A DNA stretch of 64,000 bases from Deltaproteobacteria bacterium. Its GTDB lineage: Bacteria; Desulfobacterota; Desulfarculia; JACQYL01. Below are positions 1-64,000 of the stretch, in pieces. The translations under genes and the position numbers were made by a program. The stretch is taken from NCBI GenBank assembly GCA_016208165.1, contig JACQYL010000024.1, forward strand, positions 3,234 through 67,233, written 5' to 3'. Below the pieces are notes generated by a model. The model was not told where the DNA came from, did no database searches, and saw only the letters and a list, made by a program, of their open reading frames with translations. The stretch's first letter is position 1. Each line of letters begins with the position of its first letter.

Positions 1-380
1 TTGCCTAGGATCCGGCCACGTAAAACCGTTCCTGAGCCAAGACGGCCGGAACACCCGGTACTCCCCCCAAAAAATGCTTCCCCCACTTCTTCCTCGGTCG
101 GAAAACCATCAAAGCGGAAAAAACCGGCTGCAGTCCGGCGGCTCGCGGTGAAACGGTCCGGTAATGTCTCTATCCCAGCCCCTGTTTCACGACCAGACGC
201 TGTAAGCTGAAATATACGTCCTCTACACTGCGCCGGAAGACCGCGATGCCTCGATTGCTCTTGCGATTGGAGCCGCGACGGGATACCATATCCGAGCATC
301 CATCCAAACGACCCTTCTTGTCCTTATGACCCGTTCGCAGCGGTCTTTTTCCTGAAACCCGCAAAAGGGAGCCATGAACC

Positions 381-1733
381 ATGGAAGACAAAAAGGAAAA
401 AAAGACTTCAGGGAAGACGTTACAGACGGCCCGGGAGGCAGGCTATTTTGGCAAAAAAATGTTGAAAAACGCCATCGAAGCCGCCAAAGAGGGCCGCCCG
501 ACGGCCTGGTCCATGGTTACCTGGTGGGAGGGCGAACTGATCGCCAGGGCCATGGGCCTCGAGGTGGTATTTCCAGAAAACTACGGCGCTTTTTGTGCCT
601 CCGTGCGTCAGGCCGAACGATTTCTCGAAATCAGCGATTCCGAAGGGTTTCCTAGCACGCTCTGCGGCTACGCCAGGAATTGCTTTGGCTACGCCAAGAC
701 TCTGAAGGATAACCGGTTTGTGCCGCCGGTGGACGCGCCCGGAGGGGGATTGGCGAAACCGGCGGTCCTCATCGGCTCGGGAGCCGGCTGCGATGCGCGC
801 TATAAGTGGTTTCAGGCATTGGGACGATTTCTGGACGATACTCCTCTCTGGACCCTGGAACTTCCTCAAACGGGCACCTTCGAGTATTTCTTGCCGGGGA
901 ATAAAGAACGAAACATCCAATTCATTACACATCAATTGAGGGAATTCGTGGCTTTCCTGGAAAGCCTTCTGGGCAAGAAAATGGATTGGGACTATTACGG
1001 TCAAGTTTTGGACCAAACCATCAAGATATTGAACCTGGCCCGCGAAGTGGACGAACTTCGCAAGGCGATACCATCACCCATGGTGGCCCAGGATTTCTGG
1101 GCGGTCATGATGGCTCACCTGTATATGCCGCACGACCCGGAAGCATATGAATTCTATCAACGCGTGTACGCTGAAGTAAAAAACAGGGTCGATCATGGGA
1201 TCCCCGCCGTTCCCAACGAAAAGTACCGTGTGATGTTTTCCGAGCTTCCTCCCTGGCATTCCCTGGGATTCTTTGACCGGTTGGCGGAGGAGCTGGGAAT
1301 CGTGGTGGCTATCGAAAGCTGGAGTTATCACGCGGCGGGCCTGCCTGAAAAAGAGAGGCACGGGGTTACGGATCCGTTGGAATTGAACGCCCGGATAACC
1401 TACCACAAGTGGATGGAATATAACGAGTTTGCCCGGAAGTACGATATCAGCTCGAGTTTCATGATGGGTCCTGCGCTGGATTGGGCGAAAAAGTATAAAG
1501 TGGACGGGTTCCTGGCGCATCCGCTCCGGTCCTGCCGCCCGGCGACGTACTCGCTGCTGGACGCCAGGAATCTTTTGCTCGAAGAAATCAAGGTGCCCGG
1601 CGTGATCGTCGAAGGCGATATTGTGGACTTGCGGGTGTTTAATGAGGAAGAGGCCATGGATAAGATGGGAACATTCACAGAAACCATGGACCACTACCGG
1701 GAGGTCAGAAAGCAGGAAGGATTCGACTGGTAA
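381..1733 (+). CDS. 2-hydroxyacyl-CoA dehydratase / benzoyl-CoA reductase BcrC-BadD-HgdB family subunit
   Basis: 450-aa ORF with family-typical Cys-containing motifs. GGGAG RBS sits 10 nt upstream of the ATG at 381. The partner subunit presumably lies outside the window. Confidence 0.75.
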   Translation: MEDKKEKKTSGKTLQTAREAGYFGKKMLKNAIEAAKEGRPTAWSMVTWWEGELIARAMGLEVVFPENYGAFCASVRQAERFLEISDSEGFPSTLCGYARNCFGYAKTLKDNRFVPPVDAPGGGLAKPAVLIGSGAGCDARYKWFQALGRFLDDTPLWTLELPQTGTFEYFLPGNKERNIQFITHQLREFVAFLESLLGKKMDWDYYGQVLDQTIKILNLAREVDELRKAIPSPMVAQDFWAVMMAHLYMPHDPEAYEFYQRVYAEVKNRVDHGIPAVPNEKYRVMFSELPPWHSLGFFDRLAEELGIVVAIESWSYHAAGLPEKERHGVTDPLELNARITYHKWMEYNEFARKYDISSSFMMGPALDWAKKYKVDGFLAHPLRSCRPATYSLLDARNLLLEEIKVPGVIVEGDIVDLRVFNEEEAMDKMGTFTETMDHYREVRKQEGFDW

Positions 1734-1952
1734 TCCTGTTAAGGCGGAGACCGGACAGTCGGGCTGCGATCGGCAGAGGGAAATCTCGGCTTGCCTTGAG
1801 CCAATCACCGAAGGGCGCAATCCGGGCGCCAAACGGATGCGTCACACCCTCGTCAATCCGCTATCCAACTTCATCAAGAGTACGACTCCTTCGGCGCAGC
1901 CTTTTTGAAAAGACTTTGCCGAAGGAGATCCACATACCCTGTTTCTATCGGC

Positions 1953-3227
1953 TCATTTGTCCTGCTTGCCCACTTGCACGTGCACTGTTGCGTTAATAGG
2001 CGTTTTGGAAAGCAGGACCTGGTTCGCTTCATCCCCTACTTCGGGAACAAGCACGAGATGATACAAGGGAAGGGCCGCTTCGGGGCTCGTTTCCTGGTCG
2101 AATTTGCCCGAATACCTCCACGTGTACGAAGGCGCCAGCGGGAATGAGAGCGTGACCTGGCTCGTGGCGGCCTGCGGCAATAAGGCCGGCTCGGGAGAGA
2201 CATGCTCTATCAGCGTCTGAGCATCCGCCACTCGATGGCCGGCCTGATCGAGGACCGCGAAATGCAACGAAATGGCGTGATCCGTTGTGGACGCTCCGGA
2301 GGCCGGATTCATCGACAGATCAAGCGTCAGGGTCACATACGTATCTTCGCCAAACAGCGTCTGGGTCTGGCAGTCTACGAACCGGCACGGATCGAATGGT
2401 ATTTCGAGCGTCGGGCGCATGGCCGCCGGATGTCCCGGACCAAGGTCTCCATAATCGAATATCCATTGGGACGGACCCTCGATGATGTGCTGCGGAGGGC
2501 ATCCGTAGCTGCAAAACGACTCGGGAGGGCAGATCATCCATTCCGACACGTACGTGTACTCCTCCGGACAGTTGTCTCTGTCGTCCGGAACGCCGTCTCC
2601 ATCGTCGTCGTCATCGCAGGCGTTCCCCGAACCGTCATCATCGATGTCGCCCTGATCGTGATTCGAGACGGACAGGCAGTTGTCGCATACGTCCCCGACA
2701 TCGTCTCCGTCCGTGTCCGTCTGACTCGCATTGGCCTCGTATTGGCAATTGTCGCTCGTATTGGCTACTCCATCGCCATCCATATCGGAATCACAAGCAT
2801 CTCCCTGTCCGTCTCCGTCGGCGTTTTCCTGGTCGCGATTGCGAACGGACCGGCAGTTGTCCACATTGTCTCGCACTCCGTCATCGTCCGTATCGTCGCA
2901 GACGTCTCCCTCGTCGTCTCCGTCGAAATCCGCCTGTTCCGGGTTGGACGAATTGGGACAATTGTCTGAAGTGTTGTTAATATGGTCTCCGTCAATGTCG
3001 GCGTCACAGGCGTCGCCCTCGCCGTCGCCGTCCCGGTCCCGTTGGGATGAATTGGGAACAAGGACGCAGTTGTCCGTGTCGTCCGGAGCCATATCGTTGT
3101 CGTCGTCCGTGTCGAACCGGTCTTCCTCTCCGTCGCAGTCCTGGTCGGGGAAACCGAGTTCAACCGCGGCGAACGCGTTTTTCACCTGGCAGCAGTCGTC
3201 GGCGGTCACCGTTCCCTCACCGATCAA
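1953..3227 (-). CDS. Secreted Ca-binding protein with thrombospondin type-3 (TSP3) repeats
   Basis: Many tandem D-x-D-x-D-G-x-x-D-x-C-D / DNCPxxxNxxQxDxD repeats (extreme Asp content), followed by a C-terminal Cys-containing domain. Annotated start is TTG overlapping the stop of the upstream protease gene in another frame. Confidence 0.6.
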   Translation of the reverse strand: MIGEGTVTADDCCQVKNAFAAVELGFPDQDCDGEEDRFDTDDDNDMAPDDTDNCVLVPNSSQRDRDGDGEGDACDADIDGDHINNTSDNCPNSSNPEQADFDGDDEGDVCDDTDDDGVRDNVDNCRSVRNRDQENADGDGQGDACDSDMDGDGVANTSDNCQYEANASQTDTDGDDVGDVCDNCLSVSNHDQGDIDDDGSGNACDDDDDGDGVPDDRDNCPEEYTYVSEWMICPPESFCSYGCPPQHIIEGPSQWIFDYGDLGPGHPAAMRPTLEIPFDPCRFVDCQTQTLFGEDTYVTLTLDLSMNPASGASTTDHAISLHFAVLDQAGHRVADAQTLIEHVSPEPALLPQAATSQVTLSFPLAPSYTWRYSGKFDQETSPEAALPLYHLVLVPEVGDEANQVLLSKTPINATVHVQVGKQDK

Positions 3228-5422
3228 ATCCCGGCAGGCATCCTGTATGCCGTTCGAAAAATCCCCGAACCCCGTGTTTCTGTCGAGCTCATCAATGATG
3301 TTTTATAGTAGACGGCTCTGGATTTTTCCTCGCCGATTCCGGTAACGATGACTGTACGGAACGTCCCCCCGTCGGTCATCAAAAAGCCGGCTTTGTTTAG
3401 GATGCCGCAGTTCGTGTGCACTCCGCCTTCGTCACTGGTGGTGTTTACATACGCCGAATAATGGTCCGGATCGCTGTCGCATCGCGGGGGATCAGCCATG
3501 TCTCGCAAACTCCCGCAGGTTGAAGCGAGACCCAAAACACTGCCCTCACCCATCTGCCAATTGCAGTCCGGTCCCGTCCAGCACTCGAAAAAGTGCCCGA
3601 ACATATCCGCTACATGCTCCGCCACCGCGCCGCTTTCGTTGCTGTAGACGAAGTTGGTTTCCGAATCGTGAAAAGAGTGCCCGAACTCGTGCCCGTAAGC
3701 ATCGGGTGTGCACATCCCGCTCGAGAACTGATGGATCGTCCACGCGCCGCAATCCGTGGAACTGGCGTTGTCCGGACTGAATCCAACATCCAGGTAGGTC
3801 CAAATGTAGGAGTCGTCTCCGTCGTAGGACCTCCGCCCGAAGACGCTCAGGTAAAAATCATAGATCCTTCTGCTCAAAAAGTCCGCGTCCACGCCCTCCG
3901 TGTCCGGGTTCACGCAGGCGTACCCTTCGAGAGGACAATAATTGAATTTCCGGCAGTGCCTCGAGTAATCGCATTCCCCTTCCTCGTCGTACCATTGCTC
4001 CCTCCGGGTGGCCTGCCAGGCGAAACAGGTGCTGCTCGTGTTGCCCTCCGCGGTAAAAAGATTGAGCTGGAGCTCACCGTCGGTCCGTGCCTGCTGAAAG
4101 AGAATTTCTCCCGTAAAGGCGTCTACAAAAGCATCCGCCACGGCTCCATGCTCTTTCGGGGAGAAAAACACGACCCGCCAGCCCAGGCGGGGATCATACG
4201 AGACTTCGGGGCAGTTGGGGCATTCCGGGGCGAGGAGAGCGGCATCGAAAATCCACAGTTTCGGAGGAATGACCACCTCCAATTCTGAAAGAGAGGCGAT
4301 GCCGTTGGCCTCGGCCACGGCCAGCAGCGCATCCTTCCCATCCAAAGCCGCCGAAGTGTCGGTCAACTGGAGGTCCGGAACATACCTGCCCGAAAGGGAG
4401 TCCAGCGAGAATGAGTCGCCGGATTCCTTAACGGACATTTTGAACCATGAACCGTATACGGGAATGTCCTTGTAGGTCTGCTCGAAGTGATATTTCTTTG
4501 AAGCGGTTCCCGCGCGCTTGATGATCCTCAGGCTCTTCTTGGGCTCGGTGATTCTCAAGAGCCCTTGAGTGGCAGGGAGGAGCCCTAGAACAACATCGTC
4601 CGAAGTAAATCCCGAAGGCAGGTCGGACCTTTTCAGGCTGAAACCGAGGTCCATCCGTCTCAGAACCCCTTGATGCACCGTTCCTCTTAATATCTGTTGA
4701 CCCAGCCCCAGCGCCAGGTAGCGAAATACGTCCGTTTGGCCCTTTTCAGAGGTATCGCTGCTGCCTCCAATGAACTTGACTTCCGCGCTCGCGACATTCG
4801 AAAGAAGGTTCTCCCCGGTCAAAGGCTGTCCTCCTTTGAGAAGCGCCGCGAGCAAAGTGAATTTCAGAGGGCCCATGGGATTGGGCAACTTGAAGGTGAA
4901 CACTTCATAACTCCCGCTACCCTGAGAAATCCCCGTCCGCGCCGGAACAGCGGCCCAATCCAGAGGCGACAGGTCGTTGCCCGTAAAGAACAACGGTGCG
5001 CTTTGGCCGTCCAGCCAAGCCGCTGCATACAGGTCGGCGGTTTCCTTGGACGAATCGAAGGAGACATTCACCTTGACCACGAACATGTCCCCTCCGAAGT
5101 ATGCGGTTTTCAGGCCCGTAAAGGCGACGGCGCTCGATGCGGCAGCCACCGGTGAAGCTCCCGACAGCGCCTTCGAGAAGGGTACGCCGTATTCGGCGGA
5201 CGGCTTTGGAGCAGGCCTCAACTTGCTCACGTCGATACCGGGGGAATCGCCCCGGGCAGGGTGCGAATCGGGACCATTAAAGATACGGCTGAAGCGCTCC
5301 AACGTCTCGGTTTCAACGGAGGCGGCGTCTCGCGCCGCTTCAGCGGACGCGACTATGAACAGACAGAGACAAAAGAATGACAGAACCCGCAGAACGTACA
5401 AGTGGCAAGCTGTCTTGGCCAT
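3224..5422 (-). CDS. Secreted thermolysin-like (M4 family) zinc metalloprotease, large N-terminal propeptide/extension
   Basis: N-terminal signal peptide. HEFGH zinc motif, then a downstream Glu ligand region and the GGVHTNCGILNKAGF motif typical of M4 peptidases. Confidence 0.7.
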   Translation of the reverse strand: MAKTACHLYVLRVLSFFCLCLFIVASAEAARDAASVETETLERFSRIFNGPDSHPARGDSPGIDVSKLRPAPKPSAEYGVPFSKALSGASPVAAASSAVAFTGLKTAYFGGDMFVVKVNVSFDSSKETADLYAAAWLDGQSAPLFFTGNDLSPLDWAAVPARTGISQGSGSYEVFTFKLPNPMGPLKFTLLAALLKGGQPLTGENLLSNVASAEVKFIGGSSDTSEKGQTDVFRYLALGLGQQILRGTVHQGVLRRMDLGFSLKRSDLPSGFTSDDVVLGLLPATQGLLRITEPKKSLRIIKRAGTASKKYHFEQTYKDIPVYGSWFKMSVKESGDSFSLDSLSGRYVPDLQLTDTSAALDGKDALLAVAEANGIASLSELEVVIPPKLWIFDAALLAPECPNCPEVSYDPRLGWRVVFFSPKEHGAVADAFVDAFTGEILFQQARTDGELQLNLFTAEGNTSSTCFAWQATRREQWYDEEGECDYSRHCRKFNYCPLEGYACVNPDTEGVDADFLSRRIYDFYLSVFGRRSYDGDDSYIWTYLDVGFSPDNASSTDCGAWTIHQFSSGMCTPDAYGHEFGHSFHDSETNFVYSNESGAVAEHVADMFGHFFECWTGPDCNWQMGEGSVLGLASTCGSLRDMADPPRCDSDPDHYSAYVNTTSDEGGVHTNCGILNKAGFLMTDGGTFRTVIVTGIGEEKSRAVYYKTSLMSSTETRGSGIFRTAYRMPAGI

Positions 5423-6074
5423 TAGTACCCTCCTTCTAATTTCCGTTGGTTCATGCGAATGTTCAAAAGAACCAAACGGCTTTCTTAACGGGTTGCCTGG
5501 AATTTCCGGTCGCCCTGGCCACCTTGAAGGCCGAGCCCGTCACCGGAGTGGGCGCGCTTGTTGTTAGCAGCGCGGTGAAGCGAGCGACGCGAAAGCGCTG
5601 CTTTTCTTGGGAGAGCTATTCGTTTCACATACCGGCCAATGGTCGGCATGTTTAATGGGGAAGAGCCGTGTCGGCGCTGTTGGAGCGGGGACCATTCATC
5701 ATTGCCATAACAATACGAAGACAATATATAAATTATATTCGGCCTTGCGCTTCTGTGTCAATGCGGCCCGATATCGTTTGCCCCTGCCTAAACAGGACAT
5801 CCGGGCGCCCCTCGTCTTGGGGACCAATGGACCCAACGGATCGAACATCCCCTATGCCCATTGCCATGAGAGGTCGCCGGTTTCCATGCGGGGGCGAGGG
5901 TTGGGGCATGTGGCAATCTCCCAACGAAGAACAGGGTTCCGCCGCTTTCTCCCTGCCGACAGCACCTATCAGACAGGTCACACTTCGGGCGCCTTCCCGG
6001 CCGGGACGCAGCTCTTCTTAAACAGTTCAAGAAACCGAGACCGATAAACGCTTGACAATCTTCTTCTCGCAAAG

Positions 6075-6290
6075 TTATAGGTGACCAAATTCAGCTCGTA
6101 TCGAAATGCTGGTGGCTCCGGAACGGAGCCTGATAGGGAAGCCGGTGAAACACCGGCACGGACCCGCCGCTGTAACCGGGGACGAAACCCGCAACGGCCA
6201 CTGTGCGGCAAGTGTTTTTGGCGAAGCCGCATGGGAAGGCGCGGGAATTAGGATGATCCGGAAGTCAGAAGACCTGCCGGGCGATTTCGG
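6075..6290 (+). promoter_or_regulatory. Cobalamin (B12) riboswitch
   Basis: Conserved elements seen directly: AAGGGAAGCCGGTGAAA, GCTGTAACCGGGGACGAA, CCACTG, GGGAAGG and the B12 box AGTCAGAAGACCTGCC. Same strand as, and upstream of, the bzaF-like gene. Confidence 0.8.
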
Positions 6291-6329
6291 ACGACGCGAC
6301 TAAGAACCACAGTTGGTGGAGATGGCAAA

Positions 6330-6365
6330 TCCCCAAGCTGGTAATCCGGCTTGGGGATTTTTATT
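6330..6365 (+). terminator. Intrinsic terminator / riboswitch expression platform
   Basis: Stem CCCCAAGCTGG, loop TAAT, stem CCGGCTTGGGG (one mismatch), then ATTTTTATTT. Immediately 3' of the B12 aptamer. Confidence 0.65.
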
Positions 6366-6538
6366 TGAAGCGATTCACGGAGCACGTGTGGAAGCTCTCG
6401 GGGGAATCCGCCGGAGGCAGACCCGAACCCACCCCTGGATTTCATGAACTGAGCGCCTCCCAAGGGTTGGCGCCCTCAAGGCAATTGCCATGTCGGGGAG
6501 GTTCCTGAGTCACAGCGCGGAGCCCGCGGCTTGGTCCA

Positions 6539-6603
6539 GGGTCTCCCCGCGGGACGCGGGGTGACCCGTTTCTTGAAAGTTTTGGGAAGGGTTTGGGGCA
6601 CCC
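6539..6603 (+). repeat. Conserved leader element A: 29-nt palindrome GGTCTCCCCGCGGGACGCGGGGTGACC plus AAAGTTTTGGGAAGGGTTTGG motif
   Basis: Near-identical copy at 9161-9260 (element B). Lies between the riboswitch terminator and the bzaF start. Confidence 0.7.
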
Positions 6604-6645
6604 TGTTAACGAACTCTTTCTCTTTCCGTAACAAAGGAGGTTACC

Positions 6646-7959
6646 GTGCATCAAACGCAACTCGAACGAGCCGTGGCAGGTGAAACGACGCCGGAAATGG
6701 CGCAGTTGGCCCGGGACGAAGGTCTTGGGGCTGAGGTCATTCGCGAACGCATCGCCGAGGGGCGGATCGTAATTCCGCTTAACCGGAACCGGAAAGTCCG
6801 CCTGGTAGGCATTGGGATGGGGCTTTCCACCAAGATCAACGCTTCCATCGGAACGTCCACGGACATCGCGGACATCGACGCGGAAGTACGAAAAGCGATT
6901 ACGGCCCAGGAAGCCGGAGCGGATACGTTGATGGAACTGTCCGTGGGCGGCGACCTGGATCGGATTCGGAGAGAGGTAATCGCCGCAGTGGAATTGCCGG
7001 TGGGGAACGTACCCCTGTATCAGGCGTTTTGCGAAGCCACTCGCAAATACGGCGATCCCAACCGGCTGGATGAGGAAATGCTCTTCGATCTGATTGAACG
7101 GCAGTGCGAAGACGGCATTTCATTTATGGCCATTCACTGCGGCATCAATTTGTATACCATCGAGCGACTGGAAAAACAAGGTTACCGCTACGGCGGTCTG
7201 GTGAGCAAAGGCGGCGCTTCCCTGGTGGCCTGGATGAAGGCCAACGGTAAGGAGAACCCGTTATACGACCGGTTCGACCGGGTAGCTGGAATCCTCAAGA
7301 AATACGACGTGGTGCTTTCCCTGGGAAACGGTCTCCGGGCGGGCTCCATCGGAGATTCCTTCGACCGGGCCATGGTCCAGGAATTGATCATCAACTGCGA
7401 GCTGGCTGAAGAAGGCCGCCGGCTGGGCTGTCAGATGATGGTGGAAGGACCCGGACACGTGCCCATGGACGAAATCGAAGCCAATATCATTCTGCAGAAG
7501 CGCATGAGCAACTACGCTCCATATTACATGCTCGGACCTCTACCCACGGACGTGGGCGCCGCCTACGATCACGTGGTGGCCGCCATCGGTGCGGCCCAGT
7601 CGGCTCGTTACGGCGCGGACCTCATCTGCTACATCACTCCGGCCGAGCATCTGGCATTACCCAACGAGAAGGACGTGGCCGAAGGGGTGAAAGTGGCCCG
7701 CCTGGCCGCCCATATCGGCGATCTTTCGAAGCATCCGGAACGCTTTCGAGGCCGGGATCTGACCATGAGCAAAGCACGCCGGGACTGCGACTGGGAAGGG
7801 CAGTTCGCGAACGCTTTGTTCCCCGCGGACGCGCGCCGCATCCGGCACGACCGTTCGCCCTCGAACGAAAAGGTGTGCACCATGTGCGGGGATTTCTGCG
7901 CGAATCGGGCCTCCACGGAACTTTTTCAAACGACCCTTCGCTCGAGTCATAAGGCCTAA
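6646..7959 (+). CDS. bzaF: ThiC-family radical SAM enzyme, probably 5-hydroxybenzimidazole synthase BzaF (alternatively HMP-P synthase ThiC)
   Basis: Full-length ThiC fold with C-terminal CTMCGDFC cluster motif. GTG start with AGGAGG RBS. Sits behind a cobalamin (not TPP) riboswitch and directly upstream of cobT, bzaC, bzaD, bzaE homologs. Confidence 0.7.
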   Translation: MHQTQLERAVAGETTPEMAQLARDEGLGAEVIRERIAEGRIVIPLNRNRKVRLVGIGMGLSTKINASIGTSTDIADIDAEVRKAITAQEAGADTLMELSVGGDLDRIRREVIAAVELPVGNVPLYQAFCEATRKYGDPNRLDEEMLFDLIERQCEDGISFMAIHCGINLYTIERLEKQGYRYGGLVSKGGASLVAWMKANGKENPLYDRFDRVAGILKKYDVVLSLGNGLRAGSIGDSFDRAMVQELIINCELAEEGRRLGCQMMVEGPGHVPMDEIEANIILQKRMSNYAPYYMLGPLPTDVGAAYDHVVAAIGAAQSARYGADLICYITPAEHLALPNEKDVAEGVKVARLAAHIGDLSKHPERFRGRDLTMSKARRDCDWEGQFANALFPADARRIRHDRSPSNEKVCTMCGDFCANRASTELFQTTLRSSHKA

Positions 7960-7973
7960 CCTGAGGATCAGAT

Positions 7974-9059
7974 ATGCTCGATACGACTATCCAACGCATC
8001 GGCCCCCTGGACCGGGCCGCAATGAACGAGGCCCGGCGTCATCACGACTCCCTGGCCATACCCAGGGGCAGCCTGGGCATGTTGCACGAATTGGGAGTGC
8101 GGCTCGCCGGCATCACGGGAACGCCGCTTCCTGAGATGAAGCGTCTCGCCGTAGTGACCATGGCCGGGGACCATGGCGTTGCGGCACAGGGAGTGAGTTG
8201 CTTTCCTTCCGAAGTGACTTGTCAGATGGTGAACAACTTCCTGCTCGGGGGCGCGGCCATCAACGTGCTCACGCGGCACGTGGGCGCGAGGCTCACCGTG
8301 GTGGACATGGGCGTGGCCGGAAGACTACCCGAGCCCGCCCTGACAGGAAACCGGAAGACCCGGTTTCTTGCCCGCCGGATCGCCGACGGAACACAGGACA
8401 TTTCCTTGGGTCCCGCCATGTCGATCGAACACGCACGGAAGGCGGTGGAAGCGGGCATCCGGGTGTTTGAAGAAGAACTCGAACTCGGACTGGACGCATT
8501 AGGCACCGGGGACATGGGCATCGGGAATACGACCCCTTCATCGGCTATTGCAGCCGTCCTGCTGAAACGCGATCCCGTTGAACTGGTCAACCGGGGCACG
8601 GGTCTCGACGACTACGCCCTACGCAACAAGATCGAAGTGGTGAAGCGCGCCCTCGCTGTGAATGCTCCGGATCCGGACAACCCCTTGGACGTGCTGGCCA
8701 AGGTGGGCGGTTACGAAATCGGAGGCATCGCCGGGCTCGTCCTTGCCGCCTGCGCGCACCGCGTCCCTGTAATGGTGGACGGTTTCATCTCCACGTCCGC
8801 CGCACTTCTGGCGAGCCGTTTTCATCCCCATGTGAAGGATTACCTCTTCAGCGGCCATCGCTGCCACGTGCTGGGACACGATCTGATACTGTCGAGCCTG
8901 GGACTCAGGCCCTTGGTGGATCTGGACATGCGCCTGGGAGAAGGCACCGGGGCCGCCTTCGGCCTGTCCATCCTTGCGGCGGCCGCGAGAATCGGAGCCG
9001 AGATGTTGACCTTCGAACAGGCCGCCGTAACGAACCCGAATGAAGAGAGAGCTTACTGA
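7974..9059 (+). CDS. cobT: Nicotinate-nucleotide--dimethylbenzimidazole phosphoribosyltransferase
   Basis: CobT family with LGEGTGA and MGIGNTT motifs. 361 aa. Confidence 0.85.
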   Translation: MLDTTIQRIGPLDRAAMNEARRHHDSLAIPRGSLGMLHELGVRLAGITGTPLPEMKRLAVVTMAGDHGVAAQGVSCFPSEVTCQMVNNFLLGGAAINVLTRHVGARLTVVDMGVAGRLPEPALTGNRKTRFLARRIADGTQDISLGPAMSIEHARKAVEAGIRVFEEELELGLDALGTGDMGIGNTTPSSAIAAVLLKRDPVELVNRGTGLDDYALRNKIEVVKRALAVNAPDPDNPLDVLAKVGGYEIGGIAGLVLAACAHRVPVMVDGFISTSAALLASRFHPHVKDYLFSGHRCHVLGHDLILSSLGLRPLVDLDMRLGEGTGAAFGLSILAAAARIGAEMLTFEQAAVTNPNEERAY

Positions 9060-9084
9060 GGGGAACTTTAGAAAGTTCCCCTCA
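9057..9084 (+). promoter_or_regulatory. Perfect 13-bp-arm palindrome overlapping the cobT stop (intra-operon hairpin, no U tract)
   Basis: TGAGGGGAACTTTAGAAAGTTCCCCTCA. Confidence 0.5.
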
Positions 9085-9160
9085 GACTCCCTTCAAATTC
9101 CTTAAGCGTGCCGCACCGCCTCCGGCTGAGCGGCTCAATCACTGAATGAATATCAGATGG

Positions 9161-9260
9161 GGTCCCGGGTCACCCCGCGGGACGCGGGGTGACCCCAATG
9201 AGAAAAGTCTTGGGAGGGGTTAGGTCCCGCCGCAGCGGGATTCTACAGAAGGGTTCCCCT
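9161..9260 (+). repeat. Conserved element B: palindrome GGGTCACCCCGCGGGACGCGGGGTGACCC plus AAAGTCTTGGGAGGGGTTAGG motif
   Basis: Paralogous to element A at 6539-6603. Lies in the cobT-bzaC spacer. Confidence 0.7.
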
Positions 9261-9270
9261 AACAACAGCT

Positions 9271-10842
9271 ATGACAAAATTACCGGTCGCACTGCCTTTT
9301 CAACAATCGGACGCCGGGCATCGTGGTTTCCAATTCCTCGAGGATCTGGCCACGGCGCACTGGTATTCCGAGGTTTTGTTTACCGCTCTGGATCTGAATC
9401 TCTTTGGCTGTATCGAGGCCGGCAACCAGGATTTGGACCGTCTGGCATGTGCGGCGAGCTGCCGGAAAGAATCTCTCGATCGGTTGTTGAGGGTGCTCGA
9501 GCGGCTGGAACTCGTGTGTCGCACCAATGAAGGTTGGTCGAACAACCCGATCGCCCGCCTCTATCTCATTCCGGGCTCGGAATCCTACATGGGCGACTTT
9601 TTTCTGTACCGGAGATACATCCGGCCCAAATGGTCCGGGCTCACGCAGGCCGTGTCTCCGGACCGCAACGCATCGGCAAGGATCGAAGCCCAGCAAGGGG
9701 AAGACTACGAGTGCAGGACGGAAAGATACGTTCGCGCCCTGGACGCGCTTGCAAGGGTGAAAGCGCCCGAAATCGTGTCCCTGATTCAAAGCCAAACATG
9801 GGAATCCCCCATTCTGGATGTGGCGGGCGGGGCGGGCGCCTTAAGCCGCGCATTGATCAAAACCAGGCCCGGAAGCCGCGCCGTGTTGTTCGAACTGCCC
9901 GAGGTCCTGAGCGCCGCAAAAATGCTGTATCCGGATCCCGCGGATTGGGAATCCATAGAGACTTCAGAAGGCGATTTCAGAACGCATCGTTTCGATCGGG
10001 AGCAGGTCTTCGGGCTGGTGCTGTTGAGCAATTTCCTCCATGCCTACGGTCCCGAAGAAGCGCGTCTTTTGTTGCATAAGGCCTTGGGCCTGCTGGCCCC
10101 TGACGGCTTGCTGGTCATCCACGATTACTTTCCCGACCGCTTCGGGCATTCCCCCCACAAGGGCGTTCTGTACGATCTGAACATGATGCTGAATACGTAT
10201 AACGGCGCGTGCCACGATACGGCGCATGTCGGAGAATGGATTTCCGAAGCGGGCATGACGCACGTGGCGACCCGGGATCTACCTTCGGATACCTCCGTGA
10301 TACTGGCCTCCCGCAGACCCCTGGAGAACACGGATCGCCCGGAGATGGAGGGATTGTTGCACGCGGCCCGATCCTCCGGTTTTTCCCGGGCCGTTCTCAT
10401 GCCCGCGGACCAGGTGGTCGTCGCACCCTGGGTGCGCTTGAAATGCCGGTTCGGCTGCTCCGGATACTCCAACAACCGTCAATGTCCTCCTTTCGCCATG
10501 CCGGAGGAGGCTACCAGACGGTTATTGGACACCTATGCCACCGTGATGGTGATCGAGGGCGCTCCACCCGGACTCGAATTCCATGAAAATTTGCTTCGAG
10601 TGGAAAAAGAGGCTTTTCTGGCCGGCTTTCACAAAGCCCTGGTCTTTGGGGCGGGACCCTGCCCTCTCTGTTCGCCCTGCCCGGTCGAAGGCCCATGCCG
10701 TCATCCCAAACGCGCCCGCCCATCCATGGAAGCCTGCGGCATGGACGTGTACGCCACGGCGCGCAATGCCGGTATTCGGATCGAACCTCTGACGGAACCG
10801 CTGCAATACGTAAAATACATCGGACTATTGCTCCTGGAGTGA
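9271..10842 (+). CDS. bzaC: SAM-dependent O-methyltransferase (BzaC-like) fused to a C-terminal Cys-rich DUF2284-type putative metal-binding domain
   Basis: Class I MTase motif LDVAGGAGALS. C-terminal ~170 aa carry CRFGCSGY...C...CPLCSPCPVEGPC Cys clusters. Position in the bza-like operon. Confidence 0.65.
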   Translation: MTKLPVALPFQQSDAGHRGFQFLEDLATAHWYSEVLFTALDLNLFGCIEAGNQDLDRLACAASCRKESLDRLLRVLERLELVCRTNEGWSNNPIARLYLIPGSESYMGDFFLYRRYIRPKWSGLTQAVSPDRNASARIEAQQGEDYECRTERYVRALDALARVKAPEIVSLIQSQTWESPILDVAGGAGALSRALIKTRPGSRAVLFELPEVLSAAKMLYPDPADWESIETSEGDFRTHRFDREQVFGLVLLSNFLHAYGPEEARLLLHKALGLLAPDGLLVIHDYFPDRFGHSPHKGVLYDLNMMLNTYNGACHDTAHVGEWISEAGMTHVATRDLPSDTSVILASRRPLENTDRPEMEGLLHAARSSGFSRAVLMPADQVVVAPWVRLKCRFGCSGYSNNRQCPPFAMPEEATRRLLDTYATVMVIEGAPPGLEFHENLLRVEKEAFLAGFHKALVFGAGPCPLCSPCPVEGPCRHPKRARPSMEACGMDVYATARNAGIRIEPLTEPLQYVKYIGLLLLE

Positions 10843-10907
10843 ATGGTATATGTGGCATCTGTTCGCAAGGTAGTTGGGGCCTTGCCCGTAGGTGGATTAT
10901 GGTGTGA

Positions 10908-10953
10908 GCGCCTCCCTCAGGAGCCTGCCCTGAGCTTGTCGAGGGGTGATGCC
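10908..10953 (+). repeat. Conserved 46-nt intergenic element (copy C)
   Basis: GCGCCTCCCTCAGGAGCCTGCCCTGAGCTTGTCGAGGGGTGATGCC; about 85% identical copy at 46756-46802. Confidence 0.65.
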
Positions 10954-11036
10954 AACCTCAAAAGTTTTGAAAAGGGGGTACGGGGGAGCCCCGCCACAGG
11001 CGGGGTTTCAAAAGTTTTCCCCCGTGGATCATTATC

Positions 11037-12416
11037 ATGCGGTTATTGCTGGTTCAGCTACCCACATCTCATCTGGGCGCAGGGGAACGCGTGTATCCCT
11101 TGGGCCTCTCGAGGCTTTCCGCGCTGGTCCCCCGGAACGCGGCCAAGGCCGCCCTGGATTTGAACCTGGCTGCGGATCCCTGGCCGGAACTCCGGAACGC
11201 TCTCCAATCGTTCCAGCCCGACGTGGTGGGATTGTCGTTTCGGAACCTGGATCCTCTGGCGGGTCACCAGGCTTCCTATCTTTCCGCTTTGAAAACGGCC
11301 GCCAAATTGGTTCGAGCGTCGATTCCCCATGCAAGGATTTGGGCGGGAGGTCCGGCCTTTTCCCTGTTCGCGGAGCGGATCATGATCGAGGCGCCCGAGG
11401 TGGACGCGGGGATCATCGGAGAGGGGGAAACCGCCCTGCCCCGCCTCTTGTCCCTCCATCGCACCCGCGATGCGATTCCCGGACTCGTTTACCGGACGAA
11501 GCGCGGAATCGTCAAACAGCCCGGGGCCTTTGTCTCGGATCTGGACACCCTCCCCGGCTTGGACGTGAAAAGCTTCCCCCCGGAGGCGTACTTAAGTGGG
11601 AACGCCTACGTAGCGTCCATGGGAATAGAAAGCAAACGGGGATGTGACCTGAGGTGCGGCTATTGCGTCTATCCTTGTCTCGGGGGAGGGAAACACCGGT
11701 TTCGAAGCCCCAAGAGCGTCGTGGACGAGATGGAACGGCTGCACACGGACCATGGCGTCGGTCTTTTTCATTTCACGGATCCGGTCCTGAATCGCCCGCC
11801 GGAACATCTCGAGGCGATCTGTCGCGAGCTTCTGAACCGAAAGTTGCGCGTGGAATGGACCGGTTTTTTCCGGGAAGACACGCTGTCGGAATCTTTGGCC
11901 CGGTTGGCGTCGGACGCAGGCCTGGCAGCCCTTTATTTCTCCGGCGACGCGCTTGCCGAACAGGGACTCCGGACATTGAACAAGCATATGACAACAGAGG
12001 ACCTTTTTGCCGCGGCCCGGATCGCCGCCCGAAGCGGCATTATCACGGTCTGCCATTTTCTGGTCAATTTGCCCGGAGACTCGAAGATACTGATCGAAGA
12101 GGCCTGGTCCACGTTGGACCGTATTTTGGACATCCATTCCAAGGCGGGAAATCTGGGCGCCGTGGTGTTCAATAACGTTCGACTGTATCCCGGGGCGCCG
12201 TTGACCGGAAAACTCGCGAATGACGGATTTCTGGACCCGGCCACGGATCTTTTGTATCCAACCTATTTCAATCCCCCAACATTCGCACATGTATTGCACG
12301 AAATGGAAGCCCACTGCCACCTGGCCGGCGTATTTTCGCGGTTGGGTCTGACCATGGAAACGAGGACGAACCCCCATGAACATCCGTATACTCGAGCATC
12401 CGCGGATTCCTTCTGA
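11037..12416 (+). CDS. bzaD: B12-binding radical SAM methyltransferase (BzaD-like)
   Basis: N-terminal B12-binding domain plus radical SAM CDLRCGYCVYP. Follows bzaC. Confidence 0.65.
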   Translation: MRLLLVQLPTSHLGAGERVYPLGLSRLSALVPRNAAKAALDLNLAADPWPELRNALQSFQPDVVGLSFRNLDPLAGHQASYLSALKTAAKLVRASIPHARIWAGGPAFSLFAERIMIEAPEVDAGIIGEGETALPRLLSLHRTRDAIPGLVYRTKRGIVKQPGAFVSDLDTLPGLDVKSFPPEAYLSGNAYVASMGIESKRGCDLRCGYCVYPCLGGGKHRFRSPKSVVDEMERLHTDHGVGLFHFTDPVLNRPPEHLEAICRELLNRKLRVEWTGFFREDTLSESLARLASDAGLAALYFSGDALAEQGLRTLNKHMTTEDLFAAARIAARSGIITVCHFLVNLPGDSKILIEEAWSTLDRILDIHSKAGNLGAVVFNNVRLYPGAPLTGKLANDGFLDPATDLLYPTYFNPPTFAHVLHEMEAHCHLAGVFSRLGLTMETRTNPHEHPYTRASADSF

Positions 12417-13893
12417 GAAACGCTTCAACGAGATCGCCAACACGCCGCTCTGGTCCTGTCTCATGGCCGGTTACGCGGCCGCCGCTTTGATGGAAGCCGG
12501 ACATGACGTCAGCCTATTGGACGCTCCGAGTCGCCACAACGAGTTCGGGGAAACCGTCTCGGACCTTTTGGCGCATCCGCCCGACGCGCTGTTCGTACAC
12601 GCCGTGTATTTCTGGGAACATACGGGTGCGCTGTTTCAATGCCTATCCCGTGTCAGAGACGAAGGATACGGCGGACATATCTGCCTGTTCGGCTTTTTCC
12701 CGACCCTGGCATATCCGGTCCTCCTCATGAATAACCGGGTTGTGGACAGTATTGCCGTGGGCGAGTTCGAGCACACTCTGGTGGATTTGGCCGAGAGACT
12801 GCGATCCGGCCGCCAGTGGCAGGATGTTCCGGGATTGGCGTTCCGGACGCCGGCAAGAATCGAGATGGCGGCAAGGCGCCCTCCGGCCCCGGACCCGGAC
12901 GCCTTTCCCTTTCCGATTCGATTCGAGCTTCCACCGTCAACGGCAAGCATACTGGCCGGCCGCGGGTGTTACAACCAGTGCAGTTTCTGTCCGGTGCCCT
13001 GTTTTTACAGCGAAGGTCCGCTCTGGCGTGGGAGATCGGTGAAGAACGTGATCCGGGAAGTCGAGGATTTGACGGATCGGGGATTCCGGGATTTCTATTT
13101 TGTGGACGCCAACTTCGTGGGACCGGGGACCGAGGGCAAAGAGCGGATCATCCGGTTGGCCCGGCGTCTCGAACCTCTCGGCGTTACATTCGGTATGGAA
13201 AGCAGGCCCAACGATTTGGATAGCAGGCTGCTCGAGACACTCCGGGCTGCGGGTCTCGAAAGCCTCCTCATGGGCATCGAAAGCGGCTCGACGGCGTCGT
13301 TGGGGCGGCTCCGCAAGGGCTGTTCGAGGGAAACCGCCGAAGAGGCCATCGCCCTGTGCCGGTCGTTCGGCATCGAGCCGGAGGTGGGTTTCATCATGTT
13401 CGAGCCGGACGGAACCATGGAAGACCTGCGAGCCAACCTGGATTTCCTGACAAAGAACCGGTTGCTGGATCGTTTGGGCCGGACGGCTAATGTGCTTTGC
13501 CACCGCCAGATCGTGCTCATGGGAACGCCCGGTTATCGCCAATACCAATTGTCGGGCAGGCTCGAGCCGCGAGGCTACCTCGGATTCGAAGGCGAAGTGA
13601 CGTTTCTGGACCCTCGGGTTTTGTGGATGTCCAAAGTGATGCGTTTTTGTTGCCTTTCGGTGCTCAAGGCCATGTCCGAGCCCATGTCGCCCATCTACTG
13701 GGAAAAAGAGGCTCCCTACAGTGAACCGTTTCAGCGTGTCAATGCATGGCTGGTGGAATTGTTCGAGCGGTTGCTCGAATCTGCGGAAAACACGACATCG
13801 CTTCCGAAGCTCGCAGATCTCGAGGGCGACATCGAGGGGGAACTTCAAGAGAAGATACGACAGGACAGATGCCCCCTTCGGCAGACCAGATGA
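12376..13893 (+). CDS. bzaE: B12-binding radical SAM enzyme (BzaE-like)
   Basis: B12-binding domain plus CYNQCSFCPVP radical SAM motif. Overlaps bzaD by 41 nt (translational coupling). Confidence 0.65.
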   Translation: MNIRILEHPRIPSEKRFNEIANTPLWSCLMAGYAAAALMEAGHDVSLLDAPSRHNEFGETVSDLLAHPPDALFVHAVYFWEHTGALFQCLSRVRDEGYGGHICLFGFFPTLAYPVLLMNNRVVDSIAVGEFEHTLVDLAERLRSGRQWQDVPGLAFRTPARIEMAARRPPAPDPDAFPFPIRFELPPSTASILAGRGCYNQCSFCPVPCFYSEGPLWRGRSVKNVIREVEDLTDRGFRDFYFVDANFVGPGTEGKERIIRLARRLEPLGVTFGMESRPNDLDSRLLETLRAAGLESLLMGIESGSTASLGRLRKGCSRETAEEAIALCRSFGIEPEVGFIMFEPDGTMEDLRANLDFLTKNRLLDRLGRTANVLCHRQIVLMGTPGYRQYQLSGRLEPRGYLGFEGEVTFLDPRVLWMSKVMRFCCLSVLKAMSEPMSPIYWEKEAPYSEPFQRVNAWLVELFERLLESAENTTSLPKLADLEGDIEGELQEKIRQDRCPLRQTR

Positions 13894-14013
13894 GGCGCCC
13901 CTTGTCTCCGCGCCGCGTCCACCCTTATGGCGGTAAACATTTCCTACCGCCACGAACGGCTGTCGATCACTCACTTCACGGCTGTTTCTACTATTCCTCG
14001 ACGCGGACGATCA

Positions 14014-14970
14014 CTAGGGAGCGGACAACAGAATAGTCAACGGCGCCGTTACGGCGGAGTCCGTTGGAATTCCGTTCCAGCCGGCCAATCGGGCCATCAG
14101 CCACCAGAACGCCTTGGCTTTGAGCATGCAGTTGAGGCCGTGCGTATGCGCGCATTCGGTATCGTCCGCCGGCCGGTACAGGCAGTCCGGATCGTCCGGG
14201 TGCGCATTGCACCAGTCGGCGCACCAGGTACAGGAATCGTCCGTATCGGGATGATAGTTTCCGTCCGGATCGTATTGTTCGATGTCCGCAAAATCGTAAA
14301 GGATCTTGTTGTTTGCGTTCACGTAATCCCGAACCATCCGGTTGTTTCGGATCAAGTCCGCACCGCCTCCATCCGTGTGCCCGGTCATATAGATAAACCT
14401 CATGCCCGAAAACTCGGTTCCCAATGTATCCAGAGCGGCCAGATACTGGTTGACCGTTTCCTCGGAATTCGAGGACTGCTGGCCACACCATGCCCACATG
14501 GAAAAGTTGAACAGCCCGGTGTTCGCCACGGCCCGGGTGCGGTCCAGGCCTGAGTCGGTCGCCCAATAGTCATCGGGCTCGATATAGGTTTCCGGTGGGT
14601 TCCCGTCGTACATGCGGAAAGCCGGTGGAGTTTCCTGAGGAGGCAATGCCGCGGTGTCGGCGTCTTCCCTGATTGCAGCACTGTATTTAGGATCGATCGC
14701 TTCCAGGGCCAGAAGGCCGGCCACGATTTGCGAGCCGTGGGAGGTGTGCGCATAATGAAAGGCGAGCGTTTTGGCCGCGTCGATCCACTTGTCCGGGATA
14801 CGGCTGAACCGCCGGACAGCCAGGTGATCCGCCGTCAGGGCATGCGCGGAACTCGTATCGAGCGAAGCACCGGGTCCAAAACCACATACGGCCGCGATAA
14901 ACGTCGCCAACATGCCCGCACCATTCACAATTCGATTTCTCAACTTCCCTCTCCTCAACCTATTCGGCAA
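14014..14970 (-). CDS. Exported hypothetical protein (Cys/Asp/Trp-rich C-terminus)
   Basis: 318-aa ORF. A signal-peptide-like MLATFIAAVCGFG begins at the alternative ATG at 14913. No recognisable family. Confidence 0.5.
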   Translation of the reverse strand: MPNRLRRGKLRNRIVNGAGMLATFIAAVCGFGPGASLDTSSAHALTADHLAVRRFSRIPDKWIDAAKTLAFHYAHTSHGSQIVAGLLALEAIDPKYSAAIREDADTAALPPQETPPAFRMYDGNPPETYIEPDDYWATDSGLDRTRAVANTGLFNFSMWAWCGQQSSNSEETVNQYLAALDTLGTEFSGMRFIYMTGHTDGGGADLIRNNRMVRDYVNANNKILYDFADIEQYDPDGNYHPDTDDSCTWCADWCNAHPDDPDCLYRPADDTECAHTHGLNCMLKAKAFWWLMARLAGWNGIPTDSAVTAPLTILLSAP

Positions 14971-15059
14971 CCGGGGCTTGAGTACGCCGTTTCAGATTGC
15001 TTTGTCATTAAGAGTACGTATGTGCGAATATCACTGCGGATCGTTGCCCACTTCAGCAA

Positions 15060-15521
15060 TCATCTGGATAATTGTTCCTTCATCTTCAGGAAATTCAGCA
15101 CGTCCCAGATGTCTCTTTCGGACAGAACGCCTTTCCACGCCGGCATGTGTCCATATCCATTGGATACGATCCACGCGAGCTTGCCTACCGGCTCTTCAAC
15201 TATGGCCCGTATCAAATCGGCGGGTCTGTGAGGGAGCTTATCCGCCATGGGTCCGTCACCCTTGGCGGAGGCGCCGTGGCAACTGACACAGTTTTTGCTG
15301 AAATGACCCTCACCGCGTGAAACGGATTCCGCTTCGAACGGAACGGGGTTCACCCTCTTCTCAACTCCCTCCGGCGCCTCGATGTGCCCGTGTTGGGTTC
15401 CTTCCATGTGATCGTGGGCACTCTTTGGCGGCGGTTGCTTTTCTACCATATAAGCACCGGCTAAGCCGAGAAGCGAGCACACGGACACCAAGGAGACCAG
15501 CCACTTCAGACCGTTCTTCAT
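15060..15521 (-). CDS. Periplasmic monoheme class I cytochrome c
   Basis: Signal peptide, single CVSCH heme-binding motif, downstream Met ligand region. Confidence 0.75.
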   Translation of the reverse strand: MKNGLKWLVSLVSVCSLLGLAGAYMVEKQPPPKSAHDHMEGTQHGHIEAPEGVEKRVNPVPFEAESVSRGEGHFSKNCVSCHGASAKGDGPMADKLPHRPADLIRAIVEEPVGKLAWIVSNGYGHMPAWKGVLSERDIWDVLNFLKMKEQLSR

Positions 15522-15629
15522 GATTGCACCTCCCCTATTAATACCTCAAAATCTTTGGCTCCGTTCTCCACTGTTGATGGATTGGGAACACCACAAACGC
15601 GGAGGTCCATTCCAAGTATCCGAAACGAT

Positions 15630-16439
15630 TCAAGGGCCGAACCGACGGACGCCCGGATCCGCTATCCAACGCCGTTCGATTTCAGCCATTTCCTCCTTCG
15701 AAATAGCGTTCAACCCTCTATTGACGAGTTCCAGCAATTCCTTCCGGCCCTTACGGACCCCGGCGCACATGTCTTTGGTGTAGAACTCTTCGGCCGGCTT
15801 CCCGATTTGGTCCTTCCACCCTTCAGGTTCGAGCAATGTGAGCATGCCCAACGATTCGTCGGCAAAGGCTCGGATGCCCCCCGATAGCGCGGCTCGGACC
15901 ATTGTCTTGGGCTCGTCGTACCGTACGAGGACTAGATCCGGCTTGTGCACGGCCAGGAAGTTCTCGGCGTCGCCCCCCCGGACGACCCCCACCTTGAGAC
16001 CCTTGAGACCGCTCAAGTCAAGGACCGTGCCCTGGTTCAAGGGGTAGAAAAGCGCCGATCCGGAAGCATAGATGGGCATCGAGAAGTCGATCCAGGTTTC
16101 TCTTTCCTCGTTCCTGAACAGACCCATGTGAACATCCACGAGACCTTGTCTGAGATTGCTCAATGTACCTTCCCAGTCGGAAACCCGAAACGTTATCTTG
16201 TGTCCCGTCTTGTCGGACCAGAGCCGCCACAGATCCACGAGCATTCCGGCTGGTTCGTTTTCGGCATTCGCCGTGGTGTACGGAGGAAACTCCCGGTCGC
16301 ACGAAATGACCAACGTTTCGGGGACTCGAGCATCGGGTTCGGACATGTCGCCCGCTTCGGAGCATGCGACCGGGGCGCATAATACTACCCACAATAGAAA
16401 AAGTAACATTCGAAAAGCGCGGCCTGTTTTCACGTACAC
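15630..16439 (-). CDS. Periplasmic solute-binding protein, family 3 (amino-acid ABC/TCS-linked SBP-like)
   Basis: Signal peptide and SBP_bac_3-like sequence. Confidence 0.6.
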   Translation of the reverse strand: MYVKTGRAFRMLLFLLWVVLCAPVACSEAGDMSEPDARVPETLVISCDREFPPYTTANAENEPAGMLVDLWRLWSDKTGHKITFRVSDWEGTLSNLRQGLVDVHMGLFRNEERETWIDFSMPIYASGSALFYPLNQGTVLDLSGLKGLKVGVVRGGDAENFLAVHKPDLVLVRYDEPKTMVRAALSGGIRAFADESLGMLTLLEPEGWKDQIGKPAEEFYTKDMCAGVRKGRKELLELVNRGLNAISKEEMAEIERRWIADPGVRRFGP

Positions 16440-16486
16440 TTTGACTCTCCTTGATTACCGAAATTCAGCACTAGGCGAAGGTAGTG

Positions 16487-17425
16487 TCATTCGGCAGTCC
16501 ATACTTCCCAGACGGCTTCATAAAACACCGTGCCGGAGGCTTCCGCAGCAACAGGCTCGCTGGACGGCGTCCCGTCCCCGGCAACCACGGAAATACCCCG
16601 CATCCGCTGTGCGAGTTCTTCCTCCCCGCCGTCGAACGCCTGCAATCCGCTCCCGCCAAGAACGCGCATGGGAACATCCGCAAGCGCCGCTTCGCTTGCG
16701 TACACCAAAATCCGATCCTTTCCGTAAGGTTCTCCTACCTCCAGTTCGAAGCGGTCCCCCTCACCGGGAATGGTGTAGATCTCGCCGCCTTTGAAATGGT
16801 TGGCCTGACGAAACCGGTTGGGGAGGAGCTGCACCAGCTCTCCGGTGCTGGTCTTGTCCACAATCCTGGCGAAATAGTCTTTATTCCCCCTCATATGGAT
16901 GACGATGCGCTCGCCTTTCTTGTACCGTTTTTTCTCGGTCCAGATTTTCACGGTCAGAGGCGCCTTTTCGTCCATGAGCAGGGGCATGTCCGGCTTCTCG
17001 GCTTTGGAAGCCAGATCGTAGAACACCTCGGCTTTGATCCAGACATGGTACCGCGTATTGTCCACGATTCCTTGGTCTTTCTGGTCGATCACCCGTATGG
17101 CGGCCTCCGCCTTGGACAGGATCACATCGTATTGCACCTCGAAATTCTCTACTTTGGTATTCGATTGCACGTACGTAAGGACGGCTTCGGCCGCGTTTCT
17201 CTTCGCGTCCGCCAACGCCTGAACCTTCGCCTGATTCAACGTGATGTCGCCACCCAAATACGAAAAGCCGTCGGCTTCCTGAATCACCGACCGTTTCTCT
17301 TCGTCCGGAACCACATATATGCCTCTCGCGCCTCCAGGGCCTTGCGCATAAACTAAAAGCACGGACCAGATCCAGAATGAAACCGCCAGTCCGATGCCGT
17401 ACCGCATCCATTGTCGAGTCCGCAT
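16487..17425 (-). CDS. Secreted hypothetical protein
   Basis: N-terminal TM/signal segment. 312 aa, no confident family. Confidence 0.45.
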   Translation of the reverse strand: MRTRQWMRYGIGLAVSFWIWSVLLVYAQGPGGARGIYVVPDEEKRSVIQEADGFSYLGGDITLNQAKVQALADAKRNAAEAVLTYVQSNTKVENFEVQYDVILSKAEAAIRVIDQKDQGIVDNTRYHVWIKAEVFYDLASKAEKPDMPLLMDEKAPLTVKIWTEKKRYKKGERIVIHMRGNKDYFARIVDKTSTGELVQLLPNRFRQANHFKGGEIYTIPGEGDRFELEVGEPYGKDRILVYASEAALADVPMRVLGGSGLQAFDGGEEELAQRMRGISVVAGDGTPSSEPVAAEASGTVFYEAVWEVWTAE

Positions 17426-17726
17426 ACGACCTCCCTTACTATTCGATCGGAACGATTCATAATCCTGAAGCCCGATGACGGAAAAACGGTTCGTGATCTT
17501 TCTCGTCGCGGGGTTCCTCTCATGCCTTGCGATCAGACAAATCGCCTCTATCGAAGTTTTCCGGCTATCCGCACTTTCCGACCGCAGCTAATTATAGTAT
17601 GACGAGGGAGAAGATGGAAGCTTCCTGCGCAATTATTCAGGTGGGAACCTTTGAATTTCGCTGTTGCCGGGTCCGACGATGTTCCCGGCCCCGGAAATCA
17701 TGAAAGAGGTTTGGGGAAAGTTCGGA

Positions 17727-18272
17727 TCAGAATTCGATCCCCTTCACGGCGTCGACTCCCTTACGGTAGTGGTGCTTGACTTCGCACATTTCGGTGACCG
17801 TATCCGCGATTTCGATGATCTCCCGCGGCGCGAATCGGCCCGTCAGAATCACATGGAGACGCCGAGGCCGACTCTGAAGCAGATCGATCACTTCCCCCAC
17901 GGAAACAAAACCGTAATGGACGGCCACGTTGATTTCGTCCAGGATCACAAGCTCATATTGGTCCGAGTATACGGCCGCTCTGGCTTTTTCCCAGGCTTCA
18001 CGGGCCTTGGCCGCGTGCTTATCCATGGGCCCATTCTCGTCCACCATTCCCAACCCAAGGGAATGGATTTCGACGTTGTCCAAGCGTTGAATGGACTGTA
18101 ATTCACCGTAATTCAACGAAGCTTTGATAAATTGAAGGATAATGGTGTTCAGACCCTGTCCGGCAGCCCGGATGGCCGCTCCCAAGGAAGCAGTGGTCTT
18201 TCCTTTTCCCGTGCCGGTATTGACGAGCACCAGGCCTCTATACTCTTTCCCTGACGCGTGTTCCAAGCTCAC
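17727..18272 (-). CDS. cobO: Cob(I)yrinic acid a,c-diamide / corrinoid adenosyltransferase
   Basis: CobA/CobO/BtuR family with NTGTGKGKTT P-loop. 181 aa. Confidence 0.85.
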   Translation of the reverse strand: MSLEHASGKEYRGLVLVNTGTGKGKTTASLGAAIRAAGQGLNTIILQFIKASLNYGELQSIQRLDNVEIHSLGLGMVDENGPMDKHAAKAREAWEKARAAVYSDQYELVILDEINVAVHYGFVSVGEVIDLLQSRPRRLHVILTGRFAPREIIEIADTVTEMCEVKHHYRKGVDAVKGIEF

Positions 18273-18298
18273 GGTTATCCTCTTGAAATAAAAAGAGC

Positions 18299-19276
18299 CT
18301 AAAAACCACTCGATCCGGAGATACGGGCTTCCGCTATTTTCTTCCGAATCCTATGCACCACCTGATCCCGTGCCGCATAAAGATCCATCTCACGGTGGAA
18401 GACCTTCCTAGTGAGCTCGAGGAAATCAGGGTCCTCGTCCCAACCTGACCAGAAATCCTCTCTAAGTCTGCTGAACACAAGCTCAGCCATCTCAGCCCGG
18501 ATTTGTCCCTGCCTTCTGCTCTCCAATCTGCCGTCCTGATGCAGGAAATCCCGATGTGCTTCCACGGCCTTCCACAATTCCCCGATTCCTTCACCCAAAT
18601 GCGCATGGGTCCGGATCACGGGAGGTCGCCAATCTCGAGGTTCGAGGGCCATGTCCAGGGACCTTTCGATCTCGAGGCACGTCAAATCCACACCGGGGAG
18701 ATCGGCTTTGTTCACCACGAAAACGTCCGCAATCTCCATGATCCCGGCTTTCATGGTTTGTATATAGTCGCCTGAACTGGGCATCGTTACCACCAGCACG
18801 GTATCCACTTCTTTAACAATGTCCAATTCCACCTGGCCGACGCCCACGGTTTCCACCAGGATCATGTCACAGCCAAGCGCCTCCAGTATTCGGATGGCGC
18901 CCTTGCTGGCTTCACTGAGTCCCCCCAGATGCCCGCGCGTGCCCATACTGCGGATGAACACGTTTTCGTTCTCGGCGAAAGCGTGCATTCGAACACGGTC
19001 TCCCAAAAGCGCTCCACCCGAGAAAGGACTGCTGGAATCCACAGCGATCACACCCAGGCGCAATTCCTTGGTACAGCCCACATATATGAATTGATCCACC
19101 AGGGTGCTTTTCCCCACGCCCGGGGGACCCGTAAACCCGATGACTTTGGATCGGCCCGTGTAGGGATGAATCAGCCTCATGATTTCCGGAATTTTCGGGG
19201 ACTTGTTTTCGACCATTGAAATCAGCTTTGATGCTGCGATCTGATCCCCCTCCAAAAGACGATCGATCCACTCCAT
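18299..19276 (-). CDS. meaB: Methylmalonyl-CoA mutase-associated G-protein chaperone MeaB/ArgK
   Basis: GPPGVGKST P-loop and NKAD motif. Start trimmed to MEWIDRLL (ATG 19276); the longer six-frame ORF overlaps the upstream DUF35 gene. Confidence 0.8.
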   Translation of the reverse strand: MEWIDRLLEGDQIAASKLISMVENKSPKIPEIMRLIHPYTGRSKVIGFTGPPGVGKSTLVDQFIYVGCTKELRLGVIAVDSSSPFSGGALLGDRVRMHAFAENENVFIRSMGTRGHLGGLSEASKGAIRILEALGCDMILVETVGVGQVELDIVKEVDTVLVVTMPSSGDYIQTMKAGIMEIADVFVVNKADLPGVDLTCLEIERSLDMALEPRDWRPPVIRTHAHLGEGIGELWKAVEAHRDFLHQDGRLESRRQGQIRAEMAELVFSRLREDFWSGWDEDPDFLELTRKVFHREMDLYAARDQVVHRIRKKIAEARISGSSGF

Positions 19277-19436
19277 GACGCAGAGCCCCTTTCCCGAACG
19301 GGTTGTGATCCGTGATCTCCTGTTCGCATGCGGCGTCAAATTACAGAGGAATTCCATCCCGAATGATTCGCCGGACAGGACCTTTGCTGATAAGCCTTCC
19401 CCAGACCTCCCATCAAAAGCATTGGGCAAACAGGAT

Positions 19437-19784
19437 TCATTGTCCGGGATGCAGTAGCCCGAACCAGTATCCGGCATCGTCCTGCCGCAGACACCCCACG
19501 GCGTTTCCTATTTCCATGGTTTCACCTTCCTCGAGAATCAAGCGTACCGTCAGTCTTAATCCGTGAGCCAGTTCGATAACGGCCATGGGATACGGGACCT
19601 GATTCCGGAAAGCCTCCGGGGCAACACGGATGATGGTATGCGTATATATGTGGCCTCTTCCGTCTATCCGCTCCGCCCGGAATTCCTCGGATCCACACCC
19701 TGCACACACGTAAGCCGGGGAGATATACAGTTTTCCGCAGTGCACGCACTTGTCCACGCTAACTTCCTTCAACATGGTCCGCAT
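19437..19784 (-). CDS. DUF35 Zn-ribbon/OB-fold protein (thiolase partner, BbsA/SCP-x-associated type)
   Basis: CVHCG...CAGCG Zn ribbon plus OB-fold. Sits immediately downstream of the thiolase-like gene. Confidence 0.7.
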   Translation of the reverse strand: MRTMLKEVSVDKCVHCGKLYISPAYVCAGCGSEEFRAERIDGRGHIYTHTIIRVAPEAFRNQVPYPMAVIELAHGLRLTVRLILEEGETMEIGNAVGCLRQDDAGYWFGLLHPGQ

Positions 19785-19786
19785 CG

Positions 19787-20953
19787 CTAGGCTCCTCGGA
19801 GAATGGTTACGGTGGAGACAAGTCCCGAAGCGCCCAGGTTCATGGCTAAACCGATCTCGGCGTTTTCCACCTGGTTCTCGTGCTCCCCTCGCAACTGCTT
19901 GACGATTTCATACACCTGCCCCAAGCCGGTGGCGCCCACGGGGTGTCCCTTGGAAAGCAGTCCTCCGCTGGTATTGATCGGGATTTTCCCGTTCACTTGT
20001 GTCAAGCCTTCCTCCACCGCCGGACCGCCTTTCCCCCGCTCGAAAAATCCGATGTCTTCGCTGTCCACGATTTCCGCGATGGTGAAACAGTCGTGTATTT
20101 CAGCCACATCCACGTCAGAAGGCTTGATTCCGGCCATCTCAAACGCCTCCTTTGAGGCATGGACCGTGGCCGTACACGAAGGTCCGTCCATAGCATAAGA
20201 AGTACTGTGGCCCAACCCGTGACCAGATCCCAGAATTTCAATGGGCTTATCCGTAAAACTCCGAGCCAATTCGGTGGGACACAGTACAGCGGCGGCGGCC
20301 CCATCCGAAATGGGACAACAGTCAAACAGCTTCAACGGGTCCGTGACCAATCGTGAATGGAGGACTTCCTCCAAGGTGACTTCTTTTCTGAAGCGGGCCC
20401 TGGGATTTCGGACCGCGTTTTTGCGGTTTTTCACCGAAACCATGCCGATCTGTTCAATGGTTGTTCCATATTCGTACGTGTGCCTGTTGGCGACCAGGCC
20501 GAAATAGCCGGGAAAGGTCAAGCCGGTATAGCCCTCCATGTCTTTGTCCATTCCTGCCGCAAGGGCCTCCGTGTTCTTTGCGGTGGAAGCGCCGCTCATC
20601 TTCTCCACGCCGCCCACCAGGACGAAATCGTACACTCCGGACGCTATCAGGAGATAACCCTGGCGGAGCGCGATGCCGGCGGAGCAGCAAGCGCCCTCGA
20701 CCTTGGTGCAGGCGACGCTCTTGTTCAGGCCGATCTCGCAGGCCACGATGGGAGCCGACGTCTCTTGCCCCTCCAGGATGCCGCCGATGTAATTGCCCAG
20801 GAAGAAGGCCTGGATATTCCCTCGATCCACCTTCGCGTCCAGTATGGCCCGATTGCAGGCTAGCGAAGCCAGCTTCTTGATGCTCATCCCCTCGAGGATT
20901 CCGAAATTCGTAGTCCCCACTCCAATGATGGATACCCTTCTCATAACGGTCAT
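19787..20953 (-). CDS. Thiolase-like protein (SCP-x / non-specific lipid-transfer-type thiolase)
   Basis: Thiolase fold with active-site Cys region VEGACCSAG. 388 aa. Confidence 0.75.
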   Translation of the reverse strand: MTVMRRVSIIGVGTTNFGILEGMSIKKLASLACNRAILDAKVDRGNIQAFFLGNYIGGILEGQETSAPIVACEIGLNKSVACTKVEGACCSAGIALRQGYLLIASGVYDFVLVGGVEKMSGASTAKNTEALAAGMDKDMEGYTGLTFPGYFGLVANRHTYEYGTTIEQIGMVSVKNRKNAVRNPRARFRKEVTLEEVLHSRLVTDPLKLFDCCPISDGAAAAVLCPTELARSFTDKPIEILGSGHGLGHSTSYAMDGPSCTATVHASKEAFEMAGIKPSDVDVAEIHDCFTIAEIVDSEDIGFFERGKGGPAVEEGLTQVNGKIPINTSGGLLSKGHPVGATGLGQVYEIVKQLRGEHENQVENAEIGLAMNLGASGLVSTVTILRGA

Positions 20954-20985
20954 TTCCTTTAAGTGTCGGGTGTCATTTTACGGCT

Positions 20986-21399
20986 TTAGGCTTGGAGCAT
21001 TTCATCGGGAACCAAGGTCCTTACGTTCCGGATGATATCCTTCATCAGAGTCCCTGGAGAGAATGTCTCTCTGATTCCCAAGCCCAACAGTTTTCCTCGA
21101 TCCTCCTTAAGGATGGTCCCCCCGTAGATTACGGGTATGTCCAGCTTTTTCTCCTTCAAGAGTTCCATCACTCGCGCTCCCATGGGAATCAGGGAAGCGG
21201 AAAGATTGCTCAGCCCGATGATATCCGCGTCTTCCTGTACGGCTGCATTCACTATGGCGTTCGGCGTCTGCCGCATTCCCAGGTAAATCACTTCCATACC
21301 CGCATCCTTGAGGGCCATGGCCACCATCTTGACTCCTAAGTCATGACCATCCAAGCCGGGCTTGGCAAGCAACACCCGTATCGGCCTTTTATTGCCCAT
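20986..21399 (-). CDS. Acyl-CoA mutase small subunit, B12-binding domain
   Basis: 137 aa with the DxHxxG cobalamin-binding motif (GLDGHDLG). Confidence 0.85.
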   Translation of the reverse strand: MGNKRPIRVLLAKPGLDGHDLGVKMVAMALKDAGMEVIYLGMRQTPNAIVNAAVQEDADIIGLSNLSASLIPMGARVMELLKEKKLDIPVIYGGTILKEDRGKLLGLGIRETFSPGTLMKDIIRNVRTLVPDEMLQA

Positions 21400-21475
21400 A
21401 AGCTACTCCTTCTGATGAGACCTTTCAGACGTTCCGGAAATGGTTTGAAACCCACCGCAACAGGATGAGTGAACC

Positions 21476-23147
21476 CTAGAGAATCGACGGCGGCTTGAAC
21501 TCGCCATAGATATCTCGCAGCGCCTGCATGATCTCTCCTTCAGTGGCGTACACTTTGGAAGCCTCTATGCAGTACGGCGTCACGTTTTCGTTCTTTTCCG
21601 CCGCTCTTCGGAGATCGTCGAGCCTTTTCTCTACTTCTTGGTTGTTTCTCGTTGCTTTGAGCTTCCTTAGACTCGCAAGCTGTGTGTGTTCCGTTTCTTC
21701 AGTAACTCTAAAAACTTCGGGCTCTTCTTCCAGCTCATCTGAAACGAATTCGTTCACGCCCACTACGATTCTGTCCTTATTTTCAACGGCTCTGGTGTAC
21801 CTGTAGGCCTGTTCAGTCAGAACTGTGTCGGCATAACCGGTTTCCACGCATTTGGCCATCCCCCCCCGATCCTCGATGTCCTTGATGACGTCCCATGTCC
21901 GCTGCTCCACTTCGTTGGTAAGCCATTCCATGAAATAGGAGCCGGCGAAGGGGTCCACAACGTTAGCGATGCCGCTCTCGTGGCAGATGATCTGCTGGGT
22001 CCGGATGGACAGTCGGTGAGCGTTTTCGGACGGAATGGACAGGGCTTCATCAAAGCACGCTATGGCCATGGATTGGACTCCGCCGAGCGCCGCGGCCATG
22101 CCCCCGATGGTTCCCCGCACAATATTGTTTTCAGGCTGCTGATAGGTGTATGCGCCGCCGCCGGTCTGGGCGTGCATTCTGAGCTGCCAGCTTTTGGGGT
22201 TTTTGGCCTGGTATCGTTCCTTCATGATCTTTGCCCAGATCCGTCGCATCGCCCTGAACTTCGCAATCTCCTCCAGAAAATCCATGTGAACGTACCACAT
22301 TAGAGAGACCCCGGGAGCGATGGCGTCCACGCTGATGCCTCTCTTCAAGGCTTCATCGAAATAATTGATAGCTGCGGCAAACGTGAACCCCAGTTCATGG
22401 TAGACCGTCCCTCCGGAATCTCTTGTGGGATATCCGTTCATATTGGTGATGTTCCATTTCGGCAAATACTTGGAAGCGAATTCCCACGTATCTACAAGGA
22501 GTTTTACGCTGGACCTGGGGGGAAAAGAAAACATCTTCATCGCGAAGCACTCTTTTAGAGGATCGTTTTGAGTGGTTCCCCGCAGTGATGCGTAAGGCAC
22601 TCCCCTCTTTTCCGCCAAGTTGAGAAACATACTTAGAATTGGAAGGGTCGGGTGGTTTATGGTGAAGGAATGGCTGGTGCCTTCCAGAGGAATATCCTCG
22701 TATAAAGCTTCCATGTCCGCCAGGCTGTCTATCGCGACCCCGACCCGACCGACTTCCCCTTCCGCCAGAGGATGGTCGGAGTCCAGCCCGATGCATGTCG
22801 GCACGTCGAAGTCGTTGCTCATACCGGTCTGGCCCGTTTTCATGACGAACTTGTGCCGCTGATTGGTTTCCTTGGCGGTGCCGACTCCCACAACCTGACG
22901 TATGGTCCAAGCGCGCCCCCTGTTCATCGGGGCGTAGGCTCCACGCGTGAACGGATATTCGCCGGGAAAACCAAGGTCGTTTAAGTAATCCAAGCCGGCT
23001 ACGTCTTCAGGGGTATAGATATCCCTCAGCGGAATCCCTGAAATGGTCGCGAATCCCTTCTTTCGAGGGGGAGTTTTGGTAAGGGTGTTTTGCTCCCAGA
23101 CGGCTCTCCTTTCCTCAATCCGCCGAATGTCTTTCCGATCCATCATG
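21476..23147 (-). CDS. Methylmalonyl-CoA mutase-family (acyl-CoA mutase) large catalytic subunit
   Basis: MCM N-terminal TIM-barrel domain (FTRGAYAPMNRGRAWTIRQ). Start set at ATGATG with AGGAGG RBS (23147). Confidence 0.8.
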
Positions 23148-23399
23148 GTTACCTCCTCTGCCCGAGGTTCATTGTGGCAAATGTAATAGTTGGCGATGCG
23201 TGCCCGAGGGGGGGCGCTCAAGGTCCGCTCGGGCGCGGCGCGAAAGCTCCGCCCTCGTACCCCCGTTGGGCCCCCTATCCCTCCGGCTCTGTCGCATGTT
23301 TTGCATCTGTTCTAAGGTTCACCGGAACGCAGTCCGCAGAGACTCCCGGATCCGGGGATTCATGCCCCCGGAATTCATTAGTAAATGATTGCTCACGCT

Positions 23400-24167
23400 T
23401 TACCTGGGAGCCATGCGCAAAGCACCGTCCAGCCTGATGGCCACACCGTTCAGCATCGGATTTTCAATGATCTGTCTGACCAGCATGGCGAATTCCGACG
23501 GATACCCCATCCGTTTAGGGAATACGCACGTAGCGATGAGGGACTTCCTAACAGCGTCGGACATCCCGCCGATCATGGGCGTGTCGAATATCCCCGGGGC
23601 GATGCTCACGTTGCGAATGCCGTAGTCGGCGAACTCCCGAGCAATGGGAAGGGTCATTCCCACGACTCCCGCTTTCGAAGCGCTGTATGCGGCCTGCCCG
23701 ATCTGCCCCTCGAAAGCGGCATCCGAGGCCGTATTGACCATCACTCCGATTTCTCCGTCTTGATTGGGTTTGTTTTTTATCATCTGTTCCGCAGCCAACC
23801 GAATTACGTTCATGGTGCCGACCAAATTGATGTTGAGTACTTGAACAAAGCTCTCCAATGGCATTACCCCTCGCTTGCCGAGTACTTTGGCAGGCGTTGC
23901 CACTCCGGCGCAATTGACGGCAATGTGAACGGAAAGGAACCGCTCCATGGTCGCGGCGATAGCTGACTTTACCGAATTTCCGTCCGTCACATCCGTTTTG
24001 TGGAAAAGGCAGGCGCCGCCCAACTCGGAGGCAAGATTCTTTCCTTTATCTTCTGAAAGATCCAAAATGGCGACCCTTGCACCATGGGCCACCAGTTCGC
24101 GGGCGCATGCTTCTCCGAGTCCTGATGCGCCTCCGGTCACAACAGCCACGCTTCCGTTCAACTGCAT
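23400..24167 (-). CDS. SDR-family 3-hydroxyacyl-CoA dehydrogenase (type-2 HADH-like)
   Basis: TGGASGLG Rossmann motif and YSASK catalytic motif. Confidence 0.75.
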   Translation of the reverse strand: MQLNGSVAVVTGGASGLGEACARELVAHGARVAILDLSEDKGKNLASELGGACLFHKTDVTDGNSVKSAIAATMERFLSVHIAVNCAGVATPAKVLGKRGVMPLESFVQVLNINLVGTMNVIRLAAEQMIKNKPNQDGEIGVMVNTASDAAFEGQIGQAAYSASKAGVVGMTLPIAREFADYGIRNVSIAPGIFDTPMIGGMSDAVRKSLIATCVFPKRMGYPSEFAMLVRQIIENPMLNGVAIRLDGALRMAPR

Positions 24168-24269
24168 AACGTCTCCTGCACCTGTTAGACGGACTCGCCC
24201 GACCGGAGGGGAACCTCTCGAAGAGAGCTCCCCTCCGCGGCTACCGCAAGTACCCTGTGAACGGTACGA

Positions 24270-24404
24270 CTATTTTAGAGTTCTTTCCGTATTGAGGCTC
24301 TTGCATTTAGGACACTCGTAGCTCTCGCTCCGCCAGACGTGTGCGCAATCCTGGCACTTCCACTGCCAGTCCTCGAATTTCTGCTGAAGGCTTTTCGCGG
24401 GCAT
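24270..24404 (-). CDS. 44-aa zinc-ribbon protein (absent from the supplied ORF track)
   Basis: Hand translation gives MPAKSLQQKFEDWQWKCQDCAHVWRSESYECPKCKSLNTERTLK. CxxC...CxxC pattern, GGGAGA RBS 6-8 nt upstream, TAG stop at 24270-24272. Confidence 0.5.
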   Translation of the reverse strand: MPAKSLQQKFEDWQWKCQDCAHVWRSESYECPKCKSLNTERTLK

Positions 24405-24486
24405 TTCCTATCTCCCTTTGGATAAAATGGTTTTTAATTGAGACTTGTGTTTAGTAATGCTTTCTTGGCGAGTTTTGGTTCCCGGA

Positions 24487-26496
24487 TCAGACGATGTCCG
24501 GAATCTGGCCGGTTTCCTCGTAGACTTGAACCGCCTTGAGCCAGCTGGGATGCGCGGAAAACGCCGACGCCTTCCGGAAATATCCATGCTCCGTAATGAG
24601 CCTTTTGGCGGGCCGTGTGAGATCGTTATAGGGTATGTTCCCGTAAAGGGTTGCCGTAAAGAGACCCATGATCTCATTATTCACAATGGGGTCTGCAATG
24701 ACGTTCACATGAGCGGGAACGCCTTCTCGCACGGCCTTGAGGCAGCGGTCCAGAGCCGGCAGCATCTCTTCATCACGCTCGACGTATTCTCCGTGAACAC
24801 CGAACTCGGCGACCATCTTTTCTGTCTTGATCTTGGGAGGATAGATCTGCATGAAATCTTTATAGAAGTCCTTCGTAACTCCGTAGGGCGCCTGAAATAC
24901 CTCATCGCAGTTCGTGCAGAGAGAGTTGTTGTTGATGTGAATCCCGATTACGGGAATCTCCCACTTGACCGCGAGCTGGTAAGCCATCCCGGCTCCACCG
25001 TAGAAGTCGCCGTCACCCATGAGGGCGATTACCGGGTGCTTTCTCCCATCCGCCATGGAGGCGCCGACAGCCATGGATACCGGATGTCCAAGTCCGATGG
25101 CATCCGTGGCGTCCAACAGTCGGCCCGCCGTTCTGAGCCGAATCCAGTCGGTGTAGAAGGAAGTGGCGGACCATCCGCCGAGCACGGTAATGTAGTCGTC
25201 CTGAAGCTCCTTATTGAGCCATTCCCCGATCAGTCTTCCAGCCAGGTCGGGATGAAAGGGCTGCTTACCTCTTTGGGATTCCGTCCGTTCGGTGGTCCGC
25301 TGGAGCGACTTCTCTTTTTCTTCGAGTACGGTTGCCCGCCACTTTTCCCATTTCGCGACGGGCTTTTTGACTCCCAAATCTTTAAGACAGGAGATCATCT
25401 GTTGCAGAATGAGCTTCATGTTTCCGTTCAACTCGAATTCATTATGCAATTGGAGACATTGCATCTCGGGAGAGCATTGAACTTGGATATAGCGGGTTTC
25501 ATTACCCCAGAACGGAGGTTTGCCGAAGTTTTCCAGATATCGTACGCCGAGACCCATCACCAGCGCCCGGTCGGCGGCCCTCATGGTCCTTCCCCTCGCC
25601 CGGCCGTAACAGTTCAGTGGATCGTACTCGGAGATGGCGCCACGGGAAAGCCTCCGAGTATGACAGGGAATCCCTATAAGATGCACAAACTCGTTCAACT
25701 CATCCACCGCGTCGTGGTACCAGATGGACTCTCCGCAGATCATCGCCGGCTGATCCGCCTCCAAAAGCCATTTCATGCTCCTCTCGATATCTGTTGGGTC
25801 GGCTTCCATCTTGAACATATCCGTTCGGCTTTGGGGCCATGTACCCGGAACGTATCCATGCGCGAGCATTCCTTTGGTGGTGGCCGGGCTGCCGGGCGAA
25901 TACAGAGTGAGTTCTTCCGCCATGGCAATGCCCATCGGACCCGTTACCGGCGTCACGGCGTCGCGGAAAGCCTGCTTCGTTTGATATGCCACGGACAGAG
26001 GCTGCGTCAGCCTTCTAACCGGCCGTTTGAGAAGAGGAGAAAGCACCTCCGACGCGATGAGTCCCCCTTGTTGCGTCCACCTTCCGTCAAACAACTCGGG
26101 TGAGTCCGCAACAATGAACACCATGGGGGCTTGGGCGCTGCGAGCCTGGTGAAGCGTCGAGGAAAGGTTGGTAACTCCCGTTCCCGGTCCGATGGTGACC
26201 ACTCCCGGCCTTCTGGCGATTCTGCCGAAGGCCTCGGCGGCAAAACCGCATTCCGCTTCGTGGGTGCACGAAATCCTCTTTATACCTTTCCTCATGATCG
26301 AATTGATCAGTCGGAACAAACCGCTTCCTTCCAGGCACCATATTTCCTGTACGCCTTCCTCCACCAGGATATCCGCCAGGATATCGAGGGAATCGTATGG
26401 TTGTTTTTCTTCTTCTTTAACGGCCTTGCGTTCGGTTTTCTCGAACATCGGCTTTTCAAAATCGAGTGTCATTTTCTTTTCGAGTGCTTGTTCCAT
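24487..26496 (-). CDS. Thiamine-diphosphate-dependent enzyme (acetolactate synthase / 2-hydroxyacyl-CoA lyase superfamily) with N-terminal extension
   Basis: Pyr, central and PP domains with the LMGDGDFYGGAG ThDP motif. Start chosen at ATG 26496 (AGGAGG upstream); TTG 26538 and ATG 26526 are alternatives. Confidence 0.7.
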   Translation of the reverse strand: MEQALEKKMTLDFEKPMFEKTERKAVKEEEKQPYDSLDILADILVEEGVQEIWCLEGSGLFRLINSIMRKGIKRISCTHEAECGFAAEAFGRIARRPGVVTIGPGTGVTNLSSTLHQARSAQAPMVFIVADSPELFDGRWTQQGGLIASEVLSPLLKRPVRRLTQPLSVAYQTKQAFRDAVTPVTGPMGIAMAEELTLYSPGSPATTKGMLAHGYVPGTWPQSRTDMFKMEADPTDIERSMKWLLEADQPAMICGESIWYHDAVDELNEFVHLIGIPCHTRRLSRGAISEYDPLNCYGRARGRTMRAADRALVMGLGVRYLENFGKPPFWGNETRYIQVQCSPEMQCLQLHNEFELNGNMKLILQQMISCLKDLGVKKPVAKWEKWRATVLEEKEKSLQRTTERTESQRGKQPFHPDLAGRLIGEWLNKELQDDYITVLGGWSATSFYTDWIRLRTAGRLLDATDAIGLGHPVSMAVGASMADGRKHPVIALMGDGDFYGGAGMAYQLAVKWEIPVIGIHINNNSLCTNCDEVFQAPYGVTKDFYKDFMQIYPPKIKTEKMVAEFGVHGEYVERDEEMLPALDRCLKAVREGVPAHVNVIADPIVNNEIMGLFTATLYGNIPYNDLTRPAKRLITEHGYFRKASAFSAHPSWLKAVQVYEETGQIPDIV

Positions 26497-27059
26497 CGTC
26501 GGATACTCTCCTCCTGTTGTTTTCATACTTCCGGCCAATTACCCGGAGCGCCTGCTTCCAGGCAGTTAACCGGACCGATCTCTCGATTGTCTGTACAAAT
26601 CTCCTCCTTTCATAGATTCATGCCTCGGGCGGCCTCTTGTCCACCTTGTTTGAATATCGATCCGTACCGAGTTCACGGGCGCGGACATTAAGAAGATGGG
26701 ATGGAATATGCAAGTGTAACTTTACTAACTCTGAAAAACATGGTAGTCTTAATTTGAAGTATTTGATGTAAATTCCGAACTATCAAGCCGTTGAACAGGC
26801 AAACTACTCCTCTGGAGCGTCAGATTCATACCTGAAAGGCGGCTGGCTACTTCATACTTCAGGCCATTTCGCCGAAATTCCAAATGCGTGACTACAAACA
26901 TCAAGGCAAGTCACATAGGCAGTTGTGAAGAATCTCTTATCAAGAAATGTGCCGGAAGCCGTTGCCGAACTTAATTAAATATTTTGTTCTGTTTTCATAT
27001 TGTTACGAGCTTCGGAGCACTACACTGGGTAAGAGTTGACCCGATGCGGGGGAGAATAA

Positions 27060-27074
27060 GTTACACTTTGTAAC
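27060..27074. promoter_or_regulatory. Palindromic motif GTTACACTTTGTAAC (copy 1) in AT-rich divergent promoter region
   Basis: Perfect dyad GTTACA-n3-TGTAAC. Second copy of the core in inverse orientation at 27192-27203. Confidence 0.4.
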
Positions 27075-27191
27075 ATTCCTATCAGGATAGCCTTGCAAAT
27101 TTGAGTTGGCGCTGATAATATAAATATAATGATCCTTGGATATATTTCCATTTTTATGTGTAAGGCAAACATGCAGTGTATTATCATTTCT

Positions 27192-27203
27192 ACAAAGTGT
27201 AAC
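27192..27203. promoter_or_regulatory. Palindromic motif copy 2 (ACAAAGTGTAAC)
   Basis: Same 12-13-mer core as 27060-27074, about 130 bp apart. Confidence 0.4.
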
Positions 27204-27487
27204 ATAGCCTAGTACAAATGGTACATTATAGACCATCCTGGTCAATATATCGTCTTGTACGCAATATTCAATGGTTTAGTAGAATGTGAAAAGAAACGTA
27301 ACCCTGGCGAAATCGGAGATGAGAAACCTATTAATGATACGTCATTCCGGCTTTCTACGGAATAACGTGGAATTAGCGCTCTTGGCTTCCTACGCGTTCA
27401 CGAACAGTTCGTGTCGTGAATTACCTAGTGTGCATACTGTTGTAAAAGTAGATGTTTTTTGACAGGCCGGTTCATAGGGAGCCAACT

Positions 27488-28726
27488 ATGAAGGATGAGC
27501 AAAAGACAAAAGCAGGTTTGATCTCGGAACTAAAATGGCTTCGCATCGAAAATAGTAAACTCGGGATGTCACTATCAGAATTAAGAAATACTGAAGAGGC
27601 TCTGAGGCGAAGCGAACAACAGTTGAGAATGGCTTTGGAAAGCGCCAATGAAGGTCTATGGGACTGGGACCTCGTTTCCGACGTGATGGAAGTCACTCCA
27701 CAGTGGGTTGAGAACCTCGGCTATACCCTTGAGGAAACCAGGCCTTACATGACCGGGGCTCGTTGGAAAAGCCTCACACACCCGGACGATCTCCCCAGAA
27801 TCAGGGAAGACCTGATCCAGCATTTCAAAGGCCAAACCGACCTGTACGAGAACGTCCACCGCATGCGCACAAAAAACGGCGAATGGAGGTGGTTGTTGGA
27901 TAGGGGAAGGGTCGTTCGATGGGGCGAGCACGGACGAGCGCTTCGCGCCATGGGAACATACCTGGATATCACGGAGCGCAAGCGCGCCGAAGAGGCCATG
28001 AAAGAAATCGAGTCCGAGGCGTTGAACGCGGGACAGATGGCGTCGCTGGGAGAACTTGCGGCAGGAGTTGCTCACGAAATCAACAACCCCATCAATTCCA
28101 TAATCAATCTTGCCCAGATACTCGTTAACGAGTATGACAAAGCAACAACCGAGTATGATTTGGGCCACAGAATCATGAAAGAAGGAGAGCGAATAGCGTC
28201 CATTGTGAGCGGCCTGTTGTCTTTCGCGAGTTCGCGAGACTTTACAAAAAAGCCGATCGACGTATCGGAAGTCTTATCGGCCACCTTGGGTCTGACTGAA
28301 GCTCAGCTCAACAAGAATGGAATTATTCTGAGACTTTCGATCCAAGACCCGATGCCAAAAGCCGTCGGTCATTTCCAGCAGCTACAGCAGGTATTTTTGA
28401 ATATAATCAACAACGCCAGGTATGCGCTGAACCAGCGATATCCCGGATTTCATCCCGACAAATTGTTAAAGATTGACGCCCGAGAGGCTCGCTTGAATGA
28501 TACACACTACGTAAAGGTGTCGCTGTTGGACAAAGGGACAGGCATTCCACAGTCGTATCTACATAGGGTCACCGAGCCCTTCTTTTCAACCAAACCCAGC
28601 GGGATGGGTACAGGCTTAGGGCTGAGTATCAGCCATGGCATAATAAAAGATCATGGAGGAAAGCTCGTGATTAAGAGCAGGGAGCTGGACTCCACTGAGG
28701 TCATCATTTATATTCCAGTCGGGTGA
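27488..28726 (+). CDS. PAS-domain sensor histidine kinase
   Basis: Coiled-coil plus PAS, H-box AHEINNP, and N/G1/G2 boxes (GTGLGLSI). AGGGAG RBS before ATG 27488. Confidence 0.8.
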   Translation: MKDEQKTKAGLISELKWLRIENSKLGMSLSELRNTEEALRRSEQQLRMALESANEGLWDWDLVSDVMEVTPQWVENLGYTLEETRPYMTGARWKSLTHPDDLPRIREDLIQHFKGQTDLYENVHRMRTKNGEWRWLLDRGRVVRWGEHGRALRAMGTYLDITERKRAEEAMKEIESEALNAGQMASLGELAAGVAHEINNPINSIINLAQILVNEYDKATTEYDLGHRIMKEGERIASIVSGLLSFASSRDFTKKPIDVSEVLSATLGLTEAQLNKNGIILRLSIQDPMPKAVGHFQQLQQVFLNIINNARYALNQRYPGFHPDKLLKIDAREARLNDTHYVKVSLLDKGTGIPQSYLHRVTEPFFSTKPSGMGTGLGLSISHGIIKDHGGKLVIKSRELDSTEVIIYIPVG

Positions 28727-28730
28727 GGCT

Positions 28731-30407
28731 ATGGCAGCTAACATATTATTAATAGACGACGAAGAGAACATACGATTCACTTTGAACCGATTTCTCCAGC
28801 AAGAGGGGTATAATGTATGGTGCGCATCCGACTGCGACCAGGCCCTAGAAATCATCGATAGCATCGAACTCGATGTCATTTTTGCTGACGTTATTTTGAA
28901 AGGAAGAACAGGTATTGAAATCCTGGATGAAGTCAAGAAAAGAAATATGTTATGCCCTGTTGTCATTTTTACCGGTGCGCCTAACATAGAAACGGCTTCG
29001 GATGCTGTTCGGCTAGGCGCATTTGATTATTTGCCCAAGCCTATACGCCAGGACACATTGCTTCACGTGGCAAGCAAGGCATTACGACATAAGAAACTTG
29101 CCGAAGAAAAGGAAAAATATCGTCTGAATCTCGAAGCTATTTTTAGGAGTGTCAAAGACGCTATTGTTACTGTTGATCAAAAGCTACTGATCCTCCAAGT
29201 CAATGGAAGAGCCGGAGAATTGTGTGGGATAACCCGGGAGTCGGCTGTCGGAAATGCTTTTGACTCTTTCTCAGGGGAATGCAGCATGAACTGCTTGGAG
29301 AGTCTGAAGACTACGATCCGTGAGCATCGTTCCCTTGAGGTTCGTTTCATTGAATGTGAAAGGAAAAGCCGTCCTCAACAAACCGTAAATATCAGGACTT
29401 ACCCATTGGTGGGGACCAGGAATAAAGTCCAGGGAGCTGTTCTCGTTATTAGAGATGAGACCCGACTCGTCCATCTGGAAAGGGAACTTGAAGGACGCAG
29501 TGAGCTTCATGGTATCATCGGCAAGAGTCCACAAATACAAGAGATTTATGACCTAATGGAGCGTTTGAAGGACGTCCGGAGCACCCTCTTGATAAGCGGA
29601 GAAAGCGGCACCGGGAAAGGTATGGTTGCCAGGACGATACACCGCATGGGAACTCTTCGTGGTAGGCCCTTTGTATCCGTAAACTGTTCCGCCTTGCCGG
29701 AGACCTTACTCGAAAGCGAGCTGTTCGGCCATGTCAGCGGAGCTTTCACCGGGGCCACCAAGAACCGCATGGGTCGATTCCAGAAAGCCGAGGGAGGTAC
29801 GATCTTCCTGGACGAAATTGGTGAGACCACGCCGCACATGCAGCTTCGCCTTCTCCACGTTCTGCAGGACGGGGAGTTTGAGCGTGTCGGCGATTCGACT
29901 CCGGTGAAGGTGAATGTCAGAGTAATTGCCGCCACGAACAAGGATTTAAATACTGAAATAGAAGGTGGGCGCTTCCGCGAAGACCTCTATTACCGTTTAC
30001 GGGTTGTGGAAATTGAACTGCCGCCGTTGAGAGAACGGAAGGAAGATATACCTCTCCTCGTCGATCATTTTTTGGAGAAACTGAGAATCAAACTCGATAA
30101 ACAGATCGCGTCGGTATCAGAGGATGTGCTCGAAACATTCATAGAATACCCTTGGCCGGGGAACGTCCGGGAGCTGGAGCATTCGCTGGAGCACGCATTC
30201 ATTCTTTGCAGGGAAGAAGTTATCGAGACCAGGCACCTGCCCGCTCATTTGAGAAAATTCGGTTTAACGTCCAAAGACCGGGAACACTATCACGATGTAG
30301 TCGCCGCCTTGGAGAAGGCTCGATGGAATAAAACGAAGGCGGCGGCGGTGCTGGGTATCAGCCGCCAGGAGCTCTATCGCAAGCTGAAGCGATATAAGAT
30401 CGTCTGA
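28731..30407 (+). CDS. Sigma-54-dependent response regulator (REC-PAS-AAA+-HTH)
   Basis: REC domain, PAS, GESGTGKG Walker A, GAFTGA sigma-54 contact motif, C-terminal Fis-type HTH. Confidence 0.85.
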   Translation: MAANILLIDDEENIRFTLNRFLQQEGYNVWCASDCDQALEIIDSIELDVIFADVILKGRTGIEILDEVKKRNMLCPVVIFTGAPNIETASDAVRLGAFDYLPKPIRQDTLLHVASKALRHKKLAEEKEKYRLNLEAIFRSVKDAIVTVDQKLLILQVNGRAGELCGITRESAVGNAFDSFSGECSMNCLESLKTTIREHRSLEVRFIECERKSRPQQTVNIRTYPLVGTRNKVQGAVLVIRDETRLVHLERELEGRSELHGIIGKSPQIQEIYDLMERLKDVRSTLLISGESGTGKGMVARTIHRMGTLRGRPFVSVNCSALPETLLESELFGHVSGAFTGATKNRMGRFQKAEGGTIFLDEIGETTPHMQLRLLHVLQDGEFERVGDSTPVKVNVRVIAATNKDLNTEIEGGRFREDLYYRLRVVEIELPPLRERKEDIPLLVDHFLEKLRIKLDKQIASVSEDVLETFIEYPWPGNVRELEHSLEHAFILCREEVIETRHLPAHLRKFGLTSKDREHYHDVVAALEKARWNKTKAAAVLGISRQELYRKLKRYKIV

Positions 30408-30873
30408 TCATTTACGAAGATCGTTCAGGGAGACGAGTTCCCCGTTCAAAGCGCTCGACAAGACTTCATCCTCTGTTTAAGATGGCGAAAGAACGGTCGC
30501 TTTTCACATGAAACCGGAAAGGAAAGCCTTCTCTTGGCTGTTTCACAAGGGAAATTTGAGGATATTCGGCTGGAAGAGTTTCTCCCGATGGACCTAAAGC
30601 GGCTCGCCAACCCGCAGATGGATTTGCCCCGCATCGCCAAAGACAAAAGACTCGCTTCAGACATCGAGTTCGCCATAAGGGCATGGGTTATCCGGTGCAT
30701 CGAAACGGATCGCCGGAGCAAACCGGCTCCGGAATGTTTCCAATGAAGAAGTAATAGCCATTCTTTGGAATGACGGGCATAATGGAACCCAAATAGACGG
30801 AGTGATTTGAGAAAAGCGGTTATCAGTGCGGGCGGCCCTCGGCTGTCACGTCTCAACGAGGAAGAGGTGTTCA

Positions 30874-31908
30874 ATGGCGGAAAAATGCGGCATGGATTAT
30901 GTGCGCGCGGCGTTCAAGCGCGAATTTCTGGAAAGGATTCCCGTAACCGTATCTCTGGGTCCGTTTACCGCCAAATTGGGGGGAGTCCCCCTGGGACGAT
31001 TCTTTACGGATCCCGGTAAGATGGTGGAGGCCACACTTCGCGCCTTCGATATTGTCCGGCCGGATACACTGGTTTCCCACATCGACCTCAATCTCGAAAC
31101 AGAAGCTATGGGCAACGTAATCGAATTTACAGAAGACGGCAGTCCTTTGCTTCGAAGGAAAATGCTCGCGGAAGACCAGAAGGCTTTAGTGAAAATGACG
31201 GTGCCGGATCCTGAGAAAGACGGTCGCGGACCTGTTTACCTGAAAGCCTGCAGGGATTTAGCCTCCCATTTCGGAAGGCAGGTGCCGGTGGCGTCCGTGG
31301 TGAACGGTCCCTGGAATATCGCCGTCACCCTGCGTGGCGTCGAACAACTCATGATGGACACCTATGACGAACCGGATTTCGTCCATGACTTGATGGCGTT
31401 CGCAACGGAAACGTGCAAGGTCTATTCCTCCAAGCTCAAAGACACCGGGGCCGGAGTGAGCATGACCGAGGCGGCGGCTTCCTGCAGCCTGATTTCACCG
31501 AACATGTATCGGGAGTTCATCAAACCGTATCACATGGAATTGTTTGAATATTTTAAAGCCAATAGAATAAATGTGAGTCTGCATATATGCGGCTACATTG
31601 ACCCCATTCTGGAAGACATTCTCGACTTGCCGATCCATTCTCTCAGCATCGACGCCCAGACCTCGATGCAACGCCTGCGGGACCTGGCGGGTACGAAAAT
31701 CGTGGCCATCGGGAACGTGGCCACGAACCTGTTTGCCAATGGCAAGAAAGATCGGATCGAAGCCGCTGTGAAGGAAGTGGTGGACCTATGCGCGAAAGGA
31801 AGCGCGTTCATCCTCACGTCAGGGTGCGATATCCCGTACAATTCCACCCTCGATCGGGTTCTCCATTTCATGGAATTCGGCCGGGAATACGGTACGTATG
31901 CCAAATAG
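30874..31908 (+). CDS. Uroporphyrinogen-decarboxylase-family protein (URO-D/MtaA-like corrinoid methyltransferase type)
   Basis: URO-D family fold. Start at MAEKCG with GAGGAAGAGG RBS. Confidence 0.65.
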   Translation: MAEKCGMDYVRAAFKREFLERIPVTVSLGPFTAKLGGVPLGRFFTDPGKMVEATLRAFDIVRPDTLVSHIDLNLETEAMGNVIEFTEDGSPLLRRKMLAEDQKALVKMTVPDPEKDGRGPVYLKACRDLASHFGRQVPVASVVNGPWNIAVTLRGVEQLMMDTYDEPDFVHDLMAFATETCKVYSSKLKDTGAGVSMTEAAASCSLISPNMYREFIKPYHMELFEYFKANRINVSLHICGYIDPILEDILDLPIHSLSIDAQTSMQRLRDLAGTKIVAIGNVATNLFANGKKDRIEAAVKEVVDLCAKGSAFILTSGCDIPYNSTLDRVLHFMEFGREYGTYAK

Positions 31909-32184
31909 AGCGCGGCAAGGCCTTCCGTTTATATGATTGTGTCGGACGCGCAACCGCTTCGGGAATCCGTTGTACAATATCGAACCTCTCGATCGATGGA
32001 TCGGGTCTGCTTTTGTCGAAGCCTTGACAGAAATGAAACCAGAACACGGTATTCTTTGTTGGATACAAGCATGTGACCGCTTAGCCCATGTTGAAGACCT
32101 GAATCATCAGGATTGCGATTCCCGACGATAAAACGCGCCCGTACTTATCGGGTCACGACATCTCAAAATCGGGTGGTTTCGGTT

Positions 32185-32865
32185 ATGACCTTAATCGCGG
32201 TGACGGGCCGAAAAGGTGGAAGTGGGAAAACGACGCTGTGCGCACATCTGTGTGGCGAGTTTTCACACATGGGGCACCAGGTTCTGGCGCTGGACGCCGA
32301 TCCGCAGCAGAGCCTGATCCGCTGGGCCGGCATGGGTGAAGGTCTGTTGCATCGGATTGTGGAGTCTCTGGAAGCCTCTTCCTTCGACGAATTCAACGTT
32401 CAAGTCCAGGCGGCCGCCAAGACTGCCGGACTCGTATTCCTGGACACCCCGCCAACGTTCACAGATATGGCGCTATGGGCCCACCTGGTGGCGGATCTGG
32501 CGCTCATACCGGTAAGTCCATCCCCACTGGATATTTTTGCCGCGGGAGAAACGCTCCAGGTGGTCCGAGAGGCCAACGTCCAGCGGAGGAGTCACAGGCC
32601 GAAAGCGTGGCTGGTTCCGAACCGGGTGCGGGCGTTCACAAGCGCCGGACGCGAAATTCGCGCAGCGCTCGAAGGACTGGGGGCGCCTGTAGCTCCTTCC
32701 ATAAGTTTGCGGGAAGCGGCGGCCACGGCGGCCTTGCGTGGCCTGACACTGGCCGAATATTCCCCTTCAAGCCCGGCTCGGAGAGAATTCAGCGTATTGG
32801 CCCGAGCCATCGAGGAGGAACTATGGATAAAGCAGGGAGCCTTACTCGTGCAGCGGCCCGGATAA
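32185..32865 (+). CDS. ParA/MinD-family partition ATPase
   Basis: Deviant Walker A GRKGGSGKTT with signature Lys; Walker B LVFLDTPP. Confidence 0.8.
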   Translation: MTLIAVTGRKGGSGKTTLCAHLCGEFSHMGHQVLALDADPQQSLIRWAGMGEGLLHRIVESLEASSFDEFNVQVQAAAKTAGLVFLDTPPTFTDMALWAHLVADLALIPVSPSPLDIFAAGETLQVVREANVQRRSHRPKAWLVPNRVRAFTSAGREIRAALEGLGAPVAPSISLREAAATAALRGLTLAEYSPSSPARREFSVLARAIEEELWIKQGALLVQRPG

Positions 32866-33158
32866 AGGCCGAAATCCGCCCCAACAGAGGAAATGTGGGA
32901 GGAGTCGGGAGCGCCGGCAGGTTCAACCTGGCTTCCCCGGCAGAAGATCGCACCGGATTCGTAAAGCTCTCGGTCATGCTGCCGCCGGAATTGTACGAAG
33001 CCGTCATGAGAGAAGCGACACGGCGGGCCGCTGAAGATGCCCCACGCAAACCTGAGGATCGCAGGGAAAACCACAGGCTGTCGGACGTGATTCGGGATGC
33101 CCTGACCGTCTACCTGACGAGCCTGGACGAAGAAGTGGAAAGCGCGGGACTTCCCTGA
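32823..33158 (+). CDS. Small ribbon-helix-helix (ParG/CopG-like) protein with basic disordered N-terminus
   Basis: 112 aa. Predicted RHH beta-strand plus helices: KLSVMLPPELYEAVMREA ... RLSDVIRDALTVYL. Start overlaps the parA 3' end by 43 nt. Confidence 0.55.
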   Translation: MDKAGSLTRAAARIKAEIRPNRGNVGGVGSAGRFNLASPAEDRTGFVKLSVMLPPELYEAVMREATRRAAEDAPRKPEDRRENHRLSDVIRDALTVYLTSLDEEVESAGLP

Positions 33159-33171
33159 AAAGAAACTGAAA

Positions 33172-33657
33172 ATGGACCATGTTCCCTGGCACTTCTATGT
33201 GGATTCGCAAGGATCCGTCACGCACATGTCCGGTGTGCAATTCCGCCGGTTTCTCTACGAGGGAGGAGCCCTGTTTCCGGATTTTGCCGATCGACACGTG
33301 CGGGTCGTGATCGTGTTCATGAAGCTCAAACAGCGATTACCCAGCGGAATTGCCCGTGTAGAGTTCAATAAATACCCCGTTGACGCTGAAGGGGCCCTCT
33401 CCAAGGATTACTGGCCGAAAATGTTGAAAGATACCATGGAATATATCGTTGCTCACCACGAGAGGGAAAAACGGGACGCTCAGGCCAATGTCATAGGATA
33501 CGAGCGCTTCAGCGGAAAAGGATACGAGCGGCGCTATCAATGGAAGCCGGATGACCGAACGGTTGAAATCCTGCTGGCGCTGATCGAGTCCAGGGCCGAA
33601 CTGCCGCCCCACAGTCTGTCCATGCCGGTCCAATATCGCCGAGAAACAATTCCCTGA
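33172..33657 (+). CDS. Hypothetical protein
   Basis: 161-aa ORF 14 nt after the RHH gene. No family recognised. Confidence 0.4.
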   Translation: MDHVPWHFYVDSQGSVTHMSGVQFRRFLYEGGALFPDFADRHVRVVIVFMKLKQRLPSGIARVEFNKYPVDAEGALSKDYWPKMLKDTMEYIVAHHEREKRDAQANVIGYERFSGKGYERRYQWKPDDRTVEILLALIESRAELPPHSLSMPVQYRRETIP

Positions 33658-34154
33658 AATCAGATGAACCGGTCTTTTGCGAGCAACCATTTTTCTCCAC
33701 CCATTCCACCCTCCACGGCCTGTCGAGATGGGCGGACGAGTCCATAGCGCAGGATGTTCCCGGCGGCCTGAAGCAACTCTTTTCGAAATTCCGCGTGTAT
33801 GGACTTCCCGAGTCGCATTCACCTTGTTGACGCCCATCGGACTCGTGTCATGGTATCCTGCCGTTGAAAAAGGGGATGGAAAAGTGTACTCACACAGAGA
33901 GTGTCTAAACGATGTTGCGACCGGAAAGAACCCGGCGCAGGCGGCGTGCTTCCGGCCCTTCCCTACAATAAGCATGAAAATCCCGGATCGGCCGGCGGTT
34001 AAGGCTTCCAATCGATCGCAAAGCGCGGAAGAACGTTGCGCGTCGGGTTGACAGGAACCAAGCGACCTCCCTCGAGGTTCTCGGAATTCCATTGGGACCA
34101 CGATGTGGTCCCGCAGCCGTGGAGATCCAAAGGATCTCCCAGGACATCCTGAGC

Positions 34155-35710
34155 ATGGATACTAAAAGTTACGGTAAGGCTCCCCAGAACCTGGCCATTG
34201 TAGGCGGAGGCCGGACATGCAAATTTTTCCTGAAGTTGTTCTCTTTGAATGCTTTTACCAGATTCAAAATCAAGGTTGTGGGTGTCTGCGACACCAACCC
34301 GGAGGCGGAAGGCTACCGCATGGCCCGGGACATGGGTATTTACACTACCACCGATTTGCGGGAGCTGCTGCAAATCGAAGATTTGAACGCTGTCATTGAA
34401 TCAACCAACAGCCGCGAGGTGCTGTACGATCTGATCAAGTTGAGACCCGAGCGCGTGGGAATCCTTGAACTCAACATCGCCCGATGGTTGCTTCAGTTCG
34501 TTGCGGTGGATCAGAAGCGCAGGCCATTGGAACAGCAAGTCCTTTTCGAGAAGATGATCTCCGAGTTTCTCATCCAACAGGTGACCCAGCGAATCCTGGT
34601 GTTGAATACCGATTTCACCATAGCCGAGGCCAATGCCGCGTGTCTGGAATCCATTCAAAAGACCCGAAAAGATGTGATCGGCGCACCCTGTTACAGCGTC
34701 ATCCGTGGATTCAACGCACCCTGCGCCAGTACGGATTTCGGCCTGACCTGTCCCATGTTGGAAACGATCCGGACCGGCAGATCCTCACGCGTCATTGAGC
34801 CGGACCTGAAGGCGGATGATCCGCTGTCATACAGCGAGATCGTGACGTATCCGATCAAGGATCCAAATGGCGACATTGTGCGTATCATCGAGATTTGGCG
34901 TGATATTTCTCGGGATATCTCGTCTCAATGGATTCAGCGACAAAAGGAATCCAAGGCGGATCTGGATAAACTGATCCAGGAGGATCGACTTATTTCACTG
35001 GGCAAGCTGGTTGCGAGCTGCGTTCATGAAATCAACAACCCGATCCAGGGGCTCATAACGTTTAGCCACATCATACTCGACATCCTGAAAGAAGGGAAGA
35101 TTGGTCCTGAGGACGCCGAGCAATTGCGCAAGTTTGCGGAGCTCATGTCCACCGAACTCGAACGTTGCGGCGCCATCGTTTCCGGCCTGCTGTCCTTTTC
35201 CAGGGAATCATCCATGGAGTACCGGGACACCAATCTCAACGACGTACTCACGGCGGTGCTCAACTTGACCCGCCATCGAATCAAACTGCAGGACATCGAA
35301 TTGAAGGTCGAACTGGCTCCGGACATGTTGAGCATTCACGGTGACGCCAACAAGTTGCAGCAGTGTTTTCTCAATTTGATCTTCAACTCCATCGAGGCGA
35401 TGCCGTCCGGCGGGCGTCTGGAAATCATCTCGCGGCTGGATCCGAAACTGGAATCGGTCTCTGTCGAAATCCACGACACCGGCGTCGGCATTTCGCCTGA
35501 AAATTTGGATCATATCTTCGATCCTTTCTTCACGACAAAACCCATGGGCGAAGGCACCGGTCTGGGTCTATCCATCGTCTACGGAGTGGTCAAAAGCCAT
35601 GGCGGAAAAGTCGCGGTGAACAGCCGGGTCAATGAGGGGACCAATTTTATTCTCCAGTTTCCGATTCCTACCGGGGATTGGATTACGCTTCCCCACCAGG
35701 AGGATGCTCC

Positions 35711-35714
<4 letters not shown>
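34155..35714 (+). CDS. PAS-domain sensor histidine kinase
   Basis: H-box CVHEINNP and ATPase G-boxes (GTGLGLSIV). Start at MDTKSYGK. Confidence 0.8.
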
Positions 35715-37057
<1,343 letters not shown>

Positions 37058-37121
37058 GTCCGGCTCGGCGCGTTCGCCGATTCGGATCTTTCTCGTACGA
37101 ACGCAAATCCTTTGGCCGTCG

Positions 37122-37682
37122 ATGAAAGCTGATACGAAGCGGATTGGTGTAGTGGCTGTAGGAAAGGCGCCCCCTCTATCAGTCAAGGTGATAGCGGCCC
37201 ATGTCTCCGGCTATCTTCATCTAACCACGGACACCCTCGCCCCCTGGGATCTCCCCCGAGAGGCCTACGATTCGAAAAGGCATCAATATAACGCGGCCCA
37301 TCTATTGAAGGCGTTCGAGTCCAAACCGCTCGACACATGCGGCAAGGTCATCGCCGTGTTCGACGTGGACATCTTTGTCCCCATATTCACCCATGTGTTC
37401 GGTGAGGCCATGCTGGGAGGAAAAGTGGCTCTCGTGTCTCTCTATCGGCTGGGGAAAGCCGAAGGTTCGAACACTCCCGAGTTTTCGACCGTTTTGGAGC
37501 GGGCCGCCAAGATCGCCTTGCACGAGTTGGGACACCTGTTCAATGTCATGCATTGCACGGACGAAAGGTGCCTTATGCGTTTTGCCGGAAACCTGGACGA
37601 TCTGGATCGCATACCCTTCCAGTTTTGCCGCTACTGCACCACTTTCCTGGAGGACGCCACGCACGCTCCCGCATTTCCGTAA
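37122..37682 (+). CDS. Archaemetzincin-like zinc peptidase (M54 family)
   Basis: HELGHLFNVMHC...C zinc motif plus C-terminal CRYC. Confidence 0.65.
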   Translation: MKADTKRIGVVAVGKAPPLSVKVIAAHVSGYLHLTTDTLAPWDLPREAYDSKRHQYNAAHLLKAFESKPLDTCGKVIAVFDVDIFVPIFTHVFGEAMLGGKVALVSLYRLGKAEGSNTPEFSTVLERAAKIALHELGHLFNVMHCTDERCLMRFAGNLDDLDRIPFQFCRYCTTFLEDATHAPAFP

Positions 37683-38038
37683 CCTCGATGCGCCTTACGG
37701 ACTGTAGAACTGCATCCGCAAGGGTGAAAACCAACAAATGCCGGATTTCGGTCGTTTTGCACCCGCCGATCCAACCTTACCGGCTGCAGGTTTTGAAACG
37801 GGGTGGATTTCGGGGCCTCTTTCAGAGCTATCCTTCAAAGCTGCAAGGGGCGGGTTTTCCATCGACAGGCTCAGGACCTACGGCAAACCCGCCCCTACGA
37901 GACAAACCGGAAAGGGCTCGAGAAATCGAACGGTTTCCAAGAATTCAGCCGTTCCGTTTAGGGCTGTGTAGCGATTCTCGGAAAATTTTAAGTCCGAGGG
38001 AAACTATCTAGAGTCTCCCTCAGCACCTGTCTTTCCAA

Positions 38039-38974
38039 CTATTTGCTCGTATGCAGAAACCGGTCGACCAAGCCGTTCCATTCGATACCTTCGCAGTTGC
38101 CGAAGACATCGTCCACCACCTCGGCGCCGGTGGCCGCCAGCGCGGCGTATTCAGGACCCAAAATCCCCATCAGCTTCTGTTGCTCCTGTTCCATCCAATG
38201 GACGCTTTCATCACCGTAATAGAGGCCTTTCAAATTCCGCTTGGGCATGTTCGGCTCGATAATCATCAGCCATCCGTGTTGATAGGGATCTTTGTGGGCG
38301 ATTTCCGGATGGTCCATGACTGCATGGTTCACCGCCAGGACCTTCCCCGTCACGGGACACAGCACGGACGCCTCATGTTGTTCGCGCGCAAAGCTCCACC
38401 CCACCTTGTCTTGGGACACGCTTCTTCCCAAAGACGGAAGCGCCACCGAACTCATCGTGCCGAACACGCGGGAGAGGAAGTCATCGAATCCCACTCGTAC
38501 GACGCCGCCATGTTCGAACCGCACCCAGGTATGCCCCATATGGTAGTAGTAGCCTTCCGCGATTTTGAATCCGGACGCCAGCCGGTACTTGGGGGCATCC
38601 AGTTCCTGGCTCAAATCCACTTCATCCAGCCACTGGTCGAAGGCGCAATGGTAGCACTCGTTGTTCAAAGGGCATATCTTCGGTGCATTGATGCGGCCGG
38701 TGAGCGCATGACGGCACGGCCGGTTGGCGCCGATATAGCGGCTCCTCAACTCCTCGCTCCAACCGGGTGCAAACAGCTGAGAAACATCCTCCGGCTTCTT
38801 CTGCCCGGCCCGGCTCATCGCCTTGTCAAAGCCGCAGGTGTTGCAGTCATAGGCATTGTCACAGACCCGGTAATTGATGACCCCGGCTTTCGCCCAGATG
38901 CACTGGTTTTCCACCACCTGGAAGCTGACCACCCGTTTCTTACCATCACTCGGCTTATTTCCCTTTGCTTTCAT
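38039..38974 (-). CDS. Fusion of two Cys/His-rich modules with a glycine-cleavage-H-like (lipoyl-domain fold) domain lacking the lipoyl-lysine
   Basis: Module A NQCIWAKAGVINYRVCDNAYDCNTCGFD; module B RPCRHALTGRINAPKICPLNNECYHCAFDQWLD. C-terminal GcvH-like HTWV...GFDDF...PVTGKVLAVN...DPYQHGWL, with AREQHEA where GcvH has ESVKAAS. Confidence 0.6.
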   Translation of the reverse strand: MKAKGNKPSDGKKRVVSFQVVENQCIWAKAGVINYRVCDNAYDCNTCGFDKAMSRAGQKKPEDVSQLFAPGWSEELRSRYIGANRPCRHALTGRINAPKICPLNNECYHCAFDQWLDEVDLSQELDAPKYRLASGFKIAEGYYYHMGHTWVRFEHGGVVRVGFDDFLSRVFGTMSSVALPSLGRSVSQDKVGWSFAREQHEASVLCPVTGKVLAVNHAVMDHPEIAHKDPYQHGWLMIIEPNMPKRNLKGLYYGDESVHWMEQEQQKLMGILGPEYAALAATGAEVVDDVFGNCEGIEWNGLVDRFLHTSK

Positions 38975-39004
38975 TTTAATATCTCCCTGTCATAAATAAT
39001 ATTT

Positions 39005-39223
39005 TCAATGCATCTGCCTGGCATCAATAGTGGAATCCATCGGTTCCCCGCTCCGCATGAGGTTCGCACCGTCAGCCTCATCCATGTAATCGAGCCACTG
39101 GTCGAAAGCGCAATGAAAGCATTCGTAGTTGAATATGCAGGTTTTGGGTTCATCCACCCGCCCACTCAGGACATGGACGCAAGGCCCACGTCGGCCGTTG
39201 TTCGAATGCGTATTCTTTTGCAT
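39005..39223 (-). CDS. 72-aa Cys/His-rich small protein, paralog 1
   Basis: RRGPCVHVLSGRVDEPKTCIFNYECFHCAFDQWLDYMDE (C-x13-C-x5-C-x2-C). Paralogous to 39314-39532 and to module B of 38039-38974. Confidence 0.55.
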   Translation of the reverse strand: MQKNTHSNNGRRGPCVHVLSGRVDEPKTCIFNYECFHCAFDQWLDYMDEADGANLMRSGEPMDSTIDARQMH

Positions 39224-39313
39224 GTTGGAGCCCCCTCTCAGCAGAACGCCTTGCGTTCCTTCCTATTACTTTGGTCCGAATTCTCTTTCTTTCATGCGGA
39301 CAAATCCGGCGCT

Positions 39314-39532
39314 TCACGCCGCCTGTAATTCCAGGCTCGGCGCCCTCGTCGATTCTCCCGTCTTCAGGTCGCTTTGGTCGATGAACTCATCCATGTAATC
39401 GAGCCACTGATCGAAAGCGCAATGAGAGCATTCGTGGTTGAATATGCAGGTTTTGGGTCCATCCACCCGCCCGCTCCGGACGTGGACACATGGTCCGCGT
39501 CGGCCGTTGTCGGAGTGTGTATTTTTTCGCAT
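39314..39532 (-). CDS. 72-aa Cys/His-rich small protein, paralog 2
   Basis: RRGPCVHVRSGRVDGPKTCIFNHECSHCAFDQWLDYMDE. Tandem duplicate with 309-bp period. Confidence 0.55.
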   Translation of the reverse strand: MRKNTHSDNGRRGPCVHVRSGRVDGPKTCIFNHECSHCAFDQWLDYMDEFIDQSDLKTGESTRAPSLELQAA

Positions 39533-39924
39533 CTTGGAACCCTCCTTTCAGTGAGACATTGCCCGTCTCTTGACCTCCATATAGAGCAAGGACGATGCCA
39601 CCGCGCGCCCGAAGCGGTTTTATTTAAGTAACCCGTTTATTTTACTTTGTTTTTTCGGATGAACGTGGCGGGTCAGTCGGGAATCGGTCACCAAGCGGAC
39701 CGAAGAGGAAATGATGAAAACCGCTACACCTACCCGCGGCGGGAAAGCCCATGGTCAAAATATATGTAGTTATTACAATTGGTTCTATCTGTGTCGCAAT
39801 TTTCGACACACCGTATTGATATTGTCTATCATCGTTACACGCTTGGGAGGAGAAAAGGATTGGTTCAGGGGATCGCGGCTGGAAGGGTTTCTTATTTTTC
39901 GTCATTCGGGACTTAGCGGTTTCT

Positions 39925-39975
39925 AAAACCTGAAAGAAGCCCGAGGGAAACCATTCAGGGTTTCCCCCCGGGCCA
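39925..39975 (-). terminator. Probable intrinsic terminator for the SBP gene
   Basis: Inverted repeat CCCGAGGGAAACC / GGTTTCCCCCCGGG. On the minus-strand RNA it is followed by a U-rich run. Confidence 0.4.
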
Positions 39976-40006
39976 AACAACAGCATATGCACTTTCCGGC
40001 TCCAGA

Positions 40007-40861
40007 TTAGTCTGTAGGCGGATGTCCCGAAGCGGGAGGCAGCCTGCTCAGCCAGGAGTCGTCCTCGAACCAGCGAACTCTCATTTCTTCGAGTTCTCCA
40101 TTGTCCTCGATGGCGCTCAACGTGTTTTGCATCCAGTTCATCAGCAGCGGATCGTTTTTCGGCAAAGCGACTCCAATCGGCTCGTAGGTAAATGTGGACA
40201 CCAGGGCCACCAGGTTTTCGTCAGGATGTCTCAGTGCGTACACGACGCAGACGGGATAATCGGCAATCATTGCATCGGCTTCATTCCGGAGCACCAGATT
40301 CACGGCTTGGTCATAATCCTTAACGGTCACGAGCCTGGCATTCGGTATGAACTTTTTCACAAACAGTTCGCTGGTGGAATTCTCGAGGGTGGTTAAAGTG
40401 GTATCCGGGGTATTGATCTCGGAGGGATCTTTGACACCGTCCAATGTTGGTATTTTGGTCAGAATGGATTTTCCCGATACAAAATAGGGCCCTATAAAGG
40501 CGACTCTGAGATTCCGATCCGGAGTGATCGTCATGCCGGACAGAATCATGTCGATCTTTCCGTTCTCGAGCGCCGGCAACAGATCGGAAAAAGGCATGGT
40601 CTCGAACCGGAGCTTCACTCCCATGGAGGTAGCCAGATACGCGGCCATGTCCGCCTCGAGACCGATGATGTCTCCCTCCCGGGTGATCATGTTGAGCGGC
40701 GGCATATTCCCCACCGTACCGACGATCAGCTCCCCTCTCGAGAGAATCCTGTCTATGACCGGCGATCCCGAGATTTGAACCTGGGTTTCCGTCACGCAGG
40801 CGAATACCGGCATAAGACACAACGCCAGAGCCAAAAGCAGAAAGCCGGCAGCCTTTCTCAT
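40007..40861 (-). CDS. Periplasmic amino-acid-type solute-binding protein (family 3)
   Basis: Signal peptide plus SBP_bac_3 sequence. Start trimmed to MRKAAGFLLL. Confidence 0.7.
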   Translation of the reverse strand: MRKAAGFLLLALALCLMPVFACVTETQVQISGSPVIDRILSRGELIVGTVGNMPPLNMITREGDIIGLEADMAAYLATSMGVKLRFETMPFSDLLPALENGKIDMILSGMTITPDRNLRVAFIGPYFVSGKSILTKIPTLDGVKDPSEINTPDTTLTTLENSTSELFVKKFIPNARLVTVKDYDQAVNLVLRNEADAMIADYPVCVVYALRHPDENLVALVSTFTYEPIGVALPKNDPLLMNWMQNTLSAIEDNGELEEMRVRWFEDDSWLSRLPPASGHPPTD

Positions 40862-41410
40862 GTCACAACTCCCTCTGTGAGAATGATCTACTTGTAATTG
40901 CCACAGTGACCCACTCTTGCTTCCCGGCCCCTCGGTCCGACTCCAGCCTGTACGGTGCTGATGTTCGAATCGTCGGTGTACATTACTCACTCGGTCCTCA
41001 AGGGATCCGGTAACCTTATCCCACCATAGGCGCGTCACCGTACTCAGATATCATATTAACCTAAACTATGGCGAACGCCAAGGAAAGACTATCATGAAGG
41101 GATTGGGTGGGAAGGATTCTCTTCCTGCAATCTCGACACACCCTTTTTATCCTATCCGAAGGCAGGTAAGACATGAACTTCGAGGGCGCCCGGAATCTCA
41201 GGTCGGGCCCTGGAGCATGTTCCGGTCTTTCTGTTGTGGAATAGCACGTTCGAGCTTTATTGCTTTCCGGACTGTGTCGTTGGCGGGGCAGCTCGCGACT
41301 GATTCGTTCAACAGGGAGGAGCCGGCGTTCCTCCTACCTGTGGCTCCGTCGCAATGCGGTTTAGTAAAGAAAAGGCACCCGAAGCTTTTAACTCCACCCA
41401 CGTCGCCGGA

Positions 41411-41767
41411 TTATCTCCGTATGTATTCAGTAAATAGGCCGGCTCTTCCACGGGGATCGTGATATGCTTTGATCAAAAAATAGTCGATGGAGCATGTTGA
41501 TGCATTTACATCCTGTTTTACCATAGCTTTGACTAGTTCATCTTTATTCCTGCGGTAGAAATTAGCCATATCGTAAGCTCTAAGTCCTGACGAACGAAGC
41601 TTACTGCTCTGTGAATGGATCACACACACGGCTTGACTTTCGCATCTATCAATTTTCTTATCAATGACAGACTCATAGATACTATCGATTGATTCGTCTC
41701 CTGCTTGAACCAAAGGACCCACCAGCAACACACTTAGCGTTGCAACAAAGATTAATACTGACCTCAT
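41411..41767 (-). CDS. Small secreted hypothetical protein
   Basis: 118 aa with signal peptide. Lies in a low-GC islet. Confidence 0.45.
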   Translation of the reverse strand: MRSVLIFVATLSVLLVGPLVQAGDESIDSIYESVIDKKIDRCESQAVCVIHSQSSKLRSSGLRAYDMANFYRRNKDELVKAMVKQDVNASTCSIDYFLIKAYHDPRGRAGLFTEYIRR

Positions 41768-42124
41768 AAATATTCCTCCCTTCTAATAGCTGGCCATACA
41801 TTCTTTCAAGGCAAACCCACCGTAACTGATTAGTTATGGTTCTTGTTTATATTTTAGACAAAACACAAAACAATGATGATAGGATAACTGCATCTTGTTA
41901 GATCCATAGGCTTCCCATTGTAGGGTCTCAGGAAGTACGTGCCGAACGGCTCAGCGCTGCCAAACGTTGAGGGCTACCGATTCCCCTCCCTTGGAAACAG
42001 GATTCGCCGACCGAACGTATGCCGGTGCAGAAACAATGTCGGGCCGCAAACACTTTTAGAGTAGCACAGTTCGTTTCCTGTGTGAATAATTGAAATATAA
42101 GGAGGGAATAGTAGGGTAAACCTA

Positions 42125-43393
42125 TTATTTTTCGAAGGACAAAAGGAATGATCTCAAATTTTGCTTCGCCTGTTTCAAGCCGAGTTTGCGCCTTACATTG
42201 TTTCTGTGGAATATAACTGTGTTCTCGGAACGTCTGAGCATATTTGCTATTTCTTTACTTGTCTTTCCTTCTTTAATAAGGTTGGCTATTTGTATTTCCA
42301 TTGGTGTTAGATTAATAAATACGTTAGATAGCCTATTTATAAACGGCGATACCATGTTTAAAATGTTTTTCTCCAAGATTTCAAGTATAGCCTCGTAGTA
42401 ACTATCCAATTTACATGCCTTCAACCTTTCGATAAAAGGCATTACCAAATTATTAACGTTATTTAGAACGTTGTTCTTGAGTTCATCCCTATCACGTTCT
42501 CTTTGATCTAACAATACCCTAAGAGCGGAGTTAACTTCTTTCAGATGGAGAGACTGGCTATCGAGTTCCATTTCACGCATTTTCAGTTCACATTCTGCTC
42601 GTATCCGATCAGTGATATCCAAGATACCGGCAATGCATCGTCCGGTATCGGGGATTGGAGCAAATTGTAGTACCGCGTTCCTAATCTCTCCGGCCTTCGT
42701 TACTACATGCGCTTCCCGCTCGCTCTGGCGCAGCGCGTTTTCCGCACGTTTTCGCTTGATCATGCTCGCCAAAGTGCTGGCGGCCGCGTTCAGAAAAGAT
42801 ATTTCGTACGGGTCGCCGTCTTGTCCTTCCGGCAAATACAGGACAATCACTCCGAGCACTTTTTCGCCGGATAAAACCGGCACATTGTAGTGCCCATGGT
42901 GTTCCAGACCCGGATAATTGATGTCGTGGCGGTGATCCACCCGCTTGGACACCTGAATCTTCCTTTCAGCCGCGGCACGTCCGCACAGGCAACGGCCAAA
43001 AGGAACCCTCGCGCAAGTGCTCAGAATCGAGTTGTTCAGATTCTTGTGCACTCCCAGTACAAGGACCGCGGGGTCATCCTCGTGCGTATGAAATATCCCG
43101 CCCATATGTAGTGTCTTCAACCAGGACACGCTGAGCAGAACCTCCAGGAAATATGCCATCTGGCATTCGAGCGAAACCTCATCGAGAGAGTGTTTCAAGA
43201 GTGAATTCAAGGCGTTCTGGCTTTCGACCGTCTTCTCAAGTCCCTGTTGAGCCATCCGGCACTCGGCCTCCACGGCCTCGAGATCGGTTATGCGGCGTCG
43301 CATCCTATCGAGTTCCTCCGAGACCCGGGTTTCTGAGTTGCCGGACTTATTCATCTCGCCCTTCGTGGTTCTATGGACCGAAGCTTTCCTCAT
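42125..43393 (-). CDS. GAF/PAS-sensor LuxR-family transcriptional regulator
   Basis: C-terminal LuxR HTH (TPMEIQIANLIKEGKTSKEIANMLRRSENTV). Sits in an AT-rich region distinct from its surroundings. Confidence 0.7.
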   Translation of the reverse strand: MRKASVHRTTKGEMNKSGNSETRVSEELDRMRRRITDLEAVEAECRMAQQGLEKTVESQNALNSLLKHSLDEVSLECQMAYFLEVLLSVSWLKTLHMGGIFHTHEDDPAVLVLGVHKNLNNSILSTCARVPFGRCLCGRAAAERKIQVSKRVDHRHDINYPGLEHHGHYNVPVLSGEKVLGVIVLYLPEGQDGDPYEISFLNAAASTLASMIKRKRAENALRQSEREAHVVTKAGEIRNAVLQFAPIPDTGRCIAGILDITDRIRAECELKMREMELDSQSLHLKEVNSALRVLLDQRERDRDELKNNVLNNVNNLVMPFIERLKACKLDSYYEAILEILEKNILNMVSPFINRLSNVFINLTPMEIQIANLIKEGKTSKEIANMLRRSENTVIFHRNNVRRKLGLKQAKQNLRSFLLSFEK

Positions 43394-43740
43394 TCAGGCA
43401 AAGAAATGCAAGGGAGAAATCGGCGTGTCAATTATACCACACTGTGGTACACAGACAAATACATCAATAGAATAGTAGTCAAGCCATGGCTCTTCCCAAC
43501 GAACTTAGCGCCACCGACGACACTGATGTCATGAAACGACGCTTACAAGGATGAGCTAATTATGCTATTTTATTTACAGCTGGTTACGTCAAAAAACGTT
43601 CCTTCCGAGACCTCCGGGATTCAACCCTTCTGACGCATCCCGACGGCCTTGGAGGATCGAAACCCCGTACGGCTTGTTGACCTCAGGACGGAATCGCTCT
43701 GAAAAACCCCTTCCTTGAACTGATTTATGAGGACGTTATC

Positions 43741-45048
43741 ATGAGAAGGCTATGTCTGTTTATCCTGGCGGCCGTCTTGTCGCCGGGGACAAACACATTC
43801 GTAGGCGCCGCTGCTGCGGAGACCGGCCGTATGCCTTGGTTCTTCGTTCAAGGTTTGAAAATCGATACCACTTCTCTGCTGCCCGTTCCCGATCCCCTTT
43901 CAGGCTCCAATCCAGAATATCCACTTGTATCGACGAGCGTTCCGGACCTAGGCGCGCCGTTCCAGGATCCTCATTTCCATACGACTCTGACCCGCGTAAC
44001 GGGAGGCGGCTTCCTTCGACACGAGTACTCCCGTTTCGATCCCTTCAACACGGACCAGTCCCGTATATTGCTTTTGAACATCGAAAGCGGCTTCGCCGTC
44101 TACAAGGGCGAGGCGCTTCCATACGAACTGGAATCGAACCGTGTGATGGCGATGCTGGATCTGGCGGAGCCCAGATGGGATCCTCGAGATCCTGACCTGA
44201 TCTGGGGATTTCGCGAGTTCAGTATCATGACCGTAAACGTCCAAACCGGTTCCGCGACGATGGTAAAGAACTTCAAGAACGATTCCAAGATTGGCTCCAT
44301 CATCGCCGCCGAAACGGATCTGTTTCGCATCGCCACCCGGGACGAGGGCGAGTCTTCATGCGACAAACGCTATTGGGCGTTAGCTTTTCAAGGATCCGAC
44401 CTGGACTACGCCTTGCGCTATCTCTTCACGTGGGACCGGCAACAGGACCAGGTCCTAGGCCTCTATTCCATCTCAGCCGAGGAGAGAGAGATCGACTGGG
44501 TGGGCATGTCCTGTCTGGGCGGTTTTGTTCTCATCGGCGGCGATCCGTTGAACGGCGGAAACCTTACCGGACTGACCATGGCGAACAGGGAGCTTGACCG
44601 GTTCCACAGGTTGGATTATGGAACCGCTCATTCCGACGTAGCCCTGGACGCCGACGGAAAGGAAGTCATTGTGATGCAGAATGTGAGGACGGATTATGTG
44701 GACCTGATCCCCATCGACTGGACGACTCTGCCGATTCTCAACGCAGGGGAAAATTGCGAAGGAACCAATCGTACGCCCCTTATCCGACTCTACTATGCTT
44801 CCGATAATCCGGACAGCTTCGGCTCGGGTATACACATCTCCTGCAATACGCCTGGATATTGTGTCATTTCCACTTACATAGGGCCGGGTGAACCGGAAAG
44901 GAACTGGCTGGATAGAACCAATGTCTTGGTAGAACTCAATAGGAACGATCCCAATGTTTTCTATTTGTCGAAAGTCCACAACACCACACAGGAATATTGG
45001 GAAGAGACACATGCGACCATAACCAATGACGGATCGAAAGTGCTTTAG
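43741..45048 (+). CDS. Secreted hypothetical protein
   Basis: Signal peptide, 435 aa, no family recognised. Confidence 0.5.
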   Translation: MRRLCLFILAAVLSPGTNTFVGAAAAETGRMPWFFVQGLKIDTTSLLPVPDPLSGSNPEYPLVSTSVPDLGAPFQDPHFHTTLTRVTGGGFLRHEYSRFDPFNTDQSRILLLNIESGFAVYKGEALPYELESNRVMAMLDLAEPRWDPRDPDLIWGFREFSIMTVNVQTGSATMVKNFKNDSKIGSIIAAETDLFRIATRDEGESSCDKRYWALAFQGSDLDYALRYLFTWDRQQDQVLGLYSISAEEREIDWVGMSCLGGFVLIGGDPLNGGNLTGLTMANRELDRFHRLDYGTAHSDVALDADGKEVIVMQNVRTDYVDLIPIDWTTLPILNAGENCEGTNRTPLIRLYYASDNPDSFGSGIHISCNTPGYCVISTYIGPGEPERNWLDRTNVLVELNRNDPNVFYLSKVHNTTQEYWEETHATITNDGSKVL

Positions 45049-45069
45049 GCAACGAACTGGGGTCAGGAC

Positions 45070-45715
45070 GTGGGTTCGGAGAAGATGTTTCTAATCGAAC
45101 TCGATATGCCTCTTTCAGAGACTTCGGTGATTCCCGCCAACGGCATTTGGAAATCCACCGACAAGACGCTCAGCTTCTATCTGCAGGAATACCAGAGCGG
45201 CGCCTGTATCACCGTGGTTACCTTGAACGGCGTCGATTTCGCGGCGTATCCGGACGCGGACTACAGCGACGGAATTCGTGTGTGGGACGACCTCGGCGGC
45301 CGGGGGTACCCTCTGACCTTGGCGCTCGCGGACTCGTCACATGGTTCCCTGACAGCCACGTTACCCGGAAACAACAGCGTCACCAAACTGGTTGAAAGGG
45401 CCTTTTCAGGCACCCGATCGTCCACCCCTCAAAACGGAATCTGGAGAAGTGAGGACGATGCACTGTCCTTTTACCCCCAGAAATACGAAGGCGGTTCATG
45501 CATCCTCGTGGCGACCATGGACGGTGTCCGTTTCGCCCTTTTTCCACGACCAGGATCTGAGTGATGGGATCGGTGCAACAAACGATGTGGGCGGTCAGGG
45601 GTACGCCATGGCGCTGAGCCTTGTCCATGCAAGTCATGGATCGTTTATGGCGGATCTTCCCGGAGAAGGGACCATCGTAAAACCCGTAAGTCTGAACCAT
45701 CCCGATACCCCATAA
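45070..45715 (+). pseudogene. Three-repeat hypothetical protein interrupted by a +1 frameshift in a T5 homopolymer (~45546-45550)
   Basis: Repeats NGIWKSTDKTLSFYLQEYQSGACI...DSSHGSLTATLPGN, NGIWRSEDDALSFYPQKYEGGSCI..., and ...SHGSFMADLPGEG continue in the +1 frame (ORF 45392-45715). Confidence 0.5.
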
Positions 45716-45746
45716 CGCGGATCGGCTCCTCCGCGCCGCCGATCGC

Positions 45747-46040
45747 TCACGGAGGGCTCGAACCAATCTTGCCGGAAAGGCTTCGCGATAAACGATAGGA
45801 CCGCTTAACCGGGGGAGCCAGGATCCCCCCTGACGTACGATAGAATCCGATTCCCGAAACCATGGGCAGCAGGTCGTCGTCCGCCCATTCCCCCATGGAG
45901 CCTTCATAGACCCGGGCGTTTCTCAGACCCAGTATCTTGGTGACCACGAACCAATTGTAGACCGCGTGGACGCCCTCGTTACAGTAGAATATGACATCCA
46001 CATCTCTGGTGCGGCGGCATCGTCTTCCGTTGCCATGGCG
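45747..46040 (-). pseudogene. Rhodanese (thiosulfate/3-mercaptopyruvate sulfurtransferase) C-terminal domain remnant
   Basis: VIFYCNEGVHAVYNWFVVTKILGLRNARVYEGSMGEWADD matches the rhodanese catalytic-domain pattern CRxGxxA...YDGSWxEW. No N-terminal domain is present and the upstream frame is degenerate. Confidence 0.35.
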
Positions 46041-46053
46041 GATTTTCAGGATC

Positions 46054-46644
46054 CTATCCGACTGAGCCCTTGAGCAGTTTTTCGAACACGATTCGCTCAA
46101 AAAACCTCTGGTGGGTTGTCGTTTTGGAGACCTTCATTTGCAGGAGCGTGCCTTGAAAGCTACTCAGAATGAAATCAGAGGCCTCTTGTACGTCCAGGTC
46201 GGCCGCAACTTCTCCCTGCCGGCGGGCTTCCTCCAAACACGCGGCTATCTTCAGCTTGAGGGCCTTAAAGACTTCTTCCAGCCGGATCCGGAATCGTTCG
46301 TTCCGGTCTCCCATCTCCAAAGAGAGGTTTCCGAAAGGACACCCGCCCTTGAAACCGTTCTTTTCAAAAGCCGACATCAGATCATGGAAATAATCGCTCA
46401 GGCGTTGCAGCGGGGTTTTGCTCGGATCCTTCAAATATCGGTCCACCCGATCCAGGTGGCGGCGAGCGTTCTCATCGATGAGTTGGAGACCGAAGTCTTC
46501 TTTGCTTTTGAAATAGAAATAGAACGAGCCCTTGGGTACACCCGCGCCGGCCAGGATCTCCTGCAGGCCGGTGGCATAGAACCCCTTCTCATAAACGCGT
46601 TTGGTCCCTTCTTCAAGAATCCTGGTTTTGGTGTCTGTTTTCAT
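46054..46644 (-). CDS. TetR-family transcriptional regulator
   Basis: N-terminal TetR HTH (ILEEGTKRVYEKGFYATGLQEILAGAGVPKGSFYFYF). Start at MKTDTKT. Confidence 0.8.
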   Translation of the reverse strand: MKTDTKTRILEEGTKRVYEKGFYATGLQEILAGAGVPKGSFYFYFKSKEDFGLQLIDENARRHLDRVDRYLKDPSKTPLQRLSDYFHDLMSAFEKNGFKGGCPFGNLSLEMGDRNERFRIRLEEVFKALKLKIAACLEEARRQGEVAADLDVQEASDFILSSFQGTLLQMKVSKTTTHQRFFERIVFEKLLKGSVG

Positions 46645-46755
46645 CGTTGCATGATCCCCAAACCCCTGCCAAGACTTGCCGGATAGCCCTGGGACCGAGG
46701 AGCGGTCTCCCAGGGGGTGGCCCAAAGACCTCCCTCATGGGGCAATGGCCCTTTA

Positions 46756-46802
46756 GCGCCTCCCGGAGGGGCCGGCCCTGAGCTTGTCGAAGGGTGGCGC
46801 CC
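46756..46802. repeat. Conserved 46-nt intergenic element (copy D)
   Basis: GCGCCTCCCGGAGGGGCCGGCCCTGAGCTTGTCGAAGGGTGGCGCC; homolog of 10908-10953. Confidence 0.65.
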
Positions 46803-46890
46803 GCCTGAAAAATCCTGAACGGGGGGGCATAGGGGGGAAACTTTTTCAGAAGTTCCCTCCCCGTATATAATTAGACTCCCGTCACTGCAG

Positions 46891-49158
46891 TCAGGCCGCC
46901 TCGACCTTGCATGGAATATAACGGTGCAGAGGGGTCCCTGCGATACGGTCCCGATGAGTGTTTTTGGTCAGTCGGTTGGCGTTGGTCCCGTAGGTCTTTC
47001 CCCCGTGCACCAGGCCGAATCCTTGCGGTATCATGATGTAGCCCGGCCTCGTGGACCTGGTCACTTCGAGTTCGATGGTTTCCTTCCCGGCCTCGGTCGT
47101 TATTCGAACCCTCTGACCGTCATTGAAACCACACCTTTCCGCGTCCTCCGGATGCATGAGCACGGTGCATGCCCGTTTTCCTTCGTTCCAGGCAGGATCC
47201 CGCAGACTCGTATTGGCGTTGAAGTCCATGTGTCGGCCGGACGACAGGATGAAGGGGTATGCTTCCTCGTGTTCTCTGAGCCTTTTCGACTCGAGTACAG
47301 GATCGATCTCCTGAATCCACTCTTTCATTTCGGGCGCGTCCAGATGGATCCGACCGTCCTGGGTGTCCAGGGCTTGGAAATGATCCCACGTTGCGGCATC
47401 GACTTCGCCCACCCAGATACCTTCCGGATGCTGCAGCACGGCTTTGAAGATTTCTTCCCCAAGGCCGGGTCCGGGATGAAACCCCACGCGAGCGGCCATC
47501 TCCTGAACGGCGGGCGGCAGATTCTGCAGAAGTCCCCAGAAGGCAGCCAGGTTTCCGGAACCCAATGTTTTCCCCAGCGTTTTGGAAAGAATGCATGGCA
47601 GGCTCCTGGCGGCTTTTGGATCGGACCGCAAGTATTCCATCAGGGCCATCCCAAACCTGAATCGGTCGCCGCTATCCGCCGCTTTGTTCAAGGACTCCGG
47701 AATTTCCGGAACAAATCCCAGGCGATCCGACAATCGAAGAAAGATTTCACCAGCTTCGATCTGCTCTCCCTCCGGTTTCACTACGGGGGGACGCATCTGC
47801 AGGGATACCTTTGGAAAGCCTTCCCCAATCAAGGGATTCCCGTCCCAGGATTCATAGGCGGACAAAGCGGGCAGCACATAATGAGAAAGCGCGGCCGTCT
47901 CGGTCATGGCGATGTCAACGGTCACTAACAGATCCAGTCGGCTGAAGGCCTTCTCATAGGCGGTCGTGTCCGCATAGGACCTCAACGGGTTGGCGCCGCT
48001 CACCACCACTGCGCGAAGTCTGTCCGGGTGGCCGGACAGGATCTCCTCGGGCATCACGTTGGGAGGGTATATGCTGGTGATGGCCGGATAATGCGAAGTC
48101 ACGGTGCGCCAGGAGCGTGCCTCCTGTTCATCCGGAGTGCTCTTGGGGTTGCCCCGCCCGCTGCGCAACCCCACCGGGAAGATGTTTCCGCCTTCAGCCC
48201 CGATCCGTCCGCAGACAGACAACAAGGCGTTTTCCAGATAGGAGATAAGCGTACTATGCCGGGTCATAAGAACGCCAAGGTCGCTGCGAAGACAGGACTT
48301 GCGTGTCGCAAAGAAGCGGCAGACCTCTCTCACTCGCGCATAGTCCAGTTCACAAACACCTAGGGCCGCTTTCGCATCGAAATCCGTAAACAGGGAACGG
48401 ATCGCCTCGAAACCGCTGACGCGCCGGTCCATGTAGTCCTGATTGTGCCACCCTTCTTCGAGTATGATGGAGATCATGGCCCGGTACAATAATGCGTCCG
48501 TTCCCGGTTTGACGGGCAGATGGATGTCCGCGATTTTGGCTGTCTCCGAAAGACGCGGGTCGATGACCACGAGCAGCCGATTCGGATCTTTACTCAGTCG
48601 GGTGAGCACGCGCCGTGCCTGAGGCGTGTGATGGCTCATCATCGGATTCCACCCCACGGCCAGGAGCATGTCGGTTTCATCGAGATGGGGGACGGTTTGA
48701 TGAGATTGGTTGCCGAACGTCTTTCCATCGACCCAATACCGCCCGGTCAACTCCTGGGCAAGGGCGTTGTAGGAGTATTGCGACCCCAGGCTTCGCAGCA
48801 GATGAATGGCAAAAGTTCCCTGGGACGGGCACGCAACGGTAAATCCGCCCATCAGCGCAAAAGAACGCGGCCCGTGTTCCTTTACGGTCGCAGAGAGTTT
48901 CTCAGCTACCTCATGTACGGCCTGGTCCCAGGATATCCGCTCGAATGCGTCTCCGACCTTTTTCAGCGGATACATCAATCGATCGACGTGGTGCTGATGA
49001 TAGGCAATGTTCAATCCTTTGCGGCAGACGTAGCCCTCGCTGCGAGGATGATCCTTGTCTCCGCGCACCTTGACGATACGGTTATTTTCGACCTGTACCT
49101 CGAGACCACACAGATTGGCGCAACACACACAGCCCGTTTTCTTCCATTCCATCGTCAC
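46891..49158 (-). CDS. Molybdopterin-dependent oxidoreductase (DMSO reductase/formate dehydrogenase superfamily), cytoplasmic type
   Basis: N-terminal [4Fe-4S] motif CVCCANLCG...C plus molybdopterin-binding domains. 755 aa, no Tat signal evident. Confidence 0.75.
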   Translation of the reverse strand: MTMEWKKTGCVCCANLCGLEVQVENNRIVKVRGDKDHPRSEGYVCRKGLNIAYHQHHVDRLMYPLKKVGDAFERISWDQAVHEVAEKLSATVKEHGPRSFALMGGFTVACPSQGTFAIHLLRSLGSQYSYNALAQELTGRYWVDGKTFGNQSHQTVPHLDETDMLLAVGWNPMMSHHTPQARRVLTRLSKDPNRLLVVIDPRLSETAKIADIHLPVKPGTDALLYRAMISIILEEGWHNQDYMDRRVSGFEAIRSLFTDFDAKAALGVCELDYARVREVCRFFATRKSCLRSDLGVLMTRHSTLISYLENALLSVCGRIGAEGGNIFPVGLRSGRGNPKSTPDEQEARSWRTVTSHYPAITSIYPPNVMPEEILSGHPDRLRAVVVSGANPLRSYADTTAYEKAFSRLDLLVTVDIAMTETAALSHYVLPALSAYESWDGNPLIGEGFPKVSLQMRPPVVKPEGEQIEAGEIFLRLSDRLGFVPEIPESLNKAADSGDRFRFGMALMEYLRSDPKAARSLPCILSKTLGKTLGSGNLAAFWGLLQNLPPAVQEMAARVGFHPGPGLGEEIFKAVLQHPEGIWVGEVDAATWDHFQALDTQDGRIHLDAPEMKEWIQEIDPVLESKRLREHEEAYPFILSSGRHMDFNANTSLRDPAWNEGKRACTVLMHPEDAERCGFNDGQRVRITTEAGKETIELEVTRSTRPGYIMIPQGFGLVHGGKTYGTNANRLTKNTHRDRIAGTPLHRYIPCKVEAA

Positions 49159-49224
49159 ACCTTTTCTAATTACGGGAATAAGCGGAATTGATTAACATCT
49201 TCCGGCCTTCTTCTATTGAGGCGC

Positions 49225-49641
49225 CTACAGTTTCCACTTCCCCTTGTAGTAGGTTCGCATTACCGTTTGCGCCTTTTCTTCGGCCCAGCTTTCCAATCCC
49301 ATCTTTTTTATCAGACCCAAGTTGAATACTTTGAGATTGTGGGGCTTGGTGGCGGCCATGTCGGCGTAAGGATGCAAATGATCGCATGGGAAATTTTCAC
49401 ATTCGTGGCAAAAGCTCAGTTCTCTTTCTTCTATGCAACGGTACACATTGCAAGGCTCCGTCATATCCAGATAAGCAATGGTCCCGTTTTCGTTTCGGCA
49501 TCCTTTGCACACGGCCTTATCCTCTGAAACATCCAGATTCTGGGCGACCTTCTTTCTCAAATCCTCGTCAAAATTGGCCTTGTACAAAGGACAATTAAAG
49601 CAAGGAAGCCCGCATGGCGCCGTCATGTTGAGATAATCCAT
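49225..49641 (-). CDS. DUF3795-like Cys-rich zinc-binding protein
   Basis: CGLPCFNCPLYKA...CKGC...CHECENFPCDH Cys pattern. Start trimmed to MDYLNM. Confidence 0.55.
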   Translation of the reverse strand: MDYLNMTAPCGLPCFNCPLYKANFDEDLRKKVAQNLDVSEDKAVCKGCRNENGTIAYLDMTEPCNVYRCIEERELSFCHECENFPCDHLHPYADMAATKPHNLKVFNLGLIKKMGLESWAEEKAQTVMRTYYKGKWKL

Positions 49642-50133
49642 GGTGTCTCTCCCGGAAACGATGTGTAGGTGTAAGGTTCTGGTTTCATCTAAAGGTAGCC
49701 GGGCTCGTATCGTTGATATTGAGCGGACGGCCATAGGACGTGTTTTGACCCGGTATCCCATTGAACGCATTCGCCGGTCCGTCGGAGGATCACGATCGCT
49801 TCGGGACTCATCCCGGCCTCTCCTTCAGAAGTGATTGACCGGGTTTGGGCCGCGAAAGGCCCAAATCGGGCGAGGCCTGGGGATTGATTCTCAGTGGAGA
49901 TAGAAACAGGACCGCCGGCGCCGTCACCGCCGTTTCCTTACATGCGAAGTCATAGTAGACCGGTCGTATATCTTCGTCAACCGTTTTTATACTCTTCACC
50001 CGACAAAACGGTTCCGATGACGAAAGTCTGAATCTGGTAGCAGACGGGCGCGGATGCCGGCTTGCCTACGGTTAGCGGTGGAATCCGCCACTCCAGCAGC
50101 CGGGGCCATCGCCACTACAAGCCTGTCCGAGCG

Positions 50134-50418
50134 TCAGTGGCTATCTTCTTTCCGTTCTTTTTCCCACATTCTTCTCTGCACCAGCGCTTTCATGGTCTCG
50201 AGAACGCCGACTTTCTGAAACAGGTTCAGTTCTTCATGGGACTTCACGATACTTTCCAGTTCTTCAAACATCTCCAGATAGAGTTGGTTCTGAATCGTAT
50301 CGACGGGAGGTTTCCACCCACGGATGACGGCCGTCTTTACCGCCTCGAGTACTCCGCACTTATCCCCTTCATCGAGGTCCGAATACTTCCTCCAAATGTG
50401 AATGATCTCATTTCCCAT
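50134..50418 (-). CDS. Small hypothetical protein
   Basis: 94 aa after trimming to MGNEIIH to remove overlap with the upstream nucleotidyltransferase gene. Confidence 0.35.
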   Translation of the reverse strand: MGNEIIHIWRKYSDLDEGDKCGVLEAVKTAVIRGWKPPVDTIQNQLYLEMFEELESIVKSHEELNLFQKVGVLETMKALVQRRMWEKERKEDSH

Positions 50419-50530
50419 TGCCGCTCTTTTGTCTCTCTGCTCTTTGCCCACGGATGGTTCTCCTTTTCGGCTCCGGCGTTCCCGGATAAGGACTCGATCG
50501 GAAGATGACTCGACAAGGAATTTCTTTGGG

Positions 50531-51874
50531 CTAAATTCTCGGCCCACCCGGGACCCAATCGATGGAGCGCATTTCGAGACGGCCGTCCTCCAGCACGTCC
50601 ACCGTTTTTCCGAGGATGTCTTCCTCGATACTTCCACCCACAACAATCGATTCATCCATAACCGTTCCTCGTTTTACTACGTTCGGAACAAGGGCTTTCC
50701 GCTCTTCACGCGGAATCAGCGATCCCTCGTCCTTGGTGAATGCATAGGTTTTCCATAGGACCGAGTTGGTGATGCGCGCCCCGCTTTCAACGGTCCACCC
50801 GTCACCAATCACCGCGTGGGGTCCCAGAACAGCCTTGTCTTCAATGACGCAGTCGTGGCCGATAATGACGGGAGGAACGATATTCACTTCGGAGAAATCC
50901 ACTGACGCGTTGTTTCCCAGATACCCCCACGGAAAGCGTTCGTAGGGCAAAACAATGTCCACTCCCCCATCCATGCAGATCCTGTTGACCTCCAGATAAT
51001 CCTGTTTCCGGCCCACGTCGAACCACAGGCCGTCGTACTGTATTCCCCAGAGAACCGCATCCTTGGGCAGGCGGACATAATCCAGTTCGCCCAGCATGGC
51101 CGAAAACACGTGTTTACCGAAATCATAGAAAGGCGCCTCGATGGCGACGCTTGCTTCCGTGCGCAATGGATCGAGCATTCGCAGCAGGTCCATTTCGATC
51201 ATGTACACCGACGCGTTGTTCAGATTACTGGGCGAGTTGGGATCCTTTTCTATGAACTTACGGATCCGACCCGATACGGATATGGGACCCTGCATCGTCT
51301 CGGGATTCTCCAGTTCCACGGTGCCGAATTCAGCTCTTTGCTCCCAGGGTATGGGGGTCAGGAGCATGGTGAAAGCCGATCCTTTCCGTTTGTGAATATC
51401 GTACATCCGCTCGATCAGATCGGAACTGAAGTTGGTCACTATGTCGCCGCTCGGAACGATGATGGTGGATCCCTGAAAAGCGCCGAACGGTATCGTCTCC
51501 TCCCGATCCAAAACCCGTTTCGCATCGGCCCCCAGCGCCTGTTTGCAGACCCCTCCCAGTGTGCCGGACGGAGCGTGTTCTTCCACGAAACGGATATCCG
51601 CTCCAAAACGCGCGCCCCGGCCGTAATAGTTCCGGATCGTTTCGCCCAGGACCGCCAAGTTCATGGAGATTTCCGAAACTCCGCATTCAACGGCCTTTCG
51701 AACCCACATTTCGGATATGGGCACGCTTCCGCCGATGGGAAACATGGGTTTGGGCAAGTGGTGAACGGTCAGAGGTTCCATGCGTTTTCCATACCCCGCA
51801 GCCAAAATGGCGAACATGATGTTGCCGTCGGCTCCACGCTTGTGCGTCCAGCGGCTCTTGAAATACGTGTCCAT
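50531..51874 (-). CDS. Sugar-phosphate nucleotidyltransferase with C-terminal left-handed beta-helix (GlmU/mannose-1-P guanylyltransferase-like)
   Basis: N-terminal MFAILAAGYGKRM (G-x-G-x-R NTP-transferase motif) and hexapeptide-repeat C-terminus. Start is ambiguous: ATG 51874, 51886 or 51817. Confidence 0.65.
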   Translation of the reverse strand: MDTYFKSRWTHKRGADGNIMFAILAAGYGKRMEPLTVHHLPKPMFPIGGSVPISEMWVRKAVECGVSEISMNLAVLGETIRNYYGRGARFGADIRFVEEHAPSGTLGGVCKQALGADAKRVLDREETIPFGAFQGSTIIVPSGDIVTNFSSDLIERMYDIHKRKGSAFTMLLTPIPWEQRAEFGTVELENPETMQGPISVSGRIRKFIEKDPNSPSNLNNASVYMIEMDLLRMLDPLRTEASVAIEAPFYDFGKHVFSAMLGELDYVRLPKDAVLWGIQYDGLWFDVGRKQDYLEVNRICMDGGVDIVLPYERFPWGYLGNNASVDFSEVNIVPPVIIGHDCVIEDKAVLGPHAVIGDGWTVESGARITNSVLWKTYAFTKDEGSLIPREERKALVPNVVKRGTVMDESIVVGGSIEEDILGKTVDVLEDGRLEMRSIDWVPGGPRI

Positions 51875-52495
51875 TTGAATAGGCATAGAGCGTCTCTTTT
51901 CCTTTCTGCCGATGCTGTGAACGGCCGACCCCTCCTGCTCGATTCCCTCTTTTGGATTGGAGGGGCATGTCGTATGAGAAGTCCCCGAGCCCGAGCCGTA
52001 CAGGTTAAGGCAAATCGCCTCGCCGTCCGCCGATGTTGGGGACCCTGTTGCTTCGCACGGTGTTCTCATTCATATGTGTCCCTCACGAATCTTGTCAAGA
52101 TATAGATCCGCACGAGGTTCGCATCGACGATGGAGCTAGGGGCAAATGATTATTCGCCCATAGGGGGTCCACCGCGTTCTAATGCAGGGAGGTGCTGCAA
52201 TACGCCCCTGTGGAACCTGCAATCAGCGAGGTTGGGTTGACGCGCAGATAGCGAAACCGGACGCGTGCGGAGATGTCCTCCGAGGGAGGGTCCTATTTTA
52301 CCTTTGTGTTTCAAGCGGTGTTTCGGTAAACTGCTGTGGACAAACGGATGGGACGCTTCGCTGATGACCGTCTCGATGTCTTTGTCTGTCTCCCAATTGA
52401 CCTATGGGAGTAATGTGGTCTAAACAGCGCGGCTCCGGATGCGGGTTTTTCTGAATCACCATCCGGGCGCGCGCTTCCTTTCAAGGGGAAATTCC

Positions 52496-53734
52496 ATGTT
52501 TCGACCTTTCCTGTCAGGACCATCAAGAGCGGCTCTGTCGCTGCTGTTGCTGTTTTGCTCGTTCACCTCCCGGGCTGAGGTGTCCGTACCGGAGGTTCAA
52601 AGTATTAAGGTGTGGGGCGAGACCGCCGCGACTCAGGACGCCGCCGCGGATAAACAACGGGCTGTGGCCATTGCTCGGCGGGCTGCCGTGGAACAGGTGG
52701 TGGGTGCGTACGTCACCTCCAAAACCCTGGTCGAGAACTTCCAAGTGGTGGAAGACCGCATCTATTCCAAGGCGGCCGGGTTCGTCAACAATTACCGGAT
52801 TCTCGAGGAACGGCGTACCGATCTTCAGCGCGTGCACATTGAAGCACAGGTCAGCGTGGCTCCGGTCACCGAGATTCTTCGGGCCTCCGGGCTGCTGCGC
52901 GAGTGGCGTGTGGGCGTGCTCCTGGCGCCGGATCAGAAAAATCTTTCACACATGCTAGGCTACTATTCGGCGCCAAGAATCATGGAAGTGGCTCGGAACA
53001 TCGAGACGGAAATCGCACGAAAGCTGGTTGAAACCGGTTTTAAGGTCGTGGATCCCGTCCAACTGAAGAAGCTTCGCCAGCAGTTCGAAAAGACGGGAGA
53101 CCTGTCCGACACCCCTGTAAGTGGAATGGACCTCCTGGTCACCGGCTATGTTTCTCTGGCGGCCCAAAAATCCGGCGGCGCCATGGATCAGGCCATTTGT
53201 CAGATCCATGGGAAAATCCTGCGTGTCGATACGGGGGAAGTCGTGTACCAGGGCACCGTGGGCAACACGTTCGACGGCGTGACGTTACTGGTGCCGCGGG
53301 ATCTGGCTTTCAAGTACGCAGGCTCTCTGGGCAACGGCATGTTGTCCAACGGCGCCCCCGATCTGCGCTCCTTCGGAGGAGGCGCCTCGGCGGCGCTGGA
53401 CAAAGCCATCCGCCTGGCTTCCGCAATGGCCTCCGACATAGCCGTCTCTCAAATCACCCTGCTTCCTGCTGCTGTGAGCGCCAGAATCGCCCTGGAAATC
53501 CACGGTCTGGATTTCAGCAAACTATTGGAACTCGAGGAAGAGCTGAAAGACATGGAGAACGTTTCGAGCGTCAGGACGGAGGAGTTTTCCGGAGACGCTC
53601 AGCAGATGGAGGTGGAATATGACGGTGATGCCATGAATCTGGCCCGTGCCATAGGCAAATCCAAAGTAACTCGTGATATGAATCTCAAGATAAAGAAGGT
53701 GACCAAGAACAAGATTACCTTGAGTGCCGACTAA
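52496..53734 (+). CDS. Secreted/lipoprotein-like hypothetical protein (LPP20/FlgT-like N-terminal region), partner of CsgG-like protein
   Basis: Signal peptide, 412 aa. Directly upstream and co-oriented with the CsgG-family gene. Confidence 0.5.
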   Translation: MFRPFLSGPSRAALSLLLLFCSFTSRAEVSVPEVQSIKVWGETAATQDAAADKQRAVAIARRAAVEQVVGAYVTSKTLVENFQVVEDRIYSKAAGFVNNYRILEERRTDLQRVHIEAQVSVAPVTEILRASGLLREWRVGVLLAPDQKNLSHMLGYYSAPRIMEVARNIETEIARKLVETGFKVVDPVQLKKLRQQFEKTGDLSDTPVSGMDLLVTGYVSLAAQKSGGAMDQAICQIHGKILRVDTGEVVYQGTVGNTFDGVTLLVPRDLAFKYAGSLGNGMLSNGAPDLRSFGGGASAALDKAIRLASAMASDIAVSQITLLPAAVSARIALEIHGLDFSKLLELEEELKDMENVSSVRTEEFSGDAQQMEVEYDGDAMNLARAIGKSKVTRDMNLKIKKVTKNKITLSAD

Positions 53735-53876
53735 CATCGGCCGGAGCTGTCATATCCGGCTGATCCGGTGATACGCGGCCTGCAGTTGAAGGACCGACGG
53801 ATCTGATGGAAATCCGAAGTCGTGCGGGCCGTGCAATCTTTTCCATCAACAAATGCAATTTCGAGGAGGATGCATT

Positions 53877-54764
53877 ATGTGGGTTCGATTGGCTCGAACG
53901 GCGATCGGGTTGTGTCTGGTTTTTCTTGTTTTTACCGCCATGGCTCAGGCTAAAGACCGTGTAGCCGTGATGGATTTCGAAAACAAATCCCAGCATGGCG
54001 GATGGAGATTGGGAAGCGGGGCCGCGGACATGCTCGCTACGGAGATCGTAAAAACTGGAAAGTTCCAAGTAATGGAACGAGACAAGCTGACCGCGGTCAT
54101 CAAAGAACAGGACTTGGGCGCTTCGGGTAGGATCGATCCGTCCACCGCGGCTCAAATCGGCAAAATCGTCGGCGTCGAGTATATCATCACAGGCGCCGTA
54201 ACCGAATACGGCCAGAGCGAATTGGGCGGAGAAGGAGGCGGATTCGCGCTCAAGAAAAAAGGATATCACGCGACCGTGGATATCCGCATGGTAAACGCCA
54301 ATACAGGGGAAATCGTATTTGCGGACAGTGCGACTCACAGCGAAGCCGCATACAACGTCAAGGTTTTCGGCTACGGCGGCGGAGAAGAGTTTGACGAGAA
54401 GAAAGCCACCGAAGTCATGCGCGCGGCCATAGCCAAGCTCGCCGTCAAGATCAATTCGGCTCCCCTCGCCGCCGCCGGTTCTTCCGGTCCTAAAATCGCG
54501 GCGGGTCCGGCCTTGGTGGCCGACGTAGACGGCAATTGTGTGGTATTGAACAAAGGACGCAACGGCGGCTTGCAGCAAGGACAGGAAGTCACACTGTACA
54601 GAGCCGGCAAAACGATCACAGACCCACAGACGGGAAAGGTGTTGAAGGTGCGCCTCAGGAAGGTCGGCGTCATCAAATTGACCACTGTGGACGACGGTTA
54701 TGCCGAGGGAGAGGCGCTCAGCGGATCGGGGTTCCAGGTGGGCGACACCACGCAGGCAGAATAG
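53877..54764 (+). CDS. CsgG-family (curli-type secretion channel) lipoprotein
   Basis: DRVAVMDFENKS...GAADMLATEIVKTGKFQVMERDKL motif region. GAGGAGGA RBS. Confidence 0.7.
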   Translation: MWVRLARTAIGLCLVFLVFTAMAQAKDRVAVMDFENKSQHGGWRLGSGAADMLATEIVKTGKFQVMERDKLTAVIKEQDLGASGRIDPSTAAQIGKIVGVEYIITGAVTEYGQSELGGEGGGFALKKKGYHATVDIRMVNANTGEIVFADSATHSEAAYNVKVFGYGGGEEFDEKKATEVMRAAIAKLAVKINSAPLAAAGSSGPKIAAGPALVADVDGNCVVLNKGRNGGLQQGQEVTLYRAGKTITDPQTGKVLKVRLRKVGVIKLTTVDDGYAEGEALSGSGFQVGDTTQAE

Positions 54765-54770
54765 TGTATA

Positions 54771-54883
54771 TGTTGGGTTACGCTCGCTTTGCTCGCCAAC
54801 CCGACCTACCGTTTTCTCAACATCGTGTAAGAATCGTTGACGCCGCATCCGGTAGGTCGGGTTGAGCATCGCGAAACCCAACA
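54771..54883. terminator. Structured convergent-gene spacer: nested inverted repeats incl. perfect 15-bp arms CAACCCGACCTACCG / CGGTAGGTCGGGTTG
   Basis: First arm is followed by TTTT on the + strand. Lies between the 3' ends of the CsgG-like (+) and iorB (-) genes. Confidence 0.4.
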
Positions 54884-54899
54884 ACGTAGAGTGGTCGCC

Positions 54900-55466
54900 T
54901 TACCGCTTCTCTCCCAAAGACCCGGCTTCATAACCCGAAGCAAGCGCTTTCAGATTCTGCTCCCTGTACGGTTCCCTGCTCAGATTCCTTACCGTATCCT
55001 CGACGGCCTCGTAGGAAAACGGAAAGGCAAGCCGTTCGATGGAAAATCCCAGCAGGATCATGTTGGCCGTCAATGGCGCGCCGGTTTCCAGAGCGATACG
55101 GCTTGCATCCAGCACATGCAGCTCGGCGGGAAGCTGTTTCAGGTATTCGGACAATTGAAAAGGCATGCGCGCCGAATCCGGTCCGTTCACCACCGCTGCT
55201 CCGCCGGGTTTCAGGAAAGACACGGTATTCGGCAATTCGTCGGCCTCGAACACAAGGAGTCCGTCGGCCGTGCCCGCCCGAACCAGCGGCGACTGCATGG
55301 ATCCCACACGCACGTGGCTGACCACGGACCCTCCTCGCTGGGCCATGCCATGAGTCTCACTGACCAGCACATGATGGCCTTCCTTCAAGACCGCGTCGTG
55401 CAGTATGCGGGTGATGAACAGGATGCCTTGACCGCCCACCCCTGCCAGCACGTAATTCCGATTCAT
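54900..55466 (-). CDS. iorB: Indolepyruvate:ferredoxin oxidoreductase subunit beta
   Basis: Pyruvate/2-oxoacid:Fd oxidoreductase gamma-type domain (VLAGVGGQG). Confidence 0.8.
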   Translation of the reverse strand: MNRNYVLAGVGGQGILFITRILHDAVLKEGHHVLVSETHGMAQRGGSVVSHVRVGSMQSPLVRAGTADGLLVFEADELPNTVSFLKPGGAAVVNGPDSARMPFQLSEYLKQLPAELHVLDASRIALETGAPLTANMILLGFSIERLAFPFSYEAVEDTVRNLSREPYREQNLKALASGYEAGSLGEKR

Positions 55467-55571
55467 GATATTCGCCTCGTGCCCTTCCCGGACGCAAGTA
55501 AGCGCCCGAAGTTCTTTCAAGATTTCGCCTGACGCCGACCTTGAATATTCGATTGCGGTCCGGTCCCCCGT

Positions 55572-57433
55572 TCAAGCCGCTTCAATGGCTCCCGTGGGAC
55601 AGATGTGGACGCATACGCCGCAGCCCACGCACAGCGTTTCCCGGATCCGAACTTTCTTCTCGCCGGGTATGGGCTCGAAGGCCGGACATTCGAACCGCTT
55701 CACACACAGGAGACAGCCATCACACGCATCCGTGATGTTCATCCGTTTGGACTCGAGCTGATCCCGATACGCGATAATGCAGGGATGCTCTGAAATCAGC
55801 ACGGCGACCCCTTCCCGCTCGACAGCTTCTTCCGCTTGCGCCAGGGCGGCCGAAAACCCTGGTACATCGTAAGGATCGTGGGTAAGCACCGTGTCCACAC
55901 CGCAACCGCGAACCACTCGTTCCAGCGGGATGCGTCCTCCCACGCCGCCGTCGGCCCGGATCCCCAGGCCCGGTGTGGGCTGCATGCCGGTCATGGCGGT
56001 GATCTTGTTGTCCAGGATGACCAGCAGCATCCGCGCCCGGTTGTATACGGCGTTCATCAGTCCGGCCGTACCTGAGTGGTAAAACGTTGAATCCCCGATG
56101 GTAGCCACTATCGGACGATCGTTTCCATCCTGATGGTACGCCTGATAGAATCCGCTCGCCATGGTCACTCCGGCCCCCATGTCCAGAACCGTGTCCACGG
56201 CGCCAAGATTGAGCCCCAAGGTGTAGCACCCGATATCGGAGGTGAAGACCGCCTTGGGAAATCGCCTGCGTATGGCAAAGAACGCCGCCCTATGGGGACA
56301 TCCCGGACACAAGGTGGGTCGCCGGGGCGCGGGCTTGACCTCTTCGAGCAATTTTTCAAGGGACGGGTCCATGGCCCGAGGCAGAGGTTGGCCCAGGGCC
56401 TCGTCCAGAAACCTCGAAAGAATGCCGTACAACAATTCAGGGACCAATTCGCCTTCTTGAGGAATGTGTCCCGTGTTCCTGCCGCACACACCCGGCTTGC
56501 TTTCCAGGATAAGTTCCAAAAAGGCGCCTGTTTCTTCCACGACCAGAACCTTGTCGCAACGCTCGCAGAAATCGCTTAGCAAGGCGCGGGGATAAGGATT
56601 CGGCATGCCCACCTTCATCACGGGAACGGATCCGACGCCCGCATCATCCAGAATGTCCCGAACCGCGACAAAGGGGACGCCGCCCGCGATAATGCCCGCC
56701 CGTCGGTGCTCTCCATCGGGAATGGGCTGTACGTTAAAACCGTCGGCCCACTTCGGTTCACTTACGATCTGAGCCAGCTTCCGGTTAAGCTCTTCATGCA
56801 GGACATACCGGAACTTGGGAGTCGCGGCCCAACGTCTCGGGTCCTTTTGGAAATCTGCCTTTCTGGGTTGCGACGCCAGGCGAGTCTGGACGATGTCTTG
56901 TTTTGCGTGGCACACGCGAATGGCCGGACGGACGATCACGGGCAACCGCTTTGCTTCGGACAGCTCGAATGCACGGGCAATCATGCGAATGGCCTCTTCC
57001 GGCGTGGAAGGATCGAACGCCGGCGCCTTGGCGAATAACGACATCAATCGGGTGTCCTGCTCCGTCTGAGACGAGTGGGGTCCCGGGTCGTCGCAGGAAA
57101 TGACCACAAACCCGCCCACACAACCCAGGTAAGCCGCGCTCATGAGGGAGTCGCAAGCCACGTTCAGTCCCACCTGCTTCATGCAGCAGGCGGCCCGTTT
57201 GCCGGTCAGCGCCGCTGCGTACGCATTGTCGAAAGCCACCTTTTCGTTTACCGACCACTCTGCGTAGGCGTCTATGTCATGTTCGCGTTTCAGCTGAACG
57301 AACGCGGGCAATATTTCCGAACTGGGCGTACCGGGATAGGAACAGAGCACCTGGCATCCGGCCTCGAGCAAGCCACGCGCCATGGCCTCGTTGCCCAGCA
57401 TCACACGTCGTCCCGGCGATTCTACGTTTGGCA
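55572..57433 (-). CDS. iorA: Indolepyruvate:ferredoxin oxidoreductase subunit alpha
   Basis: ThDP-binding GDSTF region and C-terminal two [4Fe-4S] motifs (CDGCLLC...CP, CVGCGVCVHICP). Confidence 0.85.
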
Positions 57434-57805
57434 TAACACGCTCCCGCTTTAGTTGTGGAAAGATGAAATAGTACCAAATCTGCCGATTTGATTGCAAGAA
57501 CAGGGAAGGCGAACTTGCATCGTTTCCCTCGCGTCTGGGTCCGTGCTCCACTCACGCGATCTCCCTGAACCTGAGGCTCCGAGCGGGCACGAAGGCTCTC
57601 GACAATAGTACGACATTAGTACTTGCTTCCCGTGCTCACTTCGGGTAAACTGCCGACTCATTGTTTAGGAAGCCATAGATCAAATGTTCGGAGATCGCTC
57701 GGTCCCCAAGGGCCGATTTCACATGAGAAGCATGAAGAACGCCATCCTATACAGAGATCCGTCCCCCGTGTCCTTCCTGGAAAGTAAGGAGGTGGTGGCT
57801 CCTTT

Positions 57806-57895
57806 ATGGATCATGCTCGGCCCCCTAGGGGGCAGTGTCAGGCATCGGTCCGTAACGGAGAACTTTACCTTACGTTTCAGGGAGGAATCGAATGA
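57806..57895 (+). CDS. 29-codon upstream ORF translationally coupled (ATGA) to the DUF39 gene
   Basis: AAGGAGG RBS. Peptide MDHARPPRGQCQASVRNGELYLTFQGGIE. Contains the 12-nt palindrome CCCCCTAGGGGG. Confidence 0.3.
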   Translation: MDHARPPRGQCQASVRNGELYLTFQGGIE

Positions 57896-59073
57896 TTCGT
57901 AGCATAGAAGAAATCAATCAAAAAATTCGCGAGGGCCGTGTCGTCGTGTACACGGCCGAAGAAATCATTGACGTGGTACGGGAGAAAGGCGTCTCCGCAG
58001 CCGCCAGGGAAGTGGACGTGGTCACCACGGGTACGTTCAGTCCCATGTGCTCCAGCGGCGCCTATTTTAATATCAAGCAGCCCAAGATCAAGATAAAGAT
58101 GGGCGGGGGAACCGCGTATCTGGACAGAGTTCCCGCCTACGCCGGATTTGCGGCCGCGGATATTTACCTCGGCGCCACCGCCCTACCGGATCAAGCACCT
58201 CGCAATGCCCGGCATCCCGGTGAATTTCCGTTCGGCGGGGCGCACGTGATCGAGGCCCTGGTTTCCGGCAAGAAAGTCACCCTTACCGCAAGCGCCTACG
58301 GAACGGACTGCTATCCGGCCCTGGAACGCGACGAGGAGATCGGATTCGAAGACATGAACGAAGCGGTTCTCTTCAACCCGCGCAACTGTTATCAGAATTA
58401 CAACGTGGCCGTAAATCTGTCCGACAAGACCATCTATACGTACATGGGCGTGCTGAGGCCGAATCTCGGAAACGCCAACTACTGCAGCGCGGGACAGCTT
58501 TCCCCCCTGCTGAACGATCCGCTCTACCGGACCATCGGCATCGGGACTCGCATCTTCCTTGGCGGCGGCAAAGGCTATGTGGTGTGGCCCGGCACCCAGC
58601 ACAATCCCAATGTGCCCCGCACGGAGACAGGCGCGCCGAAGAAGCCGTCAGGAACCCTGGCGGTCATGGGAGACCTCAAAAAGATGAGTCCCGCCTGGCT
58701 GCGGGCGCTCAGCTTCGTCGGGTATGGGGTAACCCTGTCGGTAGGCATCGGAATTCCCATACCGATTCTGGACGAGGAAGTGATGAAGCACGTTTCCGTC
58801 ACGGATGCGGAACTGTGGGCGCCGGTGGTGGATTACAGCCGTGACTACCCTTACGGAGAAGGAGGAGGTCCGCTGGCTGAAGTCACCTACGCCCAGCTCA
58901 AAAGCGGGCGTATCGAACTCATGGGCAAACAGGTTCCCACCGGAGCGTTCTCCTCTATTTTAAAAGCACGGGAAATCGCCGGGATACTCAAGGATTGGAT
59001 TCGGAAAGGTAACTTCGAACTGACCTCGAAAGTAGCGTCGCTGCCGGGCGTGAAGGGAGGTGAGGCCCTATGA
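57892..59073 (+). CDS. DUF39/COG1900 homocysteine-biosynthesis protein (L-aspartate-semialdehyde sulfurtransferase type)
   Basis: Strong similarity pattern to the methanogen MA1821 family. 393 aa, GGGAGG RBS. Confidence 0.75.
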   Translation: MIRSIEEINQKIREGRVVVYTAEEIIDVVREKGVSAAAREVDVVTTGTFSPMCSSGAYFNIKQPKIKIKMGGGTAYLDRVPAYAGFAAADIYLGATALPDQAPRNARHPGEFPFGGAHVIEALVSGKKVTLTASAYGTDCYPALERDEEIGFEDMNEAVLFNPRNCYQNYNVAVNLSDKTIYTYMGVLRPNLGNANYCSAGQLSPLLNDPLYRTIGIGTRIFLGGGKGYVVWPGTQHNPNVPRTETGAPKKPSGTLAVMGDLKKMSPAWLRALSFVGYGVTLSVGIGIPIPILDEEVMKHVSVTDAELWAPVVDYSRDYPYGEGGGPLAEVTYAQLKSGRIELMGKQVPTGAFSSILKAREIAGILKDWIRKGNFELTSKVASLPGVKGGEAL

Positions 59074-59486
59074 TTACTCGAAAAGTAACGCTGCGGTTTC
59101 CTCCGGAGGCGGTGGAAGAACCCGTGACCTATCGCCTGGTGAAAGATTACGGGCTCATGGTGAACATTCTGCGTGCATCGATCCATCCCGGAAAGAAAGG
59201 CCGTCTCGCCTTGAGTATCACCGGGGACCAGGCGGACCTGGACACGGCCTTGGCCTATGTCCAGACCCTCGGCATCGAAGTGGAACCCATGGCCGAGGAT
59301 ATTCGCCGCATCGAGGAACGCTGCACCAGTTGCACGGCCTGTATTCCGGCCTGCCCCACCCATGCCCTGGACGTGGATCGAGTCACCTGGCAGGTGTCCT
59401 TGGATAAAGATAAATGCGTCCTCTGCGGGTCGTGTATCCCCGTGTGCGCCTACAAAGCCATGGAAATAACCTATGACGGATCCTGA
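59070..59486 (+). CDS. NIL-domain / 2x[4Fe-4S] ferredoxin partner of DUF39 (MA1822-like)
   Basis: N-terminal NIL domain plus CTSCTACIPACP and CVLCGSCIPVCAY motifs. ATGA overlap with the DUF39 gene. Confidence 0.75.
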   Translation: MITRKVTLRFPPEAVEEPVTYRLVKDYGLMVNILRASIHPGKKGRLALSITGDQADLDTALAYVQTLGIEVEPMAEDIRRIEERCTSCTACIPACPTHALDVDRVTWQVSLDKDKCVLCGSCIPVCAYKAMEITYDGS

Positions 59487-61417
59487 GCCGGGGTTCGTTC
59501 ATAAATCGAGTAGGGGGGTTCCTTGCGGTTCCCCCCTCTCACACCACCGGGCATACCTGCTCGGTACCACGGCGGTTTCCGTTAGATGTAAGCTTCAGAT
59601 ACCTTGTGTTCAGGTTGACGAGCCCCTGCTTGTCGAACCAGTCGTTGGTCATGGCGTGGCACGCCTGTGGCGTCAGAGACTTGCGCCACCAACCTTTGCC
59701 GGACAGCGCCATTATCCAGGAGCTCCACTCCGGCACTCCGCGCTCCATCAGGAATTTTGCAATGGCGAAGGCTCGTTTGCATTGTTTCAATCTGAAGCAA
59801 CGCAGTTTGCGCCTTATCCACGCATCCAGGTTCCTAAACTGCTTCCGGTGGATTGCCAGTTGGAAGTAGGTCACCCAGCCGGTCAGGAACTCGTTAAGCT
59901 TCCTGATGCACTCATCAAACGGCATGGACCGGTTTCTCCGCGTCAGTTCGCGTATCCGTGCCTTGGCCCGCTTCATGCTTTGGGGGGCAATCACAAGCCG
60001 CCCTTCTGCATGGAGTCGGTAGCCGAGAAACTTGCGTTCCGACACGTGGGCCACCGCACTTTTTATCCGGTTCACCCGCAGCTTAAGTCGCGTCTCCAAG
60101 AACCGTGTGATGGATTCCATAACCCGCTCTCCCGCCGCCGGGCTTTGGACGTAGATGTTGCAGTCGTCAGCATAGCGGCAGAAGCAGTGTCCCCTCCTCT
60201 CAAGTTCCTTGTCCAGGTCATCGAGCAGGAGATTCGCCAATATCGGCGATAATGGCCCCCCCTGCGGCGTCCCTTCGTACCGGGTCACACATACCCCATT
60301 TGTCATTATTCCCGCAGTCAAAAACCGCCGGATAATCCTTAGCAGACGTTTGTCGCCGATGCGGCGGGCGAGCCTCGACATCAGGATGTCGTGGTTGACA
60401 CGGTCGAAGAACTTCTCCAGATCGCAATCCACGACTATGGTGCGGCCCTGTTCCACATACCGGCTTGCCTGCGTCAGGGCGTCATGTGCTCCCCTTCCAG
60501 GACGGAATCCGTAACTGGATTCGGAAAAGGTGGGATCAAGGATTGGTGTCAACACTTGCAGGATCGCCTGCTGGATCACCCGGTCCACCGTAGTCGGAAT
60601 GCCCAATTGCCGCATTCCCCCGCCAGGTTTGGGGATGTCAACCCGCTTTATGGGTTGCGGCTTGTAACTGCCGTCCATGAGCGAGGCGATCAGCTCGTCC
60701 TTGTTCGTCCTTAGCCAGTCCCCCAGCTCATGGACGCACAACCCGTCCACGCCCGGCGACCCTTTGTTGGCTTTGACGCGCTGGTAGGCCTTGTTGAGGT
60801 TTGCCGGGCGGCAAATCCTCTCCATAAGGTTCTGCGCCAAGGCTCGTCCTTCGCTCAATGCCGTGGGAACTCGCTGCTCCCCGTGCGCGCCAGGTCCGGT
60901 TCCGCCTTCGCCGGTTGCGCCGGGGCCTCGGGACAGCGGCTCTGCAAAAAGTTCGAGCTGCCGCTGCGGCCCTGTTTGCTGCCTCCTCGCTCCCATCGAA
61001 ACTCGCGTGACTGCTCCTTGCTATAACGGATTCGGCCCTTCAGCCGCCAAAGGCGCGGCCTACTATGGCCTCTGCTGACTTCTCCGCGCCCGTCCCGGCA
61101 CATCGCTGTACCGGTAGCCGGGAATCGACCCGGCAGATGCGGAGACCTCCCAGGGTAAGGCGTGACTCTTTCCTCCGGCCCTCGCCGGATTTACCTGCGC
61201 ACGCGTCCGGGTGATTATCGGGCCTCCCCGTCCAATGCCGGGTTACCCCGCTGCGCCGGCCTTACTATCCGGTTTCTGTTCGTCGAGTCCGGGCTTTGCC
61301 TCCGGCTTCCTTCAGACCCCGCCTCGCGACGACGCCCTTGCCATTGGCTAACGCTTCCGATCACCACGGCCCGTAGAGGACTTGCACCTCATAAGATTCA
61401 CGCCATGCCTGGCACAC
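59487..61417 (-). mobile_element. Bacterial group II intron (antisense to the flanking operon); boundaries approximate (+/-30 nt)
   Basis: Encodes a reverse transcriptase/maturase. Candidate 5' GUGUG at 61417-61413. Candidate domain V hairpin (GGGGGGAACC-GCAA-GGAACCCCCC with 2x2 internal loop and GNRA loop) near 59500-59535. Confidence 0.65.
59539..60825 (-). CDS. Group II intron-encoded reverse transcriptase/maturase (no obvious HNH endonuclease domain)
   Basis: RT motifs incl. YADD and domain X. Start set at MERICRPANLNKAYQRVKANKGSPGVDG. Confidence 0.85.
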   Translation of the reverse strand: MERICRPANLNKAYQRVKANKGSPGVDGLCVHELGDWLRTNKDELIASLMDGSYKPQPIKRVDIPKPGGGMRQLGIPTTVDRVIQQAILQVLTPILDPTFSESSYGFRPGRGAHDALTQASRYVEQGRTIVVDCDLEKFFDRVNHDILMSRLARRIGDKRLLRIIRRFLTAGIMTNGVCVTRYEGTPQGGPLSPILANLLLDDLDKELERRGHCFCRYADDCNIYVQSPAAGERVMESITRFLETRLKLRVNRIKSAVAHVSERKFLGYRLHAEGRLVIAPQSMKRAKARIRELTRRNRSMPFDECIRKLNEFLTGWVTYFQLAIHRKQFRNLDAWIRRKLRCFRLKQCKRAFAIAKFLMERGVPEWSSWIMALSGKGWWRKSLTPQACHAMTNDWFDKQGLVNLNTRYLKLTSNGNRRGTEQVCPVV

Positions 61418-61424
61418 AAATATA

Positions 61425-61460
61425 GGGGCGCCGGATCCAATCCGGCGTCCCTTTTTTCTT
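61425..61460 (+). terminator. Rho-independent terminator displaced from the DUF39/NIL-Fd operon by the intron
   Basis: GGGGCGCCGG-ATCCAAT-CCGGCGTCCC followed by TTTTTTCTTT. Directly abuts the intron 5' end. Confidence 0.6.
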
Positions 61461-61584
61461 TCCCTGAGCAAGATGATAGGGTAGAACACGTCTCCGAAAA
61501 TCCGGCAATGTTTTACCGATTCGACTGTCTGCTCGAAAGCATGGAAGTCTTGGAGCCACCATCGAATGAGTATAAGGAGAGCCT

Positions 61585-62409
61585 ATGAGCCTGTTCAGCG
61601 TCGACGAAGCGAAATGCAAAAGGGATGGAATATGCGTCGCCGAGTGCCCCATGCGCATCATCGAACTCAAGGACGCGGAATCGACCCCAAGCCCCAGCAG
61701 CGATGCCGAGGAACTGTGTATTAACTGCGGGCATTGCGTGGCGGTGTGTCCCCATGGCGCGCTTTCCCTGACGACCATGCCCGTCGAAGCATGTCCACCG
61801 GTTAGAAAGGAATGGCTTCTCGACGAGGAGCAGGCCGAGCATTTCCTGCGCTACCGGCGATCCATCCGCATATACAAAAATGAGCCCGTGGACCGCAGCG
61901 TGATTCAGAGACTGATCGACGTGGCCAGGTTCGCTCCGTCAGGCCACAACGCACAACCCGTGCGCTGGCTGGTCATCTATGACAGCCGGGAAGTCCAACG
62001 CCTCGCGGGGCTCTGTATCGATTGGATGCGGTTCGTGATAAAGGAACAACCGGCTTTCGCCAAAATGCTCCACATGGATCGGGTGGTGGGGCGTTGGGAG
62101 GAAGGATTCGACCCGATTTGCCGTAGCGCGCCGCATGTGATTGTGGCGCATGCCGAAAAGCAGAACCGGGCCGCTCCGGTAGCCTGCACCATTGCCCTGA
62201 CCTATCTCGAGCTGGCCGTTCCCTCGTTCGGACTTGGAGCATGCTGGGCCGGTTTTCTGAATGCCGCCGCCATGTTATGGCCGCCTATGCAGGAAGCGCT
62301 GGCCCTGCCGGAAGGACACTCGAGCATGGGCGCCATGATGATCGGGTTTCCCAAGTTCAAATATCACCGGCTTCCGCAGCGAAACGAGGCCCGGATCACA
62401 TGGCGGTGA
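61585..62409 (+). CDS. Nitroreductase-family protein with N-terminal 2x[4Fe-4S] ferredoxin domain
   Basis: CKRDGICVAECP and CINCGHCVAVCP motifs plus nitroreductase fold. Confidence 0.75.
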   Translation: MSLFSVDEAKCKRDGICVAECPMRIIELKDAESTPSPSSDAEELCINCGHCVAVCPHGALSLTTMPVEACPPVRKEWLLDEEQAEHFLRYRRSIRIYKNEPVDRSVIQRLIDVARFAPSGHNAQPVRWLVIYDSREVQRLAGLCIDWMRFVIKEQPAFAKMLHMDRVVGRWEEGFDPICRSAPHVIVAHAEKQNRAAPVACTIALTYLELAVPSFGLGACWAGFLNAAAMLWPPMQEALALPEGHSSMGAMMIGFPKFKYHRLPQRNEARITWR

Positions 62410-62806
62410 GGCGAAGAGCTGGGGGATGCGCCGGGTGCGGGGAAGGATGGTTGATCGACCGGACAGCGGAATCGATGCACTCTTTTTGATGAATCGGCTT
62501 GGACCGACCCGCAACCGGATCATTGAATCCCGGAAGCCCGTCGCTTGACGACAGTCGACATGGCGATCCCTGGAGCCCTTTCCAAGAGCGTCGGTTCATG
62601 CTATAGGTGATTTCGGAAGCGGGATTTCAATGACCCGGAACCTTCACCAAGCTTTCGCCGAAGGGGTTTCTCTGTCTGCCATTCGCCGGTTGTATCTTCA
62701 ACGTCGATGCCTCGACGCGCCCAATGCCCTGATATTATCAATTTTACCGATGGCGAAGGATTTCGTTAAGTTTCCGGGATAACACTCAAGGCCTGTGAGG
62801 CAGTCT

Positions 62807-64000
62807 CATGCGTCGAACCGGTCTCCGTTTGGTATGCTTTCTTGTCCTAGCGTGGCTTTTGTCCGGCCATCCGGCCGGGGCCGACACGGTGGTCCTGCCG
62901 ATTACGGTTGAATACAACGCCATGCGCACGATTCTCGTGCATCAGATGTTCACGCTCCCCAACGAACGCGCTATGGTTTTGGACGACGGCAAAGGGTGTA
63001 ATTACATCGAGCTCGCGGAACCTCAGCTCGGCCCCGAAGGGCGTTATCTCCGCATTGCGGCCAAGATACGCGCCCGAGCGGGGCTAGCGGTTTTCTCCGA
63101 ATGTCGCGGCCCGGAAGCGTGGGAAGGTAACATCGAGTTGATCGAGCGGGTTTGGCTCGACCCGGCCAATTGGCTGCTTCGTTTCCAAACGGTGGACTCT
63201 CGTGTGTATAATCCGAATGGGGAGCGGACGGAGATCAGCCGTTTGCTCTGGGAGCTGATAAAAAAGCATGTTCACGCATACCTCGACAGGACCACTATAG
63301 ATCTGGCCCCTCCGGTGGCAGAATTGAAAAGCTTTCTTCCGATGATGGTGCAACCCGCCTCCAGAGGACGATTGAACCGGTGGCTGGAAAGTCTTCGCCC
63401 CGGCGATTTTACCGTTTCTCCCGAGGCGGTCTCGGCGGAAATCGTTATGGATGTGGGACCGATGCCTCCGGCAGGACCCAAGGCCGCGGAGGCGCCCCTG
63501 AACGCTGAAGAACTGAAACGGTTCGTTCAGGCCTGGGAGACCTGGGATGCCTTCCTGGCATACGAAATCCGGTCACTGGGCGGTCATGCCTTAACGGAAG
63601 ACGACAAACAGGCGCTTCTGGACATCCTTCTGGAAACCAGGTATCGATTCGTCGACGAACTGGGCGGCGGAAATCCTCATCGAGACCTCGTCCGGGAACA
63701 GTTCGTGTCCGTTTGGCGGAGGCTGTCTCCGATTCTCAGGAAGTATCTGAACCGGGGAGACGCCACTCACCTCTTGGGGTATTTGAGCTTTTTTTCGGCG
63801 GCGGATGCCTTGGCCGCTCTGGACAGACTGGGCCCTGCACTCGACATCGAAATCAGCCGCCGCGGATTGAGGAGACTGGCGAGACTCATCAGCGCCGAAG
63901 GATGGTCACCGAGCCTTGAATACTATTACGGCGTGGACGTCGGACTCAGGGACCTGCTGGGATTCGACCCTATCTCGGACGAGAAGGCGCCTGTAGTTCC
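62807..64000 (+). CDS. Secreted hypothetical protein (3'-partial, runs off window)
   Basis: ATG at 62807 followed by signal peptide MRRTGLRLVCFLVLAWLLSGHPAGA. Open frame continues to the window end; not in the ORF track because it has no stop. Confidence 0.55.

What the first reader, a model, noticed from the sequence alone, without database searches (positions are those of the whole stretch)
38039..39532. Three paralogous Cys/His-rich modules: two tandem 72-aa genes plus a double-module fusion to a lipoyl-less GcvH-like domain
The motif C-x13-C-x5-C-x2-C-AFDQWLD is present four times: in two tandemly duplicated small ORFs (309-bp period) and twice at the N-terminus of a 311-aa protein. The C-terminal half of that protein has the glycine-cleavage H-protein fold signature but lacks the lipoylated lysine. 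I cannot place it in a described system. GcvH-like carriers without lipoate are known as HdrB/DsrE-type partners or sulfur carriers. Tandem stand-alone copies of the metal-binding module suggest a modular carrier/adaptor set.
Basis: seen in the sequence. Interest (0 to 1): 0.7.

Follow-up and report, generated by a model that had tools for sequence, protein, structure and literature searches.

The report
Sigma-54 operon: lipoate-free H-protein with Cys4 modules
Three co-transcribed genes in a sulfate-reducer-type bacterium encode a glycine-cleavage-H-like protein that cannot carry lipoate but has two copies of an undescribed four-cysteine module, plus two free copies of that module; it is a conserved, uncharacterised cassette that gene neighbourhoods tie to redox enzymes.

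Summary
The exact motif C-x13-C-x5-C-x2-C-AFDQWLD occurs three times, not four. The fourth copy (residues 25-53) is a divergent paralogue, C-x12-C-x5-C-x2-C-GFDKAM.

The 311-aa protein has a true GCV_H fold but glutamine at the lipoyl-lysine position. That column is variable across 120 relatives.

The Cys4 module matches no Pfam or NCBIfam family, no PDB sequence and no solved fold. It occurs only directly before a GcvH-like domain, or as a small gene next to one.

The three genes form one sigma-54 operon. Their conserved neighbours in about 80 Desulfobacterales species are a PAS histidine kinase, an NtrC-type activator and an archaemetzincin, not Hdr or DsrE.

About 30% of loci carry one free module gene. 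This lineage has two, both under purifying selection. Free modules have a disordered tail, and about half end in Ala-Ala, like an ssrA degradation tag.

A sister family fuses "module + GcvH-like" to a HoxU/NuoG-type Fe-S domain inside NuoE/NuoF operons, often beside Hdr genes.

Best reading, inferred: an inducible, lipoate-free redox carrier or adaptor with metal-binding modules. Function remains untested. I class it as a new variant of a known kind.

The parts
39586..39600 (-). Sigma-54 (-24/-12) promoter TGGCATCGTCCTTGC, 53 nt upstream of the small1 ATG
   Evidence: Pattern match with 1 mismatch to TGGCAC-N5-TTGC. On its own this is no rarer than chance in the window. However, a single TGGCA[CT]-N5-TTGC element sits at the equivalent place in 46 of the 81 unique loci examined (80 genome loci plus the window), and in most of the rest a looser -24/-12 match was found but not inspected. 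It lies upstream of the free module gene where one exists (340-514 nt from module 1) and otherwise 130-170 nt from it. The close relative L087 conserves it almost base for base.
39723..39729 (-). Candidate activator-binding half-site GTGTAGC, about 128 nt upstream of the promoter
   Evidence: TGTAGCC occurs at about -125 and GCTACA at about -193 and -215 relative to the -24 element across loci. GGCTACA is found in 43 of 61 upstream regions. The site is conserved between the window and L087.
39790..39810 (-). Perfect inverted repeat TGTGTCG-N7-CGACACA, about 210 nt upstream of the promoter; candidate second activator site
   Evidence: Read from the sequence. It aligns with TGTGGCG-N6-GCTACAC in L087 and lies where other loci have GCTACA-N5-TGTAGC.
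39943..39968 (-). Terminator-like hairpin ending the upstream SBP_bac_3 gene; marks the start of a separate transcription unit
39314..39532 (-). small1: 72-aa free-standing Cys4 module (core C15-x13-C29-x5-C35-x2-C38-AFDQWLD at 39398-39490) with a disordered tail ending LQAA. GGAGG lies 8 nt before the ATG.
   Evidence: The AF2 core has pLDDT about 80 and the tail below 55. dN/dS against small2 is about 0.1 over codons 1-49. The public record starts this gene 22 codons too late, giving 50 aa.
39005..39223 (-). small2: 72-aa free-standing Cys4 module (core 39089-39181). The tail is unrelated to that of small1 and ends RQMH.
   Evidence: The orthologous second copy in the relative L087 ends MQAA.
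38816..38902 (-). Module 1 of the 311-aa protein (residues 25-53): C25-x12-C38-x5-C44-x2-C47-GFDKAM
   Evidence: The cysteines are invariant or at least 90% conserved in 120 relatives. hhalign against module 2 gives probability 91%.
38624..38716 (-). Module 2 of the 311-aa protein (residues 87-117): C87-x13-C101-x5-C107-x2-C110-AFDQWLD
38192..38548 (-). GcvH-like domain (residues 143-261). The lipoyl-lysine position is Q199 (codon 38378-38380).
   Evidence: Pfam GCV_H 68.9 bits. AF2 pLDDT is about 90. Foldseek TM 0.9 to 1onl, 3ab9 and 9c19. Alignment to 1onl. Column statistics.
38039..38191 (-). Conserved helical C-terminal extension (residues 262-311) plus the stop codon; absent from canonical H-proteins
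   Evidence: Helices 255-307 in the AF2 model. Invariant W260, E264, L268, G283, D289, W299 and L307. The extension is also present in the HoxU-fused sister family.
37122..37682 (+). Archaemetzincin (Peptidase_M54), convergent with the operon; a constant companion of the cassette
   Evidence: Pfam 59.2 bits; NCBIfam archmetzin 139 bits, just under its cut-off of 145. Present next to the GcvH-like gene in nearly all loci. The motif HExxHxx[N/D]xxHC-x4-CxM...CxxC is found in 70 of 80 loci.
35678..37057 (+). NtrC-type sigma-54 activator (receiver + AAA+ + HTH_8); the presumed regulator of the operon
   Evidence: Pfam. About 70% identical across 80 loci and always adjacent.
34092..35714 (+). Soluble histidine kinase: N-terminal Rossmann-like region, a PAS domain with a three-cysteine motif, HisKA and HATPase_c
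   Evidence: Pfam. Weak GFO_IDH_MocA hit, E = 0.003, below the cut-off. The PAS Cys motif is conserved in 55 loci.

Best explanation
The region is one sigma-54-dependent operon, small1-small2-gcvH-like. It is the conserved output of the adjacent two-component system (a soluble PAS histidine kinase and an NtrC-type activator), which always travels with an archaemetzincin gene.

The 311-aa product keeps the H-protein fold but cannot be lipoylated. In place of lipoate it carries two copies of a previously undescribed four-cysteine module. The two 72-aa genes encode free copies of the second module.

Proposed mechanism (inferred):
- Each module binds a redox-active metal centre, most likely an iron-sulfur cluster.
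- "Module + H-like domain + C-terminal helices" is an electron-transfer and docking unit for NAD(P)H-linked NuoEF/HoxU-type and Hdr-type flavo-iron-sulfur enzymes.
- In this lineage the unit is made on demand as a soluble carrier or adaptor when the cytoplasmic kinase senses a redox signal.
- The free modules are short-lived partners or competitors of the fused modules. A disordered tail ending in Ala-Ala, resembling an ssrA tag, would send them to ClpXP-type proteolysis and so tune or time the response.

Shown: operon structure, promoter, synteny, loss of the lysine, module conservation, selection on the small genes, and the fusion and neighbourhood links. Inferred: metal identity, electron transfer, partner enzymes, degradation, and the role of the archaemetzincin.
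For: **Regulation**
- The -24/-12 element lies 53 nt upstream of small1.
- A strict TGGCA[CT]-N5-TTGC element occurs exactly once, at the matching place, in 46 of the 81 unique loci. It always lies upstream of the free module gene when one is present.
- GCTACA/TGTAGCC half-sites are conserved in position.
- Kinase, activator and M54 genes flank the gene in nearly all 80 species loci, and the activator is about 70% identical across them.

**Not a working H-protein**
- Q199 sits at the lysine position, and the column holds K in 12 of 120 relatives.
- All NCBIfam GcvH models score far below their cut-offs.

**The module**
- Seven of the eight module cysteines are invariant in 120 relatives and the eighth (C47) is at least 90% conserved.
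- In 1.84 billion representative proteins the module is found only as small free proteins or directly before a GcvH-like domain. There are 151 hits, of which about 115 are free proteins.
- Free genes sit immediately upstream of a GcvH-like gene in every context examined.

**Redox link**
- A sister family of at least 58 clusters carries Fer2_4 + 2x[4Fe-4S] + one module + GCV_H.
- All 10 of its loci examined have a NuoE-like and/or NuoF-like gene next door (both in 8).
- In L094 and L099 it follows HdrB, and in L094 the operon begins with DsrE, TusA, MvhD and HdrA.
- In L092 and L096 a two-module GcvH-like protein lies in the same sigma-54 operon as the fusion and NuoE/F. L092 also holds a kinase, an activator and M54.
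- Hdr/Mvh-like genes lie within about 6 kb in 22 of 55 main-family loci that have enough flank.
- The kinase has a weak NAD-type Rossmann match and a conserved three-cysteine PAS motif.

**Free modules**
- dN/dS is about 0.1 over the core, while the tails are unrelated.
- 60 of 115 free proteins end in -AA (binomial p about 6e-93), as do 18 of 26 ORFs read independently from genomes.
- The tail has low pLDDT.
Against: - No experiment exists for any member.
- The window itself has no NuoEF or Hdr genes near the operon.
- The redox link rests on a paralogous family only 25-31% identical, and on neighbourhoods that are partly phylogenetically non-independent.
- Iron-sulfur cannot be told from zinc by sequence. 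AlphaFold gave pLDDT below 50 for residues 1-125 of the fusion, and the small-protein model found no structural neighbour.
- The GcvH-like domain has no conserved cysteine or other obvious redox group of its own, so what it would carry or dock to is unknown.
- small2 of the window lacks the Ala-Ala end.
- The role of the archaemetzincin is unexplained.
Confidence: 0.45

Rival explanations
1. Thiol/disulfide or persulfide carrier. The cysteine pairs of the modules replace the dithiol of lipoamide. The H-like domain then presents a protein-borne disulfide or sulfane sulfur to Hdr-type (CCG-domain) enzymes, as lipoylated LbpA or DsrC do.
For: - GcvH-like LbpA proteins are essential partners of Hdr-like complexes (PMC6067878).
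- Hdr/Mvh-like genes lie near 22 of 55 loci.
- In L094 the fused paralogue follows DsrE-TusA-MvhD-HdrA-HdrC-HdrB. In L099 it follows HdrB.
- Each module ends in CxxC.
Against: - Four invariant cysteines in a C-x12/13-C-x5-C-x2-C pattern, repeated twice, look more like metal ligands than like one redox pair.
- In the fused family the module sits in line after [2Fe-2S] and [4Fe-4S] domains.
- No DsrE, TusA, rhodanese or Hdr gene lies near the operon in the window.
- No sulfur-transferase is conserved in the main family.
Confidence: 0.2
2. Non-redox regulatory adaptor. The modules are structural zinc-binding units, and the H-like domain is a protein-interaction surface. The protein and its free modules feed back on the activator, the kinase or the archaemetzincin, in the way that PspA controls PspF. 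The free modules would act as unstable microprotein-type competitors.
For: - The only universally conserved neighbours are regulators and a protease.
- Free copies of a single domain with a degradation-tag-like end are typical of competitive regulators.
- No catalytic or cofactor site is evident on the H-like domain.
Against: - This does not explain why the same unit is fused to a HoxU-type Fe-S domain inside NuoEF operons in all 10 loci examined.
- It does not explain the recurrent Hdr neighbourhood.
- About 60% identity over the full length across roughly 200 species is high for a mere feedback regulator.
Confidence: 0.2
3. The small genes are precursors of modified or processed peptides. 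Their N-terminal 49 residues would be a conserved leader and the tail a hypervariable core, with the archaemetzincin as the processing protease.
For: The core is conserved and the tail hypervariable. A metalloprotease gene is always nearby.
Against: - No modifying enzyme or exporter is conserved nearby.
- The protease is present in the roughly 70% of loci that have no small gene.
- The "leader" is a folded four-cysteine domain homologous to part of the neighbouring protein.
- The only conserved tail feature is the terminal Ala-Ala.
Confidence: 0.04
4. An ordinary glycine-cleavage or lipoyl-relay H-protein, as the public annotation says.
For: Pfam GCV_H is above its threshold. Source records name it "glycine cleavage system protein H".
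Against: - The lipoyl lysine is absent and its column is not conserved.
- It scores 60.7 bits against the 115.85-bit cut-off of TIGR00527.
- No gcvP, gcvT, lpd or lipoate-ligase neighbours were seen.
- It has 140 extra N-terminal and 50 extra C-terminal residues.
Confidence: 0.02

Closest known systems
Glycine cleavage system H protein (GcvH, Pfam PF01597; e.g. PDB 1onl, 3ab9)
   Same: Same fold and recognisable sequence over residues 143-261: Pfam 68.9 bits, Foldseek TM 0.9, 27% identity.
   Different: It has no lipoyl lysine: Q199 takes that position and the column is variable. It scores below all NCBIfam GcvH cut-offs. It adds two Cys4 modules at the N-terminus and about 50 helical residues at the C-terminus. 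It has no gcvPT or lpd neighbours, and it is sigma-54 controlled.
LbpA, the lipoate-binding proteins of the sulfur-oxidising Hdr-like (sHdr) system (PMC6067878; PMC11094781)
   Same: A single GcvH-like domain used outside glycine cleavage and genetically tied to Hdr-type complexes and to DsrE/TusA. Hdr-like genes lie near 22 of 55 related loci, and DsrE-TusA-Hdr lies next to a fused paralogue.
   Different: LbpA is lipoylated by a dedicated LplA-type ligase encoded nearby. Here there is no lysine, no ligase gene was seen, and cysteine modules are present instead. The host lineage is sulfate-reducer-type, not sulfur-oxidising.
HoxU / NuoG-N-terminal / HydA-N-terminal Fe-S subunits of NuoEF-type (HydABC/Bfu-like) NAD(P)H flavoprotein complexes
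   Same: A sister family joins exactly this kind of Fe-S domain (Fer2_4 + two [4Fe-4S]) to one Cys4 module and a GcvH-like domain. It is encoded with NuoE and NuoF homologues.
   Different: The window protein has a second Cys4 module where the HoxU-like part would be, and it has no NuoEF neighbours. It would be a free-standing counterpart, not a subunit encoded in such an operon.
GcvH-L of Streptococcus/Staphylococcus (PDB 5a35) and the chlamydial "not_gcvH" family (TIGR03077)
   Same: Divergent GcvH paralogues used outside glycine cleavage. Foldseek matches 5a35 at E = 5e-6.
   Different: It scores 45 bits against the 144-bit cut-off of TIGR03077. From my own knowledge, GcvH-L keeps its lysine and works with a macrodomain/sirtuin pair; no such genes were seen here.
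ssrA-type C-terminal degradation tags (...LAA-COOH) recognised by ClpXP (established knowledge, not tested here)
   Same: The free modules have a disordered tail, and 60 of 115 end in Ala-Ala, often LAA, VAA or KAA.
   Different: The tail is genetically encoded, not added by tmRNA. The residue before the Ala-Ala is often charged. small2 of the window lacks the motif.
Vertebrate-type [2Fe-2S] ferredoxin ligand spacing C-x5-C-x2-C (recalled from memory; a lead, not a test)
   Same: The second to fourth cysteines of each module have the same spacing.
   Different: The remaining ligand lies 12-13 residues upstream rather than about 36 downstream. There is no sequence or fold similarity.

Membership tests
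Functional GcvH (glycine cleavage / lipoyl relay) | GCV_H fold and sequence signature | tested here: met
   Pfam 68.9 bits against a cut-off of 22.2. Foldseek TM 0.9 to solved H-proteins.
Functional GcvH (glycine cleavage / lipoyl relay) | Lipoyl-lysine in the hairpin (E-S-V-K-A/T) | tested here: not met
   Q199 aligns with the lysine of 1onl. The column holds K in 12 of 120 relatives; G and D are the commonest residues.
Functional GcvH (glycine cleavage / lipoyl relay) | Score above the curated equivalog cut-off | tested here: not met
   TIGR00527 60.7 bits against 115.85. PRK01202 69.4 bits against 117.
Functional GcvH (glycine cleavage / lipoyl relay) | Genomic association with gcvP, gcvT, lpd or lipoate ligase/synthase | tested here: not met
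   None appears among the called neighbours in L001-L006 or L087 or in the window.
LbpA / sHdr system | Lipoylated lysine and a dedicated LplA-like ligase nearby | tested here: not met
   No lysine. No ligase among the neighbours.
LbpA / sHdr system | Adjacent hdr-like genes with DsrE/TusA sulfur transferases | tested here: inconclusive
   Absent from the window. Hdr/Mvh-like genes occur in 22 of 55 related loci. DsrE-TusA-Hdr was seen only beside a fused paralogue, in L094.
Described zinc-finger or Fe-S domain families | Match to a curated family, a solved sequence or a solved fold | tested here: not met
Sigma-54-dependent operon with a dedicated enhancer-binding protein | -24 GG / -12 GC promoter at the right distance | tested here: met
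   TGGCAT-N5-TTGC at 39586-39600. The position is conserved in 46 of the 81 unique loci and it moves with the free module gene.
Sigma-54-dependent operon with a dedicated enhancer-binding protein | Adjacent activator with an AAA+ sigma-54 interaction domain, plus upstream binding sites | tested here: met
   Sigma54_activat 236.7 bits. Synteny. Half-sites at about -125, -193 and -215. Actual binding and RpoN dependence cannot be tested here.
ssrA-like ClpXP degron on the free modules | Unstructured C-terminal tail ending in Ala-Ala-COOH | tested here: met
   small1 ends LQAA. 60 of 115 homologues and 18 of 26 genome ORFs end in AA. The tail has pLDDT below 55. small2 of the window ends QMH.
ssrA-like ClpXP degron on the free modules | Protease-dependent instability | not testable with these tools
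   This needs half-life measurements.
NuoEF/HoxU-type (HydABC/Bfu-like) complex subunit | Encoded with NuoE and NuoF homologues, and carrying the HoxU-type Fe-S domain | tested here: not met
   The window protein has no Fer2_4 or Fer4 domain and no NuoEF neighbours. Only the sister family meets this test.
Archaemetzincin (Peptidase_M54) for the neighbouring gene | HExxHxxGxxHC-x4-CxM-x17-CxxC | tested here: inconclusive
   The motif is present, but Gly is replaced by Asn in the window (HELGHLFNVMHC). The replacement is N in 49, D in 14 and G in 4 of the 80 loci. NCBIfam scores 139 bits against a cut-off of 145.

The most novel reading that the evidence does not exclude
"Cys4 module + lipoate-free H-protein domain" is a previously unrecognised protein-based redox carrier. 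It would be the physiological electron acceptor or donor (or the swinging docking arm) for NuoEF/HoxU-type and Hdr-type flavin-based bifurcating enzymes in sulfate-reducer-type bacteria. Cells would deploy it under a dedicated sigma-54 redox-sensing circuit. The free modules would be degradable mini-ferredoxin-like shuttles or decoys, and the archaemetzincin their processing or clearing protease.
Probability: 0.22. Interest if true: 0.85.

Novelty: new variant of a known kind. Interest (0 to 1): 0.62.

Why it matters
- **Annotation.** The cassette is present in at least 207 species-level genomes, mostly Desulfobacterales. It is uniformly mis-annotated as "glycine cleavage system protein H", while its small genes are truncated or missed altogether.
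- **Open question on Hdr partners.** The physiological partners of many Hdr-like and NuoEF-like complexes of sulfate reducers and syntrophs are still unknown. If the unit is a lipoate-free redox carrier, it offers a concrete, testable candidate.
- **How a fold is reused.** It would show how an H-protein scaffold can be re-purposed by swapping a lipoyl arm for metal-binding modules.
- **Other concrete leads.** It defines a new four-cysteine domain family. It gives archaemetzincins, whose bacterial role is unknown, a defined genetic context. It adds a natural example of free single-domain paralogues that carry a built-in degradation-tag-like end.

Tried and rejected
**Searches that found nothing**
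- Pfam and NCBIfam scans of the small proteins and of the N-terminal 135 residues, at E up to 10: only noise.
- A PDB sequence-profile search with 89 free modules.
- PADLOC defence models.
- Rfam on the operon region.
- Literature searches on GcvH + sulfate-reducing + cysteine-rich, archaemetzincin + sigma-54, GcvH + Desulfosarcina, Bfu + glycine cleavage, and GcvH/HdrA/NuoF: no description of this protein. The Desulfovibrio vulgaris sigma-54 regulome paper does not mention it.

**Analyses with limited yield**
- AlphaFold of the full protein gave no usable model for residues 1-125.
- A search for further copies of the activator palindrome in the window gave no more than chance.
- The metagenome scan for the HoxU fusion mostly returned plain HoxU-like genes and added only four fused loci.

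**Ideas rejected**
- The small ORFs as decaying duplication remnants: rejected because dN/dS is about 0.1, they have ribosome-binding sites, and more than 100 clusters conserve them.
- The 314-aa plus-strand ORF at 38051-38995 as a gene: rejected because it is the antisense shadow of a well-supported gene.
- A recent lineage-specific origin of the free modules: rejected because they are no closer to their own locus's module 2 (59%) than to those of other loci (57%). They also share their own signature, FDQW rather than FDQM plus the terminal AA.
Full report
**1. What is there**

Each has a purine-rich ribosome-binding site.

At the DNA level, a 157-nt stretch is repeated at a spacing of 309 bp with 88% identity. 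A third copy, 66-70% identical, lies inside the large gene.

The motif C-x13-C-x5-C-x2-C-AFDQWLD occurs three times: in small1, in small2 and at residues 87-117 of the large protein. A profile-profile comparison still supports distant homology between module 1 and module 2 (probability 91%, P = 1e-6). The free genes are clearly of module-2 type (probability 99.9%).

The window comes from a MAG labelled "Deltaproteobacteria bacterium". The large protein is in the public record as "glycine cleavage system protein H". small1 is called there as a 50-aa product from an internal GTG, which cuts off the first cysteine. No exact match to small2 was returned.

**2. The GcvH-like half**

Residues 143-261 match Pfam GCV_H at 68.9 bits. 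AlphaFold models residues 130-311 with pLDDT of about 90, and that model superposes on solved H-proteins with TM 0.9.

All curated NCBIfam GcvH-type models fall far below their cut-offs. The HMMER alignment to Thermus thermophilus GcvH puts Q199 at the lipoyl-lysine position. In 120 relatives that column is G (40), D (23), K (12) and E (10), with smaller counts for other residues. The family therefore cannot depend on lipoylation.

The domain has no conserved cysteine. It does have a conserved helical C-terminal extension of about 50 residues that canonical H-proteins lack.

**3. The module**

All eight module cysteines are invariant in the 28-sequence alignment; across 120 relatives seven are invariant and C47 is at least 90% conserved.

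A profile of the 72-aa proteins was searched against 1.84 billion representative proteins. It found 151 hits. About 115 are free proteins of 57-113 aa. Most of the others are GcvH-like fusions or fragments of them, and one of these has four modules. A few are eukaryotic repeat artefacts.

Every free gene whose context could be read lies immediately upstream of a GcvH-like gene. The module is thus an undescribed domain whose evolution is bound to the GcvH-like domain.

**4. Regulation and synteny**

The 311-aa family (about 313 aa, about 60% identical over the full length) was found in 207 species-representative genomes, mostly Desulfobacterales and including three Desulfosarcina isolates.

In nearly all 80 loci fetched, the gene is convergent with an operon encoding a PAS histidine kinase, an NtrC-type sigma-54 activator (about 70% identical across loci) and an archaemetzincin.

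A TGGCAT-N5-TTGC element lies 53 nt upstream of small1. Within the window alone it would not be significant. Across loci, however, a single such element sits at the equivalent place. It is 130-170 nt from module 1 when there is no free gene, 340-514 nt when there is one, and 697 nt here with two. The free genes are therefore co-transcribed with the large one.

Half-sites GCTACA and TGTAGCC recur at fixed distances of about -215, -193 and -125. The window keeps GTGTAGC at -128 and has a perfect inverted repeat at -210, which aligns with a GCTACAC-containing site in a close relative.

A terminator-like hairpin separates the operon from the upstream solute-binding-protein gene.

The kinase has no evident membrane segment. 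It has a weak, sub-threshold match to an NAD-binding Rossmann fold at its N-terminus and a three-cysteine PAS motif conserved in 55 loci. This hints at a cytoplasmic redox signal, no more.

**5. The free modules**

About 25 of the 80 loci have one free module gene. The window and its near relatives have two in tandem.

Between small1 and small2, codons 1-49 give dN = 0.053 and dS = 0.52. Codons 50-72 are only 38% identical at the nucleotide level. Both copies are therefore maintained by selection on the core.

Free modules are an old lineage, not recent local copies. They are no closer to module 2 of their own locus (59%) than to those of other loci (57%). They evolve faster than fused modules (55% against 80%). 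They also carry their own signature, FDQW where the fused modules have FDQM.

Unexpectedly, 60 of 115 free proteins end in Ala-Ala (p about 6e-93 for 9% alanine), as do 18 of 26 ORFs read directly from genomes. The tail before it is hypervariable and is predicted to be disordered.

A disordered tail ending in -AA-COOH is the hallmark of ssrA-type tags read by ClpXP (established knowledge). I infer that the free modules are built to be short-lived. small1 ends LQAA. small2 ends RQMH, although its orthologue in a relative ends MQAA.

**6. Clues to function**

The window itself has no redox-enzyme genes near the operon. Related sequences give three independent leads.

(a) In locus L082 the gene is preceded by NuoE-like and NuoF-like genes and by a 441-aa protein. 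That protein consists of a HoxU/NuoG-type [2Fe-2S] domain, two [4Fe-4S] domains, one Cys4 module (CRYMRMGFISHKMCPNNYQCWNCELDQ) and a GcvH-like domain without the lysine. This fusion is a family of at least 58 clusters with a strictly conserved module. All 10 loci examined have a NuoE-like and/or NuoF-like gene adjacent (both in 8 of them), and most also have an HdrA/GltD-type flavoprotein.

(b) In L092 and L096 a two-module GcvH-like protein, which ends in -KAA, lies in the same sigma-54 operon as the fusion and NuoE/F. L092 also carries a kinase, a sigma-54 activator and an archaemetzincin. This ties all the components together in a distant lineage.

(c) Hdr/Mvh-like genes lie within about 6 kb in 22 of 55 main-family loci that have enough flank, in several different arrangements. 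In L094 the fusion directly follows DsrE-TusA-MvhD-HdrA-HdrC-HdrB.

**7. Most likely mechanism**

Putting this together, "module + H-like domain" behaves as a unit that plugs into NAD(P)H-linked Fe-S flavoproteins. The module's position in line after Fe-S domains, and its four invariant cysteines, favour a metal (probably Fe-S) redox centre.

I therefore propose that the window protein is an inducible, lipoate-free redox carrier or adaptor, and that the free modules are unstable partners or competitors. I put confidence in the redox role at about 0.45. Operon structure, regulation and loss of lipoylation are well supported. Metal identity, partners, proteolysis and the role of the archaemetzincin are inferences.

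The rivals are:
- a zinc-based regulatory adaptor (0.2);
- peptide precursors (0.04);
- a real H-protein (0.02).

**8. Comparison with known systems**

The closest known relatives are GcvH (same fold, but fails the lysine, cut-off and context tests) and LbpA of sHdr systems (same idea of an H-like protein serving Hdr, but lipoylated; PMC6067878).

A redox-carrier role for GcvH next to bifurcating enzymes has been discussed for acetogens, and the authors themselves judged it unlikely (PMC8760232).

I found no paper describing the module, the fusion to HoxU-like domains or the sigma-54/archaemetzincin cassette. That library is incomplete, so absence is not proof of novelty.

**9. Verdict**

The finding is real and coherent, and it is mis-annotated in public records. 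It is a new variant of a known fold family carrying a new domain, set in a conserved regulatory cassette, with a plausible but untested link to anaerobic redox metabolism. Interest 0.62.

Noticed in passing
window 39314-39532 and 39005-39223: The public record of this MAG calls small1 as a 50-aa protein from an internal GTG (HY788_04350), which loses the first conserved cysteine. No exact match to small2 was returned by the protein search. Small genes of this family appear to be under-called in general: only 8 hits came from the word-indexed search, against about 115 clusters in the exhaustive one.
   Followed up: partly
free module proteins (P0121-P0277; loci L014-L088); window small1 C-terminus at 39314-39322: About half of all free module proteins end in Ala-Ala after a hypervariable disordered tail, and the two-module GcvH-like proteins of L092 and L096 end in -KAA. 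This may be an ssrA-like degradation signal. It may instead be a recognition motif for the neighbouring archaemetzincin.
   Followed up: partly
window 37122-37682, and the M54 genes of L007-L086: The cassette's archaemetzincins keep HExxH...H, the Met-turn Met and the four-cysteine zinc site. However, the metzincin glycine is replaced by Asn (49 loci) or Asp (14 loci). This may be a distinct subfamily. Its substrate is unknown.
   Followed up: partly
window 34092-35714: The histidine kinase appears soluble. It has an N-terminal region with a weak NAD-binding Rossmann match (GFO_IDH_MocA, E = 0.003; PDB 3hnp, E = 0.8) and a PAS domain with the conserved motif GxxC-x11-C-x8-CP. It may be a cytoplasmic redox or cofactor sensor.
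   Followed up: partly
L082 2925-4250; L089, L091, L092, L094, L096-L100: A family of 411-533-aa proteins fuses a HoxU/NuoG-type Fe-S domain to one Cys4 module and a lysine-less GcvH-like domain. It takes the place of the third subunit in NuoE/NuoF (HydBC-like) operons, some of which lie beside dsrAB-dsrD, HdrABC-MvhD or sensory [FeFe]-hydrogenase-like genes. I found no description of it.
   Followed up: partly
L001 1-6762; L009, L024, L051, L058, L081 and others: A receiver-only response regulator followed by HdrA-like, MvhD (FlpD) and HdrC/B-like genes recurs on either side of the cassette. One HdrA-like protein carries a fused receiver domain, which suggests phosphorylation control of an Hdr-type enzyme.
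   Followed up: partly
window 39244-39258: A GC-rich hairpin (GAACGCCTTGCGTTC) lies in the 90-nt spacer between small1 and small2, just before the small2 ribosome-binding site. No T-run follows it on the coding strand. It may be an mRNA processing or stability element.
   Followed up: no
window 6095-13893: A cobalamin riboswitch (6095-6295, 110.7 bits) precedes five genes: a ThiC-like radical SAM, CobT (DBI_PRT), an O-methyltransferase with DUF2284, and two radical SAM genes, the first of which has a B12-binding domain. From memory, this resembles the anaerobic benzimidazole (bza) lower-ligand operon.
   Followed up: no
window 59539-61333 (minus strand): Group II intron RNA domains (RF02001 at 61160-61333; RF01998 at 61035-61117) lie upstream of a 485-aa ORF (59539-60996), presumably the intron-encoded protein.
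   Followed up: no
window 27452-30407: A second two-component pair sits 4 kb from the cassette's kinase: a PAS histidine kinase and a sigma-54 activator with an extra PAS domain. Its target is unknown.
   Followed up: no
window 38051-38995 (plus strand): A 314-aa open frame runs antisense to the GcvH-like gene. It is almost certainly a shadow ORF of a GC-rich gene and not a gene.
   Followed up: yes
window 1953-5422 (minus strand): A protein with thrombospondin type-3 repeats lies next to a 732-aa thermolysin-like (M4) peptidase. This may be a secreted pair, unrelated to the finding.
   Followed up: no
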